NCBI GenBank assembly: GCA_951406725.2
Contig: OX597838.1
Span: 42,966,001-43,030,000 of the forward strand
Length of the DNA: 64,000 bases
Origin: Octopus vulgaris
Taxonomy: Eukaryota
Direction: 5' to 3'
In this document: positions 1 to 64,000 of the stretch, piece by piece
Position numbering within the stretch: the first letter of the stretch is position 1
Layout of the letters: the number at the start of each line of letters is the position of its first letter
Made by a program: the position numbers and the translations under genes
Notes under the pieces: model-generated
Told to the model about the DNA's origin: nothing
The model's database searches: none
What the model saw: only the letters and a program-made list of their open reading frames with translations

Positions 1-3000
1 TCCTTCATAAATTGTTTTCCCATCTTTTTTTCTTTTCTCAAACCATAAAACGATAAAATATCAAAATGGATTTATACAAAGAAACAAACTGTAAGACAAT
101 TCTTTGAATAGCCATCTTGTTTTCATTTGTGCTGTTTCCATTTTCTTTTTCTTTCTTTCTTTCCTTTTTTTTTTAGCCAGTGATGGTCAATTTGGTCCAT
201 AATGTGTGTGTGTGTGTGTCTGTGGGTATGTCTGTGTGTCAGTCTGCTTGATGCTGTACAGCTACCAAATTGTTCTTAATGCCCCCACTCCACCCCACCC
301 CCACTTGCTGTCCTTAGAAGTAGCTGCAGTCCCAGCAACAGACAAGGATGATTTTAATCAAATAAAAAGAATAAATAAACTCTTTAATTAACAATGAAGA
401 CAATTTTCTGAGCACACCCAGTGCCTTCCTCCTTTTTTTCCATTTTCTGGGTTGTCTTTAAGAAGAAAAAAAAATAATAATAAAAAATGTAAAATAAATG
501 TCAGCTCAGTACAAAAAAAGACCCCTTAAAGGTTGTGGATAGCATTCTTATGCTAAAGATTTGGCAACTGGCCATGAATTAATTTTACTGCTAGACAAAT
601 ACTCTCTCTCTTTCTCCTCTGTCTTTCTCTCTCTTTCCTCCTCCCACCATCACCACCATTTATATTAGTCTGTATTTTTAGAGAGGTTCACCTTATATCA
701 TAAAGGCAGTTTGATGATCATTGTAAGTGCTTTTTCTTCTTTTTTTTTCTCTCTCTCTCTCTTGTAACTAATAACTTTACGTACATATAGCTACATACAA
801 ATAATACACATACATATATATATATGCATGCACATATGCACTCGTGTGTGCATTTGCGTGTGCGTACACACACAATATTTGCTCCTTGCAGCAAGGAAAT
901 TCCATGTATTTCACTTTGAAGTTTTTATGAAATATTTTTTAAGAAAAAAAAAAAAAAATCAAAAAGGAAAGGAAAAGAGATTTAAAGACCAAAATAAAAA
1001 TTGGTTGATATATTTAAAAAAAGAAGAAAAGAAAAGAAAATGTAGACAAGGAAAATAATGACATCAAATCGTTCCCTTCTCTTGCTCTGTTGCTCCTCCT
1101 CTTGTGTCTTATAATCCTGTTTTAGTGAAACTAAAGGGAATTCTTTAGCTATGCAGGCACGGCCAGGCAAGGAGTTTGAAAGAATGACAACCTGAAGACT
1201 TGGGGGGGGTCACAAGAACTTCTTCACCACATGTTTACTATCAAGGCAGCTCGTTAAGTCTATATTGGCAGGTAAGCTTGCTAACACATCACCAACTGTG
1301 TATGCTACTGGTCAGTGGTCAAGTCCTCCTTACATTGGGACTATTATTGGTGAACCACTAAAAAACACTTTGGTTTTCATGCAGAATGTGTAATGCAAGT
1401 CGAGTTGAGTGGAGTTCATCGGTCTTTTAGTGAGAAAGAGGAGTTGGACTCGGTGCCACATGCTAGCACTTGTCGTTTTTTGTAGTAACGATGCTGATTA
1501 CAGCAGCTGACCGATTTTCTCCAATTGATTGGACATTCAGAGTTAAATGTCTCCACAACATTGGCACATTTGAGACCCCTGACCCTTTGGCTAATAGCAG
1601 TGAAACACATGGTGTGTGTGAATACACTCGGGGTTAACCAATGCCTTCTGAGAAAGAAATTTTATTATGATTAAAACAGTGGAAACATGTCATCTATGCA
1701 TGTGTTTTGTGTGTGTATGTGTGTATATATATATATTTTATATATATCGGTGTGTGAGTGTGTTGCCTTAAGATATATACTCATTGGTGATAAATCCATG
1801 AATCAAGCAAAAATATCCTGTGGATTTTTTTTTTTTCCAGCCAAGTTACACAGACACCCACACCCCACTTCAACTCCCCTGTCGTACTGGGCCATTGGAA
1901 AGGCAGTGAGCCTGTGTGGTTGGCCTGTTTTGGAAGCCTACAACCACCAACCCTAAGTTATTTACTCTTCACACTTTTTTAAGATGTCCCTAAGTGTTAT
2001 CCATATAATTTCCTTTAGTCAACCTTATGTATTATTATTATTATTTTCGGTGGTCAGCAGACTGGGCTGAATGCTTGGCAGCATTTTGTCCATCTTCAGA
2101 TTCTGCTTTGGTCAACTTTGCCTTTCTTCCTTTAAGCATTGATAAAATGAGTACCAGTTGCATACTGAGGTCAATATAACTGACTTAGCCCCTTCCACAA
2201 AACTTCAGGTCTTCTGCCTACAGTAGAAAGGATTATTATTATTATTATTAATCTGATTCTATATAACCTGTCATGATTAGATTTTTGAAGACATCTTTCT
2301 TCAAACCAATCATTGTCTTCTCCTCTGATTTTCTCTTTTCTTCTCATTCATCAGTGTTCCTTTATGGTTTTCTGCTGTTGCCAAATATGGTGTGTTTGTG
2401 TGTGCTTGTGATTTTTATTATTATTATTATTATTATTATTTTAATCTTGCTTTGTAAATTAAATATTTACAAATTATGGTGGGGGGGGGGTCTTTTTTTT
2501 TACTGTTTCCTTCTTTTCAACTTCTTGAATTATCTTTGAAAATTCTCTTCTGTATCTTTGAAAATATGGCTCAATAAGTTTTTTTGCGTACTTTTTTTAA
2601 ATCTTTCCTCTTGAACTCTAGTTGGATAGGGCAGCACCAAGCTACATCATTTACACATTTTTTTTGTTGTTTTATCAACAAAACAAAATTATTTTTAAAA
2701 ACTTTTGATCATAATCCACCACATTCTTAGATGGGACAATCATAAACTATATATTTACCATATCAAACTCTTCCTTAATAATTCCTCCACAGTTTGCATA
2801 AATTAAGCCATTGGCGCTTAGGAGCCGTGTTTTACCATCATACCATGTGGATTTTTTCTTTTCTTTTTTTTTTTCTTTATAAACTAAGAAAATAGTTTTT
2901 GTTTTTCAAAACTACATTCCAAACATGTTGATTATCATTTTTTTAATGATCTCATTTAAATCTTAATTATAACACACACAAACATTTGATGATAGATGAA

Positions 3001-5022
3001 TTCCAGTCCATTTCCTTTAGCCAGTCTTGTTTTGTCACCTCACAATCTGGTTCTTCCAAGCTAAAACACCACATAAATATATTTCAGCTTTTGCTCCTTT
3101 CTGCCAAACTCACTCACCTGTGTTGACATACCTGCTCAGCATGTTTTGCTTTGCTCAATACTAATTTTTTTTTTTTTTTTTCATTTGTAATACTAAACAA
3201 TTTTCTAAAGCATCTTCCATTTCTGCTGTTTTAAATCTTTTTTTTTTCATTTCTTTTTACCTTTTTTTTTTTTTTTATTCAGGAACTTTCTTCCATTGTT
3301 TTACTACAGTTTAGCTTTAAAAAAAAACACATTTTACTGGCCATTTTCTTGCTGAGCTAAAGTAGACCTACCAGTCTTCCATTTTCTTATTTCACCAAAA
3401 CCAGAATCTAACACAGGGATTGAGATATTAACTTATTCTAACCAAATTTAATCTTATAGTCCTCATTTTCTCTCTCTCTCTCTCTCTCTCTCTTTTCACT
3501 AATTAGATGGAATGTCAATTAACTTTCAGTTAATTAAAACCGTACGCCAAAACATCTTTCTATACGCACAGTTTTTGTTCCAAACTTATCTTGGATGACG
3601 ATGATGATGATAATAATAATAATAATGATAATAATACTAATAATACATTCTCCCATAATCATCTGACTTTACATATTGGTGCTTCTAATCTATTTGTGCC
3701 AAGAGGAAAAATCAGCTCCAATCCATCTGAAGCTGTTCATTTTTTTTCTTCCCTTTTTTTCTTTTTTCTTTTTTTGAGGTGACAAAGCATTCTTTCTTTT
3801 TTTCCTTCTTTTTTTTATCTCTTTCTTTAGCATGCACATCTATCATTTTAATCCGGTAGCTATGTAGTGTTGCATATTCTGCTAGTAGATTTCTTTTTCT
3901 TTCTTTTTTTTTTAACCATTCTAGTGTTTTGTTTTGTTTTGTTTTTTTTTGTTTGTTTAGAGTCTTGTATTGCTCAACTTCTGAGACTGCCAGTCCAAAA
4001 CAGACCTGCACTTGTGGTGCTTACCTGTTTGCTGTCACTGATTCTCTTGCTACCGACAATCACATTCCTACCTGTTTGGCAATTCCATATTAAATAACAT
4101 TAATGGTGGCGAGTTGGCAGAAATAGAACCCTGAATTGGGTCTTCGGCCCTTTGTACCCCTCTTTTCCCTTTTTCAAACTCAAATCCTGCTGAGGTCTAC
4201 CTTGCCTTTGATCCCGCCAATTTTAATGAATTAAGTACCAGTCATATTCATGGATTCAATAACAATGGACTAGTGCAACCCTGGCTAAGAATTGACCAAG
4301 TCTCAGATCGGTTAAAATCACAAACAACATGAGTCCCTGATCTTCTAAGAAACTGGAGGGGGGGAAAAAAAGAGAGAAAAACAAAAAAATATTGCTTCGG
4401 TTTATTTATCATTTTGTTAATATTATTATTATTCTTTTTTTCTTCTTTTATTGTTAAAACCTTCCCCCGTGTAAAGAATAGGGTCCAAATATTTTGTGTG
4501 CATTATTTTATTATTTTGGATGTGCCCCCTTCTCCCCCATTCACCATTAATTATAATATTGTGACTGACTCCACAATGGCTGTGAGTGTGGTGTTGTAGG
4601 AATGAGCAACTGTGTATCATACAGTCACCATCGGATTAGCTCAGACCTTTCATTCAGACCATTGGCATTTTTCAAAGAATTACAGTGCCTGCATCTTCTT
4701 CACTATTTTTCTATTGATATATTTTAACCCCTGAAAATGAAGTCGTATTATGTGTATATAAATGTGTGCGTGTGTGTGTAGACATATATTTGCATACACC
4801 CATGTGTATATGTGTGTGTGTGTGTGGCTGTATGTATACATACATATATATACATACATGAATGTGTGTGTGTATGCATATATAAGATATATTCACACAT
4901 ACACATAAAAATCTATAATATACACACACACCCACCCACCCACACATAAATTGTGTTTGTTTGTATATGCATGAAATACACACAGACAGACATCTGTGTA
5001 TTGAGTCATATCCTTCCATTCT

Positions 5023-5024
<2 letters not shown>

Positions 5025-5072
<48 letters not shown>

Positions 5073-5191
5073 TTCCTCAATTGTTTCTTCTCTTCCTGCT
5101 ATCAATGATCCCATCCTCTGGTTAAACTTACTGAGCTGCTGCTGCTGCTGCTGCTGCTGCCTGACATGTAAACTCTGATGAATTGAGCTCA

Positions 5192-5222
<31 letters not shown>

Positions 5223-5225
5223 TTC
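5025..5225. repeat. Microsatellite cluster (CT)n, (GCT)n, (TTTC)n; representative of many (TA)n/(CA)n/(TACA)n/(GAT)n tracts across the window
   Basis: Directly visible simple repeats. Other large tracts at 8718-8935, 11118-11205, 34795-34865, 35105-35220, 38343-38462, 45650-45830, 47310-47530, 52360-52490. Confidence 0.95.
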
Positions 5226-5753
5226 TCTTCCCCTGCCACCTGTCGGGTCCAGAAGCTGACTGGACGCAAAAATGATATTGTGTGATTGAAAATAAAAACA
5301 AAAAACAAACTCTGCTTACTACATTGTATTGTATTTATTTTTTATTTATATTGATTCTTCCTTTTATGGCTGTTTATTTTCATCACTTCCGGTAGACACC
5401 CCCCCCCCCCCTCTATCCTTTGTTCTTTTTTTTCTTTCCTCTTTTTATTGGATTGGAAGCTTTGAAAATAACTGCCTTTGAAAAATATATATGTGTATCT
5501 ATGTATCCATATGTGTAGATATATGTATATATAAATATGTGAATGTGTGTGAGTGTTTATATATATATAAACACTCACACATGTATATACATTACATATG
5601 TGTGCATTTGTGCACATGTGTATATTTGGAGAAAAATACTTACTCCATCTATCCATAGATGATGTTAACATTCTAGCTGCCATAAGGAAGATTTTTTCTT
5701 CCTTTCACTGCAAAAAGAAAAATGAATAAAATATAAGTTGATGTTAATGAATT

Positions 5754-5789
<36 letters not shown>

Positions 5790-7083
5790 CTCCTCTTCCT
5801 CCTCCTTTTCAGACACACTTCACCTATTCTGTTTTTACTTACCTCTTAATTTCTCGTTTGCAACAACACAATCCTACGTAAAACTGTAGCAGTCAACCAG
5901 GCCTGAAATATGCGATATCACAGAAATTGTACTAACCTTGCTTACATTCATTTTGAAGAAAGTGATGAACTCTTTAATGCAAGGGCCGTAACTCTAATTC
6001 ATTTCTCTTCTGTAAAAGAACCAATTTCCAAGACTGGTCCGATGTTTTTTTGTTTTTTTTTTATCTGGAAAATTTTCAACAAAATGTAAAAATTTCAAGC
6101 CAAAAGAATTGAGATTTTATTTTGAAATTCCTGTGTGTCAAGAATGAGACAACATAGCTGGTGCCATTAACGAACGAATGTTTTATTTTTGGCCGTGACA
6201 CAGTCTTGCCAGATTTTTAAGATTTCCTTATGGCACAGTCAGAGGAGAGCATGCAGGGCCTCTGAAGACAATATGAGAAAGACAGAAGAAACAGGAACTC
6301 AATGCATCTGGTGGACTTGTGATTTCACATACAAGGCGTGAGTCAATCAGAGTTGAACCCAAAACTAAAGGATTGCAAATGAAACTTGTTACTCCCCCAG
6401 TCATCAATGGCCCCACAAAGTATCTTGTTTTTTGACAAACAGAACCAACAGCAGAGCCTCTCTATGCTGTCCTGTTGTTTTAAAAAGAGGAAGATACATG
6501 GAATATATTTGGATGTATTTTGCCTGAAAAACTAGGGGGGATGGTCGTGGCTGGCCAAGAACTAAAATTCAACAGCTGTTGTAGAGCCACCACATGTACA
6601 ATGTCAGATGTGGTGTTGATTGATTCAACGAACCCTTGTGGAGAGATTCCAGAAGGTTTTATCCAGCAGTGATTAGTAGCTGGGTGGAGTTGAGAAGTTT
6701 CTTTCCCGGTCACATGGTTTCAAGTTCAATCCCATTCTGCAGCACCCTTTTGAGTAGAGCTGGTGGGCAGAAACTGAAAGAGGCACATAGTATGTGTGTG
6801 CGTATATATATGTATATGTGTGTTCATGTCCCTGTCATACAAGCAGTGTTATTTATTTTCAACCTTCCATGAAAACATGTCTGGCCAGGGGGAAATATTA
6901 CCTTGTTTGGAAACAAAAAATCTGCCTTGACAAATACTGTCTGACCGATGCAAGGCAAAATGGACATTAAAATAATAAGAATATCATTTTGCTTCTAAAC
7001 ATAGCAAAGTTGTCCAGCCAAGAAGTGACCAGCTGTGTCCTGCAGTCGTCTGGCCAGTCCAGCTAAGATACATATATCTTGGA

Positions 7084-7389
7084 CTATTGTTCTACATTTA
7101 AGAGATGAGGAATTAAGTACATTATTTGCATTTGACGAATATTTGTTTTATGCCCACAGGCATATGGCATAGTGGTTAAGAGTGTGGGCTACTAATCCCA
7201 AGATTCCAAGCAGTGACCTGAATAATATTAATGATAATAATAAGAATAACATCGAGAAATACCATAGGAATGAGAACCCAGGTTCGAAATTTCCCCAAGA
7301 CACCTGATGAAGGCTGGAGGGTATATCAGCCGAAACGTGTTAACAATGAATAAGATGAGGACAAATATCCATCAAATGTAAATAATGTA
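7084..7389 (+). mobile_element. Short element with tRNA-like head, hammerhead core and inverted terminal duplication
   Basis: A-box TGGCATAGTGG (7165) and anticodon-arm-like TGGGCTACTAATCCCA; B-box-like GGTTCGAAAT (7281); GACAC-CTGATGA-A-GGCTG(N10)CAGCC-GAAAC-GTGTT (7299-7341). Segment 7118-7146 is an inverted copy of 7361-7389. Flanking direct repeat TATCTTGGA at 7075 and 7388. Confidence 0.65.
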
Positions 7390-7679
7390 TCTTGGAATAT
7401 ATCTTTCACTGTGCTCTCTCCCTCCAGATAGTGTGGTGTTATTTGAAGGTAATACGACTGGTATATCTAGCAGATTGAGTTGCCACATAGGGACACCTTT
7501 GTGTCTGCCAGTGGGAACCACATCAAAGGTAGAGAAGTGAGGTGTTGGTCAGAGCAAGGCAGTTGCTGTCTCATTGGTGCCACGGTTCTTGGTTTATTTG
7601 AACAAAGCACAAGAGTCTCCAGAAGTATTGCAATGGCGTTTTCAGCTGCTTCCATTCATGTTGGAGAATATCAACAGCA

Positions 7680-8700
7680 AAAGCAAAATCTGCTCCTCAC
7701 ATGTCTGGGCAGCAGCATATTGATGCAGTGTGCATTGCATCAATTTCTGCTTGTCGTCATTGTTTACCCCCCCTCCCTACATAATCAAACGTTTGACCCA
7801 ACACCATCCTGCCTTTTCATGTATTGTGTTTCTCATCAACCCACTCATGAACTCATCCCTTTTAAGCCAGAGACCATCAATGGTTTATCTCCAGGCATCG
7901 CTCTCCTTGATCCTCCTCTTCAATTGCCCTCACTTCTATTCAGATTTTATTTTGTTCTCAAACTCTAGAATTTTCTTGGCCTTCCCTCTCTTCTGTTTGT
8001 TCTGAAAGTTTCCCTTAAGGAACTGCCTGACAAATCTGTGTACAAAATTCCACTTTCTGTTGGGTCTCCACGTCAATAGGCTCTGGTTATATTTTCTCTC
8101 ACAAAGCTATGTTACTGATTTTTTTTTTTTGCCAGCCCATGGACTCTGAGTGTCCTCTGGAGCCAGAGTTCAATGAAGGTCTGCATCTTCTTCAGATTCA
8201 GAACTTCATTTATCAGCCCCTTACAGTTCGATTGATTTCATGCTTGAATTGAAGATGGAAACGTCATGAGGGCAGGCCCCAAACTTCAACAGAAGGAATG
8301 CAACACACACTGATTTTGCAAGGGTTTGTTGCAGACCAAGCAAACACCCAGTGCTTCTTGTATTGGTTCATTTTCTTCTTTGGTATGGGACGATTGGTGT
8401 CTGGAGTAGGACTGCAAATATATTGCAGTTGAGCTGTAAGTAGTGGCAGCAGCCCTTTAAGATAAATCAACAAATTTTATGAGGGCATACAAGGCTGAGT
8501 TCAGTTTCTGCCTTGGAGAAAAAACTAGAGGCAGACGTATGATGGCTCATCTTGTAAGACTTGCATGGAGTTTATTAAGGCAGATTTTCCACAGCTGGAT
8601 GCTCTTCTGGTTACTCTTCACAAGCAAGATTCTATTTCTCCAGGACCAGACATGTTTTCACTGAATATTGAACAGGAATAACATTTGTCAAGACAAGGAA
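7680..8700 (-). mobile_element. Possible very old L1/Tx1-like LINE remnant
   Basis: Minus ORF 8264..8473 (LKG.L.L.TAQLQYI...KKMNQ...FAW...KIS......WGLPS) loosely resembles the post-RT region of L1/Tx1 ORF2. Boundaries are uncertain. Confidence 0.35.
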
Positions 8701-8823
8701 ACACAAACATATCATTCATATACACACACACACACACATATATACATACATATATATGTATGTATGGAGCTTATATATATATACATACATACATGTACAT
8801 ACTTATATATATATACATGCATA

Positions 8824-8855
<32 letters not shown>

Positions 8856-8914
8856 CATATATAACTATATATATTTATATATATACATACATACATATAT
8901 ATACATTTACACAT

Positions 8915-11117
8915 ATCATCATCATCATCATCATCGTTTAACGTCCGTTTTCCGCGCTAGCACAGGTTGGACGGTTCAACTGGGGTCTGGGAAGCCAGGG
9001 GCTGCACCAGGCTCCAGTCTGATCTGGCAGTATTTCTACAGCTGGATGCCCTTCCTGATGCCAACCACTCCGCGAGTGTAGTGGGTGCTTTTTACGTGCC
9101 ACCGGCACAGGTGCCAGGGGAATCTGGCATCAGCAACGATCGGTTGGTGCTTTTAATGTGCCACCAGCACGGAAGCCAGCGAAAGCTGCGCTGGCATCGG
9201 CCACGTTCGGATGGTGCTTTTTATGTGCCACCAGCACAGAAGCCAGTCGAGGCGGCGCTGGCATCAGCCGCGTTCGGATGGTGCTTTTTATGTGCCACCG
9301 GCACAGGTATCACAACTACTATTTCCAGTGATATTTATTTCAATGTTCATATGCATGCACTTGACTCAACAGGTCTCCTCAAGCACAGCGAGATGTTCTG
9401 GGATCCAAGGTACTTTGGGCAGGGGCTATGCGGAACTGGTGCAGGAAGCAGCCCGGGTCTTTGCAGTCACAGCACATCTCCAGAGATCTCGGTCCTTCGC
9501 CATTGCCTCAGTGAGGCCCAACACTCTGAGGTCATGCTTGACTACCTCATCCCATGTCTTCCTGGGTTTACCTCTTCCCCTGATTCCTTCAACTGTTTGG
9601 GAGCGGCACTTCTTCACACATCTCTCCTCATCCATCCGCAGTACATGACCATACCATCGCAAGCGTCGCTCTTGCACACCACATCTGATGCTTCTTATGT
9701 CCAGCATTTCTCTTGGGGCGCTTACACTCTGTCTTGCGTGCACACTGACATTACACATCAAGCGGATCATGCTAGCTTCATTTCTTTCAAGTCTACGCAT
9801 GTCCTCTGCAGTCACGGCCCATGTTTCACTACCGTGAAGCATGGCAGTTCGCACACATGCATCATACAATCTACCTTTCACTCTGAGTGAGAGACCCTTT
9901 GTCGCCAGTAGGGGTAGGAGCTTTCTAAACTTTGCCCAGGCTATTCATATTCTAGTGGTGACACTCTCTGAGCATCCACCTCCACTACTAACTTGGTCAC
10001 CCAGGTAGCGGAAACTATCAACTACTTCTAGTTTCTTCCCCTGGAGTGTGATGGAATCTGTTTTCTGTGTATCTGTGGTGTCTATTGCTCCTGTGCATCT
10101 GCCGCACATGAAAGCTATTTTATCAGTTAATTTCCCTTTGATGTTGCTGCACCTCTTATGCGTCCATAGCTTACACTGGGTACATCTTATGGAGTTTCTA
10201 CCTACACCTTTCCTACAGATCGAGCAGGGCCACCTGCCCGATGGAGTGTGTGCTGAGTTCGCCTTTCTGCTTACTATAATTTTGGTCTTTGCTACATTTA
10301 CTCTAAGGCCCTTTGATTCTAACCCTTGTTTCCACACCCGAAATTTCTTTTCTAGTTCCGGTAGTGATTCTGCTATGAGAGCCAGGTAATCAGCATAGAG
10401 GAGCTCCCAGGGGCAACCTGTTTTGAATTCCTCTGTTATTGCCTGGAGGACTATGATGAATAAAAGGGGACTGAGGGCTGAGCCTTGGTGTACACCTACT
10501 TCTACCCAGAATTCTTCACTATATTCGTTGCCAATCCTAAACTTGCTGACAGCCTCTCTGTATAGGGCCTCTACAGCCCTTATTAGCCATTCGTCAATCT
10601 CCAGTTTCTGCATCGACCACCAGATAAGGGATCGGGGGACCCTGTCAAAGGCTTTCTCCAAGTCCACAAAAGCTATGTAGAGGGGTTTATCTTTAGCTAG
10701 GTACTTCTCCTGCAGCACAAAACCGAACTGCATCTCATCTAAGCAAATTCTCTCCCTAATGAGATGGGTTATGACCCTCTCTGTGACCTGCATCACCTGA
10801 TCCAACAGTTTAATACCCCTAGAGCATCACCCTTACCCTTGTAGCAGTTGACTATGGTGCTGCTATGCCAGTCATTGGGTATGATTCCATTATGAACTAC
10901 CTGGTTTACAATGCGGGTGACTAGGCCATAGCCCACACAACCAGCTGTTTTAAGCATCTCAGCAGTGATTCCTGATGGGCCGGGGGCTTTACCTGGTTTC
11001 ATACCCTTAATTGCCTTAACTACAAGGGAGCTGTCTATTTGGATAGCTGGTCCCTCTACTGGGTCAACATTTGGCAGGCTCTCCTCCTCCCATTCATTCT
11101 CCACATTCAGCAGTCTT
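8915..11117 (-). mobile_element. RTE-clade LINE, 5'-truncated and decayed
   Basis: RT motifs across broken frames: KAPGPSGI, QFGF, FVDLEKAFDRV, GVHQGSALSPLLF, YADY (mutated YADD), FRYLG, RRLRWYGHV, RGRGKPRKTW. The 3' UTR has ~55-bp subrepeats and ends in a (GAT)n tail at ~8915-8935. Confidence 0.95.
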
Positions 11118-11129
11118 ACATATACATAC

Positions 11130-11160
<31 letters not shown>

Positions 11161-11680
11161 CACATATACATATATACACACACATACACACACACACACA
11201 TGCATGAATATGATGGGGTTTCATTCAGTATCCATTTCCGCCTACCAAATCCGCTTGCAAGGCTTTGGCCAGGCCGTGAGGCTATAGCAGAAGATACTTG
11301 CTTAAGGTGCCATGCAGAAGGACTGAACCTGAAACCACATTTCTGCAGCAAACAGCTTAACCACCCGGCCAAAAGCCATGCTTTGCAGTTTAAACAAAGA
11401 GCAGATCGTAAACAAGAGCCTGATTGCAGACAGTCAAACATTCAACAGCAAAAATCCATAACAGACGGTGTGTCCTCATTATTTCATTGCTATCAGAACA
11501 TTGACAAGGAGGGAGTACTTACCTGCTCATTGATCAGATAACTCTTAACTCTCTTGTAATCATACTTATAGGGTTTATCTTTTGAATCTGAACTACATTT
11601 CCTGATCCAGGAAGATTTCACAATCATGACATTCCAAACATTGTAATCTAAATTACTTGGCATATATTTGCCTGAGTGGA

Positions 11681-14600
11681 CACGAGAGGCCCTTGACAAG
11701 CGTTAGAGGAATGGGGGTTGTTTAGCCCCAGGATACGAGAGGTCTTTGGCAAGCGCTAGAGGAATGGGGGTTGTTTAGCCCCAGGATACGAGAGGTCTTT
11801 GGCAAACGCTTCAAGAATGGGGGTTGTTTAGCCCCAGGATACGAGAGGTCTTTGGCAAGCGCTAGAGGAATGGGGGTTGTTTAGCCCCCAGGATACGAAA
11901 GGCCTTCGGCAAGTGCTTGAGGAGTGGGGGTTCTTTACCCTCAGGATACGAGAGGTCTTTGGCAAACGCTTCAAGAATGGGGGTTGTTTAGCCCCAGGAT
12001 ACGAGAGGTCTGTGGCAAGCGCTAGAGGAATGGGGGTTGTTTAGCCCCAGGATACGAAAGGCCTTCGGCAAGTGCTTGAGGAGTGGGGGTTCTTTAGCCT
12101 CAGGATACGAGAGGTCTTTGGCAAGCGCTAGAGGAATGGGGGTTGTTTAGCCCCAGGATACGAAAGGCCTTCGGCAAGTGCTTGAGGCATGGGGGTTGTT
12201 TAGCCTCAGGATACGAGAGGTCTTTGGCAAGCGCTAGAGGAATGGAGGTTGTTTAGCGCCAGGATACGAGAGGTCTTTGGCAAGCGCTAGAGGAATGGGG
12301 GTTGTTTAGCCCCAGGATACGAGAGGTCTTTGGCAAGTGCTTGAGGAGTGGGGGTTGTTTAGCCTCAGGTTACGAGAGGTCTTTGGCAAGTGCTAGAGGA
12401 ATGGGGGTTGTTTAGCTCCAGAATACGAGAGGTCTTTGGCAAGTGCTAGAGGAATGGGGGTTGTTTAAGCACCAGGATACGAGGCCTTTGGCAAGCACTT
12501 GAGAAATGGGGGTTGTTTAGCCCCAGGATACGAGAGGTCTTTGGCAAGCACTTCAAGAATGGGGGTTGTTTAGCCCCAGGATACGAGAGGTCTTTGGCAA
12601 ACGCTTCAAGAATGGGGGTTGTTTAGCCCCAGGATACGAGAGGTCTTTGGCAAGTGCTTCAAGAATGGGGGTTGTTTAAGCACCAGGATACGAGAGTTCT
12701 TTGGCAAGCGCTAGAGGAATGGGGGTTGTTTAAGCACCAGGATATGAGAGGTCTTTGGCAAGCGCTTCAAGAATGGGGGTTGTTTAGCCCCAGGATACGA
12801 GAGGTCTTTGGCAAACGCTTCAAGAATGGGGGTTGTTTAGCCCCAGGATACGAGAGGTCTTTGGCAAGTGCTTCAAGAATGGGGGTTGCTTAGCCCCAGG
12901 ATACGAGAGGTCTTTGGCAAGCGCTTGAGGAATGGGGGTTATTTAAGTATCAGGATACGAGAGGTCTTTGGCAAGCGCTTGAGGAATGGGGGTTGTTTAG
13001 CCCCAGGATACGAGAGGCCTTTGGCAAGTGCTTGAGGAATGGGGGTTGTTTAGCCCCAGGATACGAGAGGCCTTTGGCAAGTGCTTGAGGAATGGGGGTT
13101 GTTTAGCCCCAGGATACGAGAGGTCTTTGGCAAGCGCCAGAGGAATGGGGGTTGTTTAGCCCCAGGATACGAGAGGTCTTTGGCAAACGCTTCAAGAATG
13201 GGGGTTGTTTAGCCCCAGGATACGAGAGGTCTTTGGCAAGCGCTAGAGGAATGGGGGTTGTTTAGCCCCCAGGATACGAAGGCCTTCGGCAAGTGCTTGA
13301 GGAGTGGGGGTTCTTTACCCTCAGGATACGAGAGGTCTTTGGCAAACGCTTCAAGAATGGGGGTTGTTTAGCCCCAGGATACGAGAGGTCTGTGGCAAGC
13401 GCTAGAGGAATGGGGGTTGTTTAGCCCCAGGATACGAAAGGCCTTCGGCAAGTGCTTGAGGAGTGGGGGTTCTTTAGCCTCAGGATACGAGAGGTCTTTG
13501 GCAAGCGCTAGAGGAATGGGGGTTGTTTAGCCCCAGGATACGAAAGGCCTTCGGCAAGTGCTTGAGGCATGGGGGTTGTTTAGCCTCAGGATACGAGAGG
13601 TCTTTGGCAAGCGCTAGAGGAATGGAGGTTGTTTAGCGCCAGGATACGAGAGGTCTTTGGCAAGCGCTAGAGGAATGGGGGTTGTTTAGCCCCAGGATAC
13701 GAGAGGTCTTTGGCAAGTGCTTGAGGAGTGGGGGTTGTTTAGCCTCAGGTTACGAGAGGTCTTTGGCAAGTGCTAGAGGAATGGGGGTTGTTTAGCTCCA
13801 GAATACGAGAGGTCTTTGGCAAGTGCTAGAGGAATGGGGGTTGTTTAAGCACCAGGATACGAGGCCTTTGGCAAGCACTTGAGAAATGGGGGTTGTTTAG
13901 CCCCAGGATACGAGAGGTCTTTGGCAAGCACTTCAAGAATGGGGGTTGTTTAGCCCCAGGATACGAGAGGTCTTTGGCAAACGCTTCAAGAATGGGGGTT
14001 GTTTAGCCCCAGGATACGAGAGGTCTTTGGCAAGTGCTTCAAGAATGGGGGTTGTTTAAGCACCAGGATACGAGAGTTCTTTGGCAAGCGCTAGAGGAAT
14101 GGGGGTTGTTTAAGCACCAGGATATGAGAGGTCTTTGGCAAGCGCTTCAAGAATGGGGGTTGTTTAGCCCCAGGATACGAGAGGTCTTTGGCAAACGCTT
14201 CAAGAATGGGGGTTGTTTAGCCCCAGGATACGAGAGGTCTTTGGCAAGTGCTTCAAGAATGGGGGTTGCTTAGCCCCAGGATACGAGAGGTCTTTCGCAA
14301 GCGCTTGAGGAATGGGGGTTATTTAAGTATCAGGATACGAGAGGTCTTTGGCAAGCGCTTGAGGAATGGGGGTTGTTTAGCCCCAGGATACGAGAGGCCT
14401 TTGGCAAGTGCTTGAGGAATGGGGGTTGTTTAGCCCCAGGATACGAGAGGCCTTTGGCAAGTGCTTGAGGAATGGGGGTTGTTTAGCCCCAGGATACGAG
14501 AGGTCTTTGGCAAGCGCTTGAGGAATGGGGGTTGTTTAGCCCCAGGATACGAGAGGTCTTTGGCAAGCGCTAGAGGAATGGGGGTTGTTTAGCCCCAGGA

Positions 14601-17600
14601 TACGAGAGGTCTTTGGCAAACGCTTCAAGAATGGGGGTTGTTTAGCCCCAGGATACGAGAGGTCTTTGGCAAGCGCTAGAGGAATGGGGGTTATTTAGCC
14701 CCAGGATACGAAAGGCCTTCGGCAAGCGCTTCAGGAGTGGGGGTTCTTTACCCTCAGGATACGAGAGGTCTTTGGCAAACGCTTCAAGAATGGGGGTTGT
14801 TTAGCCCCAGGATACGAGAGGTCTGTGGCAAGCGCTAGAGGAATGGGGGTTGTTTAGCCCCAGGATACGAAAGGCCTTCGGCAAGTGCTTGGGGAGTGGG
14901 GGTTCTTTAGCCTCAGGATACGAGAGGTCTTTGGCAAGCGCTAGAGGAATGGGGGTTGTTTAGCCCCAGGATACGAAAGGCCTTCGGCAAGTGCTTGAGG
15001 CATGGGGGTTGTTTAGCCTCAGGATACGAGAGGTCTTTGGCAAGCGCTAGAGGAATGGAGGTTGTTTAGCGCCAGGATACGAGAGGTCTTTGGCAAGCGC
15101 TAGAGGAATGGGGGTTGTTTAGCCCCAGGATACGAGAGGTCTTTGGCAAGTGCTTGAGGAGTGGGGGTTGTTTAGCCTCAGGTTACGAGAGGTCTTTGGC
15201 AAGTGCTAGAGGAATGGGGGTTGTTTAGCTCCAGAATACGAGAGGTCTTTGGCAAGTGCTAGAGGAATGGGAGTTGTTTAAGCACCAGGATACGAGGCCT
15301 TTGGCAAGCACTTGAGAAATGGGGGTTGTTTAGCCCCAGGATACGAGAGGTCTTTGGCAAGCACTTCAAGAATGGGGGTTGTTTAGCCCCAGGATACGAG
15401 AGGTCTTTGGCAAACGCTTCAAGAATGGGGGTTGTTTAGCCCCAGGATACGAGAGGTCTTTGGCAAGTGCTTCAAGAATGGGGGTTGTTTAAGCACCAGG
15501 ATACGAGAGTTCTTTGGCAAGCGCTAGAGGAATGGGGGTTGTTTAAGCACCAGGATATGAGAGGTCTTTGGCAAGCGCTTCAAGAATGGGGGTTGTTTAG
15601 CCCCAGGATACGAGAGGTCTTTGGCAAACGCTTCAAGAATGGGGGTTGTTTAGCCTCAGGATACGAGAGGTCTTTGGCAAGTGCTTCAAGAATGGGGGTT
15701 GCTTAGCCCCAGGATACGAGAGGTCTTTGGCAAGCGCTTGAGGAATGGGGGTTATTTAAGTATCAGGATACGAGAGGTCTTTGGCAAGCGCTTGAGGAAT
15801 GGGGGTTGTTTAGCCCCAGGATACGAGAGGCCTTTGGCAAGTGCTTGAGGAATGGGGGTTGTTTAGCCCCAGGATACGAGAGGCCTTTGGCAAGTGCTTG
15901 AGGAATGGGGGTTGTTTGGCCCCAGGATACGAGAGGTCTTTGGCAAGCGCTTGAGGAATGGGGGTTGTTTAGCCCCAGGATACGAGAGGTCTTTGGCAAG
16001 TGCTTGAGGAATGGGGGTTGTTTAGCCCCAGGATACGAGAGGTCTTTGGCAAGTGCTTCAAGAATGGGGGTTGTTTAGCCCCAGGATACGAGAGGTCTTT
16101 GGCAAGCACTTGAAGAATGGGGGTTGTTTAGCCCCAGGATACGAGAGGGGGTTGTTTAGCCCCAGGATACGAGAGGGGATTGTTTAGCCCCAGATTATGA
16201 GAGGTCTTTGGCAAACGCTTCAAGAATGGGGGTTGTTTAGCCCCAGGATACAAGAGGTCTTTGGCAAACACTTCAAGAATGGGGGTTGTTTAACCCCAGG
16301 ATACGAGTGGTTTTTGGCAAGCACTTCAAGAATGGGGGTTATTTAGCCCCAGGATACAAGAGGTCTTTGGCAAACGCTTCAAGAATGGGGGTTGTTTAAC
16401 CCCAGGATACGAGAGGTTTTTGGCAAGCACTTCAAGAATGGGGGTTATTTAGCCCCAGGATATGAGAGGTCGTTGGCAAACGCTAGAGGAATGGGGGTTG
16501 TTTAGCCCCAGGATACGAAAGGCCTTTGGCAAGCGCTAGAGGAATGGGGGTTGTTTAGCCCCAGGATATGAGAGGTCTTTGACAAACGCTTCAAGAATGG
16601 GGGTTGTTTAGCCCCAGGATACGAGAGGTCTTTGGCAAGCACTTCAAGAATGGGGTCATTTAGCCCCAGGATACGAGAGGCCTTTGGCAAGCGCTTGAGG
16701 AATGGGGATTCTTTGGCCCCAGAATACAAGAGGACTTTGGAAAGCGCTTGAGAAATATGGGTTGTTTAGCCCAAGGATATGAGAGGCCTTTGGCAAGCGC
16801 TTGAGAAATGGGGGTTGTTTCAGTACCAGGATACGAGAGGTCTTTCCCAAGAGCTTGAGGAATGGGGGTTCTTTGGCCCCAGAATACGAGAGGTCTTTGG
16901 CAAGCGCTAGAGGAATGGGGGTTGTTTAGCCCCAGGAGACGAGAGGCATTTGTGCAAGCGCTTCAGGAATGGGGGTTGTTTAAGCACCAGGATACGAGAG
17001 GCCTTTGGCAAGCAATGAGGAATGAGGGTTGTTTAAGCACCAGGATACGAGAGGTCTTTGGCAGGGACTAGAGGAATGGGGGTTGTTTAGCCCCAGAATA
17101 CGAAAGGCCTTTGGCAAGCGCTTGAGAAATAGGGTTTGTTTAAGCACCAGGATACGAGAGGCCTTTGGCAAGAGCTTGAGGAATGGGGGTTGTATAAGGA
17201 ACAGGATACGAGAGGTCTTTGGCAAGTGCTTAGGGATGGGGGTTGTTTATCCCCAGGATCCGAGAGGCCTTTGGCAAGCGCTTCAAGAATGGGGGTTGTT
17301 TAGCCCCATGATAGGAGAGGCCTTTGTCAAGCGCTTCAGGAATGGGGGTGGTTTAGCCCCAGGATACGGGAGGTCTTTTGCAAGCACTTGAAGAATGGGG
17401 GTTGTTAAAGCATCAGGATACGAAAGGTCTTTGGCAAGCGCTAGAGGAATGGGGGTTATTTAGCCCCAGGATACGAGAGGTCTATCGCAAGCGCTAGAGG
17501 AATGGGGGTTGTTTAAGCACCAGGATACGATAGGTCTTTGGCAAGCGCTTGAGGAATGGGGTTTGTTTAGCCCCAGGATACGAGAGGACTCTGGCAAACA

Positions 17601-20600
17601 CTTGAGGAATGGGGTTTGTTTAGCCGCAGGATACGAGAGGTCTTTGGCAAGCGCTTCAGGAATGGGGGTTGTTTAGCCCCAGGATACAAGAGGCCTTTGG
17701 CAAGCGCTTGAGGAATGGGGGTTGTTTAGCCCCAGGATACGAGAGGTCTTTGGCAAACGCTTCAAGAATGGGGGTTGTTTAAGCATCAGGATACGAGAGG
17801 CCTTTGGCAAGCGCTTGAGGAATGAGGGTTGTTTAAGTACCAGGATACGAGAGGCCTTTCACAAGCGCTTGAGGAATGGGGTTTGTTTAGCCCCAGGATA
17901 CGAGAGGACTCTGGCAAACACTTGAGGAATGGGGTTTGTTTAGCCGCAGGATACGAGAGGTTTTTGGCAAGCGCTTCAGGAATGGGGGTTGTTTAAGCAT
18001 CAGGATATGAGAGGCCTTTGGCAAACGCTTGAGGAATGGGGGTTGTTTAAGCATCAGGATATGAGACGCCTTTGGCAAACGCTTGAGGAATGGGGGTTGT
18101 TTAAGCACCAGGATACGAGAGGTCTTTGGCAAGCGCTTGAGGAATGGGGGTTGTTTAGCCCCAGGATACGAGAGGTCTTTGGCAAGCGCTTGAGGAATGG
18201 GGGTTGTTTAGCCCCAGGATACGAGAGGTCTTTGGCAAACACTTCAAGAATGGGGGTTGTTTAAGCATCAGGTTACGAGAGGCCTTTGGCAAGCGCTTGA
18301 GGAATGAGGGTTGTTTAAGCACCAGGATACGAAAGGCCTTTGGCAAGCAATGAGGAATGGGGTTTGTTTAAGCACCAGGATACGAGAGGTCTTTGGCAGG
18401 GACTAGAGGAATGGGGGTTGTTTAGCCCCAGGATACGAAAGGCCTTTGGCAAGCGCTTGAGAAATAGGGTTTGTTTAAGCACCAGGATACGAGAGGCCTT
18501 TGGCAAGAGCTTGAGGAATGGGGGTTGTTTAAGGAACAGGATACGAGAGGTCTTTGGCAAGTGCTTAGGGATGGGGGTTGTTTATCCCCAGGATCTGAGA
18601 GGCCCTTGGCAAGCGCTTCAAGAATGGGGGTTGTTTAGCCCCGTGATACGAGAGGCCTTTGTCAAGCGCTTCAGGAATGGGGGGGGTTTAGCCCCAGGAT
18701 ACGAGAGGCTTTTGTCAAGCGCTTGAGGAATGGGGGTTGTTAAAGCACCAGGATACGAAAGGTCTTTGGCAAGCGCTAGAGGAATGGGGGTTATTTAGCC
18801 CCAGGATACGAGAGGTCTTTGGCAAGCGCTAGAGGAATGGGGGTTGTTTAGCCCCAGGATACGAGAGGTCTTTGGCAGGGACTAGAGAAATGGGGGTTGT
18901 TTAGCCCCAGGATATGAAAGGCCTTTGGCAAGCGCTTGAGAAATAGGGTTTGTTTAAGCACCAGGATACGAGAGGCCTTTGGCAAGCGCTTGAGAAATGG
19001 GGGTTGTTTAAGGAACAGGATACGAGAGGTTTTTGGCAAGTGCTTAGGGATGGGGGTTGTTTATCCCCAGAATCCGAAAGGCCCTTGGCAAGCGCTTCAA
19101 GAATGGGGGTTGTTTAGCCCCATGATACGAGAGGTCTTTGGCAAGCGTTTGAGGAATGGGGGTTGTTTAGCCCCATGATACGAGAGGTCTTTCTCAAGCG
19201 CTTCAGGAATGGGGGTGGTTTAGCCCCAGGATACGCGAAGCCTTTGTCAAGCGCTTGAGGAATGGGGATTGTTTCAGAACCATGATACGGGATATCCTTT
19301 GCAAGCACTTGAAGAATGGGGGTTGTTCAGCCCCAGAATATGAGAGGCCTTTGGCAAGCGCTTGAGGAATGGGGGTTGTTTAGCCCCAGGATACAAGAGG
19401 TCTTTGGCAAGCGCTAGAGGAATGGGAGTTATTTAGCCCCAGGATACGAGAGGTCTTTGGCAAGCGCTAAAGGAATGGGGGTTTTTTAAGCACCAGGATA
19501 CGAGAGGTCTTTGCAAGCGCTTGAGGAATGGGGGTTGTTTAAGTACCAGGATACGAGAGGTCTTTCGCAAGCGCTTGAGGAATGGGGGTTGTTTAGCCCC
19601 AGGGTACGAGAGGCCTTTGGCAAGCGCTTGAGGAATGGGGGTTGTTTAGCCCCAGGGTACGAGAGGCCTTTGGCAAGCGCTTGAGGAATGGGGGTTGTTT
19701 AGCCCCAGGATACGAGAGGTCTTTGGCAAGCGCTTCAAGAATGGGGGTTGTTTAGCCCCAGGATACGAGAGGGGGTTGTTTAGCCCCAGATTATGAGAGG
19801 TCTTTGGCAAACGCTTCAAGAATGGGGGTTGTTTAGCCCCAGGATACAAGAGGTCTTTGGCAAACACTTCAAGAATGGGGGTTGTTTAACCCCAGGATAC
19901 GAGTGGTTTTTGGCAAGCACTTCAAGAATGGGGGTTATTTAGCCCCAGGATACAAGAGGTCTTTGGCAAACGCTTCAAGAATGGGGGTTGTTTACCCCAG
20001 GATACGAGAGGTTTTTGGCAAGCACTTCAAGAATGGGGGTTATTTAGCCCCAGGATATGAGAGGTCGTTGGCAAACGCTAGAGGAATGGGGGTTGTTTAG
20101 CCCCAGGATACGAAAGGCCTTTGGCAAGCGCTAGAGGAATGGGGGTTGTTTAGCCCCAGGATATGAGAGGTCTTTGACAAACGCTTCAAGAATGGGGGTT
20201 GTTTAGCCCCAGGATACGAGAGGTCTTTGGCAAGCACTTCAAGAATGGGGTCATTTAGCCCCAGGATACGAGAGGCCTTTGGCAAGCGCTTGAGGAATGG
20301 GGATTCTTTGGCCCAGAATACAAGAGGACTTTGGAAAGCGCTTGAGAAATATGGGTTGTTTAGCCCAAGGATATGAGAGGCCTTTGGCAAGCGCTTGAGA
20401 AATGGGGGTTGTTTCAGTACCAGGATACGAGAGGTCTTTCCCAAGAGCTTGAGGAATGGGGGTTCTTTGGCCCCAGAATACGAGAGGTCTTTGGCAAGCG
20501 CTAGAGGAATGGGGGTTGTTTAGCCCCAGGAGACGAGAGGCATTTGTGCAAGCGCTTCAGGAATGGGGGTTGTTTAAGCACCAGGATACGAGAGGCCTTT

Positions 20601-23600
20601 GGCAAGTAATGAGGAATGAGGGTTGTTTAAGCACCAGGATACGAGAGGTCTTTGGCAGGGACTAGAGGAATGGGGGTTGTTTAGCCCCAGAATACGAAAG
20701 GCCTTTGGCAAGCGCTTGAGAAATAGGGTTTGTTTAAGCACCAGGATACGAGAGGCCTTTGGCAAGAGCTTGAGGAATGGGGGTTGTATAAGGAACAGGA
20801 TACGAGAGGTCTTTGGCAAGTGCTTAGGGATGGGGGTTGTTTATCCCCAGGATCCGAGAGGCCTTTGGCAAGCGCTTCAAGAATGGGGGTTGTTTAGCCC
20901 CATGATAGGAGAGGCCTTTGTCAAGCGCTTCAGGAATGGGGGTGGTTTAGCCCCAGGATACGGGAGGTCTTTTGCAAGCACTTGAAGAATGGGGGTTGTT
21001 AAAGCATCAGGATACGAAAGGTCTTTGGCAAGCGCTAGAGGAATGAGGGTTATTTAGCCCCAGGATACGAGAGGTCTATCGCAAGCGCTAGAGGAATGGG
21101 GGTTGTTTAAGTACCAGGATACGAGAGGCCTTTCACAAGCGCTTGAGGAATGGGGTTTGTTTAGCCCCAGGATACGAGAGGACTCTGGCAAACACTTGAG
21201 GAATGGGGTTTGTTTAGCCGCAGGATACGAGAGGTCTTTGGCAAGCGCTTCAGGAATGGGGGTTGTTTAGCCCCAGGATACGAGAGGACTCTGGCAAACA
21301 CTTGAGGAATGGGGTTTGTTTAGCCGCAGGATACGAGAGGTTTTTGGCAAGCGCTTCAAGAATGGGGGTTGTTTAAGCATCAGGATACGAGAGGCCTTTG
21401 GCAAACGCTTGAGGAATGAGGGTTGTTTAAGTACCAGGATACGAGAGGCCTTTCACAAGCGCTTGAGGAATGGGGTTGTTTAGCCCCAGGATACGAGAGG
21501 ACTCTGGCAAACACTTGAGGAATGGGGTTTGTTTAGCCGCAGGATACGAGAGGTTTTTGGCAAGCGCTTCAGGAATGGGGGTTGTTTAAGCATCAGGATA
21601 TGAGACACCTTTGGCAAACGCTTGAGGAATGGGGGTTGTTTAAGCATCAGGATATGAGACGCCTTTGGCAAACGCTTGAGGAATGGGGGTTGTTTAAGCA
21701 CCAGGATACGAGAGGCCTTTGGCAAGCGCTTGAGGAATGGGGGTTGTTTAAGCACCAGGATACGAGAGGTCTTTGGCAGGGACTAGAGGAATGGGGGTTG
21801 TTTAGCCCCAGGATACAAGAGGCCTTTGGCAAGCGCTTGAGGAATGGGGGTTGTTTAGCCCCAGGATACGAGAGGTCTTTGGCAAACGCTTCAAGAATGG
21901 GGGTTGTTTAAGCATCAGGTTACGAGAGGCCTTTGGCAAGCGCTTGAGGAATGAGGGTCGTTTAAGCACCAGGATACGAAAGGCCTTTGGCAAGCAATGA
22001 GGAATGGGGTTTGTTTAAGCACTAGGATACGAGAGGTCTTTGGCAGGGACTAGAGGAATGGGGGTTGTTTAGCCCCAGGATACGAAAGGCCTTTGGCAAG
22101 CGCTTGAGAAATAGGGTTTGTTTAAGCACCAGGATACGAGAGGCCTTTGGCAAGAGCTTGAGGAATGGGGGTTGTTTAAGGAACAGAATACGAGAGGTCT
22201 TTGGCAAGTGCTTAGGGATGGGGGTTGTTTATCCCCAGGATCTGAGAGGCCCTTGGCAAGCGCTTCAAGAATGGGGGTTGTTTAGCCCCGTGATACGAGA
22301 GGCCTTTGTCAAGCGCTTCAGGAATGGGGGGGTTTAGCCCCAGGATACGAGAGGCCTTTGTCAAGCGCTTGAGGAATGGGGGTTGTTAAAGCACCAGGAT
22401 ACGAAAGGTCTTTGGCAAGCGCTAGAGGAATGGGGTTTATTTAGCCCCAGGATACGAGAGGTCTTTGGCAAGCGCTAGAGGAATGGGGGTTGTTTAAGCA
22501 CCAGGATACGATAGGTCTTTGGCAAGCGCTTGAGGAATGGGGGTTGTTTAGCCCCAGGATACGAGAGGTCTTTGGCAGGGACTAGAGAAATGGGGGTTGT
22601 TTAGCCCCAGGATATGAAAGGCCTTTGGCAAGCGCTTGAGAAATAGGGTTTGTTTAAGCACCAGGATACGAGAGGCCTTTGGCAAGCGCTTGAGGAATGG
22701 GGGTTGTTTAAGGAACAGGATACGAGAGGTTTTTGGCAAGTGCTTAGGGATGGGGGTTGTTTATCCCCAGAATCCGAAAGGCCCTTGGCAAGCGCTTCAA
22801 GAATGGGGGTTGTTTAGCCCCATGATACGAGAGGTCTTTGGCAAGCGTTTGAGGAATGGGGGTTGTTTAGCCCCATGATATGAGAGGTCTTTCTCAAGCG
22901 CTTCAGGAATGGGGGTGGTTTAGCCCCAGGATACGCGAAGCCTTTGTCAAGCGCTTGAGGAATGGGGATTGTTTCAGAACCATGATACGGGATATCCTTT
23001 GCAAGCACTTGAAGAATGGGGGTTGTTCAGCCCCAGAATATGAGAGGCCTTTGGCAAGCGCTTGAGGAATGGGGGTTGTTTAGCCCCAGGGTACGAGAGG
23101 CCTTTGGCAAGCGCTTGAGGAATGGGGGTTGTTTAGCCCCAGGATACGAGAGGTCTTTGGCAAGCGCTTGAGGAATGGGGGTTATTTAGCCCCAGGATAC
23201 GAAAGGCCTTCGGCAAGCGCTTCAGGAATGGGGGTTGTTTAGTACCAGGATACGAGAGGTCTTTCGCAAGCTCTTGAGGAATGGGGGTTGTTTAGCCCCG
23301 GGTACGAGAGGTCTTTGGCAAGCGCTAGAGGAATGGAGGTTGTTTAACCCCGGGATACGAAAGGCCTTTGGCAAGCGCTTCAGGAATAGGGGTTGTTTAG
23401 TAGCGGCATACGAGAAGTCTTTGGCAAGCGGTTGAGGAATGGAGGTTGTTTAAGCACCAGGATACGAGAGGTCTTTGGCAAGCGCTTGAGGAATGGGGGT
23501 TGATTAAGCACCAGGATACGAGAGGTCTTTGGCAAGCGTTTGAGGAATGGGGGTTGATTAAGCACCAGGATACGAGAGGTCTTTGGCAAGCGCTTGAGGA

Positions 23601-24801
23601 ATGGGGGTTGTTTAGCCCCAGGATACGAGAGGTCTTTGGCAAACGCTTCAAGAATGGGGGTTGATTAAGCACCAGGATACGAGAGGTCTTTGGCAAGCGC
23701 TTGAGGAATGGGGGTTGTTTAGCCCCAGGATACGAGAGGTCTTTGGCAAGCGTTTGAGGAATGGGGGTTGTTTAGCCCAAGTATACGAGAGGTCTTTGGC
23801 AAGCGCTTGAGAAATAGGGTTTGTTTAAGCACCAGGATACGAGAGGCCTTTGGCAAGAGCTTGAGGAATGGGGGTTGTTTAAGGAACAGGATACGAGAGG
23901 TCTTTGGCAAGTGCTTAGGGATGGGGGTTGTTTATATTACAGGATCCGAGAGGCCCTTGGCAAGCGCTTCAAGAATGGGGGTTGTTTAGCCCCATGATAT
24001 GAGAGGCCTTTGTCAAGCGCTTCAGGAATGGGGGTTGTTTAAGCATCGGGATACGAGAGGCCTTTGGCGAGCGCTTAAGGAATGGGGGTTGTTTAAGCAC
24101 CAGGATACGAAAGGCCTTTGGCAAGCGCTTGAGAAATAGGGTTTGTTTAAGCACTAGGATACGAGAGGCCTTTGGCAAGAGCTTGAGGAATGGGGGTTGT
24201 TTAAGGAACAGGATACGAGGGGTCTTTGGCAAGTGCTTAGGGATGGGGGTTGTTTATCCCAGAATCCGAGAGGCCCTTGGCAAGTGCTTCAAGAATGGGG
24301 GTTGTTTAGCCCCATGATACGAGAGGTCTTTGTCAAGCGCTTGAGGAATGGGGGTTGTTTCAGAACCATGATACGGGAGATCTTTTGCAAGCACTTGAAG
24401 AATGGGTGTTGTTTAGCCCCAGAATACGAGAGGCCTTTGGCAAGCGCTTGAGGAATGGGGGTTGTTTAGCCCCGGGATACGAGAGGTCTTTGGCAAGCGC
24501 TAGAGGAATGGGGGTTATTTAGCCCCAGGATACGAGAGGTCTTTGGCAAGCGCTTGAGGAATGGGGGTTGTTTAAGTACCAGGATACGAGAGGTCTTTGG
24601 CAAGCGTTTGAGGAATGGGGTTCGTTTAGCCCCAGGATACGAGAGGTCTTTGGCAAGCGCTAGAGGAATGGGGGTTGATTAAGCACCCGGATACGAGAGG
24701 TCTTTTGGCAAGCGCTTGAGGAATGGGGGTTGTTTAGCCCCAGGATACGAGAGGTCTTTGGCAAGCGGTTGAGGAATGGGGGTTGATTAAGCATCAGGAT
24801 A
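11681..24801. repeat. Satellite array, 53/54-bp monomer (consensus ~GAGGAATGGGGGTTGTTTAGCCCCAGGATACGAGAGGTCTTTGGCAAGCGCTT), roughly 245 copies with higher-order repeats
   Basis: Directly visible tandem monomers. Near-identical spurious ORFs at 12654/14034/15467 give periods of 1380 and 1433 bp; those at 16862/20456 and 18936/22636 give periods of ~3594-3700 bp. Confidence 0.98.
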
Positions 24802-27800
24802 GACTTCATTGAAGACACTGCAGTCTTGAATCTCTTCTCTTTTCTGAAGATAGAAGTGATTTCAGAGATATTTGGAGAGATTTTCTTTTAAGCAGCAGTC
24901 TTTGTTTACAAGTGTTAGAAATCAGTGCAAGATGAAAGAAGACAAGGGGGAAATGTGTTTTGTTTTTTGTCCATTTTTACCATTCTGGCATGGAATGGAT
25001 TATTGATGCATTGGTTTGCAGCCAGATGCCCTTCTTGTCACTAATCTCTACTTGTTTTCAAGGAAGAGATCTTATGTTTGATATTTCTTCAAACGCCTGA
25101 AGCAAGAGGACAATTTTGTAACAGAAGAATAGATGAAACCACCAACCTCGCCCATCACTCAGAATGAGTGACCATTCAAGGAGGGCAAATGCAAACAAAC
25201 ATAGATTCACATCTACCTGTACACACACACACACATGCATGCATACACATATGTACAATGGGCTCCTTTCAGTTCCACCTAGCAAATTCATTCACAAGGC
25301 ATTGGTTGACCCCCCACGGACACTTGCTCAAGTTGCCACACTGTGGACTGAACTCAAAACCACAGGGTTGGGAGGCAGACCTGTTAGCAGCCAGCCACAC
25401 CTGCTCCTTCATATTTCAGCCACATTTGATGGTGGGTCTAAGTGACATCAGCAGATTTGAAAAGAACTGCTTTTTTTTTTTAAGTTCTAACATGAAATTC
25501 AGAGAGAACCTTCCAGAAGTTTATATAAGCCTTGAATTTTCAGTCTCATTTGAACTCCTTTCAGTTGGAATATGTTCGTCAGTCGTAGCCACATTCTGTT
25601 TTCCACTTCATTTCCCCTTCAGTCATTGGTCTTTGGATAAATTAACCCCAGGTCTTGGTTTGAAGTCTAGTACTCATCCTATCGATTTCTTTTGCCAAAA
25701 TGCTAAGTTATAGGGACGTAAACTAACCAACACCAGTTGTCAAGCACTTGGTAATAGGGTGGGTGGGGGTCAAATGCAAATACAAACACACACACGACAG
25801 GCTTCTTTCAGTTTTCATCTCGCAAATCCTCTTACAAGGTATTGATCAACCCAGACCTACAGTAGAAGACATTTGCCAAGGGTACAGTGGCACTGAACCC
25901 TAAACCATGTGATTAAGAAGCAAATATCCCACAGCCCTGCCTATAAGATGATCCCTCACAACCCTTTGTCGTGTTTCTTTTTCTCTCTCACAGCAACATG
26001 TCTTGCTTCTGTTGCTCTCTCAAGTATTAAACAAGATCTGAAAACTTCTTTCTCTCTTGTTTTCAACCAAGGCTTTCAAATTGGAAAAGGTTTTGTGATG
26101 TGTCACCAAGCTAGCACCAGGTTCTCCTGCATGGCCATCCTCATAATCATCGTCTTCCCCCCCACATCTACATCTACAGCTAGGTTGACTTATAAAATAT
26201 ATTCATTTGCCTATCAAACACACACATTCCTTTGAAAGGAACAACAGTTTCTTGCTGTGCAAATTTATCAGGCTGCCATGTTCCATAGTCACTGTGCATA
26301 ACGATCGACAGAATTAATTAAATAAATTCAATACTATAACATATTCCTTTCCATTCCTTTCGTCTCACCTTTGACATAATTCCCTTTGTTAAGAATCAAT
26401 GGTATTACCTTAACGATAATATTGCCCCTCCCAGCCAATTACTGGAAGAAAAACACTATTGAACCAAGTCACAAGTCTAAGATTCCTTGACTGGTTAACA
26501 AAGGTGAAAGAAATAAAAACAGCTAAAACTAAAACGGAGATTTACTTGCATAGCAAGTGACTTGATCTAAGATTGTGTGCTTGAATGAAAACAATTGCAG
26601 TGTGGAAGATGTTTATAAGCCATTTAAGAAACACACAAAATTCATTAGATTCACTTCAATATTTAGATTTAATTTGCCAAAATATTTTCATCGCTTTGAG
26701 ACCATGACCTGATCACTGACAAAATTCCGTGTTGATATCTGTTATGTCTAAGACATTGGTGTTTTTCCATAAATACACAGACAAAAGACAGCAATTCTCT
26801 GCAGTCACTGGAGCTAGGAATGGTGCACTGTTGGTAGAACTAATCAAAACATCCTTCTACAACACTTATTCATTCCTGTTTCAGCATTGCCAACAAAAAA
26901 TGTGATTCTGTCCTTTTTAATTATGGATCCTGTGGTTCTTCTTCACCCATGAATCAATACAAATTATGTTGGAAAGTGGACATTCACTCTTTAGCATTTA
27001 AACCAGCCATATCCAGCCCAAATATTCTGTTTTATGGTCAAAACAGCCTGATCCATCCTTTCACACCTACCCTTCAATGTCATTCTGAAGTTATAAAATC
27101 ACATCATTGAAATCTCAAAGCTACAAGAAATAGACAATTAATTCAAAATGATGAGAATTCATAAGTATTGAATTTTGACAGAGTAATCTGAACGATAAAT
27201 GGTTAAAAAAAAAAACAATACTATTTTTGATGATTTGATGTGGTTTAATTTATTATTCCTTTTCAACATCCTTTTTTGTTTTGTGTCAACATTCACTTTT
27301 CCATGTTTGCATGAAGTTTATTGGAACAGATTCTCTACAGCTGGGTCACCAACTCTCCCCTTCATTAAAGAGAACTTCCAGAACTATTGATGGCAGACAA
27401 CTTATTGACCTTAAATTCTTTATGTGTTGGCACAGCAATGTTGTGTAGTTTGAAGCAACCCTTACAATTTGTTTTGCTGGGTCTTTGCGAATGGCAAAAA
27501 AGAAAAGGGCAAAAGAAATGATGACTTTCAATTTAACCCAAAATCAAAGATTTTATGCAAATGTTTTCAGTGGAGAGGACTCCATTCAAGTCATCCAAAG
27601 ACCAAATCATGAATTAAATGTAGCTTCTTCTAATACTGGAAATTGTACGAGTGAACATGTTGTATATATCTAGATCTTAAAACTACTGCTTGTTAAAGGA
27701 GATCATTTTCTGACATGCCACCGTTTTTCAGGACTTTGTCTCTGAATATTTAGGCTTTTGGGAGATGCTTAGCATTTTAGTTAACAGAATGGTAGACTGT

Positions 27801-27974
27801 GAGTGGTATTCAACTGCACCAAAGAATTTCAGTTAAATGCATCAACCCCAGCCCTTGTTTTCTTTTTATACTTCGTACATATTACATCAGTTTCCTTTGC
27901 CAAACTGCTAAGTTACAGGGGACGTAAACACACCAGTCGTCAAGCAGTGGTGGGGGACAGAGACATACACACAC

Positions 27975-28020
<46 letters not shown>

Positions 28021-28023
<3 letters not shown>

Positions 28024-29707
28024 AACCTGGATACCAAACCATTAATCATTAATTAATGAGGTTAACATTTTCATTAACAATTTCACTTTTAAGTTAACTT
28101 TGGAAATCATTACCAGACTAATTAACTTCCGTTAATCAGTTGTTATCAATAAACCATTAATGTTAATTTTTATTATAGAAAAATAACAAAAAATCAGTTT
28201 TTACTCTAAAACCACCATTAAAAAGTGCCAAAACTATAAAATCAGCCTTTTTAAAGGCTTTAGAATTCAAAAAACTATGGGTTTTTTTTTTTTTTCTTTA
28301 GAGTTAAAAAAGGCTGATTTTGTAGTTTTAACTTTTAAATGACCTAAAACAGGCTGATTTCATAGTTTTGGTCCCTTTTTAGGTTTTTAAAGGCTTTTAG
28401 AGACAGAAAAGGGTAAAAAGTTTGCAATGTTCAAGAGGTACACATGCTTTCTGGACCCAGTAAGGTCACAGCACTGTGACAGCAGATAGCATCTATGCTG
28501 GGATGGAGAGGAGGCTGGTTGTCCCCAGTACGACGAGATGGAGCTCAACACCATCCTGGAGACTAAGAGGCCTGTTCTCCACAGAGTCATGACCCAGTTG
28601 AAGGTCAACAGCTTCAACGACCAGGATTTCAACTTAATGAAGGAATATGTCAAGGTAAGAAATTAATAATAAAATAATATTATATTATATTAGTACAATA
28701 TATATGTATATATTATATATAATATATTTCAGACTCAAGGACTTGAAGTCCAAAGACCTCGTCTACTGCTACCCCTTGGTCAGCACACTTTTGGCAGGCA
28801 CTGATAAAAGATTTAGGACCCTCCTAGAGGATGCAGAATGCCAGCTGGCTGCTGCCTTCCACCCCAGGTTTCGCTTCATCTGGTTTGGATAAGTACAACA
28901 GCACCAAGGTCGCCAATGTGAGGAAAAGCATGGAGGGTAAGGTTGAGGAGGAGGCAGCGAAGAGGAGGAAGATGGCTTCTTCAGTGATGTCACCAAAAGA
29001 GAGCAGCATGAGTCAGAGGTCACTCGAGGACAAGGCCCAGAATTTGGTCAAGACCTGGTTGGAGACCATCTCAAAGGTCTTGCTGACAGATGCTGCCTTC
29101 TTGGGTGAGCAAGTGTTGGTGGACTTTATTCATCAAGTGCAACATAGCCATCCCCTCCAGTGGAGTGTTCCCTTGAGGGCCAAGGGATCATCTCTGTCTG
29201 ATGAAAACTTTGACATGCTAATTTTCATGAAGGGCAACATGCATCTCATGAACAAAATGTAGAACAAGAGGAGGAAAAATCAAGTTATGTATATATTGTG
29301 TTTTTCCTCTTTTTAATCTTTATTTTTTTATGGCCACTTTATCAATAAACTTTTTTAGTTTAATACTAATATTATTTCATTTGAGTTTTTCTTTTACCCT
29401 TTTCTGGCTCTAAAAGCCCTTAAAATCCTTTAAAAAGAGGCCAAAACTATGAAATCAGCTTTTTTAGGTTTTTAAAAGTTAAAGCTATTAAGTTAAAATT
29501 TTTTAAAACTCTAAAGCAAAAAAAAAAAAAAAAAAAAAGTTTTGGGGTTCTAAAAGGCTAATTTTATAGTTTCAAAGGGGTTTTTTGGTGGTTTTAGAGC
29601 AAAAACTGATATTTTTTTTTTCTATAATAAAAATTAATGTTAACGGTTTATCAATAACTTCCATTACATTTTCAAAGAATTAACTAATTAACGGTGCCCA
29701 CCTTTGT
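28021..29707 (+). mobile_element. Internally deleted hAT-superfamily DNA transposon
   Basis: Transposase remnants RRLVVPSTTRWSS (~28510-28550), LAAAFHPRFR (~28845) and LRAKGSSLSDENFDMLIFMKGN (dimerisation domain, ~29175-29240). Imperfect termini (CAAACCTGGATA vs reverse-complemented CAAAGGTGGGCA) and long inverted subterminal regions (~28150-28330 vs ~29440-29660). Flanked by TA-rich sequence. Confidence 0.85.
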
Positions 29708-30169
29708 ATATATTATTTGTATACATATCGACTTCAAAGCTCCACGCTGGGAAATGGTATGATTTTAATATATTGAGCTTCTGGCCTCTTCTCGGGGCCC
29801 TGTTCTTTCCTCTTCCCTTCATTTAATTTATTTTACACATTTGTATTCACTCTGATGAAGCTCCATGTACTGGATCAAATGTCCTATGAAGATGATGAAT
29901 ATTATTTTCGAAATTCTTTTGTAAGCATTGACTGACATTGGAAGTGGAAACGGCTGCAAGAAATCTTATGTCCTGCTTTAAAGAATATTCTACAGATGGG
30001 GTCCAAATGGTTTGTTTGTTCATCAAAAGTTTTTTCTATTTTCTGATTATTTAATATATATATATATATACTGGAGTAAACACATAAATGTGAAACAAGG
30101 TGGAAAAAAGAGTACTCAAATACCAGAGGTAGAGTATTATGCTTTATTTAAAAGCAGCAGAAATTTAAC

Positions 30170-30216
30170 AAAAGCTGTTACTCGGAGTTTCACGTTCCTG
30201 TTCGTCAGACAGTTTT
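30170..30216 (-). ncRNA. Minimal type I hammerhead ribozyme motif
   Basis: Minus strand AAAACUGU-CUGACGA-AC(AGGAAC)GU-GAAAC UCCGA GUA/ACAGCUUUU. Stem I is CUGU/ACAG, the core is intact, and stem III is a near-palindromic minimal stem. Confidence 0.72.
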
Positions 30217-30589
30217 GAACTGTAACAGCTTTTGTTAAATTTCTGCTGCTTTTAAATAAAGTATATATATATATATATATATATATGCATACAGGATGTC
30301 ACCAACTGTGTAAACAACATGAAATACATATACAAACACGTTAAATGTATGTATCTCATGTTATTTACAGTTGGTGACGTCCTGTATCCATATATGCACA
30401 CACACAAGTATATATTATTTAATTGAATGCCACGCATCCAAGTAATTTCATATATAGATATACACTAGCAGAATTGCCCGGCGTTGCTCGGGGCTGAATT
30501 GCTTGAAAGTACTGTTAATGATTGCACTGAATTATGATGATTATTCAGGCAAATATTGATATAAGTTTACGGTGGGAGATAAGGACTTA

Positions 30590-31085
30590 ACGATCAAACG
30601 TGTGCCATTGCATTGTTTTGGGGGAACCAAATTTCTGATGAGCATTATAGGGGCACCAACTTTAAGTTTGAGAAAGTGTGGTGGTAGTCAGGGGTGCTCA
30701 AAGGAATTGAGTACCTCTATTGGATAGTTGATGACGTCCTCTGGGTCAGGAGTTGTATCGATAGACTGATATACATAGACTTCCCCAGGAATGAGTTTTA
30801 GCATTTCATCATTAATATGGTGAACAGTTTTATTCCTCAGGGCCAGTATAGCCTTTTTGCCAATCCAATCCATATTCTGATAATTAGCTTGTAGATCTGG
30901 GAACACTGCATCTCTGAGATCAGAAGGCGTCTTAACAATGGTACAAATGGAATCGATGGCAATATTACCATTTTCATCCCCTGGTATTTTGCCTTCGCCA
31001 AGTGCAAGGAGGGTGTGAGGAAATGCTGCTGATGTGATATTACATTGCATATAAGCACGCATATTGGTGTGAAGTTTGAGAGTTA
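30590..31085 (-). pseudogene. Helitron RepHel Pif1-helicase fragment
   Basis: NMRAY...LLALGEG...VFPDL...KAILALRNKTVHHIN...YQSIDT...[41 protein letters not shown] are canonical Helitron helicase motifs, with an in-frame stop. Confidence 0.9.
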
Positions 31086-31308
31086 CTTCCGTTTATTTTA
31101 AAAAATATGCATTAAAATGGAAAAAAATGATGGTAAATTATTTGTAAAATCATAGACTCATCGTAGACGCGTGCTAATACCCAGAAGGGCTCGATATGAA
31201 TCACGACTATAAGATACCCGGTTTTGGTTAAACTGCATCGCAAAAGTGGGAGTAGTTAGGAATCTAAATCGGAGTAGACAGACACACAACCTTTCTTTTA
31301 TATATAAA

Positions 31309-31795
31309 TATTTTCGTCCTAAAAAACTTTGTATGGATTGAATGGTTACCTCTATGGAAATATATACACGCACATTATACATACATGTGTGTATAGATGA
31401 ATATATAAATACATTTAAATATCTATATACACTTTTGGGCGATCTTTCTGTTTCTTAGAGATAACTTTAGATCTTATTTTCGTCCTAAAAAACTTTGTAT
31501 GGAGTGAATGGTTACCTCTATGGAAATATATACACACACGTTATACATACATGTGTGCATAGATGAATATATAAATACATTTATATATCTATATACACTT
31601 TTGGGCGATCTCTGTGCTACTTAGAGATAACTTTAGATCTTATTTTCGTCCTAAAAAACTTTGTGCGGAGTGAATGGTTACGTGTATGGAAATATATACA
31701 CACACATTATACATACATCTGTGTATAGATGAATATATAAATACATTTAAATATCTATATACACTTTTGGGCGATCTTTCTGCTACTTGGATATA
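31309..31795. repeat. 166-bp tandem repeat (~3 copies) inside the Helitron
   Basis: tattttcgtcctaaaaaactttgt recurs at 31309, 31475 and 31641. Confidence 0.92.
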
Positions 31796-32725
31796 GGGGC
31801 GATGTTTCGCTTGTTGTAGCACACGTTTCCGTCGATTTCCGTAAAAAATGTAAACACTGAATCGGCCATACATACATACATACATACATACACACACACA
31901 TACACACACACACACACATACATGCATACATACATATACACATAAACCGAGTAAAAAATTTCAGTTATCTCTCTCTTTCACACATTACTCTCTGTCTCTT
32001 CACACACACTAACAGAAGCACTTCACTTACACAACATACTGTCTGTTTCCCACACTCCATCAAACACACACACACACACACACATGTACATCAATGCGTC
32101 CCATGCACGGTAACTTCAAAAGAACTTCCCTCGTCATACAATCGCTTTCTCTTAGTCTCTTTCGCTCTCATTACTTATGTAAAAAAATAAAAGTTTTTAC
32201 GGAAATCGACGGAAGCCTGTGCTACGACAAGCGAAACATCGCCGATATAGGTCTTATATTCATCCTAAAATACTTTCCTGTCACACACTCACGCACACGC
32301 ACGCACACATGCACACACACACACACACGCACCCTCACACACACACACATGCACACACACACTCACACACACGCACGTTAGCTTACAATTTTATTTATAT
32401 ATTTGCGTGTCTATGTGTGTAAAGAGGAAGTGGCAGACTGAAAGAGTCACTCACTACAAAAGGTGAATTACTTTCATTTTATTTGTTGCACACTGTGTGT
32501 GTGCGTGTGGTGTAAACCACATTAAGAAAAGCATTTGACATACACACCAGAATGTGAGTTTTCTGTAAATTTTGCTTAATTGGAGTTTAAATTTTAAAAA
32601 GTGGACCTGGCAAAACCCGATGCATTCTACTCTTAAAAATGCTAAGTAAATTGTAATTGAAGAAATCCTATATTGTAGATTTCTATAACTGACAAAGGGA
32701 GGCAGATAAAATCTGCCTTTTATAA

Positions 32726-33911
32726 TCTCTTATTATAAAAAGCAGATTTTATCTGCCTCCCTTTGTCAGTTATAGAAATCTACAATATAGGATTTCTTCA
32801 ATTACAATTTACCTAGCATTTTTAAGAGTAGAATGCATCGGGTTTTGCCAGGTCCAGTTTTTAAAATTTAAACTCCAATTAAGCAAAATTTACAGAAAAC
32901 TCACATTCTGGTGTGTATGTCAAATGCTTTTCTTAGTCTGGTTTACAGCACACGCAAACGCACACACACAGTGTGCAACGAATAAAGTGAAACTAGATGT
33001 AATATTTGTTTCTGTCTATCACGCTGATAGATACATGAGTAAAATGTATGGCAAGCTAACAGATAAGAGTGAGTGAAAATGTTCTTGGAAGAGAGTAAAT
33101 AGCGACAGAGTGATTTGAGGAAGACTAAACTGAAACAGTGTTTATGTATGAAACAGTGTTTATGTATAAACAGACGACACTTATATAAACCCTTTCGTTA
33201 CCAAACCGCCCGAATTTACCTATTCATATTTAAATGAGAATATCAGAGTAAATCTCTTTAGTACATTCGTGAAAACACGTATTATACTTCGTAAACACTT
33301 CAAATACAGTTTTGTACAAAAATCGAAGTGTAATTTTAATTCCATGAATTATGGGAGATTTTTTTCCGAAATTTGTTCCTATTGTGTTTTCAAAATTTGT
33401 AATTCTGACAAAAAATGGATACGAATTTCATTATATCAAGCAGCGAGTCAGAATTCGAAGGATTTTCTACTGAAGACCTTCATAAATCTAACTCTATGAC
33501 TGAAAAAAAAAAGCATCTTTATATAAGAGTGAAGTTGTGTGTCTGTCTCCTACGATTTAGATTCGTAACTACTCCCACATTTTGCGGTGCAGTTTAACCA
33601 AAAGCGGGTATCTTATAGTCGTGATTCATATCGAGCCCTTCTGGGTATTAGCGCACGTCTACGATGAGTCTACGATTTTTAAAAAATTTACCATCATATT
33701 TTTCCATTTTAATGCATTTTTTCGCTTTTATATAAGGGAAGTAACTCTCTAAAAATATCTACGATGTGTCAACGATTTAAAAAAAAATTTACCTTAATTT
33801 TTTTTCAATTTTTAATGCATTTTTTTTGCTATTTTTTTGGCTATAACTCTCTAAAAATGCTTATATAGTTATTTCCCTTACAACCCGAGCAACGCCGGGC
33901 GATACTGCTAG
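32726..33911 (+). mobile_element. Non-autonomous composite Helitron nested in inverted orientation
   Basis: Starts A|TCTCTTATTATAAAAAGCAG and ends CCCGAGCAACGCCGGGCGATACTG-CTAG|T. Inserted between A and T with no TSD. The first ~250 bp is the reverse complement of ~32480-32725. Confidence 0.88.
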
Positions 33912-34281
33912 TAAGAGATACACACACGCATATGTATACGACAGCCTTCTTTCGGTTTCCGCCTGCCAAAAAGTTTTAGTCAACCCAAGGCTATAGTAGA
34001 AGACACTTGCCCAAATTTCCTCACAGTGGGACTGAACCTGGGACTGAGTGACAGGGAAGCAAACTTCTTACCACACATCCACGCCTGCCCCTACCTCTGT
34101 ACTCCATCCGTTTTAGATTGCATTCTAAATAAATACAGAAGTTCGTTCATAAAACCTTTCACTTCAACCTCGGATGGAGGTGTGCAAGTGCACACTTCAT
34201 GTACAATTGAAAGATTTGTCGATACGTGGTATTTTGTTATACAAACACAATATACCATAAAGTATATTAAATGTTTTAAAA

Positions 34282-34600
34282 AGTCAATCGTACGTTCTGT
34301 TGCGCTAGCAACGCTTTTTCATTATTTTCTACAGACATTCCATTAGAAATTGTAGCCAGCACTGATTTTGCTGCATCGTTTCGTATCGAGACATCAGATG
34401 TAAACAAACAATGAGATAAAAAACAAAGTGAGTAATTTTTATGCAGTTTTGTCCTCGATATCTCGTTGTTTGTTTCTATCTGACGTCTCGATACGAAACG
34501 TTGCAGCAAAAATCAGTGCTGGCTTCAATGATTTCCATAGAATAATATCTGTGGAAATTAACCTGAACGAAAGTATTAAACGTACAAACGAATCGACTCT
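34282..34600. repeat. Imperfect foldback / MITE-like inverted repeat
   Basis: Arms of ~95 bp (agccagcactgattttgctgcatcgtttcgtatcgagacatcagat vs atctgacgtctcgatacgaaacgttgcagcaaaaatcagtgctggct) around a ~40-nt spacer, with weaker outer pairing. Confidence 0.8.
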
Positions 34601-34833
34601 TGCCACCAGCACCACCGTTCATGGCTGGGTTCTTGTTGCATTCAAGATAACACAAACCCCGACAGCCTCCCCACCACCACCACCACCACCAACTATGTTA
34701 TCTCATTTAACTAAGAGGTCATCCAGTCGATCCTCCTCTTCGCCACAACGCGCGGCAACACTCTCATTTTCCTCTCTTGATTATTGTACCGCCACCACCA
34801 CCACTACTACTACGACTACTACTGCTGCAGCTG

Positions 34834-34864
<31 letters not shown>

Positions 34865-35112
34865 AGCTGTTGCTGTTTTCTCTGTCACCACTACTGCTCT
34901 GTCTGTGCGTGTGTGTGTAAACTTGGCTATGAGCTGGAAGTCTAGCAGTGTGGTTGATAAGTTTGTTTCCGACCAACACGGCTTCAAGTTCAGTCCCGTT
35001 GCATGGCACCTTAAGCATGGGTCTTCTACTGTGACCCCCAGGTTGGCCAAAGTCCTGTGAGTGAATTTGGTGGGTGGAAACTGAAAGAAGCCCATTATTC
35101 ATACACGCACAA

Positions 35113-35149
<37 letters not shown>

Positions 35150-35187
35150 CACATATCCATATACATATACATATATATATATGCATA

Positions 35188-35221
<34 letters not shown>

Positions 35222-35350
35222 GGTCCCGGGTTGAGTCGGGGTTAACCACAGTAAATAAGGTACTCTATACATAGCAGAGTGAATTAATTTATTTTATAGA
35301 AGGAGCTTCTACAGGACTAGAACTGTTTCATTCAAAAGAAATCATCAGGA

Positions 35351-35401
35351 AGCTTCCTGATGATTTCTTTTGAATGAAACAGTTCTAGTCCTGTAGAAGC
35401 T
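35351..35401 (+). ncRNA. Type I hammerhead ribozyme motif (identical copy on the minus strand at 35354-35304)
   Basis: AGCUUC-CUGAUGA-U[UUC UUUU GAA]U-GAAAC AG(UUCUAGUC)CU-GUA/GAAGCU. It has a 6-bp stem I, a conserved core, a short stem II with a U-U at its base, a stem III, and a GUA cleavage triplet at 35393-35395. Confidence 0.75.
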
Positions 35402-35412
35402 CCTTCTATAAA

Positions 35413-35454
<42 letters not shown>

Positions 35455-36439
35455 TTGACTGCAGCTCGTATCTGATCATTGGGTTTGTCAGTCTTCTTCT
35501 CAACTGATTCTTGTGACTGAATGTGACTTTGGAATCTAAGTCGGTGGTAAAAGAGTCGTGGGCAGAATTCACACAAGATGGTTGGTGAGGGTCGTGGATG
35601 TTTGGATGTTAAGACGCTCCTTTCTTCTTCTGCGTTTTACCTCCTCATTCTGTTGTCTGTTCTGCTTGAAGGAGAGCTGGCTCCATTGTGGACAGCAGTG
35701 CTCCAGGCTCTCTTATCCAACTTGTCCCCATGAGAATGGCTGCATGCTAGTTGGAGCCAGGGTCCATATGTATGGTGGGCTTCTTTCAGTTTATGTCACA
35801 AAGCTATGGTTCCCCCAGGGTCTACAGTAGAAGACACTCATTTGCCCAAGGTGCCCTGCAGTGGAACTGAACTCCAAACCATGCGATTTGGAAGCAAACT
35901 TCTTAACAACATACTTATCACTGCACATATGTATCTGTGTGAGTCTGTGTGTGTGTGTGTACATATGTGTGAGTGTGTGTATGTGTACGTATGTGTGAAT
36001 GTATGTGTGTTTATGTGTACGTATGTATGAGTATGTTTATGTATGTATGTGAGAGTGTATGTATATGTGTAAGTGTGTATTTATGTATGTATGCGTGTGT
36101 ATATGAAACACTCTGAAATGTTTGTATTGGAGTTTCCAGTGTAAATGCCAAGCAGTACAGTATGTCGTTTCCAAACTTCTAGCAGAGTGAATTGTGTCAT
36201 CATGCTGTTTTTCTCAAAGACGGTGCCCAACTGACCCTACAATACTCTGTGGTAGGCAAAATCAAAAACAAACAATGCCCATGGGTGAAATTAAAAATAT
36301 GAAATGGCAACAATTTACCTATTGTGTGAATGTGTATGTATGTATGTAACTGCATGTGTGTATATGTATGTGTATATATATGCGAGTGTGTGTATATATA
36401 TGAGTGTATGCATGTACATAGCTTTTTATTTTTAATCTT

Positions 36440-36793
36440 TTGACTTGCTTCAGTCATTAGACTGCAACCAAAGTTTTTCTGTTGAACGAATTGACCCCAG
36501 GACTTATTTTTGGGGGGTAAAGCCTTGTACTTATTCTATTGTTCACTTTTTGCCAAACTGCTAAGTTTCAGGGATGTAAACACACTAACATTGGTTGTCA
36601 AGCAGTGGTGGGGGACAAAGACACACACACACACGCAGACATGATAGGCTTTCAGTTTCCATCTACCAAATCCACTCAAGGCTTTGGTTGGTTTGAGGTT
36701 ATAATAGAAGAAACTTGCCCAAGGTGCCATGTAGTGGGACTGAACTTGGAACCATGTGGTTGGGAAGCAAACTTCTTACCACACAGCCACACT
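36440..36793 (-). mobile_element. tRNA-derived SINE (same family as 61198-61585)
   Basis: Reverse complement of the family head (cttaccacacagccacac) through the 3' tail. Confidence 0.82.
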
Positions 36794-38524
36794 TGTTAAC
36801 TTCTGGAAAATCTTTTGGTTTTGTTTATTGATCTGTGAATATATTTGAATGATAAGAGGAGGAAATTGTCAAGTTGTCAAGGTAGGTAGCTGGGTATCTA
36901 GGAGACAGAAAGCCATAAAGTAATATCTTAAGACATGTTGTTAGAAGGAAAAAGCTAAAATATTTTCTCTTCCTGATAAAAGGCTTGACTTGAAATATTG
37001 AAGTAGAAAAAGGTGTGTTGCTGTAGTTTGTTCAGGATGTAAAGGAGGGTTTGTTGTAGTGCCATAGCTTTCTGGGTAGGGTACACTGTGTATATTAAAG
37101 ACCCTTTCAGTGACAGTGTTTAGGAGTGCTTCGAATATAATATACCTGCCTACTATGACTTGGTATAACACCTGAAGTGAATGAAGTTAAGTGTCAGTAA
37201 TTCTAGGTGTGACACAGTATTCTTCTACACAAGATTCCACCTACCTTTATCCAAATGTTGCATTTTTCGCTCCCTTCTCTATCAAAAGGCCCTTATGATG
37301 GCCACAGCAGTAAAGGCAAATGCAGACACTAAAATGCAACAGTTGTTTGACAGTTTACAACCCAACACAAAACCTCAGACAAGCAACACTAATGATGCTG
37401 GATCTATTTCCAAGTCAGGTAAATATCTTCCCATGTCTGGACTTGGTGATTATTCTTACGATGACCATTATTCTGGTGAAATGGCAGCAGAGTTTACAGT
37501 AGATGTTTCAGGTTCATTAAACTTACAGAGTGAGTTGAAGCTTGTTACAGCAATTAAATAAATACACCCTTTAGATGTTAAGGTGGTGTATCAGTGCATT
37601 ATAGCTGCTCCCTACAGGTGAAGTGTAGCTGGCCCCAACAAAAATAGTTTATTGCATAGGTAGTCTATAGTCAACCCCTTCAGGCATTGCTAGTTGGCCC
37701 CTATACAGTTTTCTTGTCAGTCAGTTGGCAACAGCCACTAAATCTCTTCCAATTTCAATTCCTGTCAGGTAATATTGACAATAGTGTTGTGATTCCAACC
37801 AAATGTGTTTTCGCAAAAATTCCAAGATTGGCAGGTCTCAAAAGAATAATCAATATGAACAAGGTGACGTTTGAAGGGAGGGGCAGGCAATCCAAGAGGT
37901 TGCTAGTGTTGGAAGCATTAACTTAGGATATTGAGCCAGACATTTGGAGCAGGAGACTTGGTCCATATCTTGACAACAAAATTATCTCTGTTAAGGTTAT
38001 CACCACATTTGTATTCACAGTCAAAGATCCCATCCATGTCACTCACCTTTGAAATTATTCATTTTACTATAAAATGAAAGAAAAGAATACACCAAATTTT
38101 CTTAATGAAACATGCTTTTTTATTGCTGATTGTTTGTTTTAGAATTTTTACATTTTTTACAAATTTTTTCTTCTTCCATAATTGTTGAATGGGTGAGATG
38201 ATGTTTCATCGGAGCAATTAGATTTTATGACCAGAGTTATTTTTAAGGAAAACTTGGCCTCCACATAAAGGATGACAAAACCGAGACGAAAATGCATGGC
38301 ATAGCAGACCTGTCCAACCCATGTTAAACTGGAATCATTCAAATGATGATGATGATGATGATAATGATGATGATGGTGGTGGTGGTGGTGAGGAGGAGGA
38401 GAAGGAGGAAGAGAACAATGGTGGTAATGATGATGGTGATGATGATGATGATGATGGTAATGAGATCCTATCCTACCACTAAATGTTCAATTCAGTTCTT
38501 AACTTCACAGCCACTGGACTTTCT

Positions 38525-39312
38525 AAATCAATAATTCTTTCTAATCTAGGCACGTGGCCAACAACTTTTAGGTGCATGGGTGGGTGGGTGGTTGATTCAA
38601 TCCATCTCAGCTCTCAACTGGTTCTTTATTTCATTGGCACCAAAAGGATAAAAGGTAAAGTTGACCTTGATGGCATTTGATCTCAGAATACAGAAAGCTA
38701 GAAGAAATGCCACTGAACATCTTGTCCAAAGTTCTAACAATTCTGCCAACTCATTAAGAATAACCAAAGTTAACCAATCCCTTTGACAAGGGAAACACAC
38801 AACAAAAGCCTTCAAAGGATGATCTCTACATTTGCAAGTGGGCTTTATTTGATAAAATAATAATAATAATATCAATAAGGATAATGGTTTCAAATTTTGA
38901 CTCAAGGCCAGCAGATTAGAGGAACTAACCCCAGTATGCAACTGGTACTTAATTTATTGACCCTGAAAGGATGAAAGGCAAGGTCAACCTCGGTGGAATT
39001 TGAACTCAGAATGTAAAGACAGAAATATTGCTAAGCATTTTGCCCAGCATGCTAACGATTCTTGCCACCTTGTATAATGATGATAATAATAATAATCCTT
39101 TCTAATAAGGCAAAAGGCCTGAAATTTGGGGAGAGGGGACTAGTCGATTACAGTGACCCCAGTATTTGACTGGTACTTAATTTATCAACGCCAAAAGGAT
39201 GGATGAAAGGCAAAGTCAACCTTGGCGGAATTTGAACTCAGAACGTAAAGATGGGTGAAATGCTGCTGAATGCTGCTTGACGTGCTAACGATTCTGCCAG
39301 CTTGCCGCCTTT
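38525..39312 (-). mobile_element. Three tandem copies of a second tRNA-derived SINE family (resembles octopus OK SINE)
   Basis: Head ggcggcaagctggcagaatcgttagcacg..., B-box GAGTTCAAATTCC, body ctttgcctttcatcc...taagtaccag and (ATT)n tails. Copies at ~38525-38755, 38870-39070 and 39095-39312; further copies at 2045-2250(+), 4100-4260(+), 56325-56480(-), 56490-56700(-). Confidence 0.82.
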
Positions 39313-39885
39313 AATGATGACGATGACGATGACGATGATGGTGGTGGTGGTGATGATGATGACAATGATAGAAAAATTTAGAAGAATGATTTTTTTTAAA
39401 GTTAACTTTTTCACAACCCACAAATAAAAAGAAAAATGGAAAAAAACCCCTAAGATTGGTACTTACAGCTGAGTCTTCTATCCCCTTAGACAGGGGACCA
39501 GTTTGCTTTGGATAACTTTTGTTCCTAACAGCAATGTGAAGTGAAGTAATGAAGAAAAAAAACCCAAATGAATTTGAACTCACAACTCACAGGTCCATAA
39601 ATTCAATGCCTTATTCATTCAACCATGTCATATTTGAAAAAACCCCACAAAAACAAAGAAACAAATGGGTAAAAAATATAAATAAATAAAAACCACATCG
39701 ATTCTTACCCCCACCACCATTTTCTTCATTGCTCTTAATTTTTTGTTTTTATGAATTTCAGGATAAAACAGAATTATTCTACAGACAAAACATAACTAAA
39801 ATATATTTGTAAATAAAATAAAATAAAAATAAAGATGCATAAAGTTGTTAATTTTTTTTTTTTGGTTTGTTTTGTGTTTTTATTG

Positions 39886-40182
39886 TTAAACTATCATCGT
39901 CCTTGTCCGAGGGTGTCTGTGGTATTTGAGAATTTCTTGTTTGTTAATAATTATTTTCGTACTAAAAAGACACGACAGCAGCCCCATCACACCAGCGGTG
40001 AGGATGTAAGAGAGAACGGTGCCCGTTAAATGTACAACGTAACCCATTAATCCAGACAAGATGACTTGGGACAAGAAATAAGTGCTGTCCAAGATGGCCA
40101 TGTCCATAGCAATGCCACGAATTTGATGTGAATGAGAAGGACTGGCATTGCTCGTGGGTCGTTCGACGTCGAAGAAGAACAC
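39886..40182 (-). CDS. Terminal coding exon of an SLC45-family (SLC45A3/prostein-like) MFS sugar:H+ symporter
   Basis: Translation VFFFDVER...RGIAMDMAILDSTYFLSQVILSGLMGYVVHLTGTVLSYILTAGVMGLLSCLFSTKII...* resembles the last two TM helices of SLC45 proteins (recalled SLC45A3 motif RGICLDLAILDSAFLLSQV..S.FMG). A polypyrimidine tract and the acceptor ttttattccag|GTG precede it in phase 0. Stop TAA at 39888-39886. Upstream exons were not found in the window. Confidence 0.85.
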   Translation of the reverse strand: MFFFDVERPTSNASPSHSHQIRGIAMDMAILDSTYFLSQVILSGLMGYVVHLTGTVLSYILTAGVMGLLSCLFSTKIIINKQEILKYHRHPRTRTMIV

Positions 40183-40257
40183 CTGGAATAAAAAAAAATA
40201 TAAAAAGAAACAATGAAATATTTGGGTTAGTTTTGGAAACAGGTTTTTGAAGGTAAA

Positions 40258-41392
40258 AGACAAGAGTCAGCTAAGAAAATCCATAAGCTGATCAAGAGAC
40301 TGTCGTGGAATGGGATTAAACGAGGTTTATTTTTTTCAATATAGACCCCCTTGCAGTGCACACCCTTCTTCCATCCATGTTGGAGTGCTTGGATCCCATT
40401 AATGAAGAAGTTGATCAAAAAAGTCTTGAACAGCAGATGTGATGTCATCATCACTGCAATGTTGGTTCCCAGCCATTTGTTCTTTCAAGATGGTGAACAG
40501 ACGATTGCCAGATGAGGCCAAATCAGAAGAACCAGGGAGGCTGACAGACCAGTTCAAAGTCACAGTCAAACACAGCAGCCACTGGCAGAGTATACTCATG
40601 ATAGGCAATAAACACAATGCCATCACCTTCCCTGAAGATGAAACGACCCTGGCCTTCTTTGGAGCAGATGAGGAGAGGTGTTTCCGCTGCAAGGATTCTC
40701 TCTGTCTCTGACTCAGTGATGAAGCCAACGCTCATCCTGGCTGAGGAAATGTTTAAGGAAACCAGTTGCAGTTGCTTGAAACAATGTCAGGTTTTCCTGT
40801 GATGTAATCAGCCTGATGTGCTTTTGATCAGGTGTCAGAAGACATGTCATCCATCAAGCAAAAACGTTTGTCATGCCAAGTCCATTGTGCAGAATATTCC
40901 CATTTCTCTTCAGGGATATTCTAACAGCATGTGCTGTCTGATTTATACTCAATCACCTATCATCCATCGCCATCTGGTGAACATGATCAATGTTTGTCTT
41001 GGTGGTGGCAGATGTAAGATGTCCAGACCTTGTGTCATCTTCAAGACTCTCTCTCTCTTCCCCTCCTAAATGCAGCTGCCCACTTTTTCATTGTTGATAA
41101 AGCTGGGACATCATCCTGTAATGTAGCAACCATGTCAACATGGATGTCTTTAGGGGTTAAACCTTTTTTCTGAAGGTACTTGATAACACCACGATGCTAA
41201 ATTTTATCTATTTTCTAGAGAATTCGATACTAATTACTTTTGAAGTGTTCTTTGAAGAGTCAGATGTCAGTTTAGCTGGAAAGAAACAAAGCAGTTATTA
41301 ATAAGAAGAGCTGAAATGAACACATGCAAGATCTCACAACTCTAGCATCACTCTTTCATAGTCAACCTTTGAACTCTACAGCTCATCCTCAT
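40258..41392 (-). mobile_element. Decayed mariner (Tc1/mariner) DNA transposon
   Basis: Remnants SSAPKKARVVSSSGKVMA and LPGSSDLASSG.RLF..LKEQMAG...SDDDITSAV (the YSPDLAPSD region), with WKKGVHCKGVYIEK at the C-terminus. Degenerate TIR-like ends near 40260-40290 and 41355-41392. Confidence 0.85.
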
Positions 41393-41919
41393 CGAAGGGA
41401 AACTACTACTCACAGAATCTGGGAAGTTGCCAGGTCTTCAGCACTATTACATCTTTGGTCAAGATACTTAATTTCGAAAGGGAGAGTATTTTCCCCTCTG
41501 CTCTGTGTGTGTGTCTATGTATGTGAGTGTGTGTGGTTACCAGTGAGGGCCTTTGAACATCAATACCTAATGGTATTTGCTCCTACAAAAGTTACTTCCA
41601 TTTATGCAAAGTTGCCTTAGCTTTTCTTCCCTTAAGAGATTAATAAAGTGCATGTGGTTGAAATTGACTAAAACCTTTGGATGCAGTGCCCCAGCATGGC
41701 CACAGTCTAGTGACTGAACTCAATAACAGTTTAATTTAATGGCTGTGACAATTCCCCAGTAAAATGGAATAAGTTCCTCATTAGGCTGCAGCGCTAATTA
41801 TGGTTTGTTCTCAACACAAAATGTTACCTGCAAATTAACAGATGAACTGGTCCTTAATCTAACCCTATTGATACCAATATCCCTGAGATTGACCCTGGTT
41901 CTGATACAAACATTATGGT

Positions 41920-42075
41920 TTAACCCTTTAGCATTCAGATTACTCTGTCAAATTTAATCTTTATTTATCCACACTGTTTTCAATTAATCCTGAATTATAT
42001 CATAGCTTCAAGATTTTAATAATGTGATTGTTTATTTTTTAAATGACATTGTAGGGTAGGTGTGAGAGGTCAACA
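41920..42075. mobile_element. Short dispersed MITE-like repeat with TTAA-CCCTTT termini (piggyBac-like); related copies at ~26985-27205 and ~59595-59760
   Basis: Begins ttaaccctttagcattcaga. It shares aatgacattgtagggtaggtgtgag with the other copies, and the 59.7-kb copy ends aaagggttaa. Confidence 0.55.
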
Positions 42076-43944
42076 AAAGAAACCAAGAGAAAAAGTACCA
42101 GACTTAAAAATACAAATCCTGGAGTCAATTGTTCGACCAGAAACCCTTCAAGATGGTGCCCCAGCATGGCCACAGTCCAATGACTAAAGTAACAAAGAAG
42201 GGGTAAAAAACTCGTTCACATCATTTGCCTCCGTACAGCCATGAACATGGCTACGTGGACGTGGCTGGTGTTTGATACATTGGTAGATTATTAGCTCAAC
42301 AGGAAACCCGTGGATGTTGGAGACAGGAAGAGCATCCAGTTGTCAGAATGTCTCCCCTGACTTTTGTCTCACCCATGCATCTTCGTTTTAGCTTCTGCAT
42401 TTCCATGCAAGCACGGAGGTTAAGACAATGACGAAACTGGCCAGTGGCTTTGGTGACAGCAACAACGAAGACAAATGAATCTCATTTAGCACTGGAGACC
42501 AACAATGAATTTGGCAATTTTCCTTTTGAAAACTTCTAACTTGAGCTTTTACTAGTTTCATTAATTCGGTAGGGGCCATGCTGGGCTTTTAAGGGTTCCA
42601 GGAAATTTTCAATCCTTGTGTTTTGGGTTTTATTATAAGAAACTCTTTGAAAAGGCAAAGTAGATCTAGCCTAAAACTGGGACTAAATTTGGCAGAGACA
42701 ATACCACAAGGTATTCTTTTTTAACTGATGCACCAATTCTATATAAAGCATTTTTTGTTTGACACACTGATCCCTTACTCTTTCTTTCTCACACACACAC
42801 AACCATTCTCGACATCAAATTTTGAAGCCACCCTACAATGAGAGCAGCTAAAACATCAATAGTTACAAATATATTATGATTATTATTTCTAAGAATGTCA
42901 GACTCGTCAAAGGAATGTCAAATTATCCTCGAAGAAATCATAGAATCAGACAAGATAATGAAGAAGTAATTCTGTTGAAAAAAATATATATATACAAAGA
43001 AAATGGGAGAAAAAATGCCAAATGTTAAGAGAACATTCTAGAGATTCCATTGATAAAGAGCAGAGATAAATAAAATATTGCAAATTGTATTAGTATGTTG
43101 TGACTAACACATGTTTAGAATAGATAAATAATGGTGTCTTGGAGGTAACATTGAAGAAAAGTTGTTCAGTGATGTCAGAGCAATGCTGAGACGTGTTGGG
43201 AGTGGAATGGCAGATCTTCACTTTTGTTAGACTCATCAACATCATCACCATCTGCTTTTCCATGTTTGCACGGATCAGATGGAGTTTATTGAGGTTGATT
43301 TCTGATAGCTGGATGCTGTCACCAACATTCTTTTGTTTCCAAGTCGGGTAAATATCTTCCCATGGCAGGACATGTCTTTACAGAAGATTGGAAACAATGG
43401 ACGCCACTTATATAACGGTGAAACTCATTTACAACTATCATGCAGAGTCAAGACCACACACACACACAACAGGCTTTTTTTCAGTTCCTGCCACCAAAAT
43501 CCATTCCCAAGGCTTTGGTGGTCATTATTTTAAATCAAAAACATGGATCTCTAAACAAAGGGCAGGTGTTCTGGAGTTCAACAAGTTGCTGGTTAATATA
43601 TGTACAACTAACACTCAGAGCAAAATTTATCTCCTTAAATATAATTTTGGTAAAGATTTCTTAGGGAACTTCTTGGCACTGTTTAATTTAACTCTGGTGA
43701 TTGGTTTGTCTTTTCAATTTAGTCAGCCTACATGGCATAGAATCTTCTAGAATACAGGTTTTTGCCACTGTATTCATGTGAACAAACTCCAGTTAAGGTC
43801 TCCACTCAAAATCTTGTCTTCAATGTTCAATAGAATGTTCTGAGTAGCTTCCAATAAGCATTCTTTGAGCCCAATTGTAACATGAAGATTTAGTGTGGTG
43901 GTCAGTCATGGATTTTTCCCTGGTGGTTCACAATTTGAGGCAGG

Positions 43945-43985
<41 letters not shown>

Positions 43986-45654
43986 CAATGACTACACCAA
44001 AGTTTAAGTTTTCAAATATTTTATTAACCTGCATCATTATATTTACAAATGTAATAGTAGCAGCGGCAGCAGCAGCAGTACGGGAGCTGGAACAGTGTGT
44101 CGCTGCATCCAACATTTGTTGGTGATTCCCTACTACTTCTGGTGAATGACATATTTGCACCACCCTCCAGGTGACAATCCTCCAACCCACGGGTCTGTTT
44201 TGGGGTAATTGTTGCTGGTGAGGGTTTTAATGATGTCTGAGTGTAAATCCCACCTCAACCTCTTTTAGTCCCCTTCTACAATATGAAGAAGAATCGTTGG
44301 GTCTATTCTTTCCCATGCAGCTCCCCTCACCACACAACTTTTACAAATGTACACCAAATAAATCAATAAAACTCAATGAACATATCGGTCAGGAATATTC
44401 TGTATGGAACTTGTTGGAGAAGGTAAAAGGCAGAGCAAAGAATTAATGTGTGTTACCTGGCACTGAAAATTATGGTTGGTGTCTGTTGTCAAATAAGACC
44501 AAAGCATGTTACTTACACAAGGGAAAGAGGAAAAGAGAGAGAGAAACCAACTCACTGAGACAATCAACATAGATTCCCCTCGAAAGGTAACGACTCTCTG
44601 ACCTCAGGTTGAATTTCCCAGTTTTTATAGATGTAAGCTAGCTTCTAGAATCTTCTGCTAAATTATTTGGTGGGAAAACTTGTTGAATTAGTTTGAAGTT
44701 TGCCACAGAAACCAGAACAAGTCAGCCAGTGCTAAGTGGGTCAGCCATATCCACATCGAAGCTAATATCTTTTATGGCAAATTTTTTTCTTTTATGGAGA
44801 TGTATTGTGGTTCTAGACTGGAGAAATCTAAGAGCTATGGTTCAAATCTCAACCAGGGTCTCATTACAAATTGAGCAAATTAAAGATTTGGATCCTCCTA
44901 GAAGACTTGTATTAATAAGCATGCCAAACCTATCTGCTGTGCTGAAATTATATTAGGGAGTGATTTAGATAACCTAATTACGGAGCTCTGCTTGTTTAAT
45001 TTAGAAAACTGGGAAGTCTGTTGAGCAGGATACAGAGGTGACGTTGTGTGACACGGATTAGATTCCACTAATTTATGGTTTTTCTTGAAATAGTGATATT
45101 CTTTTGTTTCTCTAATTCTTAAAAATATATGGCACAATGGATGTAAGAAGAGATTTTGGACTGCTGACCATATATCCAGTAGAGGTTCATCAGCTCTGAA
45201 ACTGTGTTGCAAGATGGGGATATCAAGTAGAGGGGTGGGGGTAACTTCTGCTACTACTTACATGTAGCTGGGTGATTAAGAAGCTCACTTTTCATCCACA
45301 CGGTTTCAGGTTCAGTCCCACTGCGTGGTATCTTTTCAAGTCCCCAAGTGTCTTCTATAATAGACCTGAGCTGATCAAACCATTGTCAGTGGATTTAGCA
45401 GAAGCAAACTGAAAGGAGCTTGTTTGTTTGTTTGTGTGTGTGTGTGCGCAGCATTAGTTGGGCCTGGGTTCAATTGCTGGCAGAGGAAGGCACAGACATG
45501 GCTGTGTGGTAAGGAGCTTGCTTCACAACCACACGGTTCCAGGTTCAGTCCCACTGCATGGCACATTGGGCAAATACCTTCTGCTATAGCCTCAGGCCGA
45601 CCAAAGCCTTGTGAACGGATTTGGTAGACGGAAACTGAAAGAAGCACAATGTAT

Positions 45655-45685
<31 letters not shown>

Positions 45686-45781
45686 TGTATAAACACAAAC
45701 ACACCACACATATATATGTATACACACACATACACACATATGTATACACACACATATATATACATATGTATACCTACATAT

Positions 45782-45827
<46 letters not shown>

Positions 45828-45828
<1 letters not shown>

Positions 45829-47310
45829 TCATCATAAACATTGTTTAACGTCCGTTTTCGTTGCTAGCATAGGCTGGATGGTTTGACCAGGGTCTGGGAA
45901 GCCAGGGGGCTGCACCAGGCTCCAGTCTGATCTGGCAGTGTTTCTACAGTTGGATGCCCTTCCTAATGCCAACCACTTCATGAGTGTAATGGGTGCTTTT
46001 TACGTGCCACCAAACCAGGGGCCAGAGGAGGCTGTCAATGGCCACAATCGGTTCGTGATTTTTACGTGCCGGTATGGGTATCACAACTACTATTTCCATT
46101 TGATATTTATTTTGATATTGATGTACTTTACTTAATAGGTCTCCTCAAGCACAGCAGGTCACCCTATGATCCAAGGTACTTTTGAATGGGCTGGGGCTGT
46201 TTATACGAAACTGGTGTAGGATACAGCCGTGAACTCACTTTATTTGCCAGGTTGTCGCAGTCACAGCAGATCTCCAGAGGTCTCGATCTTTTGTCATTGC
46301 CTCTGTGAGGCCCAACGTTTGAAGATCATGCTTGACCACCTCATCCCATGTCTTCCTGGGTCTACCTCTACTCTGGATTCCTCCAACTGTTTGGGAGTGG
46401 CACTTTCTCACACATCTCTCCTCATCTATCCATAGTACATGACCATACCATCGCAAACGTCTCTCTTGCACACTACATCCGATGCTTCTTATGTCCAACA
46501 TTTTTCTCAGGGTGCTTACACTCTGTCATGTGTGCACACTGACATTACACTTTCAGTGAATCATGCTAGCTTCATTTCTTTCAAGCCTACGCATGTCCTC
46601 CACAGTCACGGCCCATGTTTCACTACCGTGAAGCATGGCAGTTCGCACCCATGCATCGTACAATCTACCTTTCACTCTGAATGAGAGACCCTTTGCCGCC
46701 AGTAGGAGAAGAAGCTTCCTAAACTTTGCCCAGGCTATTCTTATTCTAGTGGTGACACTCTCTGAGCATCCACCCCCGCTACTAACTTGGTCACCTAGGT
46801 AGCAGAAACTATCTACTACTTCTAGTTTCTTCGCCTGGAGTGTGATGGAATCTATTTTCTGAGCATCTGTGGTGTCTATTGCCCCTGTGCATCTGCTGCA
46901 CATGAAAGCCATCTTCCCAGTTAATCTTCTTTTGACATTGCTGCACCTCTTATGTGTCCATAGCTTACACTGGGTACATCTTATGGAGTTTCTACCTATA
47001 CCTTTTCTGTAGATCGAGCAGGGCCACCTACCTGATATGTGATGTGTTCACCTTCCTACTTACTAAAACTTAGGTCTTTGCTACATTGACTCTAAGACCT
47101 TTTGATTCTAAGCCTTGCTTCCACACCTGAAATTTCTTTTCTAGTTCTGGTAGTGATTCCGCTATGAGGGCATCAGCATAAAGGAGCCTCCAGGGGCAAC
47201 CCGTCTTGAATTGCTCTGTTATTGCCTGGAGGACTATGATGAATAAAAGGGGGCTGAGGGATGAACCTTGGTGGACCCCTACTTCTACATGGAACTCTTC
47301 ACTATACTCA
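45828..47310 (-). mobile_element. RTE-clade LINE fragment (3' half), decayed
   Basis: Clearly homologous to 8915-10530. ORFs 46553..46912 and 46235..46501 carry the C-terminal RT motifs; 3' UTR present. Confidence 0.93.
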
Positions 47311-47411
47311 TTATATATATATATGTATACCTACATACACACACACACACACACATATATATATACACATATACCTATATATATATATATGTATACATAC
47401 ATATATATGTA

Positions 47412-47447
<36 letters not shown>

Positions 47448-47615
47448 TACATACATGCATACATATATATATACATACATACATATATACATAAATACAT
47501 ACATATTTTTTTAGATATATATATATAATTGAAATTTACAAAAAACAAAAGATGAAGACAGGTGTATAAACAACAAACAGGTGTATTAGTTTAATGCTCA
47601 GGAAAGTGAGGAAGT

Positions 47616-47651
47616 CTTTTACATTTCAAGCCTACGCTCTTCAACAGAAAG
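47616..47651 (-). ncRNA. Variant minimal hammerhead-like motif within a short insertion (~47525-47730) flanked by (TA)n
   Basis: Minus strand CUUU-CUGUUGA-A-GAGC(GUAG)GCUU-GAAA-UG-UA/AAAG. Stems I and II are intact, but the core has U in place of the conserved A6. Confidence 0.55.
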
Positions 47652-47747
47652 GAACACGAAAAAATATACAGAGAGAGAATTAAAAAAAGAAAGCTTTAGT
47701 AGCTAGCAGTCAATCACCACACATTTTATATAAATATATATATATAT

Positions 47748-48140
47748 CATCATCATCATCATCGTCGTTTAACGTCCGTTCTCCATGCTAGCATGGGTTG
47801 GACGGTTCGACCGGGGTTCTGGGAAGCCAGAAGGCTGCACCAGGCTCCAGTCTAAATTTGGCAATGTTTCTACAGCTGGATGCCCTTCCTAACGCCAACC
47901 ACTCCGTGAGTGTAGTGGGTGCTTTTTACGTGCCACCTGCACAGGTGCCAGGCGGGGCTGGCAACGGCCACGGTCAGATTGGTGTATTTTATGTGCCACC
48001 GGCACGGAAGCCAGTCGAGGCGGTGCTGGCATCGGCCACGAGTCGGATAGTGCTTTTTACGTACCACCAGACCAGGGATCCTGGCTGGTTCAATTCGATT
48101 TCGATTTCGCTTGCCCCAACATGTCTTCACAAGCAAAGGG
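47748..48140 (-). mobile_element. RTE LINE 3' UTR-only fragment
   Basis: (CAT)n followed by cgtttaacgtccgt...gctagcatgggttggacgg..., the same as the other RTE 3' ends. Confidence 0.88.
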
Positions 48141-48169
48141 GGTTGGCAAGGATATACACATATATATAT

Positions 48170-50768
48170 AAGACAACCGGAGGTTTCTAAGGGATAACCT
48201 GCTGAGAGCCACTGACCAGATCTGTGGCTGGTGCAAAGTCCCCTCTCAACCCAAAATAACGTGGTGGTGGAACAATGTTGTAGACAGGGCTATTAAACAA
48301 AAGAAACAGGCTTGGAAGGACTGGAAGAACGGAGGTAGCAGGGAACTGTATTAGACTGCCAGAAGGGAAGCTAGGAGACAGGTTTATTTAGCCAGAGGGG
48401 AAGCAGATAAGAAAAAATTTGCCAATATTCTGCACCGTGGGGACCAAAGACTTGAGGTATTCTGTGTTGTAAGACAGTGTGTAAGAGAGAATCGTGATGT
48501 GGTAGGAGAGAAATGTGTTCGCATGGATGATGGCTCACTTGCGCTAAATGAAGATGCAAAGAGAGAGGTTTAGAGACACCACTATGAAAGGTTGCTGAAT
48601 AAAGAAAATGAATGGGATAAAGAGAGTCTGCCGAATGTCGACCCAACAGAGGGACCAGCTATCCGAGTTGACAGTTCCTTAGTAGTTAAGGCAATTAGAA
48701 GCATGAAGACAGGGAAAGCCCCATGCCCATCAGGAATTACTGCAGGGATGCTTAAAATATCTGGTAGGGTCGGCTATAGCCTAGTCACCCGTATAGTTAA
48801 TCAGGTGATACACGAAGGAGTCATACCCAATTGACTGGTGTAACAGCATAATAGTCAACTGCTACAAAGGTAAAGGTGACGCCCTAGATACAAATAATTA
48901 CAGAGGTATGAAGCTGTTGGATCAGGTAATGAAGGTCACGGAGAGGGTCATAGCCCAACTGATTAGGGAGAGAGTCAGCTTGGATGAGATGCAGTTTGGT
49001 TTCGTGCCAGGGAAAAGCACCACTGATGCCATATTCCTGGTAAGACAGCTGCAGGAGAAATACCAAGCCAAAGATAAGGCCCTGTACCTGGCTTTCATTG
49101 ACATGGAGAAAGCCTTCGACAGGGTCCCCTGATTCCTTATCTGGTGGTCAATGAGGAAACTAGGGATAGATGAATGGTTAGTGAGAGCTGTGCGAGCCAT
49201 GTACAGGGACGCTGCTAGTAAGGTGAGGGTTGGCAACGAGTACAGTGAAGAATTCCGGGTAGAGGTAGGGGTCCACCAAGGTTCAGTCCTCAGCCCCCTC
49301 CTATTTATCATAGTCCTCCAGGCAATAACGGAGGAATTCAAGACAGGATGCCCCTGGGAGCTCCTCTATGCTGATGACCTTGCTCTAATTGCTGAGTCAC
49401 TATCAGAACTAGAGGCAAAGTTTCAAGTGTGGAGACAAGGATTAGAATTGAAGGGCCTTAAAATCAACCTAGCTAAAACCAAAGTCCTAATATGTAGGAA
49501 GGCAGGCAAATCACAAATGCCTTCAGATAGATGGCCCTGCTCGATCTGTAGAAAAGGCGTAGGTAGAAAGATGCACCAAGAGTAAGCTATGGACACATAA
49601 GAGGTGCAGCAATATCAAAGGAAGGCTAACTGACTGGGAAGATAGTTTTTGTATGTGGCAGATGCTCAGGAGCAATAAACACTGAAAATGCTCAGAGACC
49701 AACTTCTGCCACATTCCAGGGAGAAAAACTAGAAGTAGTTGATAGCTTCCGTTACCTAGGTGACCAAGTCAGTAGCGGGTGTGCTGAAAGTGTAACTGCT
49801 AGAGTAAGAATAGCCTGGGCAAAGTTCAGAGAGCTCCTACCTCTGCTGGTGACAAAAGGCCTCTCGCTCAGAGTAAAAGGCAGACTGTATGATGCATGTG
49901 TGTACAAACAGCCATGCTACATGGCAGTGAAACTTGGGCCGTGACTGCTGAGGATATGCGTAAGCTCGCAAGAAATGAAGCCAGTATGCTCCGATGGATG
50001 TGTAATGTCAGTGTTCATACTCGACAGAGTGTAAGTACCTAGAGAGAAAAGTTGGACCTAAGAAGCATTAGTTGTGGTGTGCAAGAGAGACGTTTGCGCT
50101 GGTATGGTCATGTAGCGAGAATGGATGAAGATAGTTGTGTGAAAAAGTGCCACACCCTAGCGGGAACCTGTGTAAGGGCTAGACCCAGGAAAACCTGGGA
50201 CGAGGTGGTGAAGCACGACCTTTGAACTTTAGGTCTTACCGAGGAAATGACCAGAGACCGAGACCTTTGGAAGTATGCTGTTCGTGGGAAGACCCGGCAG
50301 GACAAGTGAGACTATAACCCGTGGCCTCTACCTGGGACATAGCCAGCTCACTTATGCATACCTTTCCTTCTGGTGACACAAACCCTACTTGTGAAGATCT
50401 GTTGAGGCAAGTGAAAATCAAAATCAAAATCGATCAACATCAATGGAAATTGTAGCTGTGATACCGTAAGAGAACCATCCGAACGTGGCCGTTGCCAACG
50501 CTGCCCCGACTGGCCTCCGTGCCGGTAGCACGTAAAAAGCATCATCTGATCGTGGCCGTTTGCCAGCCTCGTCTGGCACCTGTGCTGGTGGCATGTAAAA
50601 AGTACCCACTACACTCTCAGAGTGGTTGGCATTAGGAAGGGCATCCAGCTGTAGAAACACTGCCAGATCAGACTGGGCCTGGTGCAGCCTTCTGGCTTCC
50701 CAGACACCAGTTGAACCGTCCAACCCATGCTAGCATGGAAAACGGACGTTAAACGATGATGATGATGA
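48170..50768 (+). mobile_element. RTE-clade LINE, 5'-truncated, with frameshifts and stops
   Basis: WWWN, KAPCPSGI, QFGFVPGKSTTDAIF, FIDMEKAFDRVP, GVHQGSVLSPLLF and YADDL motifs; 3' UTR and (GAT)n tail at ~50755-50768. Confidence 0.95.
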
Positions 50769-51410
50769 TATATTGGACAAACAGGAATATCACTCCATCG
50801 AAGAACCACCATCCACAAAGAGCAAATCCGCCACCCACAATACAGACAGTTACAGGTTAGTGAACATGTAGAGAGGTGTGTCAGGAATCTTAATCCTAAT
50901 TTCTAAATCTTCCCCTTCTATCAATGTTCACAGAACACCACAATGCAACAAAGGTTGAATAAAGAGGCAATTTTCATCAATAAATATCTTCCCCAACTAA
51001 ATATGAACACACAACTTAATACAGAACACCACTAACCCTTCAATTAACACCACTAACCCCCATACACTCCCTACACCATTCACATTACAATTCTATATCT
51101 AACACAACTGCACTAAATCCAGAACTACTTACCTCCCTTACAAATAATCTTTTTACTCAGGAACTATTAGACCTGACACCGTTCATTAGCCGGTGTTTAT
51201 TCAAAGCAATGTATAGCTTATGACGAAACCATGGTATACTTTGTTTTCTGACTATTTAATCATCTCACAATAATGACTTTTATGACTTTTATTACTACCT
51301 CAGTCCATCTAAATGTAAATATCTGTCGTTACCTTTCATAAAAAGCCTTTTCTGTTTTTCATATTTTCCCCTTACATTTTATATTTTCTTTTTGTAACAT
51401 ATTTCTACTA
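50769..51410 (+). mobile_element. Penelope-like element 3' fragment (GIY-YIG endonuclease remnant plus UTR)
   Basis: Frame from 50769 reads YIGQTGISLHRRTTIHKEQIRHPQYRQLQVSEHVERC...F*IFPFYQC...RLNKEAIFINKYLPQLN, typical of the PLE GIY-YIG C-terminus. The right boundary is approximate. Confidence 0.82.
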
Positions 51411-54400
51411 TATATATATATATATATATATATCAAAACGAATTTGTGTCAGTGTCATGCTTTGACCCCCTCTCTCACTATTCAATGACACTTCTTCTAC
51501 TCCTCTTGCAGGGGTGAGAGTAATAGTAGGCATAGAGATGGTGAGTTGGTGTTGTAGATTGCCGGTTGTGATGGTAATGGGGTGATAGTAATAGTATGAG
51601 CAGTAGTTGTGATAGAGGCGGAGGCGAGAGTGCTGGTGATGGTGGTAGTAGCTGAGGTGGTGAAGCATGCCCGTGATAGTGAATGGTGTGAAAGACAGTG
51701 GTGATGGTGGTGGAGGAGACAGCCACGAAGTCAAAGGTGTTGATGGTGGTGGTGCCAGAAGTCTGAATGGTGTGTGTATGGCAGTTGAGGTGGCGATGGT
51801 GGTGGTGCTGGTGATGGCTGAAAACAATCAACAGAAAGAAAGAGAGAGAGAAGGAAAGAGGTTAGACAGAAAAAGAAATTGTATTGATCCCCCCCCCCCC
51901 ACGGGAAGGCAAAAAATGTTGTTTGTCATGAAGCTTTGCATATTATATCATTGTTTTGATGAAAATTGTTCATTGCTTGAAAAATATTGGTGAAGTTTAA
52001 TAAAATTTAATATATACTCAATGCATAAAGTGTCATTGTTGGGCCCAAGGCCCAATGAAGAGCCCTCCACAGGGGCTAGCCTATAGAGCAGCTTTTAAGC
52101 TAGTGCACACACACGTGTGTGTGTGTGTGTGTGTTTGTCCCCCACCACAGCTGGTGTTGATGTGTTTACATCCCTGTAACTTAGTGGTTGAGCAAAAGAG
52201 ATCGATAGACTAGGTACCAAGCTTAAAAGAAAACAAATAAGTCCTGGGGTCAACTCATTTGACTTAAAACTCTTCAAGGCAGTGCCCCAGCATGGCCACA
52301 GTCCAATGACAAAAACATGTGAAATAGAAGGGGAAAAAAATTAAAATGGATTAAATCTATGCAGTGTGTGCATGTGTGTGTGTGTGCATGTGTGTGTGTG
52401 TGCATGCGTGTGTGTGTGTGCATGCGTGTGTGTGCGCATGTGTGTGTGTGTGTGTGTGCATGTGTGTGTGTGCACATGTGCATGCATATATCTGGCACTA
52501 GTTCTCCCCATTTTTCTTTTTCCCTTCCTGCTCCTCCTCCTGCTCCTACACACACACTCTTCCTTTGTCCTTTCTTTTGCCATCCCCCACCACACATTTT
52601 CTACTCCACCCACCTCTCTCATCCCTTCTACTAATTGTGACTGTAAAAACGTTCACAGAGTCTACCATTGTGCTTTATCCATTTCATGTTTCTTCTCTGC
52701 TGTTGCTTTATCAACAACAATGGCAGAAGAGTCACTGAGGCAGAAAACCATTCATCAACTGTGTAATCCCCAGCAAAGGAGCCTCTAAACAGGTCATGGG
52801 TGACCCGCAGCCCATGGAACTTTTTAATGTGACCTGTCAGATAATACACCATGTCTCGTGTAGTGGCTGGTGGCCCGGTTTATTGTAAAAGCTTGTCCAT
52901 GTCTGCTCTAAAATGTCATTCAGTCTGCTAGAAATAACAGTTAAATCCCCCTCACAACACACCCTACCATTTAAAATATAGTTTAAAGAAGGACACATTT
53001 GATGATGTCGCCAGGGAAACTCTATGTTTGAAGAAAAGGCATGACAGCCACGGCCAGTGGGATGCTTTGACCCTGCTGGATCAGGGGCAACTTGGGGGTT
53101 AAATAACAACTGTGAAGTAAGTCAGGAATATGTTGCTAGGGTTACTTGGCATACAATTGGTGGGGCACTGGCCAGTCGGTTGGCTAGAAATAGCAGTGGT
53201 TAACTGCATTGAGGAAGTGGTTGGATGACTGTGAGGTGTGGAGACAATTTGGTAGAGATTAAGTATGGAGTCGGAGAAAGAGATGACAAACAGTTGAGGG
53301 GTGGGGAGTGAATCTCAGTTCGTGGGGGGGGGGTGAGACAAATTGATGAAGAGAGGGGAGGATTGCAAAAGATTCTGGAGGCATTAATGTGGGACGAGAG
53401 AGATTTGCAAAAAGTTGTGAATGTTGGCGTCAGAGAGGCTGAGTCTGGGGAAGGATGAAAAAATAGGTTGTCCTTGACACAAGAGAAGATATAATGACAG
53501 AACTGCTGATGGTTCAAGGAGTTAGAAGCAGAGCCAGATCTATACATGAACCAAAATAGGCCATAGCCCAGAGACCCCTTTAACACAGAGAAGCCTAAAG
53601 CTTGGAGTTAAACATTAAAAAATATATTTACAGTGATCAAATAAATCATTTGTTAAATGTTTTTTACTTGTTTAAATTTAAGATCCAACAGGGTTCATTT
53701 AAGATTATTGAACCCTCTTTTGATTTATTGGGACCTTTTTAGATTAAAAAAAACCCCATCAAATTTAACTGGGATCCCCTGAATCTACCTTTGCCCTTTT
53801 GAGTTTCAGAGTCCCTTCAATCTGTTTGGAGCCACTAGATTTAATGGAACCCAGTATATTTTGAATTAGCAAAATTGTAGCTCCAACAAAAAACCTTTTG
53901 GCCCAGTGGCCACTAGGTCTAAATCCAGCCCTGGATAGGAGAATGGTGGAGGGTATTAGGGGGCGTGAAGGAGAGAAGCTTTTATTGACAACTATTCTAT
54001 ATTTATGACTCCTATTTAGCCAGATATTTTAAGGGTCTCAGCAACTCTTTCTGAAGGACCAGCGGCTTTGCCTATCTTCACATTCTTACATAACCAGGAG
54101 TTGACATTGCTGATATCCAGATGAGAGGATGAGTTAGAGAGAGAGTGAAGTCAATGTCCCATCCAGCATCACCTTCGAAGGTGATGCTGGATAAGAGAGT
54201 GTATAATCTGGACAGCTGAGATGGACTAGAGAGGTTTGTGTGAAAGGGGTCAAGATAAAGGGAGAAGTTTTTTGCTCAAAGCATAATCTGCCAACATCTA
54301 TCAACATCATGTTACATGTTAAACAGACTGGATGATCAGGGTTTAGGCATCTTTACTCACAAGTCAGCCTAATCAAAGCTAACCTAGGAATACACAACAA

Positions 54401-55010
54401 CAACAACAACAACAATATGTAGGAGAGGAGTGTGATGTGTCAAGGTGACACAAGACAGTGAAGTCTTCCAATGGTAATTCTATCACCCAATGACACCAAA
54501 GTGGAACTAAGCAGCAGAATATCAGCTGTTTTAGCCCTTTTTTCTTCTATTCTGTCTGACACTGTTTCTGATTCTTAGATACAAACTCCCTAATTTAAAG
54601 GGATATGAATTAATATCTTCCATTGAAATCTAATGCTAATTTATGGTCCAAACACCAGCCTAATTAGGGCAAAGTTATTTTATTAAATTCAGTTTAATTG
54701 ATTAATCTATAGACTCTATAACTTATATTGAACACTCCTTTCTCATCAGTCCAATGCAATTTCAATATCTGTCTATGCTACGTAGAAGCATCTCGGTTGC
54801 CATGAATGAAGTACCCATTACACTCTGCGAAGTGGTTGGCATTAAGAAAGGAATCCAGCTGTAGAAACGATGCTAAAATGGACAATTAGAATCAGGACAG
54901 ACCCAGAGCTGACCAGTTCCTGTCAAACTGTCCAACCCATGATAGCATGGAAAGCAGATGTTAAATGGTGATGATGATATATACATATATATACACATGT
55001 ACATGCATAC

Positions 55011-56112
55011 ATGTGGCAGATGCTCAGAAGCAATAAGCACTGAAAATGTGCAGAGAACAAATTCTGCCACATTCCAGGGAGAAAAACTAGAAGTAGTTGA
55101 TAGCTTCCGTTACCTAGGTGACCAAGTCAGTAGCAGGGGCGGGTGTGCTGAAAGTGTAACTGGGCAAAGTTCAGGGAGCTCCTACCTCTGCTGGTGACAA
55201 AAGGCCTCTCGCTCAGAGTAAAAGGCAGACTGTATGATGCATGTGTATGAACAGCCAAGCTACATGGCAGTGAAACATGGGCCGTGACTGCTGAGGACAT
55301 ACGTTAGCTCGCGAGGAATGAAACCAGTATGCTCCGATGGATGTGTAATGTCAGTGTACATACTCGACAGAGTGTAAGTACCTTGAGAGAAAAGTTGGAC
55401 CTAAGAAGCATTAGTTGTAGTGTGCAAGAGAGACGTTTGCGCTGGTATGGTCATGTGGTGAGAATGGATCAAGATAGTTGTGTGAAAAAATGTCACACCC
55501 TAGCAGTTGAGGGAACCTGTGGAAGAGGTAGACCCAGGAAAACCTGGGATGAGGTGGTGAAGCACGACCTTTGAACATTAGGTCTCACCGAGGCAAAGAA
55601 TAGTGACCGAGACCTCTGGAAGTATGCTGTGCATGAGAAGACCTGGCAGGACAAGCGAGGCCATAACTCGTGGCCTCTACCTGGGATGTAGCCAACCCAC
55701 TTATGCATACCTTTCCTCCTTGGGACAAAAAACTCTGCTGGCGAAGACCTATTGAGGCAAGTGAAATTGGAATCGAAATCGCTCAAAAATCAATGGAAAT
55801 TGTAGCTTCGATACCAGTGCCAGTGGCACGTAAAAGAACCATCCGAATATGGCCATTGCCAGCGCCACCCCGACCGACCTCCGTGCCGGTGGCACATAAA
55901 AAGCACCAACTGATCATGGCCGTTGCCAGCCTCGCCTGGCATGTAAAAAGCACCCACTACACTCACGGAGTGGTTGGCATAAGGAAGGGCATCCAGCTGT
56001 AGAAACACTGCGAGATCAGATGGGCCTGGTGCAGCCTCCTGGCTTCCCAGACCCCAGTCGAACTGTTCAACCCATGCTAGCATGGAAAATGGATGTTAAA
56101 TGATGATGATGA
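55011..56112 (+). mobile_element. RTE-clade LINE 3' fragment (preceded by a separate 3'-end remnant at ~54815-54978)
   Basis: FRYLG, RRLRWYGHV and GRGRPRKTW motifs, 3' UTR and (GAT)n tail; near-identical to 49650-50768. Confidence 0.93.
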
Positions 56113-57169
56113 TATATATATATATATATATATAAATTTTTGCTGAAAGTATGTGAATGTCCACTCCCCACCCCACTTGGAGAAATGAAGTTCTGTAATG
56201 CACAATAGAGCAAAATGGACATTAAAGGAAAAGACAGCGAACACACACACACACACACACGCGCACACACGCACACACACACACATGTACATTTTAAACA
56301 GAAAGTGAAACTGTACTCAAACAATTGTTTCTAATTTGGGCAAAAGGCCATCAATTTTGAGGAGAGGGGGTTTAATCAAGGACTTCAATCCTCATGCCTT
56401 ATTTTATTGACCCTGGAGAGATGAAAGGCAAAATTGATCTGTGTGGGGTTTGAACTCAGAATGTAAACAACCACGCAAACAATTCTATAATAATAATCTT
56501 TTCTACTCTAGGCACAAAGCCTGAAATTCTGTGCAAAGGGTCAATTGATTACTTTGAGCCCCAGTGCTCAGCTGGTCCTTAGTTTATTGACCTCAAAAGG
56601 ATGAAATCAATCTTGGCAGAATTTGAACCCAAGATGCAAAAACAGATGAAGTGCCGCTAAGCATTTCGCCCAAGGTTTTCGCAGTTCTGCCAACTCAGCA
56701 GTTTAAAAGATTTACCAAAATATAATCAATATTTTCATTATTGAACATTGCTTTCCTTCTGCTGCTGGCCTTATTTTCAATATGTCTTAGAACATAGAGT
56801 TCCAAATGAAAGTGCAATTTTCAAAGTAGACAGAATGATTTAGATAATACAGACAGACAGACAGGCAGGCAGGCAGACAGACAGGCAGATGCAACAACAG
56901 ATAAAATATAATACATATTAAATATTAATATATAATTTTATTAAAAGACATCTATAATTAACTGTGTACATAAAAGTGTATGAATAAACTCTGTTTGCAA
57001 TTGAAATTACGTTGAAGCGAAAACATCTGGCCTCGTGAGCGATATGTAAATGATCATCATCATCATCATCATCACCACAGGCTTTTATTTCAAATGCAGA
57101 GAATTGAACTCGTGCATGTTTACCCACACACTGCTGATAACCCTTGTTTTCCAATCAAGTCGAAAACTT

Positions 57170-58620
57170 CAGGGTCCTACTCTTTACCCAGGAGAGCTGA
57201 TAGAAATGCTGAAGTGTAAACAAGTGGATGTGTGCTGTGTGTAGGAAGGAAGATGGAAGGGAGCCTCAACTGGATTCCTTACTGGCATGGAACAGGTGTT
57301 ACAAATTCTGGGTGGATAAGAGTGACACAGATAAATGGAATTAGTGTATTCCTATCTGTGAAATAGACATATGAGGCAACTGACCTAGTTTACACTAGAG
57401 TAATGGTGTACATGTGTGTGAGAAGATAATAAAGCTTAAATTGACCATAGGCACAATATTAGTGACAGTTATTTCTGAATACACACTACATTCAGAAGTT
57501 GTAGAACAATGAAACGACTTGTTTTATGAAGTTCTTCTGTAGGCTACATTCATAACTAATAATCGATTTCATTATCACAGCTGTACATGAGGACATGGTT
57601 GGTGTTAGGTACGATGAAAGAAGTGAGGAAAGATCACAATTTGTGGGATCCTCTGATACAAATGACCTGACTATCTGTAAGTTGACCCTTAGGAAGGCAG
57701 TGAGCCATTGATCAGCTTTCAGTCAGCCCAGACTGAAAGCTGATCAAGAGGCTCACTGCCTTCCTAAGGGTCAAGTTACAGATAGTCAGATCATTTGTAT
57801 CAGAGGATCCCACAAAAATATCAAATAACTAGAAGAGAAGTTAGACATCAGAAGGAGGGAGGCAGAAAGAAAGTAGTTTATACATGTTCCATGAGGTGGG
57901 GGTCAGAAGTGTGAGATGTTCTGGAGAAGTAGGCAGTGCATATGAGATGTTGGAGAGAATTACATACAGAATGCTAACAATGGACTTGAACTGGCTATCA
58001 GTGAAACGGGGAAGAAAGATACATGGAAATGATACTTTGAGAATATGAGAGAGAGAGACTCTACAATAGGAGAGGGAGCAGCAATTTAAACTGATGGTAG
58101 CATTGTAGATAGAGCAATTAAGGATATGAAGGTAGAGAAAGCAGCTGGTTCTTTGGAGGTGGTTGCTGGGGTACTTAAATTTCTGGCTAAGTAGGATATA
58201 GGATAGTCGTCGATGCATAGTCAAAAGAAGGCATCATTCCCAAGGATTGGTAATGCAGTATCATTGTAAATTACTAAAAGAGCAAAAGAGAGATTTATTA
58301 GAGAGAAAGAAAGGAACCAAGAGTCGTTATATTGTTGGACCAAATTATGAAACTTAGAAAAAGAGTTTAGGAAGATTAGGAAGAAGAAGATTTAGTGGTT
58401 GAGATAGAGTTTGGGTGGGCACCAAAGGAGACAACTAAAAGAGAAGCATTTCGCTAGAAGTAAGCCTCAATACTTAGCTTTTATTAACCTCACTTGGTGG
58501 TCTGGTAGTTTCTAAGGAATCTGGGTGTAGATGAATGCCTTGTAAGGATCATAAAAGCCAGTATAGGGGTGCAGTTGACAGAAGAAGAGCCAGCAACTTA
58601 GAATTTAGGTAGGGGCTGAT
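57170..58620 (+). mobile_element. Old, highly decayed RTE-like LINE (APE endonuclease through the start of RT)
   Basis: ELIEMLKCKQVDVCCV*EGRWKG resembles the RTE endonuclease DI.C.QE.RWKG motif. Downstream purine-rich sequence aligns loosely with the RT of the other copies (ggcatcattcccaaggattgg; tacttagcttttattaacct; ctgggtgtagatgaatg). Confidence 0.7.
57640..57816. repeat. Near-perfect inverted repeat (85-bp arms, 6-nt loop)
   Basis: tttgtgggatcctctgatacaaatg...ctttcagtc-AGCCCA-gactgaaag...catttgtatcagaggatcccacaaa. Confidence 0.93.
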
Positions 58621-59794
58621 ACAAAAGTATCTCAGGCAATAAAGAACCTCATTGATGCTGCAAACGTACAGTAAAACAATGCAATTTACTAGACAGGTGA
58701 AGCGAACAACATGTGTGTATGTTTACCTAGAACGTTCTAAACCTGCAAACACTCCACGAGCAGGATGTACAAGGTGTAGGAGGATCGCAAAAGCAGTCAC
58801 AGTTCATAAATGGCCCCGAGGTGAATAGAAGTGGCAAAACAACTTTTCATGGACACATTACAAATAGGGCAAAAATGTGCAGAAACACAATGATCTTTTC
58901 TATCTTGTGGCCAGATAGAAAATTTAGTATATTTTTAATTCCATGCTACATGTTTCATTACAAGATAGGAACTACAAGGTATGCATACATACATACATAC
59001 ATGTGTGTGTTTGTGTGTGTGTGTGTGTGTGTGTTACTGTGTTTGAGTTTATCCCCCCACCACCACCACCACCACTTCACAACTGGCATTGGTGTATTGA
59101 AGTCCCTGTAACTTAGCGGTTCAGCAAAAGAGACTGATAGAACAAGTACCATGCTTTAAAAAGAAAAGAAGTGCTGGAGTCAATTCATGCAACTAAAAAT
59201 TCTTCAACACAGTGCCCCAGCATGGCCACAGTCAAACGCCTGAAACACATAAAAAAGAAAAAAAAGACTATGCATTTTCCTTTAGTTAACCTCTCTCTCT
59301 CTCATTCTTTCTCTCTCCTCTCCTTCTTTCCTACTCTCACCACACCTTGTCTACTCATCCCTGCAATACACAACTCATTCCTCTCCAACAAAACATTCTC
59401 TTTGAAACATTAAACTCTTCTTCTTCTTCCTCCTCCTCTCCCCCTGCTCCTTCCTCCTCCTCGTCCTCCTCCTCCTCCACACCGAAACATTCCATTTCCT
59501 TCTTAAAACTCTTCACACTTCTGACAACCTCCTTTAATCCTTTTAAGCATTTTCAGACGTCTCCTGTCAAACGCTCACTGCTTATTGCTTTGGATTAACC
59601 ATGCATTATATTGTAACTTTGAGAGATTTTCACAATGTGACTGTTACTTTCAGAATGACATTGTAGGGTCAGTGGGAGAGGCCACATTTGGCTAGTCTAA
59701 ACATAAAACAAGTAGAATATCTGGGGTCTGATGTGGAGGGTTTAAAAGCCAAAGGGTTAATGTTTTAACATTGTTTTTATCTGTTTTCTTACTC

Positions 59795-60165
59795 TTACTC
59801 GTTTTAGTCATTAGACCGTGGCCATGCTGGGGCACTGCCTTTCAAGTATTTTAGTCAACTCAAACAACCCCAGGACTATTTTGTTTTTTTAAAGCCTGGT
59901 GCTTATTCCATCAGTCTCTTTTGCTGAACTGCTAAGTTACACCAACACCCGTTGTCAAGCAGTGGTAGGGGACAAAAACACACACACACACACAAACAAC
60001 AGGTTTTTTTTTTTAGTTTCTATCCACCAGTTCCACTTACAAGGCTTTAGTCGGCCCAAGGTTATAAAAGAGAAGACACTTGCCCAAGGTGCCATATGGT
60101 GAGACTGAACCTAGAACCATGTGGTTGAGATGTAAACATCTCCCCACACACCTACACCTGTGCCT
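59795..60165 (-). mobile_element. tRNA-derived SINE (same family); a second copy lies at ~60578-60945(-)
   Basis: Colinear reverse-complement match to 61198-61585. Confidence 0.8.
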
Positions 60166-61197
60166 TACCATTCTAATTAGAAACAAAACAAACCAAATAC
60201 CAAACAATAAAAATTCGTAAAACAATAGATTGTTTGCTTCTCATCTGGAATTTTTCATTTATTTTATTTTTCCTGTTTCTTTCTGTTACGTCTTTCAATT
60301 CAATGACAAATAAATTTTAGAAAATTTTTAAAAATGATGTTTTTAATCAATATTAATCATTCAATTTCTTCCTTCCACAATTGTCATCAAAGCTATAACC
60401 TTATTGCCTATCATCATCATCATCGTTTAACGTCTGTTTTCCCTGCTGGCATGGGTTGGACTGTTTGACAGGGGCTGGCAAGGCTGGAGAGCTGCACCAG
60501 TCTTCAGGGTCTCTTTTGGCAGGGATTTTATGGCTGGATGCCCTTCCCAACACCAACCACCTCACAATCTTTTACCCTTTACTTGTTTTGGTCATTGGAC
60601 TGTGGCCATGCTGGGGCACAGCCTTGCACGATTTAGTCAAACAAATCCACTTGTTTCTAATTTTTAAGTCTGGTACTCATTTTGTCGTTTTCTTTTGCCA
60701 AACTGTTAAGTTATGGGGATGTAAACAAACCAACATTGTTTGTTAAGTGGTGGTGGAGAACAAAGACAAGCACACACACACATACATGATGGGCTTCCAC
60801 ACAGTTTCCATCTACCAAATTCGCTGAGAAGGCATTGGTCAGCCTGAAAGCAGAGGACACCTGCCCAAGGTGCCACACAGTGGGATTGAACCCAAAACCA
60901 TACAGCTGCACAACAAGCATCTTAATCACGCAGCCATCTTTATGCCTCAAAGCAAATACTGCCCCTCAACCCCGCCTTCCCCAGAGTCTCCCATGGGGCA
61001 GGGAGGGATAGTTTCCGCTGAGGAGGACCAGCTATGTGTGCTGAAGCATCAAATGTAAACAATCAATAAATCAGTTTTTCACAGATTAATCTACAATTAA
61101 AGCAGTGTCTGAAGGTTCTCAATTAGGGGTTCTCAGCGGGGGTGCACATGGCCCTTAAGGGTCCATATAAGATTTTGTTTTTAAAATATATCTTCAT

Positions 61198-61585
61198 GAG
61201 CACAGGAATGGCTGTGTGGTGAGTAGCTTGCTTACCAACCACATGGTTCTGGGTTCAGTCCCACTGCGTAGCACTTTGAGCAAGTGTCTTCTACTATAGC
61301 CTCGGGCCGACCAAAGCCTTGGGAGTGAACTTTGGTAAATGGAAACTGAAAGAAGCTTGTCATGTGTGTATGTATGCATGTATGTGTGTATATGTTTATG
61401 TCTGTTTGTTCCCCCACCATTGCTTGACAACTGATGTTGGTGTGTTTACGTCCCCATAACTTAGCGGTTCAGCAAAAGAGACCAATAGAGTAAGTACTAG
61501 TCTTACAAAGAATAAGTTCTGGGGTCAATTTATTCAACTAAAGGTGGTGCTCCAGCATGGCTGCAGTCAAATAACTGAAACAAAA
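61198..61585 (+). mobile_element. tRNA-derived SINE, near full length (resembles octopus OR-type SINEs)
   Basis: A-box TGGCTGTGTGG and B-box GGTTCAGTCCC, conserved body, internal (TG)n and 3' tail. Related copies at ~6665-6960(+), 11215-11380(-), 25255-25400(-), 25620-25940(-), 33940-34088(-), 34945-35100(+), 35775-35925(-), 45268-45420(+), 45490-45650(+), 52110-52315(+), 59010-59250(+). Confidence 0.85.
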
Positions 61586-61616
61586 TACAATATATTTTAA
61601 CCATTTTTTTTCTATA

Positions 61617-63925
61617 TATTTCATTTCATTTCATTTGGGTTTGAGTCCATGCTCAGGCCAAGTCGAAGACTCCACCCTCAGAGTCTGGTGTGGTTGCCAG
61701 GTTGTATTCTCTGCTTAAATTTGACATGTGTAGGAGCGAGTTTGAGTCAGTTTGTGCTCGTTGTGTATATCCTGGGAGATGGGGTTCATCTCTAATGGTG
61801 CTTAAGTATCTATCCAGTTGCAATTTGAATGATTCCACACTGCATCCTGATAGATTTCTGACATGTACCGGAATGGAGTTGAACAGTTGTGCTCCTCGAA
61901 CCAACAGACTTGATTCTCGCAGGGTTTTTGCTGCCTGGCCAGCCTTTTTGTTGATTGGTGGCAGCTGGCAGCGTCTTCCGTGGCGCAGTGAGTGGTAGGT
62001 TTTGATACCAAAGTTTGGCACCTTCTGCTCTATCATTTTCCAAATGTATATAATTCGGTATCGCTCAAATCTTCTTTCTATTGAGTACATCCTCAAGGTT
62101 TTGAGTCTTTGCCAATAGTCCAGGTCCCTCGTTTCTGAGAAGTATGAGGTAAAATTTCTTTGGAGCGATTCTATCTTAGATAGTTGGCCCTTTGTTGTTG
62201 GTGACCACAACTGAGAACAGTAGTCAATCCTCGGAAGTATCATACTGTTCCAGAGGGTTTTCATTGTTGAGGTATCTCTTGATTTGAAGGTGCGCAAGAT
62301 CCACCCGCTGTACTTTCTTGCAGTAAGACAGACTGAGTCAAGGTGTTCTCTGAATTTTAGGTTGGTTCCCATGTGGATGCCTAAATCTTTCACATACTGT
62401 TTTTCCATTATTTGTTGTCCTGATGGGTTTCTGTAGTTTGTTGTATTTTTCAGATCTTGATCTGTTCTGTAGCGAATTAGTTCAAACTTCTTATCATTGA
62501 ACAACATGTTGTTTGTTTCCTGCCATTTATATATGGTGGTCAGGTCCTTTTGTAAGGCCTCTGTATCCACCTCGTCTTTGATTTGTCTCATGACCCTGGT
62601 GTCATCAGCAAAGGATGAGACGTTGCTGGTTGTATCTTCATCTATGTCAGAGATGAGGATGAGAAACAGGATTGGGCCGAGTACTGTACCCTGAGGAACA
62701 CTGCTGGTCACAGGTGATGGTGTTGAATGGGTTCCATTCACAGTGACTGTTTGAGTTCTATTTGTAAGGAACTCGTGTATCCATGTACCAACTTTTCCTC
62801 CTACTCCTAGCTTTCGAAGTTTGTGACCCAGGATGCCATGATCTACCTTGTCAAATGCCTTGGCAAAGTCGAGGTAGATAACATCTGTGTTGTATCCATT
62901 CTCTAGATTTTCTAGGATTTGGTCATGGTGTGCCAGTAGTTGGGAAAGGCATGATCTACCTAACCTGAATCCATGCTGGTTGCAATTCATCAGATTGTTG
63001 GATTCCAGGAACTCAACCAGTTTTCCACGAACTATTCTTTCGAAGACCTTGATAATGTGTGATGTCAGTGAGATTGGTCGGTAGTTCTTTGGTTTTGATT
63101 TGCTATCCCCTTTATGTATTGGAGTTATGTGTGCTTCTTTATATGTATTTGGTATTTTGCCATTCTCCATAGATTCCCTCCATATCATGTAAAGGGGTTT
63201 CGACAATTGTGCCTTGCAGTTTTTAAGTATCATGGCATTGAAACCGTCAGGCCCCGCAGCCGAGTGCATGGAGAGCTTGTCTATTGCTCTTGCTATGTCT
63301 TCTGGGTTGAAATCAATGTCGGATAGGGTAGGTTTAGTATGGTCGATATCCTTGAAGAATTTTCCTGGGTCATGGATCTTCATGGTTTTAGATGGCTCAC
63401 TGAAGACACTTTCATACTGTTGACCCAACATTTCTGCCATTTCAATAGGGTTATTCACTACATCCCCATTTTGTCTCTGGAGAGGTCCTATTTTTGACTT
63501 GGTGTTCGAGTATTTCTTTGCAAAACTGTAGAAACATTTTGGATTTTTCTTGATGTTTTCTATGGCTTTCTTTTCTGCATTGTTACGTTCTTCATCATAG
63601 TGTTGTTTTAGATTGTCTTCTAATCTGTATATTTGGTCAAGGACTTTCTGTAATTCATGTTTTGATGTCAGCTTAGATGTTTTGTTTCTTAGTCTTGACC
63701 TTTTGCGCATCAGGATCTTTCGCTCCCGTGGTACAGGTTTTTTTGTGGACTTGGTTTTCTTTAGAGGAACATTTTTTTCACATATTTCTTCGATCTTGTT
63801 TAAGAATTTCTTGTGTTTATCTGGCCCAGTAAGGTAGAGATCCCAGTCAATGATTTGTAACTGGTTGTTAATAGTTTCCCAATTTGCCTGGTGATAATCA
63901 TACCTGCATAGCTTTGGCATGTCCT
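61617..63925 (-). mobile_element. CR1-group (CR1/L2/Crack-like) LINE, 5'-truncated, with (AAATG)n tail
   Basis: Contains the 755-aa RT ORF. A very short 3' UTR is followed by (AAATG)3 at ~61619-61636. Composition changes abruptly to AT-rich flank at ~63925. Confidence 0.9.
61653..63920 (-). CDS. Uninterrupted non-LTR retrotransposon reverse transcriptase ORF (endonuclease domain missing)
   Basis: AAGPDGF, NYRPISLTS, QHGFR.GRSC, YLDFAKAFDKVDH, VPQGTVLGPILF, FADDT, KDLGI, DYCSQLWSP and LDYWQRL motifs; no stop in 755 codons. Confidence 0.93.
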   Translation of the reverse strand: MPKLCRYDYHQANWETINNQLQIIDWDLYLTGPDKHKKFLNKIEEICEKNVPLKKTKSTKKPVPRERKILMRKRSRLRNKTSKLTSKHELQKVLDQIYRLEDNLKQHYDEERNNAEKKAIENIKKNPKCFYSFAKKYSNTKSKIGPLQRQNGDVVNNPIEMAEMLGQQYESVFSEPSKTMKIHDPGKFFKDIDHTKPTLSDIDFNPEDIARAIDKLSMHSAAGPDGFNAMILKNCKAQLSKPLYMIWRESMENGKIPNTYKEAHITPIHKGDSKSKPKNYRPISLTSHIIKVFERIVRGKLVEFLESNNLMNCNQHGFRLGRSCLSQLLAHHDQILENLENGYNTDVIYLDFAKAFDKVDHGILGHKLRKLGVGGKVGTWIHEFLTNRTQTVTVNGTHSTPSPVTSSVPQGTVLGPILFLILISDIDEDTTSNVSSFADDTRVMRQIKDEVDTEALQKDLTTIYKWQETNNMLFNDKKFELIRYRTDQDLKNTTNYRNPSGQQIMEKQYVKDLGIHMGTNLKFREHLDSVCLTARKYSGWILRTFKSRDTSTMKTLWNSMILPRIDYCSQLWSPTTKGQLSKIESLQRNFTSYFSETRDLDYWQRLKTLRMYSIERRFERYRIIYIWKMIEQKVPNFGIKTYHSLRHGRRCQLPPINKKAGQAAKTLRESSLLVRGAQLFNSIPVHVRNLSGCSVESFKLQLDRYLSTIRDEPHLPGYTQRAQTDSNSLLHMSNLSREYNLATTPDSEGGVFDLA

Positions 63926-64000
63926 TTTATTATTTCCTAATAATATTTAACCATCAAAATATAATAGGGTCTTTTTTATACATCGAATGGCTACAGGGGT

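What the first reader, a model, noticed from the sequence alone, without database searches (positions are those of the whole stretch)
30465..33918. Helitron inserted in reverse orientation into the first 7 nt of a sister Helitron, creating a ~500-bp palindrome
Seen: deleting 32726-33911 rejoins ...gccttttataa + taagaga, whose reverse complement TCTCTTATTATAAAAGGC is the same 5' terminus as that of the inserted element. Both elements obey A|TC...CTAG|T and share the 3' hairpin. The result is ~250-bp inverted arms around 32726-32731, plus a second inverted pair (~31080-31300 vs ~33515-33760). Inference: RepHel may target its own 5' terminus (self-targeting or local hopping), producing head-to-head composites that could seed hairpin RNAs or instability.
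Basis: partly seen in the sequence, partly recalled or inferred. Interest (0 to 1): 0.7.

Follow-up and report, generated by a model that had tools for sequence, protein, structure and literature searches.

The report
Helitron jumped backwards into sister's start
One rolling-circle transposon (a Helitron) sits backwards seven bases inside the start of a related one and makes a 500-base palindrome; it is a real, tidy case of the known habit of these elements to land in each other, likely because the sites they prefer look like their own starts.

Summary
Observation confirmed. A 1,186-bp Helitron (+, 32726-33911) sits at an A|T site after nt 7 of a 2,268-bp sister on the minus strand; their shared 5' ends make a 527-bp palindrome. 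The host carries a RepHel helicase remnant (Helraiser hit, E 4e-21). A short-read contig matches the right junction at single-copy depth. The family has roughly thousands of copies. Recurrence at nt 7/8 could not be tested: no genome is held.

In 66 distinct Helitron 3' flanks from other eukaryotes, ATA at +7..+9 occurs 28 times against 1.8% of AT sites, so targets resemble Helitron 5' ends. Here the host's own TA|T junction supplies that box, which makes nt 7/8 the best reverse site in the first 30 nt; head-to-tail at nt 0 scores four times higher. Local hopping is not supported; hairpin RNA is untested.

Self-insertion of Helitrons, also in opposite orientation, is in print (maize, Fusarium, silkworm), and this scan noted similar nests on other DNA. 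Open: both copies share a rare 5' haplotype over nt 1-210. New member of a known kind; interest 0.3.

The parts
32726..33911 (+). Inner non-autonomous Helitron, 1,186 bp, A|TC ... hairpin CTAG|T, no target duplication
33912..33918 (-). First 7 nt of the host Helitron, cut off by the insertion; preceded by A at 33919 on the minus strand
   Evidence: junction contig 33893-33998 in run X2
30465..32725 (-). Rest of the host Helitron (nt 8-2268), ends CTAG|T
32469..32995 (.). Palindrome made of the two 5' modules; loop 32727-32731; 3 differences in nt 1-210, 10 in nt 211-270
31075..31304 (-). Shared internal module in the host, inverted against 33520-33752 (88.5%)
33516..33911 (+). Second, internal 5'-type end (A|TCTTTATATAAG) and 3' part of the inner element; about 10 times the contig depth of the middle part, likely a more abundant short family, so the inner element is itself a two-5'-end composite
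30565..31083 (-). Remnant of the RepHel helicase (Pif1-type) coding region in the host, one internal stop
   Evidence: Pif1_2B, E 4.2e-13; Helraiser 7LCC residues 1216-1378, E 4.4e-21, only hit
33884..33899 (+). 3' hairpin of the inner element
30477..30492 (-). 3' hairpin of the host element
33918..33920 (+). ATA at +7..+9 of the inner element's 3' flank; it is the reverse complement of the host's own 5' junction
31309..32249 (.). Cargo inside the host: three 166-bp tandem units (31309-31795) and a 56-bp inverted pair (31792-31847, 32194-32249) around CA/TA microsatellites

Best explanation
Two members of one high-copy Helitron group are nested in opposite orientation, and the inner one most likely arrived second by an ordinary RepHel insertion at an A|T site that the enzyme's target preference likely favours. 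Steps: (1) shown: the host is a deletion derivative of an autonomous Helitron, and the inner element obeys the insertion rule exactly; (2) shown in other eukaryotes: Helitron targets carry T-N5-ATA(AA) 3' of the cut, the same shape as a Helitron 5' end; (3) shown for this site: an offset of 7 nt on the opposite strand puts the host's own TA|T junction into that ATA box; (4) inferred: RepHel supplied in trans reads targets with the surface that reads its left end, so 5' ends attract sister copies, mostly head-to-tail at nt 0 and sometimes reversed at nt 7/8; (5) the palindrome is a by-product of shared 5' ends and has no shown function.
For: Clean A|TC and CTAG|T at both elements and an exact rebuild of the host end. 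Helicase remnant hits only Helraiser in the PDB. ATA at +7..+9 in 28 of 66 distinct foreign 3' flanks against 171 of 9,593 AT sites of the window, 24-fold; ATAA/TATA starting at +5..+9 in 41 of 66 against 81 of 1,260 control sites, in 12 of 23 of the largest family and 29 of 43 others. With a profile from 64 flanks (two head-to-tail loci left out), nt 7/8 is the best opposite-strand site among the five AT offsets in the first 30 nt (mean weight 1.85; others 1.26, 0.15, 0.48, 0.02) and nt 0 in the same orientation weighs 7.5. Head-to-tail joins seen at L041 and L026/L048. In print: Helitrons insert near or inside other Helitrons (PMC3288121, PMC12477314, passages); self-insertion, also in opposite orientation, and one copy 2 bp from another (PMC5148889, section 16 and passages); AT-rich preference strongest 3' of the insertion (PMC4778049, passages).
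Against: The actual site is mediocre on the whole profile: 75th to 83rd percentile of AT sites, weight 0.74, rank 20 of 50 site-orientation pairs in the host's first 270 nt. The profile comes from other organisms, not from this family. Profile plus copy number predicts only about 0.03-0.09 exact events per genome for 5,000 copies, about 1e-6 per 64-kb window, so the motif alone hardly explains the sighting and a further clustering tendency has to be assumed. Host and inner agree at 9 of 9 listed polymorphic sites in nt 1-210, including a pair carried by 0-15% of contig depth, and differ at 4 of 4 compared sites in nt 211-270; independent draws from the family would not often do that.
Confidence: 0.6

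Rival explanations
1. True hot spot at an activated left end: when RepHel nicks and peels the top strand of a 5' end, the bottom strand of the first nucleotides is briefly single-stranded, and an incoming circle of a co-active sister is joined to it at the first good A|T, giving reverse insertions at nt 7/8.
For: The target strand here is the bottom strand of the host's left end. HUH cleavage needs ssDNA (PMC4778049, section 15). Low chance expectation. Shared rare 5' haplotype fits co-active copies. Unchecked scan notes report insertions in the first 5-12 nt in other genomes (leads only).
Against: One event. 0 of 66 foreign 3' ends in this geometry. The ordinary target motif already singles out nt 7/8 among reverse sites. 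The junction contig has single-copy depth.
Confidence: 0.2
2. Pure chance: a random AT-site insertion in a genome with thousands of copies, picked out by a very large scan.
For: About 3,500-7,000 copies of the 5' module by a rough depth ratio (the tool warns that summed depth is no copy number) give about 0.6 reverse insertions somewhere in the first 270 nt per genome at 5,000 copies. The window holds other inverted repeat nests.
Against: About 1e-6 per window for the exact site; published clustering of Helitrons; shared rare haplotype.
Confidence: 0.1
3. Local origin or later conversion: the first 210 nt of the inner element were copied from the host (fold-back or template switch during transposition), or the arms were homogenised by gene conversion after a normal insertion.
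For: 3 differences in nt 1-210 against 10 in nt 211-270 (Fisher p 4e-5); agreement at 9 of 9 proximal and 0 of 4 distal polymorphic sites.
Against: Beyond nt 270 the two elements are unrelated except for the 88.5% module and the last 28 nt, so the inner is not a copy of the host. The arms are not identical. Helraiser shows no local hopping (PMC4778049). Shared young subfamily explains the agreement too. Conversion would explain the arm identity but not the insertion.
Confidence: 0.08
4. Assembly artefact (fold-back chimera).
For: The centre junction was not among the pieces shown; palindromes are a known artefact class (own knowledge).
Against: Arms differ at 13 places, the four distal differences checked are family variants, the interiors differ, the missing 7 nt reappear 1,186 bp away, and a short-read contig matches that junction.
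Confidence: 0.02

Closest known systems
Self-inserted and composite Helitrons of Fusarium oxysporum (FoHeli; PMC5148889, section 16 and passages read)
   Same: Helitron inside Helitron; several 5' ends with one 3' end; opposite-orientation nesting drawn as a model (their Fig. 8); one FoHeli4 inserted 2 bp from another.
   Different: FoHelis are non-canonical with asymmetric inverted termini; here both are canonical TC...CTAG elements and the opposite-orientation intermediate is present intact with its full central palindrome.
Nested and adjacent maize Helitrons (PMC3288121, PMC2267711; passages read; Yang and Bennetzen 2009 seen only as cited there and in PMC12477314)
   Same: Preference to insert near or inside other Helitrons; multiple termini; insertion at the A|T made by a sister's 5' junction offered as one model.
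   Different: The maize adjacent pair is head-to-tail and dissimilar; this one is head-to-head, 7 nt inside, with 94% identical 5' ends.
Silkworm chimeric Helitron BmHel-9 (PMC3789558; passages read)
   Same: Forward and reverse segments of two Helitrons joined in one unit.
   Different: BmHel-9 is an amplified family; this composite is seen once and is not shown to have moved as a unit.
Helraiser / canonical HLE1 (PMC4778049, PMC11417382; passages and one section read; PDB 7LCC)
   Same: Termini, hairpin, A|T insertion, helicase sequence, AT-rich target 3' of the cut.
   Different: Both elements here are non-autonomous; Helraiser showed no local hopping; self-insertion was not among the passages read.

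Membership tests
Canonical Helitron (HLE1), non-autonomous | 5' TC terminus | tested here: met
   both elements
Canonical Helitron (HLE1), non-autonomous | 3' CTRR terminus with a short hairpin upstream | tested here: met
   CTAG and the same 16-nt hairpin 8 nt upstream; fold weak on its own; the same end is followed by T in 77 of 80 non-GC-rich foreign loci
Canonical Helitron (HLE1), non-autonomous | Insertion between A and T without target duplication | tested here: met
   both elements; the inner site is checked by the rebuilt host end
Canonical Helitron (HLE1), non-autonomous | Relationship to RepHel coding sequence | tested here: met
   host only: Pif1_2B and Helraiser hits; the one inner frame scanned (33170-33496) had no Pfam hit
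Canonical Helitron (HLE1), non-autonomous | Dispersed multi-copy family | tested here: met
   59,279, 45,425 and 25,864 contigs laid in three runs (the count includes a SINE piece in the flank)
Canonical Helitron (HLE1), non-autonomous | Orthologous empty site in another individual or species | tested here: inconclusive
   no such joint among the 15 shown of 97
Canonical Helitron (HLE1), non-autonomous | Autonomous partner with the same termini | not testable with these tools
   no genome held
HLE2 (Helitron2/Helentron, DINE-1) | Subterminal inverted repeats and T|T insertion | tested here: not met
   outer ends are TC...CTAG at A|T; only the internal cargo 31309-32249 has an inverted pair and minisatellite
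Site-specific self-targeting element | Recurrent independent insertions at the same nucleotide of sister copies | tested here: inconclusive
   own genome not searchable; tables truncated; 0 of 66 in foreign loci

The most novel reading that the evidence does not exclude
RepHel picks targets with the same surface that reads its left end, and the bottom strand of a left end that is being peeled is a built-in hot spot, so co-active Helitrons insert backwards at nt 7/8 of each other again and again; this would be a steady source of 500-bp palindromes, hairpin RNA templates and, after loss of the centre, composites with 3' ends at both sides.
Probability: 0.2. Interest if true: 0.6.

Novelty: new member of a known kind. 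Interest (0 to 1): 0.3.

Why it matters
As one event it is a clean, intact example of the opposite-orientation intermediate that was drawn as a model for composite Helitrons. The more useful by-product is a simple, testable rule: Helitron targets carry T-N5-ATA 3' of the cut and so mimic the left end, which predicts where self-insertions fall (nt 0 same strand first, nt 7/8 opposite strand next). How RepHel chooses targets is still little known; I did not find this mimicry stated in searches, but most subscription papers, the Helraiser structure paper among them, are not held, so it may be in print.

Tried and rejected
Whole-genome recurrence test: no genome is held. The family's 5' end is absent from the metagenome collection (0 hits), so own-genome copies could not be fetched. 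The hairpin pattern gave 0 hits in viral contigs and 4 in prokaryote genomes (3 dropped as GC-rich). Raw-read run X21 laid only 11 reads and says nothing. The joint and loose-end tables showed 15 of 97 and 19 of 970 rows; none concerned the two junctions or an empty site. The depth just right of 33911 and the start point of the junction contig cannot separate a second junction copy from chance sharing or an allele. Before counting flanks I dropped 30 of 96 loci: 16 GC-rich by eye, 3 not followed by T, 11 with duplicate flanks. L057 has outward-facing 3' ends 412 bp apart and looks like a collapsed head-to-head pair, but it is tied to a 450-bp repeat shared with other loci, so I did not count it. 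Rfam: no match in 28000-37000. RNA runs and small RNA were not examined. A look-up of earlier findings by sequence gave one unrelated bacterial window. Rejected: local hopping from a donor in the window; inner element as a copy of the host; HLE2 identity; artefact. PMC6927752 and PMC13286980 (passages) held nothing on self-insertion. No supplements were read; target-site tables in them could bear on the motif claim.

Full report
Observation. An element of 1,186 bp runs on the plus strand from A|TCTCTTATTATAAAA at 32726 to CTAG|T at 33911. Taking it out rejoins 33918-33912 with 32725-30465 on the minus strand into an element of 2,268 bp that starts after an A, has the same 5' end (one difference in the first 65 nt) and ends CTAG|T at 30465. 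The two share 270 columns at the 5' end (94.4%), an internal module of 235 nt (88.5%) and the last 28 nt (92.9%); nothing else, and there is no third copy in the 64 kb. The arms are 233 nt at 97% around a 5-nt loop. The common 16-nt hairpin occurs twice in the window against 0.06 expected.

What they are. The host holds a helicase remnant at 31083-30565 that matches Pfam Pif1_2B (E 4.2e-13) and, as the only PDB hit, the Helraiser transposase (E 4.4e-21). It is a deletion derivative of an autonomous canonical Helitron. The inner element has a second 5'-type end at 33516, and summed contig depth from there on is 10 to 17 times that of its middle, so it is likely a composite of a 5' part and a more abundant short family. 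The genome is an animal's, rich in LINEs and microsatellites; that its SINE looks like those of octopuses is recalled, not tested.

Is it real and how common is the family? No genome is held. Of 24 runs listed I laid four on 32670-34289. Run X2 has a 106-nt contig over 33893-33998 with no difference, at 0.81 of the depth of the unique flank: the right junction exists in short reads at about single copy, though with 19 nt on its left it misses the tool's 31-nt rule, and X2 may be the source animal. The centre junction was not among the 24 pieces shown. Three contig runs laid 59,279, 45,425 and 25,864 records. Summed depth over flank depth, divided by an assumed overlap factor of 2-4, gives about 3,500-7,000 copies of the 5' module in X1 and X2; the tool warns that this is no copy number, so it is an order of magnitude only. 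The raw-read run laid 11 reads and is uninformative. Recurrence in this genome stays untested.

Why nt 7/8? I fetched 96 loci with this type of 3' end from other organisms and kept 66 after dropping 16 GC-rich ones, 3 not followed by T and 11 duplicates. Their 3' flanks are strongly patterned: A at +7 in 43, T at +8 in 42, A at +9 in 40; ATA at +7..+9 together in 28 of 66 against 171 of 9,593 AT sites of the window. This is the shape of Helitron 5' ends (TC, a few bases, TATA). The inner element's flank has ATA at exactly +7..+9, and these three bases are the reverse complement of the host's own 5' junction. An offset of 7 on the opposite strand is the placement that does this. With a profile from 64 flanks, nt 7/8 is the best opposite-strand site in the first 30 nt when averaged over flanks (weight 1.85), while nt 0 in the same orientation weighs 7.5. 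Against this: the actual site scores only at the 75th-83rd percentile and ranks 20 of 50 in the first 270 nt, and the profile is from other organisms. Among the 66 foreign ends, 2 are followed directly by a Helitron-type 5' end (L041, L026/L048), which may also be rolling-circle tandems, and none shows the reverse geometry (many loci were too short to see the 5' side).

Chance. With 0.153 AT site-orientations per base and 2.72 Gb (the size of X2's contigs, used as a stand-in), 5,000 copies give 0.03-0.09 exact events and 0.6 reverse insertions anywhere in the first 270 nt per genome, or about 1e-6 per window for the exact site. One event per genome is not far from chance, but meeting it in a given window is, which favours some clustering beyond the motif. 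That tendency is in print: Helitrons insert near or inside other Helitrons in maize (PMC3288121 and PMC12477314, passages; the primary paper is not held); adjacent pairs arose by consecutive insertion (PMC2267711, passages); Fusarium has nested copies, one 2 bp from another, and a model of opposite-orientation self-insertion (PMC5148889, passages and section 16); silkworm BmHel-9 joins forward and reverse segments (PMC3789558, passages). Helraiser prefers AT-rich DNA 3' of the cut and shows no local hopping (PMC4778049, passages and section 15). HLE1 and HLE2 definitions are from PMC11417382 (passages); AT-rich 3' flanks in rice, and no flank consensus in 35 maize elements, from PMC2575219 (passages). 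Earlier notes of this scan describe similar nests in other genomes; they are unchecked leads.

Unexplained. The arms differ at 3 places in nt 1-210 and at 10 in nt 211-270. At the 9 polymorphic positions listed for nt 1-210, host and inner agree at all 9, including nt 119-120, where the window's letters hold 0-15% of depth; at 4 positions compared in nt 211-270 they differ, and the host carries the listed family variant each time (one more row fell in a gap and was left out; 48 rows were not shown). A young shared subfamily, arm-to-arm conversion or co-activity at an activated left end could each give this.

Verdict. Real nested insertion of two canonical non-autonomous Helitrons; the palindrome follows from shared 5' ends. 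Most likely (0.6) an ordinary trans insertion guided by a left-end-like target preference within the known self-insertion tendency; a true reverse hot spot at nt 7/8 has 0.2. Local hopping is unsupported and hairpin RNA untested. New member of a known kind, interest 0.3.

Noticed in passing
window 35287-35418: Perfect 132-bp palindrome (66-nt arms, 100%, no loop) at the end of a ~200-bp insert between two (TA)n runs, 1.4 kb from the finding.
   Followed up: no
window 31309-32249: Cargo in the host Helitron: three 166-bp units, a 56-bp inverted pair and CA microsatellites; Helentron/HINE-like by layout. Xenopus Heli2Xen arrays also have a 166-bp unit (PMC12001565, passage); sequences not compared.
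   Followed up: partly
window 11678-24801: 13-kb satellite of a 53-bp unit with higher-order periods and strong G skew.
   Followed up: no
window 46393-50769: Interleaved inverted copies (78-92%) of LINE-type pieces with RT and PHD hits; another inverted nest in the same window.
   Followed up: no
window 61653-63926 (-) and 9945-10826 (-): Reverse transcriptase frames of 757 and 293 aa.
   Followed up: partly
L055 1-580, L057 1569-2528, L072 1450-1971, L005, L049, L061: In one eukaryote's contigs, 6 of 23 Helitron loci lie at or near a shared ~450-bp repeat with inverted ends; L055 has Helitron 5' modules pointing away on both sides of it, and L057 has outward-facing 3' ends 412 bp apart.
   Followed up: partly
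L059 2079-2156 and 2529-2606 (oriented to the 3' end): The 78 nt after the Helitron's CTAG repeat 450 nt upstream at 92%, inside a 138-nt inverted pair.
   Followed up: no
L096 (genome contigs, a Rubritalea MAG): A contig of a bacterial MAG carries a eukaryote-type Helitron 3' end of the same family as L026, L048 and L071; likely host DNA in the bin.
   Followed up: no

Follow-up and report, generated by a model that had tools for sequence, protein, structure and literature searches.

What might explain why the Octopus vulgaris genome carries, within a TA microsatellite, a perfect palindrome that spells a predicted hammerhead ribozyme on both strands? The window, 64,000 nucleotides of contig OX597838.1, contains at positions 35287-35418 a perfect palindrome of 132 bp, with arms of 66 and 66 bp, a spacer of 0 and its centre at AG|CT (35352/35353). 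A sequence-only reading had described this spacerless palindrome and its position in an insertion of about 200 bp between (TA)n runs, and direct checking of the sequence bears out both. The insertion is a 200-bp unit, 35219-35418, with (TA)n target microsatellite at either edge (35131-35218 on the tail side and 35413, or 35419, to 35452 on the tailless side). If the A of AGCT is numbered +1, the unit consists of a tailed arm on the minus strand (35219-35354, +1 to +136), the last 68 nt of which form a tail (35219-35286, +69 to +136), and a tailless arm on the plus strand (35351-35418, +1 to +68). These would correspond to two cDNAs, cDNA 1 and cDNA 2, and the AGCT common to both arms (35351-35354, +1 to +4) would be both the RNA 5' end and the microhomology that joined them. 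The earlier reading was also correct in placing the junction at the 5' edge of the ribozyme, AGCT being the first bases of stem I. The hairpin formed by the palindrome has a predicted energy of -106.1 kcal/mol, with a z of -23.8 relative to shuffled sequences.

Is the hammerhead itself credible? One strand reads stem I AGCUUC, CUGAUGA and U, stem II UUC-UUUU-GAA, U and GAA, stem III ACAG-UUCUAGUC-CUGU, A, and finally GAAGCU, and the other strand has an identical pattern. The two candidate type I hammerheads occupy 35304-35354 (minus strand, predicted cut after 35310) and 35351-35401 (plus strand, predicted cut after A35395). The type I core of CUGANGA, GAA, A15.1-U16.1 and H17, and all three stems, are present. 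The G10.1-C11.1 pair is absent and a U.U takes its place, as in 14 of the 26 Hydra rows of File S2 of PMC8557442; that this U.U at the base of stem II represents decay was rejected, because the same U.U is found in those rows. The layout of both arms fits the Hydra-clade hammerheads of that file. An Rfam search, one of the checks that had been proposed, returned no hammerhead family match in the window or in one non-palindromic parent copy, where generic hairpin models fell below gathering scores. Left to fold freely, one arm does not adopt the ribozyme fold (z about 0), which at -7.3 kcal/mol lies within 0.3 of the minimum free energy of -7.6 kcal/mol. Common variants are located at N7, loop II and loop III, positions that give modest evidence of constraint on a hammerhead.

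Other repeats are found in the window. A minimal hammerhead pattern with an extra A and a G10.1-C11.1 pair, at 7304-7336, probably belongs to another Penelope-like family, and a second inverted repeat at 34330-34550 (53-nt core arms, 91% complementary, 40-nt spacer), possibly MITE-like, contains a degenerate hammerhead-like string. A 53-bp tandem satellite of about 247 copies with a G-rich strand bias extends from 11678 to 24801.

The palindrome belongs to a large family. A search of the species' own genome (2.8 Gb) gave 497 candidates, and the 40 that were scored are 99-100% identical across the whole unit. There are 167 loci with the exact central 40-mer and another 282 with two variant haplotypes, making at least 449 loci in three haplotypes with one common centre. 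Genome-wide, a 22-mer taken from the arm was counted 7,430 times, indicating at least 7,430 arms. All 30 loci that were read have distinct flanks, each in TA runs, with (TA)n on the tail side in 30 of 30 and on the other side in 29 of 30. The element is also present in public runs labelled as four organisms, and a contig from one public run (DNA, uncertain; possibly not independent of the assembly) spans the centre with 49 and 36 letters. Homopolymer lengths differ among copies, so small assembly errors are possible, but hundreds of loci, the separate flanks of the 30 copies read, arm-specific substitutions, a one-sided tail and the bridging contig leave a sequencing or assembly fold-back artefact with a negligible chance. 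The palindrome is real.

Where does the unit come from? Long copies carry a matching hammerhead end and an ORF in which RWR, DKT, YRDD, CxCx5C and a GIY-YIG-type motif without CCHH can be read by eye; L064 and L175 are the copies in which the RT and endonuclease motifs were read. The strings that answer to the Hydra-clade motifs, likewise picked out by eye, are CNCPDKTTC, PSDKTK, RWR (K to R), CCDLCISE and CMH. The criteria come from section 11 of PMC8557442, on the Hydra clade of Penelope-like elements (PLEs). The features of endonuclease-bearing (EN+) PLEs are present here: an ORF with a reverse transcriptase (RT) plus a GIY-YIG endonuclease at its C-terminal end, as judged from motifs, pLTR tandems with an inverted 5'-truncated copy, and a tail at one end that is continuous with the element 5' region. 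The 68-nt tail is the start of that region, and 18 copies run on past its end, full-length copies extending through the 5' UTR toward the ORF. The Hydra-clade motif set (CxCX5C, DKT, RWK, no CCHH, and CxxC/CxH around E/N) was found by eye, with RWK as RWR, and the target is the (TA)n of that clade. A Pfam scan of the parent ORF gave RVT_1 with an E of 0.0033, below the cut-off, and a second Pfam scan of the parent sequence did not find RVT_1; a sub-threshold VtrA_C match was disregarded. Relatives number 1,098 among the 8,000 candidates scored, and the best 120 are 40-52% identical and mostly of about 700 aa. Every copy read is interrupted, and a programmed frameshift between RT and endonuclease was rejected, since the length of the C-run varies from 5 to 8 among copies. 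The element unit measures about 5.3 kb, and its 3' UTR is long and rich in microsatellites. In L064 (2880-5380) and L175 the 3' UTR is 2.5-3 kb, largely TA/TG microsatellites, and longer than in published Hydra elements. Motifs, target and hammerhead pattern together argue for placement in the Hydra clade. The family appears to be previously unlisted, being absent from the one supplement of PMC8557442 that was checked.

The Penelope-like origin that had been proposed is upheld, long RT/GIY-YIG copies having identical ends, and among the insertions of a young Hydra-clade Penelope-like retrotransposon the 200-bp unit is the shortest form. Its head-to-head layout has already been published for PLEs, and in layout the unit is ordinary. 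The same early reading had called it non-autonomous or a retrozyme, and this part is not supported. A retrozyme would consist of head-to-tail tandems that give circular RNA, whereas all 30 loci read hold a single head-to-head unit, none of them in a tandem array. A non-autonomous family (SINE-, MITE- or retrozyme-like) amplified from one or a few palindromic masters might be suspected from at least 449 loci with one exact centre and copies that are 99% identical, and yet four tail-plus-arm haplotypes occur in palindromes and long copies alike, which speaks against a separate master. Moreover, the stub has no TATA box, many near-miss junctions fall around the same base, the units are not arrayed in tandem, and the hairpin would prevent the ribozyme fold; we regard such a family as very improbable. 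Shared haplotypes, a continuum of near-miss junctions around +1 and the loss of the TATA box argue against a separate non-autonomous family and suggest that stubs arise recurrently from long copies.

Why should so many arms end at the same base? To define the junction, all exact-core arms of one haplotype on one contig (C1, n = 80) were taken as a census. Of these 80 arms, 41 end at +1, where hammerhead stem I begins, and about 11 of the other 39 stop within the next 145 nt, or 0.2% per nt. CTAG, which is equally palindromic and lies two bases upstream, is the centre in 0 of the 80 census arms and in no fetched locus. Solo and direct-tandem arms likewise start at +1/+2. The 18 copies that run into the 5' region fall into three groups of six, which start at +1/+2, are tandem, or start at other places. 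Of 65 parent-type arms, 64 have the first T of a TATAAAT 29 nt ahead of +1, and the bases between this TATA box and +1 differ by subfamily. L180, L181 and L183 are direct tandems: one copy begins at +1/+2, has a G in front of it and is attached to a point a few hundred bases inside the ORF.

The base that precedes +1 is also informative. In the 41 census arms it is A in 17, G in 18, C in 5 and T in 1, and genome-wide (n = 1,148 arms) 434 have A, 215 have G and 499 have T or C; the parent has mostly T, with a natural G at -1 in 2 of 65 parent-type arms. Seven of the 18 census junctions with G could have derived it from the partner arm; of the 18 junctions for which the partner arm gives no explanation, G stands at 11 (p 1.6e-4, junctions classed by eye). 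Untemplated G at the 5' ends of L1 and SVA has been interpreted as a copy of the cap (PMC4859970), and the extra G before +1 is likely to be a copied cap. The sharp stop at +1, the fixed TATA spacing and the excess of G lead us to infer that the element RNA is capped and starts at the first base of stem I. The same PLE stub could in principle end at +1 at a 3' splice site or an enzyme pause, AGCT being merely a joining hotspot. The bases before +3 do resemble a 3' splice site (pyrimidines and YAG), and the intron end of D. virilis Penelope maps to the Helix I 5' edge (PMC4209133). Nevertheless, no constant upstream exon is seen at the junctions, AG or G before +3 is retained, and neither the TATA spacing, the G excess nor the +1/+2 starts of solo and direct-tandem arms fit a splice site or pause, which makes this quite improbable.

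How, then, did two arms come to face each other? The earlier interpretation had one strand folding back. As proposed for rotifer Penelope junctions, a single cDNA (or antisense RNA) would fold back at AGCT and copy itself, and this published model (PMC3846280) accounts well for symmetry: subfamily markers are equal on both arms in 50 of the 50 listed loci, three private variants are symmetric between arms, and at L265 an identical deletion is found on both, which counts against twin priming. Against it stand the long head-to-head insertions: 5 of 15 have ORF sequence in the tailless arm that is missing from the tailed arm, and the reverse is true in 3 of 15; both cannot arise from one primed strand. 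In simple palindromes a G deletion (+46/+49) is confined to one arm in 8 of 8 cases, four tailed and four tailless, a count that leaves out two of the 56 centre-palindromes (L104 and L141) that are not simple palindromes. At L266 the two arms carry different deletions, and at L184 one arm only has a subfamily marker. In addition, folding back at a terminal AGCT would require a 1-bp stem and a 2-nt loop. We consider the fold-back account unlikely, since long insertions and one-sided deletions indicate two separately primed copies. The symmetric markers, which fold-back predicts too, mean that twin priming would need one RNA or one source locus for both arms. PLEs are already known to have inverted arms, palindromes at their junctions and a tail on one side (PMC8557442; PMC3846280), and the protein of an anole PLE starts in vitro from two RNA sites at the borders of the tail and extends both strands of the target (PMC11167929). 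In a literature search whose coverage mostly excluded subscription papers, neither twin priming nor a cap-G signature for PLEs was found.

Arms that were primed separately and then joined via terminal AGCT are the core of the mechanism that we favour and think likely: the stub would consist of two reverse transcripts, one primed on each strand of a TA repeat that has been cut, which run off a probably capped RNA 5' end and anneal via AGCT. Its support comes from ends that are the same as those of long RT/GIY-YIG elements, a tail on one side in 56 of 56 centre-palindromes, the (TA)n flanks, the +1 stop and the TATA box 29 nt upstream. In this mechanism, Pol II would start transcription at the first base of hammerhead stem I, and the protein would begin to copy from +136 on one target strand and from about +68, 68 nt away, on the other. 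Priming on the 5' copy of the region would give two cDNAs that both end at +1, pair via AGCT and are filled in to a perfect palindrome, and priming on the 3' copy would give the long head-to-head insertions. The resulting promoterless stub would be a dead end.

What would the ribozyme do in such a cycle? Arms that start at the predicted cut with a non-A before it number 96 of about 7,430, so that they are no major class. Thirty of these arms were read and classed by eye: in nine, the +1 end of one arm is joined through stem-I microhomology to the stem I 3' strand of the other, 11 have substitutions, losses or short insertions at the cut base, and 10 are other. Joints of the first kind are expected if free cDNA ends seek complementarity. 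Arms that end exactly at the predicted cut, or have 2-3 extra bases there, were seen at L201/L202, L226/L227, L214 and L217.

Small deletions are a different matter. On the 3' side of the predicted cut, the first four bases carry deletions of 1-2 bases in 497 arms, compared with 17 for the four bases before it (29-fold); G deletions are found at +46/+49, and the commonest deletion is four bases from the predicted cut. The matching deletion in the same hexamer on the opposite stem I strand occurs in 5 arms, as against 1,148 intact ones. An unrelated repeat with the same 7-mer was found in 72 copies, of which 16 lack an anchor and the 56 anchored ones show 0 deletions; the element has 14 in 201 in the fetched loci. 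One deletion is common to three tandem units. The two G deletions are unlisted among short-read contigs, a comparison that is insensitive, since even a subfamily-common insertion reaches only 0.2% of depth in run X2. The hotspot is possibly an in-vivo footprint of ribozyme cleavage; stem I slippage or assembly error is also a possible source. A fuller version, in which a capped RNA from hammerhead base 1 and twin priming are combined with cutting in vivo, and the RT crosses a nick held by stem I and drops bases in about 6% of copies, is conceivable, and we put it forward tentatively as doubtful on balance. At L264 (G000:C1:151333750 region) one insertion holds three 60-nt tandem units with an identical G deletion in all.

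Host read-through of a stub was predicted at the outset to yield either an inert 66-bp hairpin or a self-cleaving ribozyme. The first part stands, as read-through RNA would form 66-bp double-stranded RNA. The second is unlikely, since transcription always reaches the antisense arm first and the hairpin has an advantage of about 98 kcal/mol over the ribozyme fold (the full palindrome has -8 kcal/mol in the ribozyme fold and -106 kcal/mol as a hairpin). The family has deposited at least 449 perfect or near-perfect inverted repeats of about 65 bp, each a predicted source of double-stranded RNA wherever it is transcribed. How PLEs make their inverted repeats, and whether the hammerhead acts in vivo, are stated as open in PMC8557442 and PMC11167929. 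A young family with thousands of copies offers base-exact predictions on these questions: an RNA start at +1/+2, a cap-derived G, joining via AGCT or stem I, errors that arise separately on the two arms, and lesions at the site of the cut. The value of the family is mainly as a large natural data set on PLE insertion.

The unit can be set beside several known systems. Insertions of EN+ PLEs (PMC8557442; PMC3846280) have the same head-to-head arms, junction palindrome, one-sided tail, hammerhead within the repeat and TATA-like pLTR promoter. They differ in having a tail of 30-40 nt, whereas it is 68 nt here, where one base-exact junction recurs at least 449 times, and in the published self-priming in place of the two primings favoured here. 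Hydra-clade elements, including Hydra-1_Obim (PMC8557442), share the C-terminal GIY-YIG without CCHH, CxCx5C, DKT, the (TA)n target and the U.U hammerhead. Hydra-1_Obim is a different family, with another N-terminus and another hammerhead, as compared by eye, and five motifs were not found in the supplement; relative to the clade, the family here replaces RWK by RWR, its unit is about 5.3 kb long with a long 3' UTR full of microsatellites, and its arms number at least 7,430. Poseidon PAc of Anolis (PMC11167929) is alike in its two RT start sites that bound the tail, the cutting and extension of both target strands and the AT-rich target. That account, in the text covered, contains nothing on the inverted arm or the RNA 5' end, and it reports no reads that end at the ribozyme cut. 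Non-LTR retrozymes (PMC7229834; bioRxiv 10.64898/2026.07.22.740005) are likewise short non-coding hammerhead units related to PLE pLTRs, but they form head-to-tail tandems, unlike the single head-to-head unit here. L098/L099 (G000:C7:106788895 region) holds units of about 154 nt arranged head to tail, each of which runs from +1/+2 to just beyond the tail; this retrozyme-like tandem was apparently produced by template jumps in succession. Three hammerhead ends in a row at about 8.5-kb spacing at L267 (G000:C2:206280198 region) suggest a larger tandem duplication. In L1 twin priming, the second primer anneals internally, which gives a 5' inversion without duplicated ends. Here, in contrast, both copies start near one end and duplicate that end, and the likeness to L1 consists in inversions made by two primings and an untemplated G at full-length 5' ends (PMC4859970).
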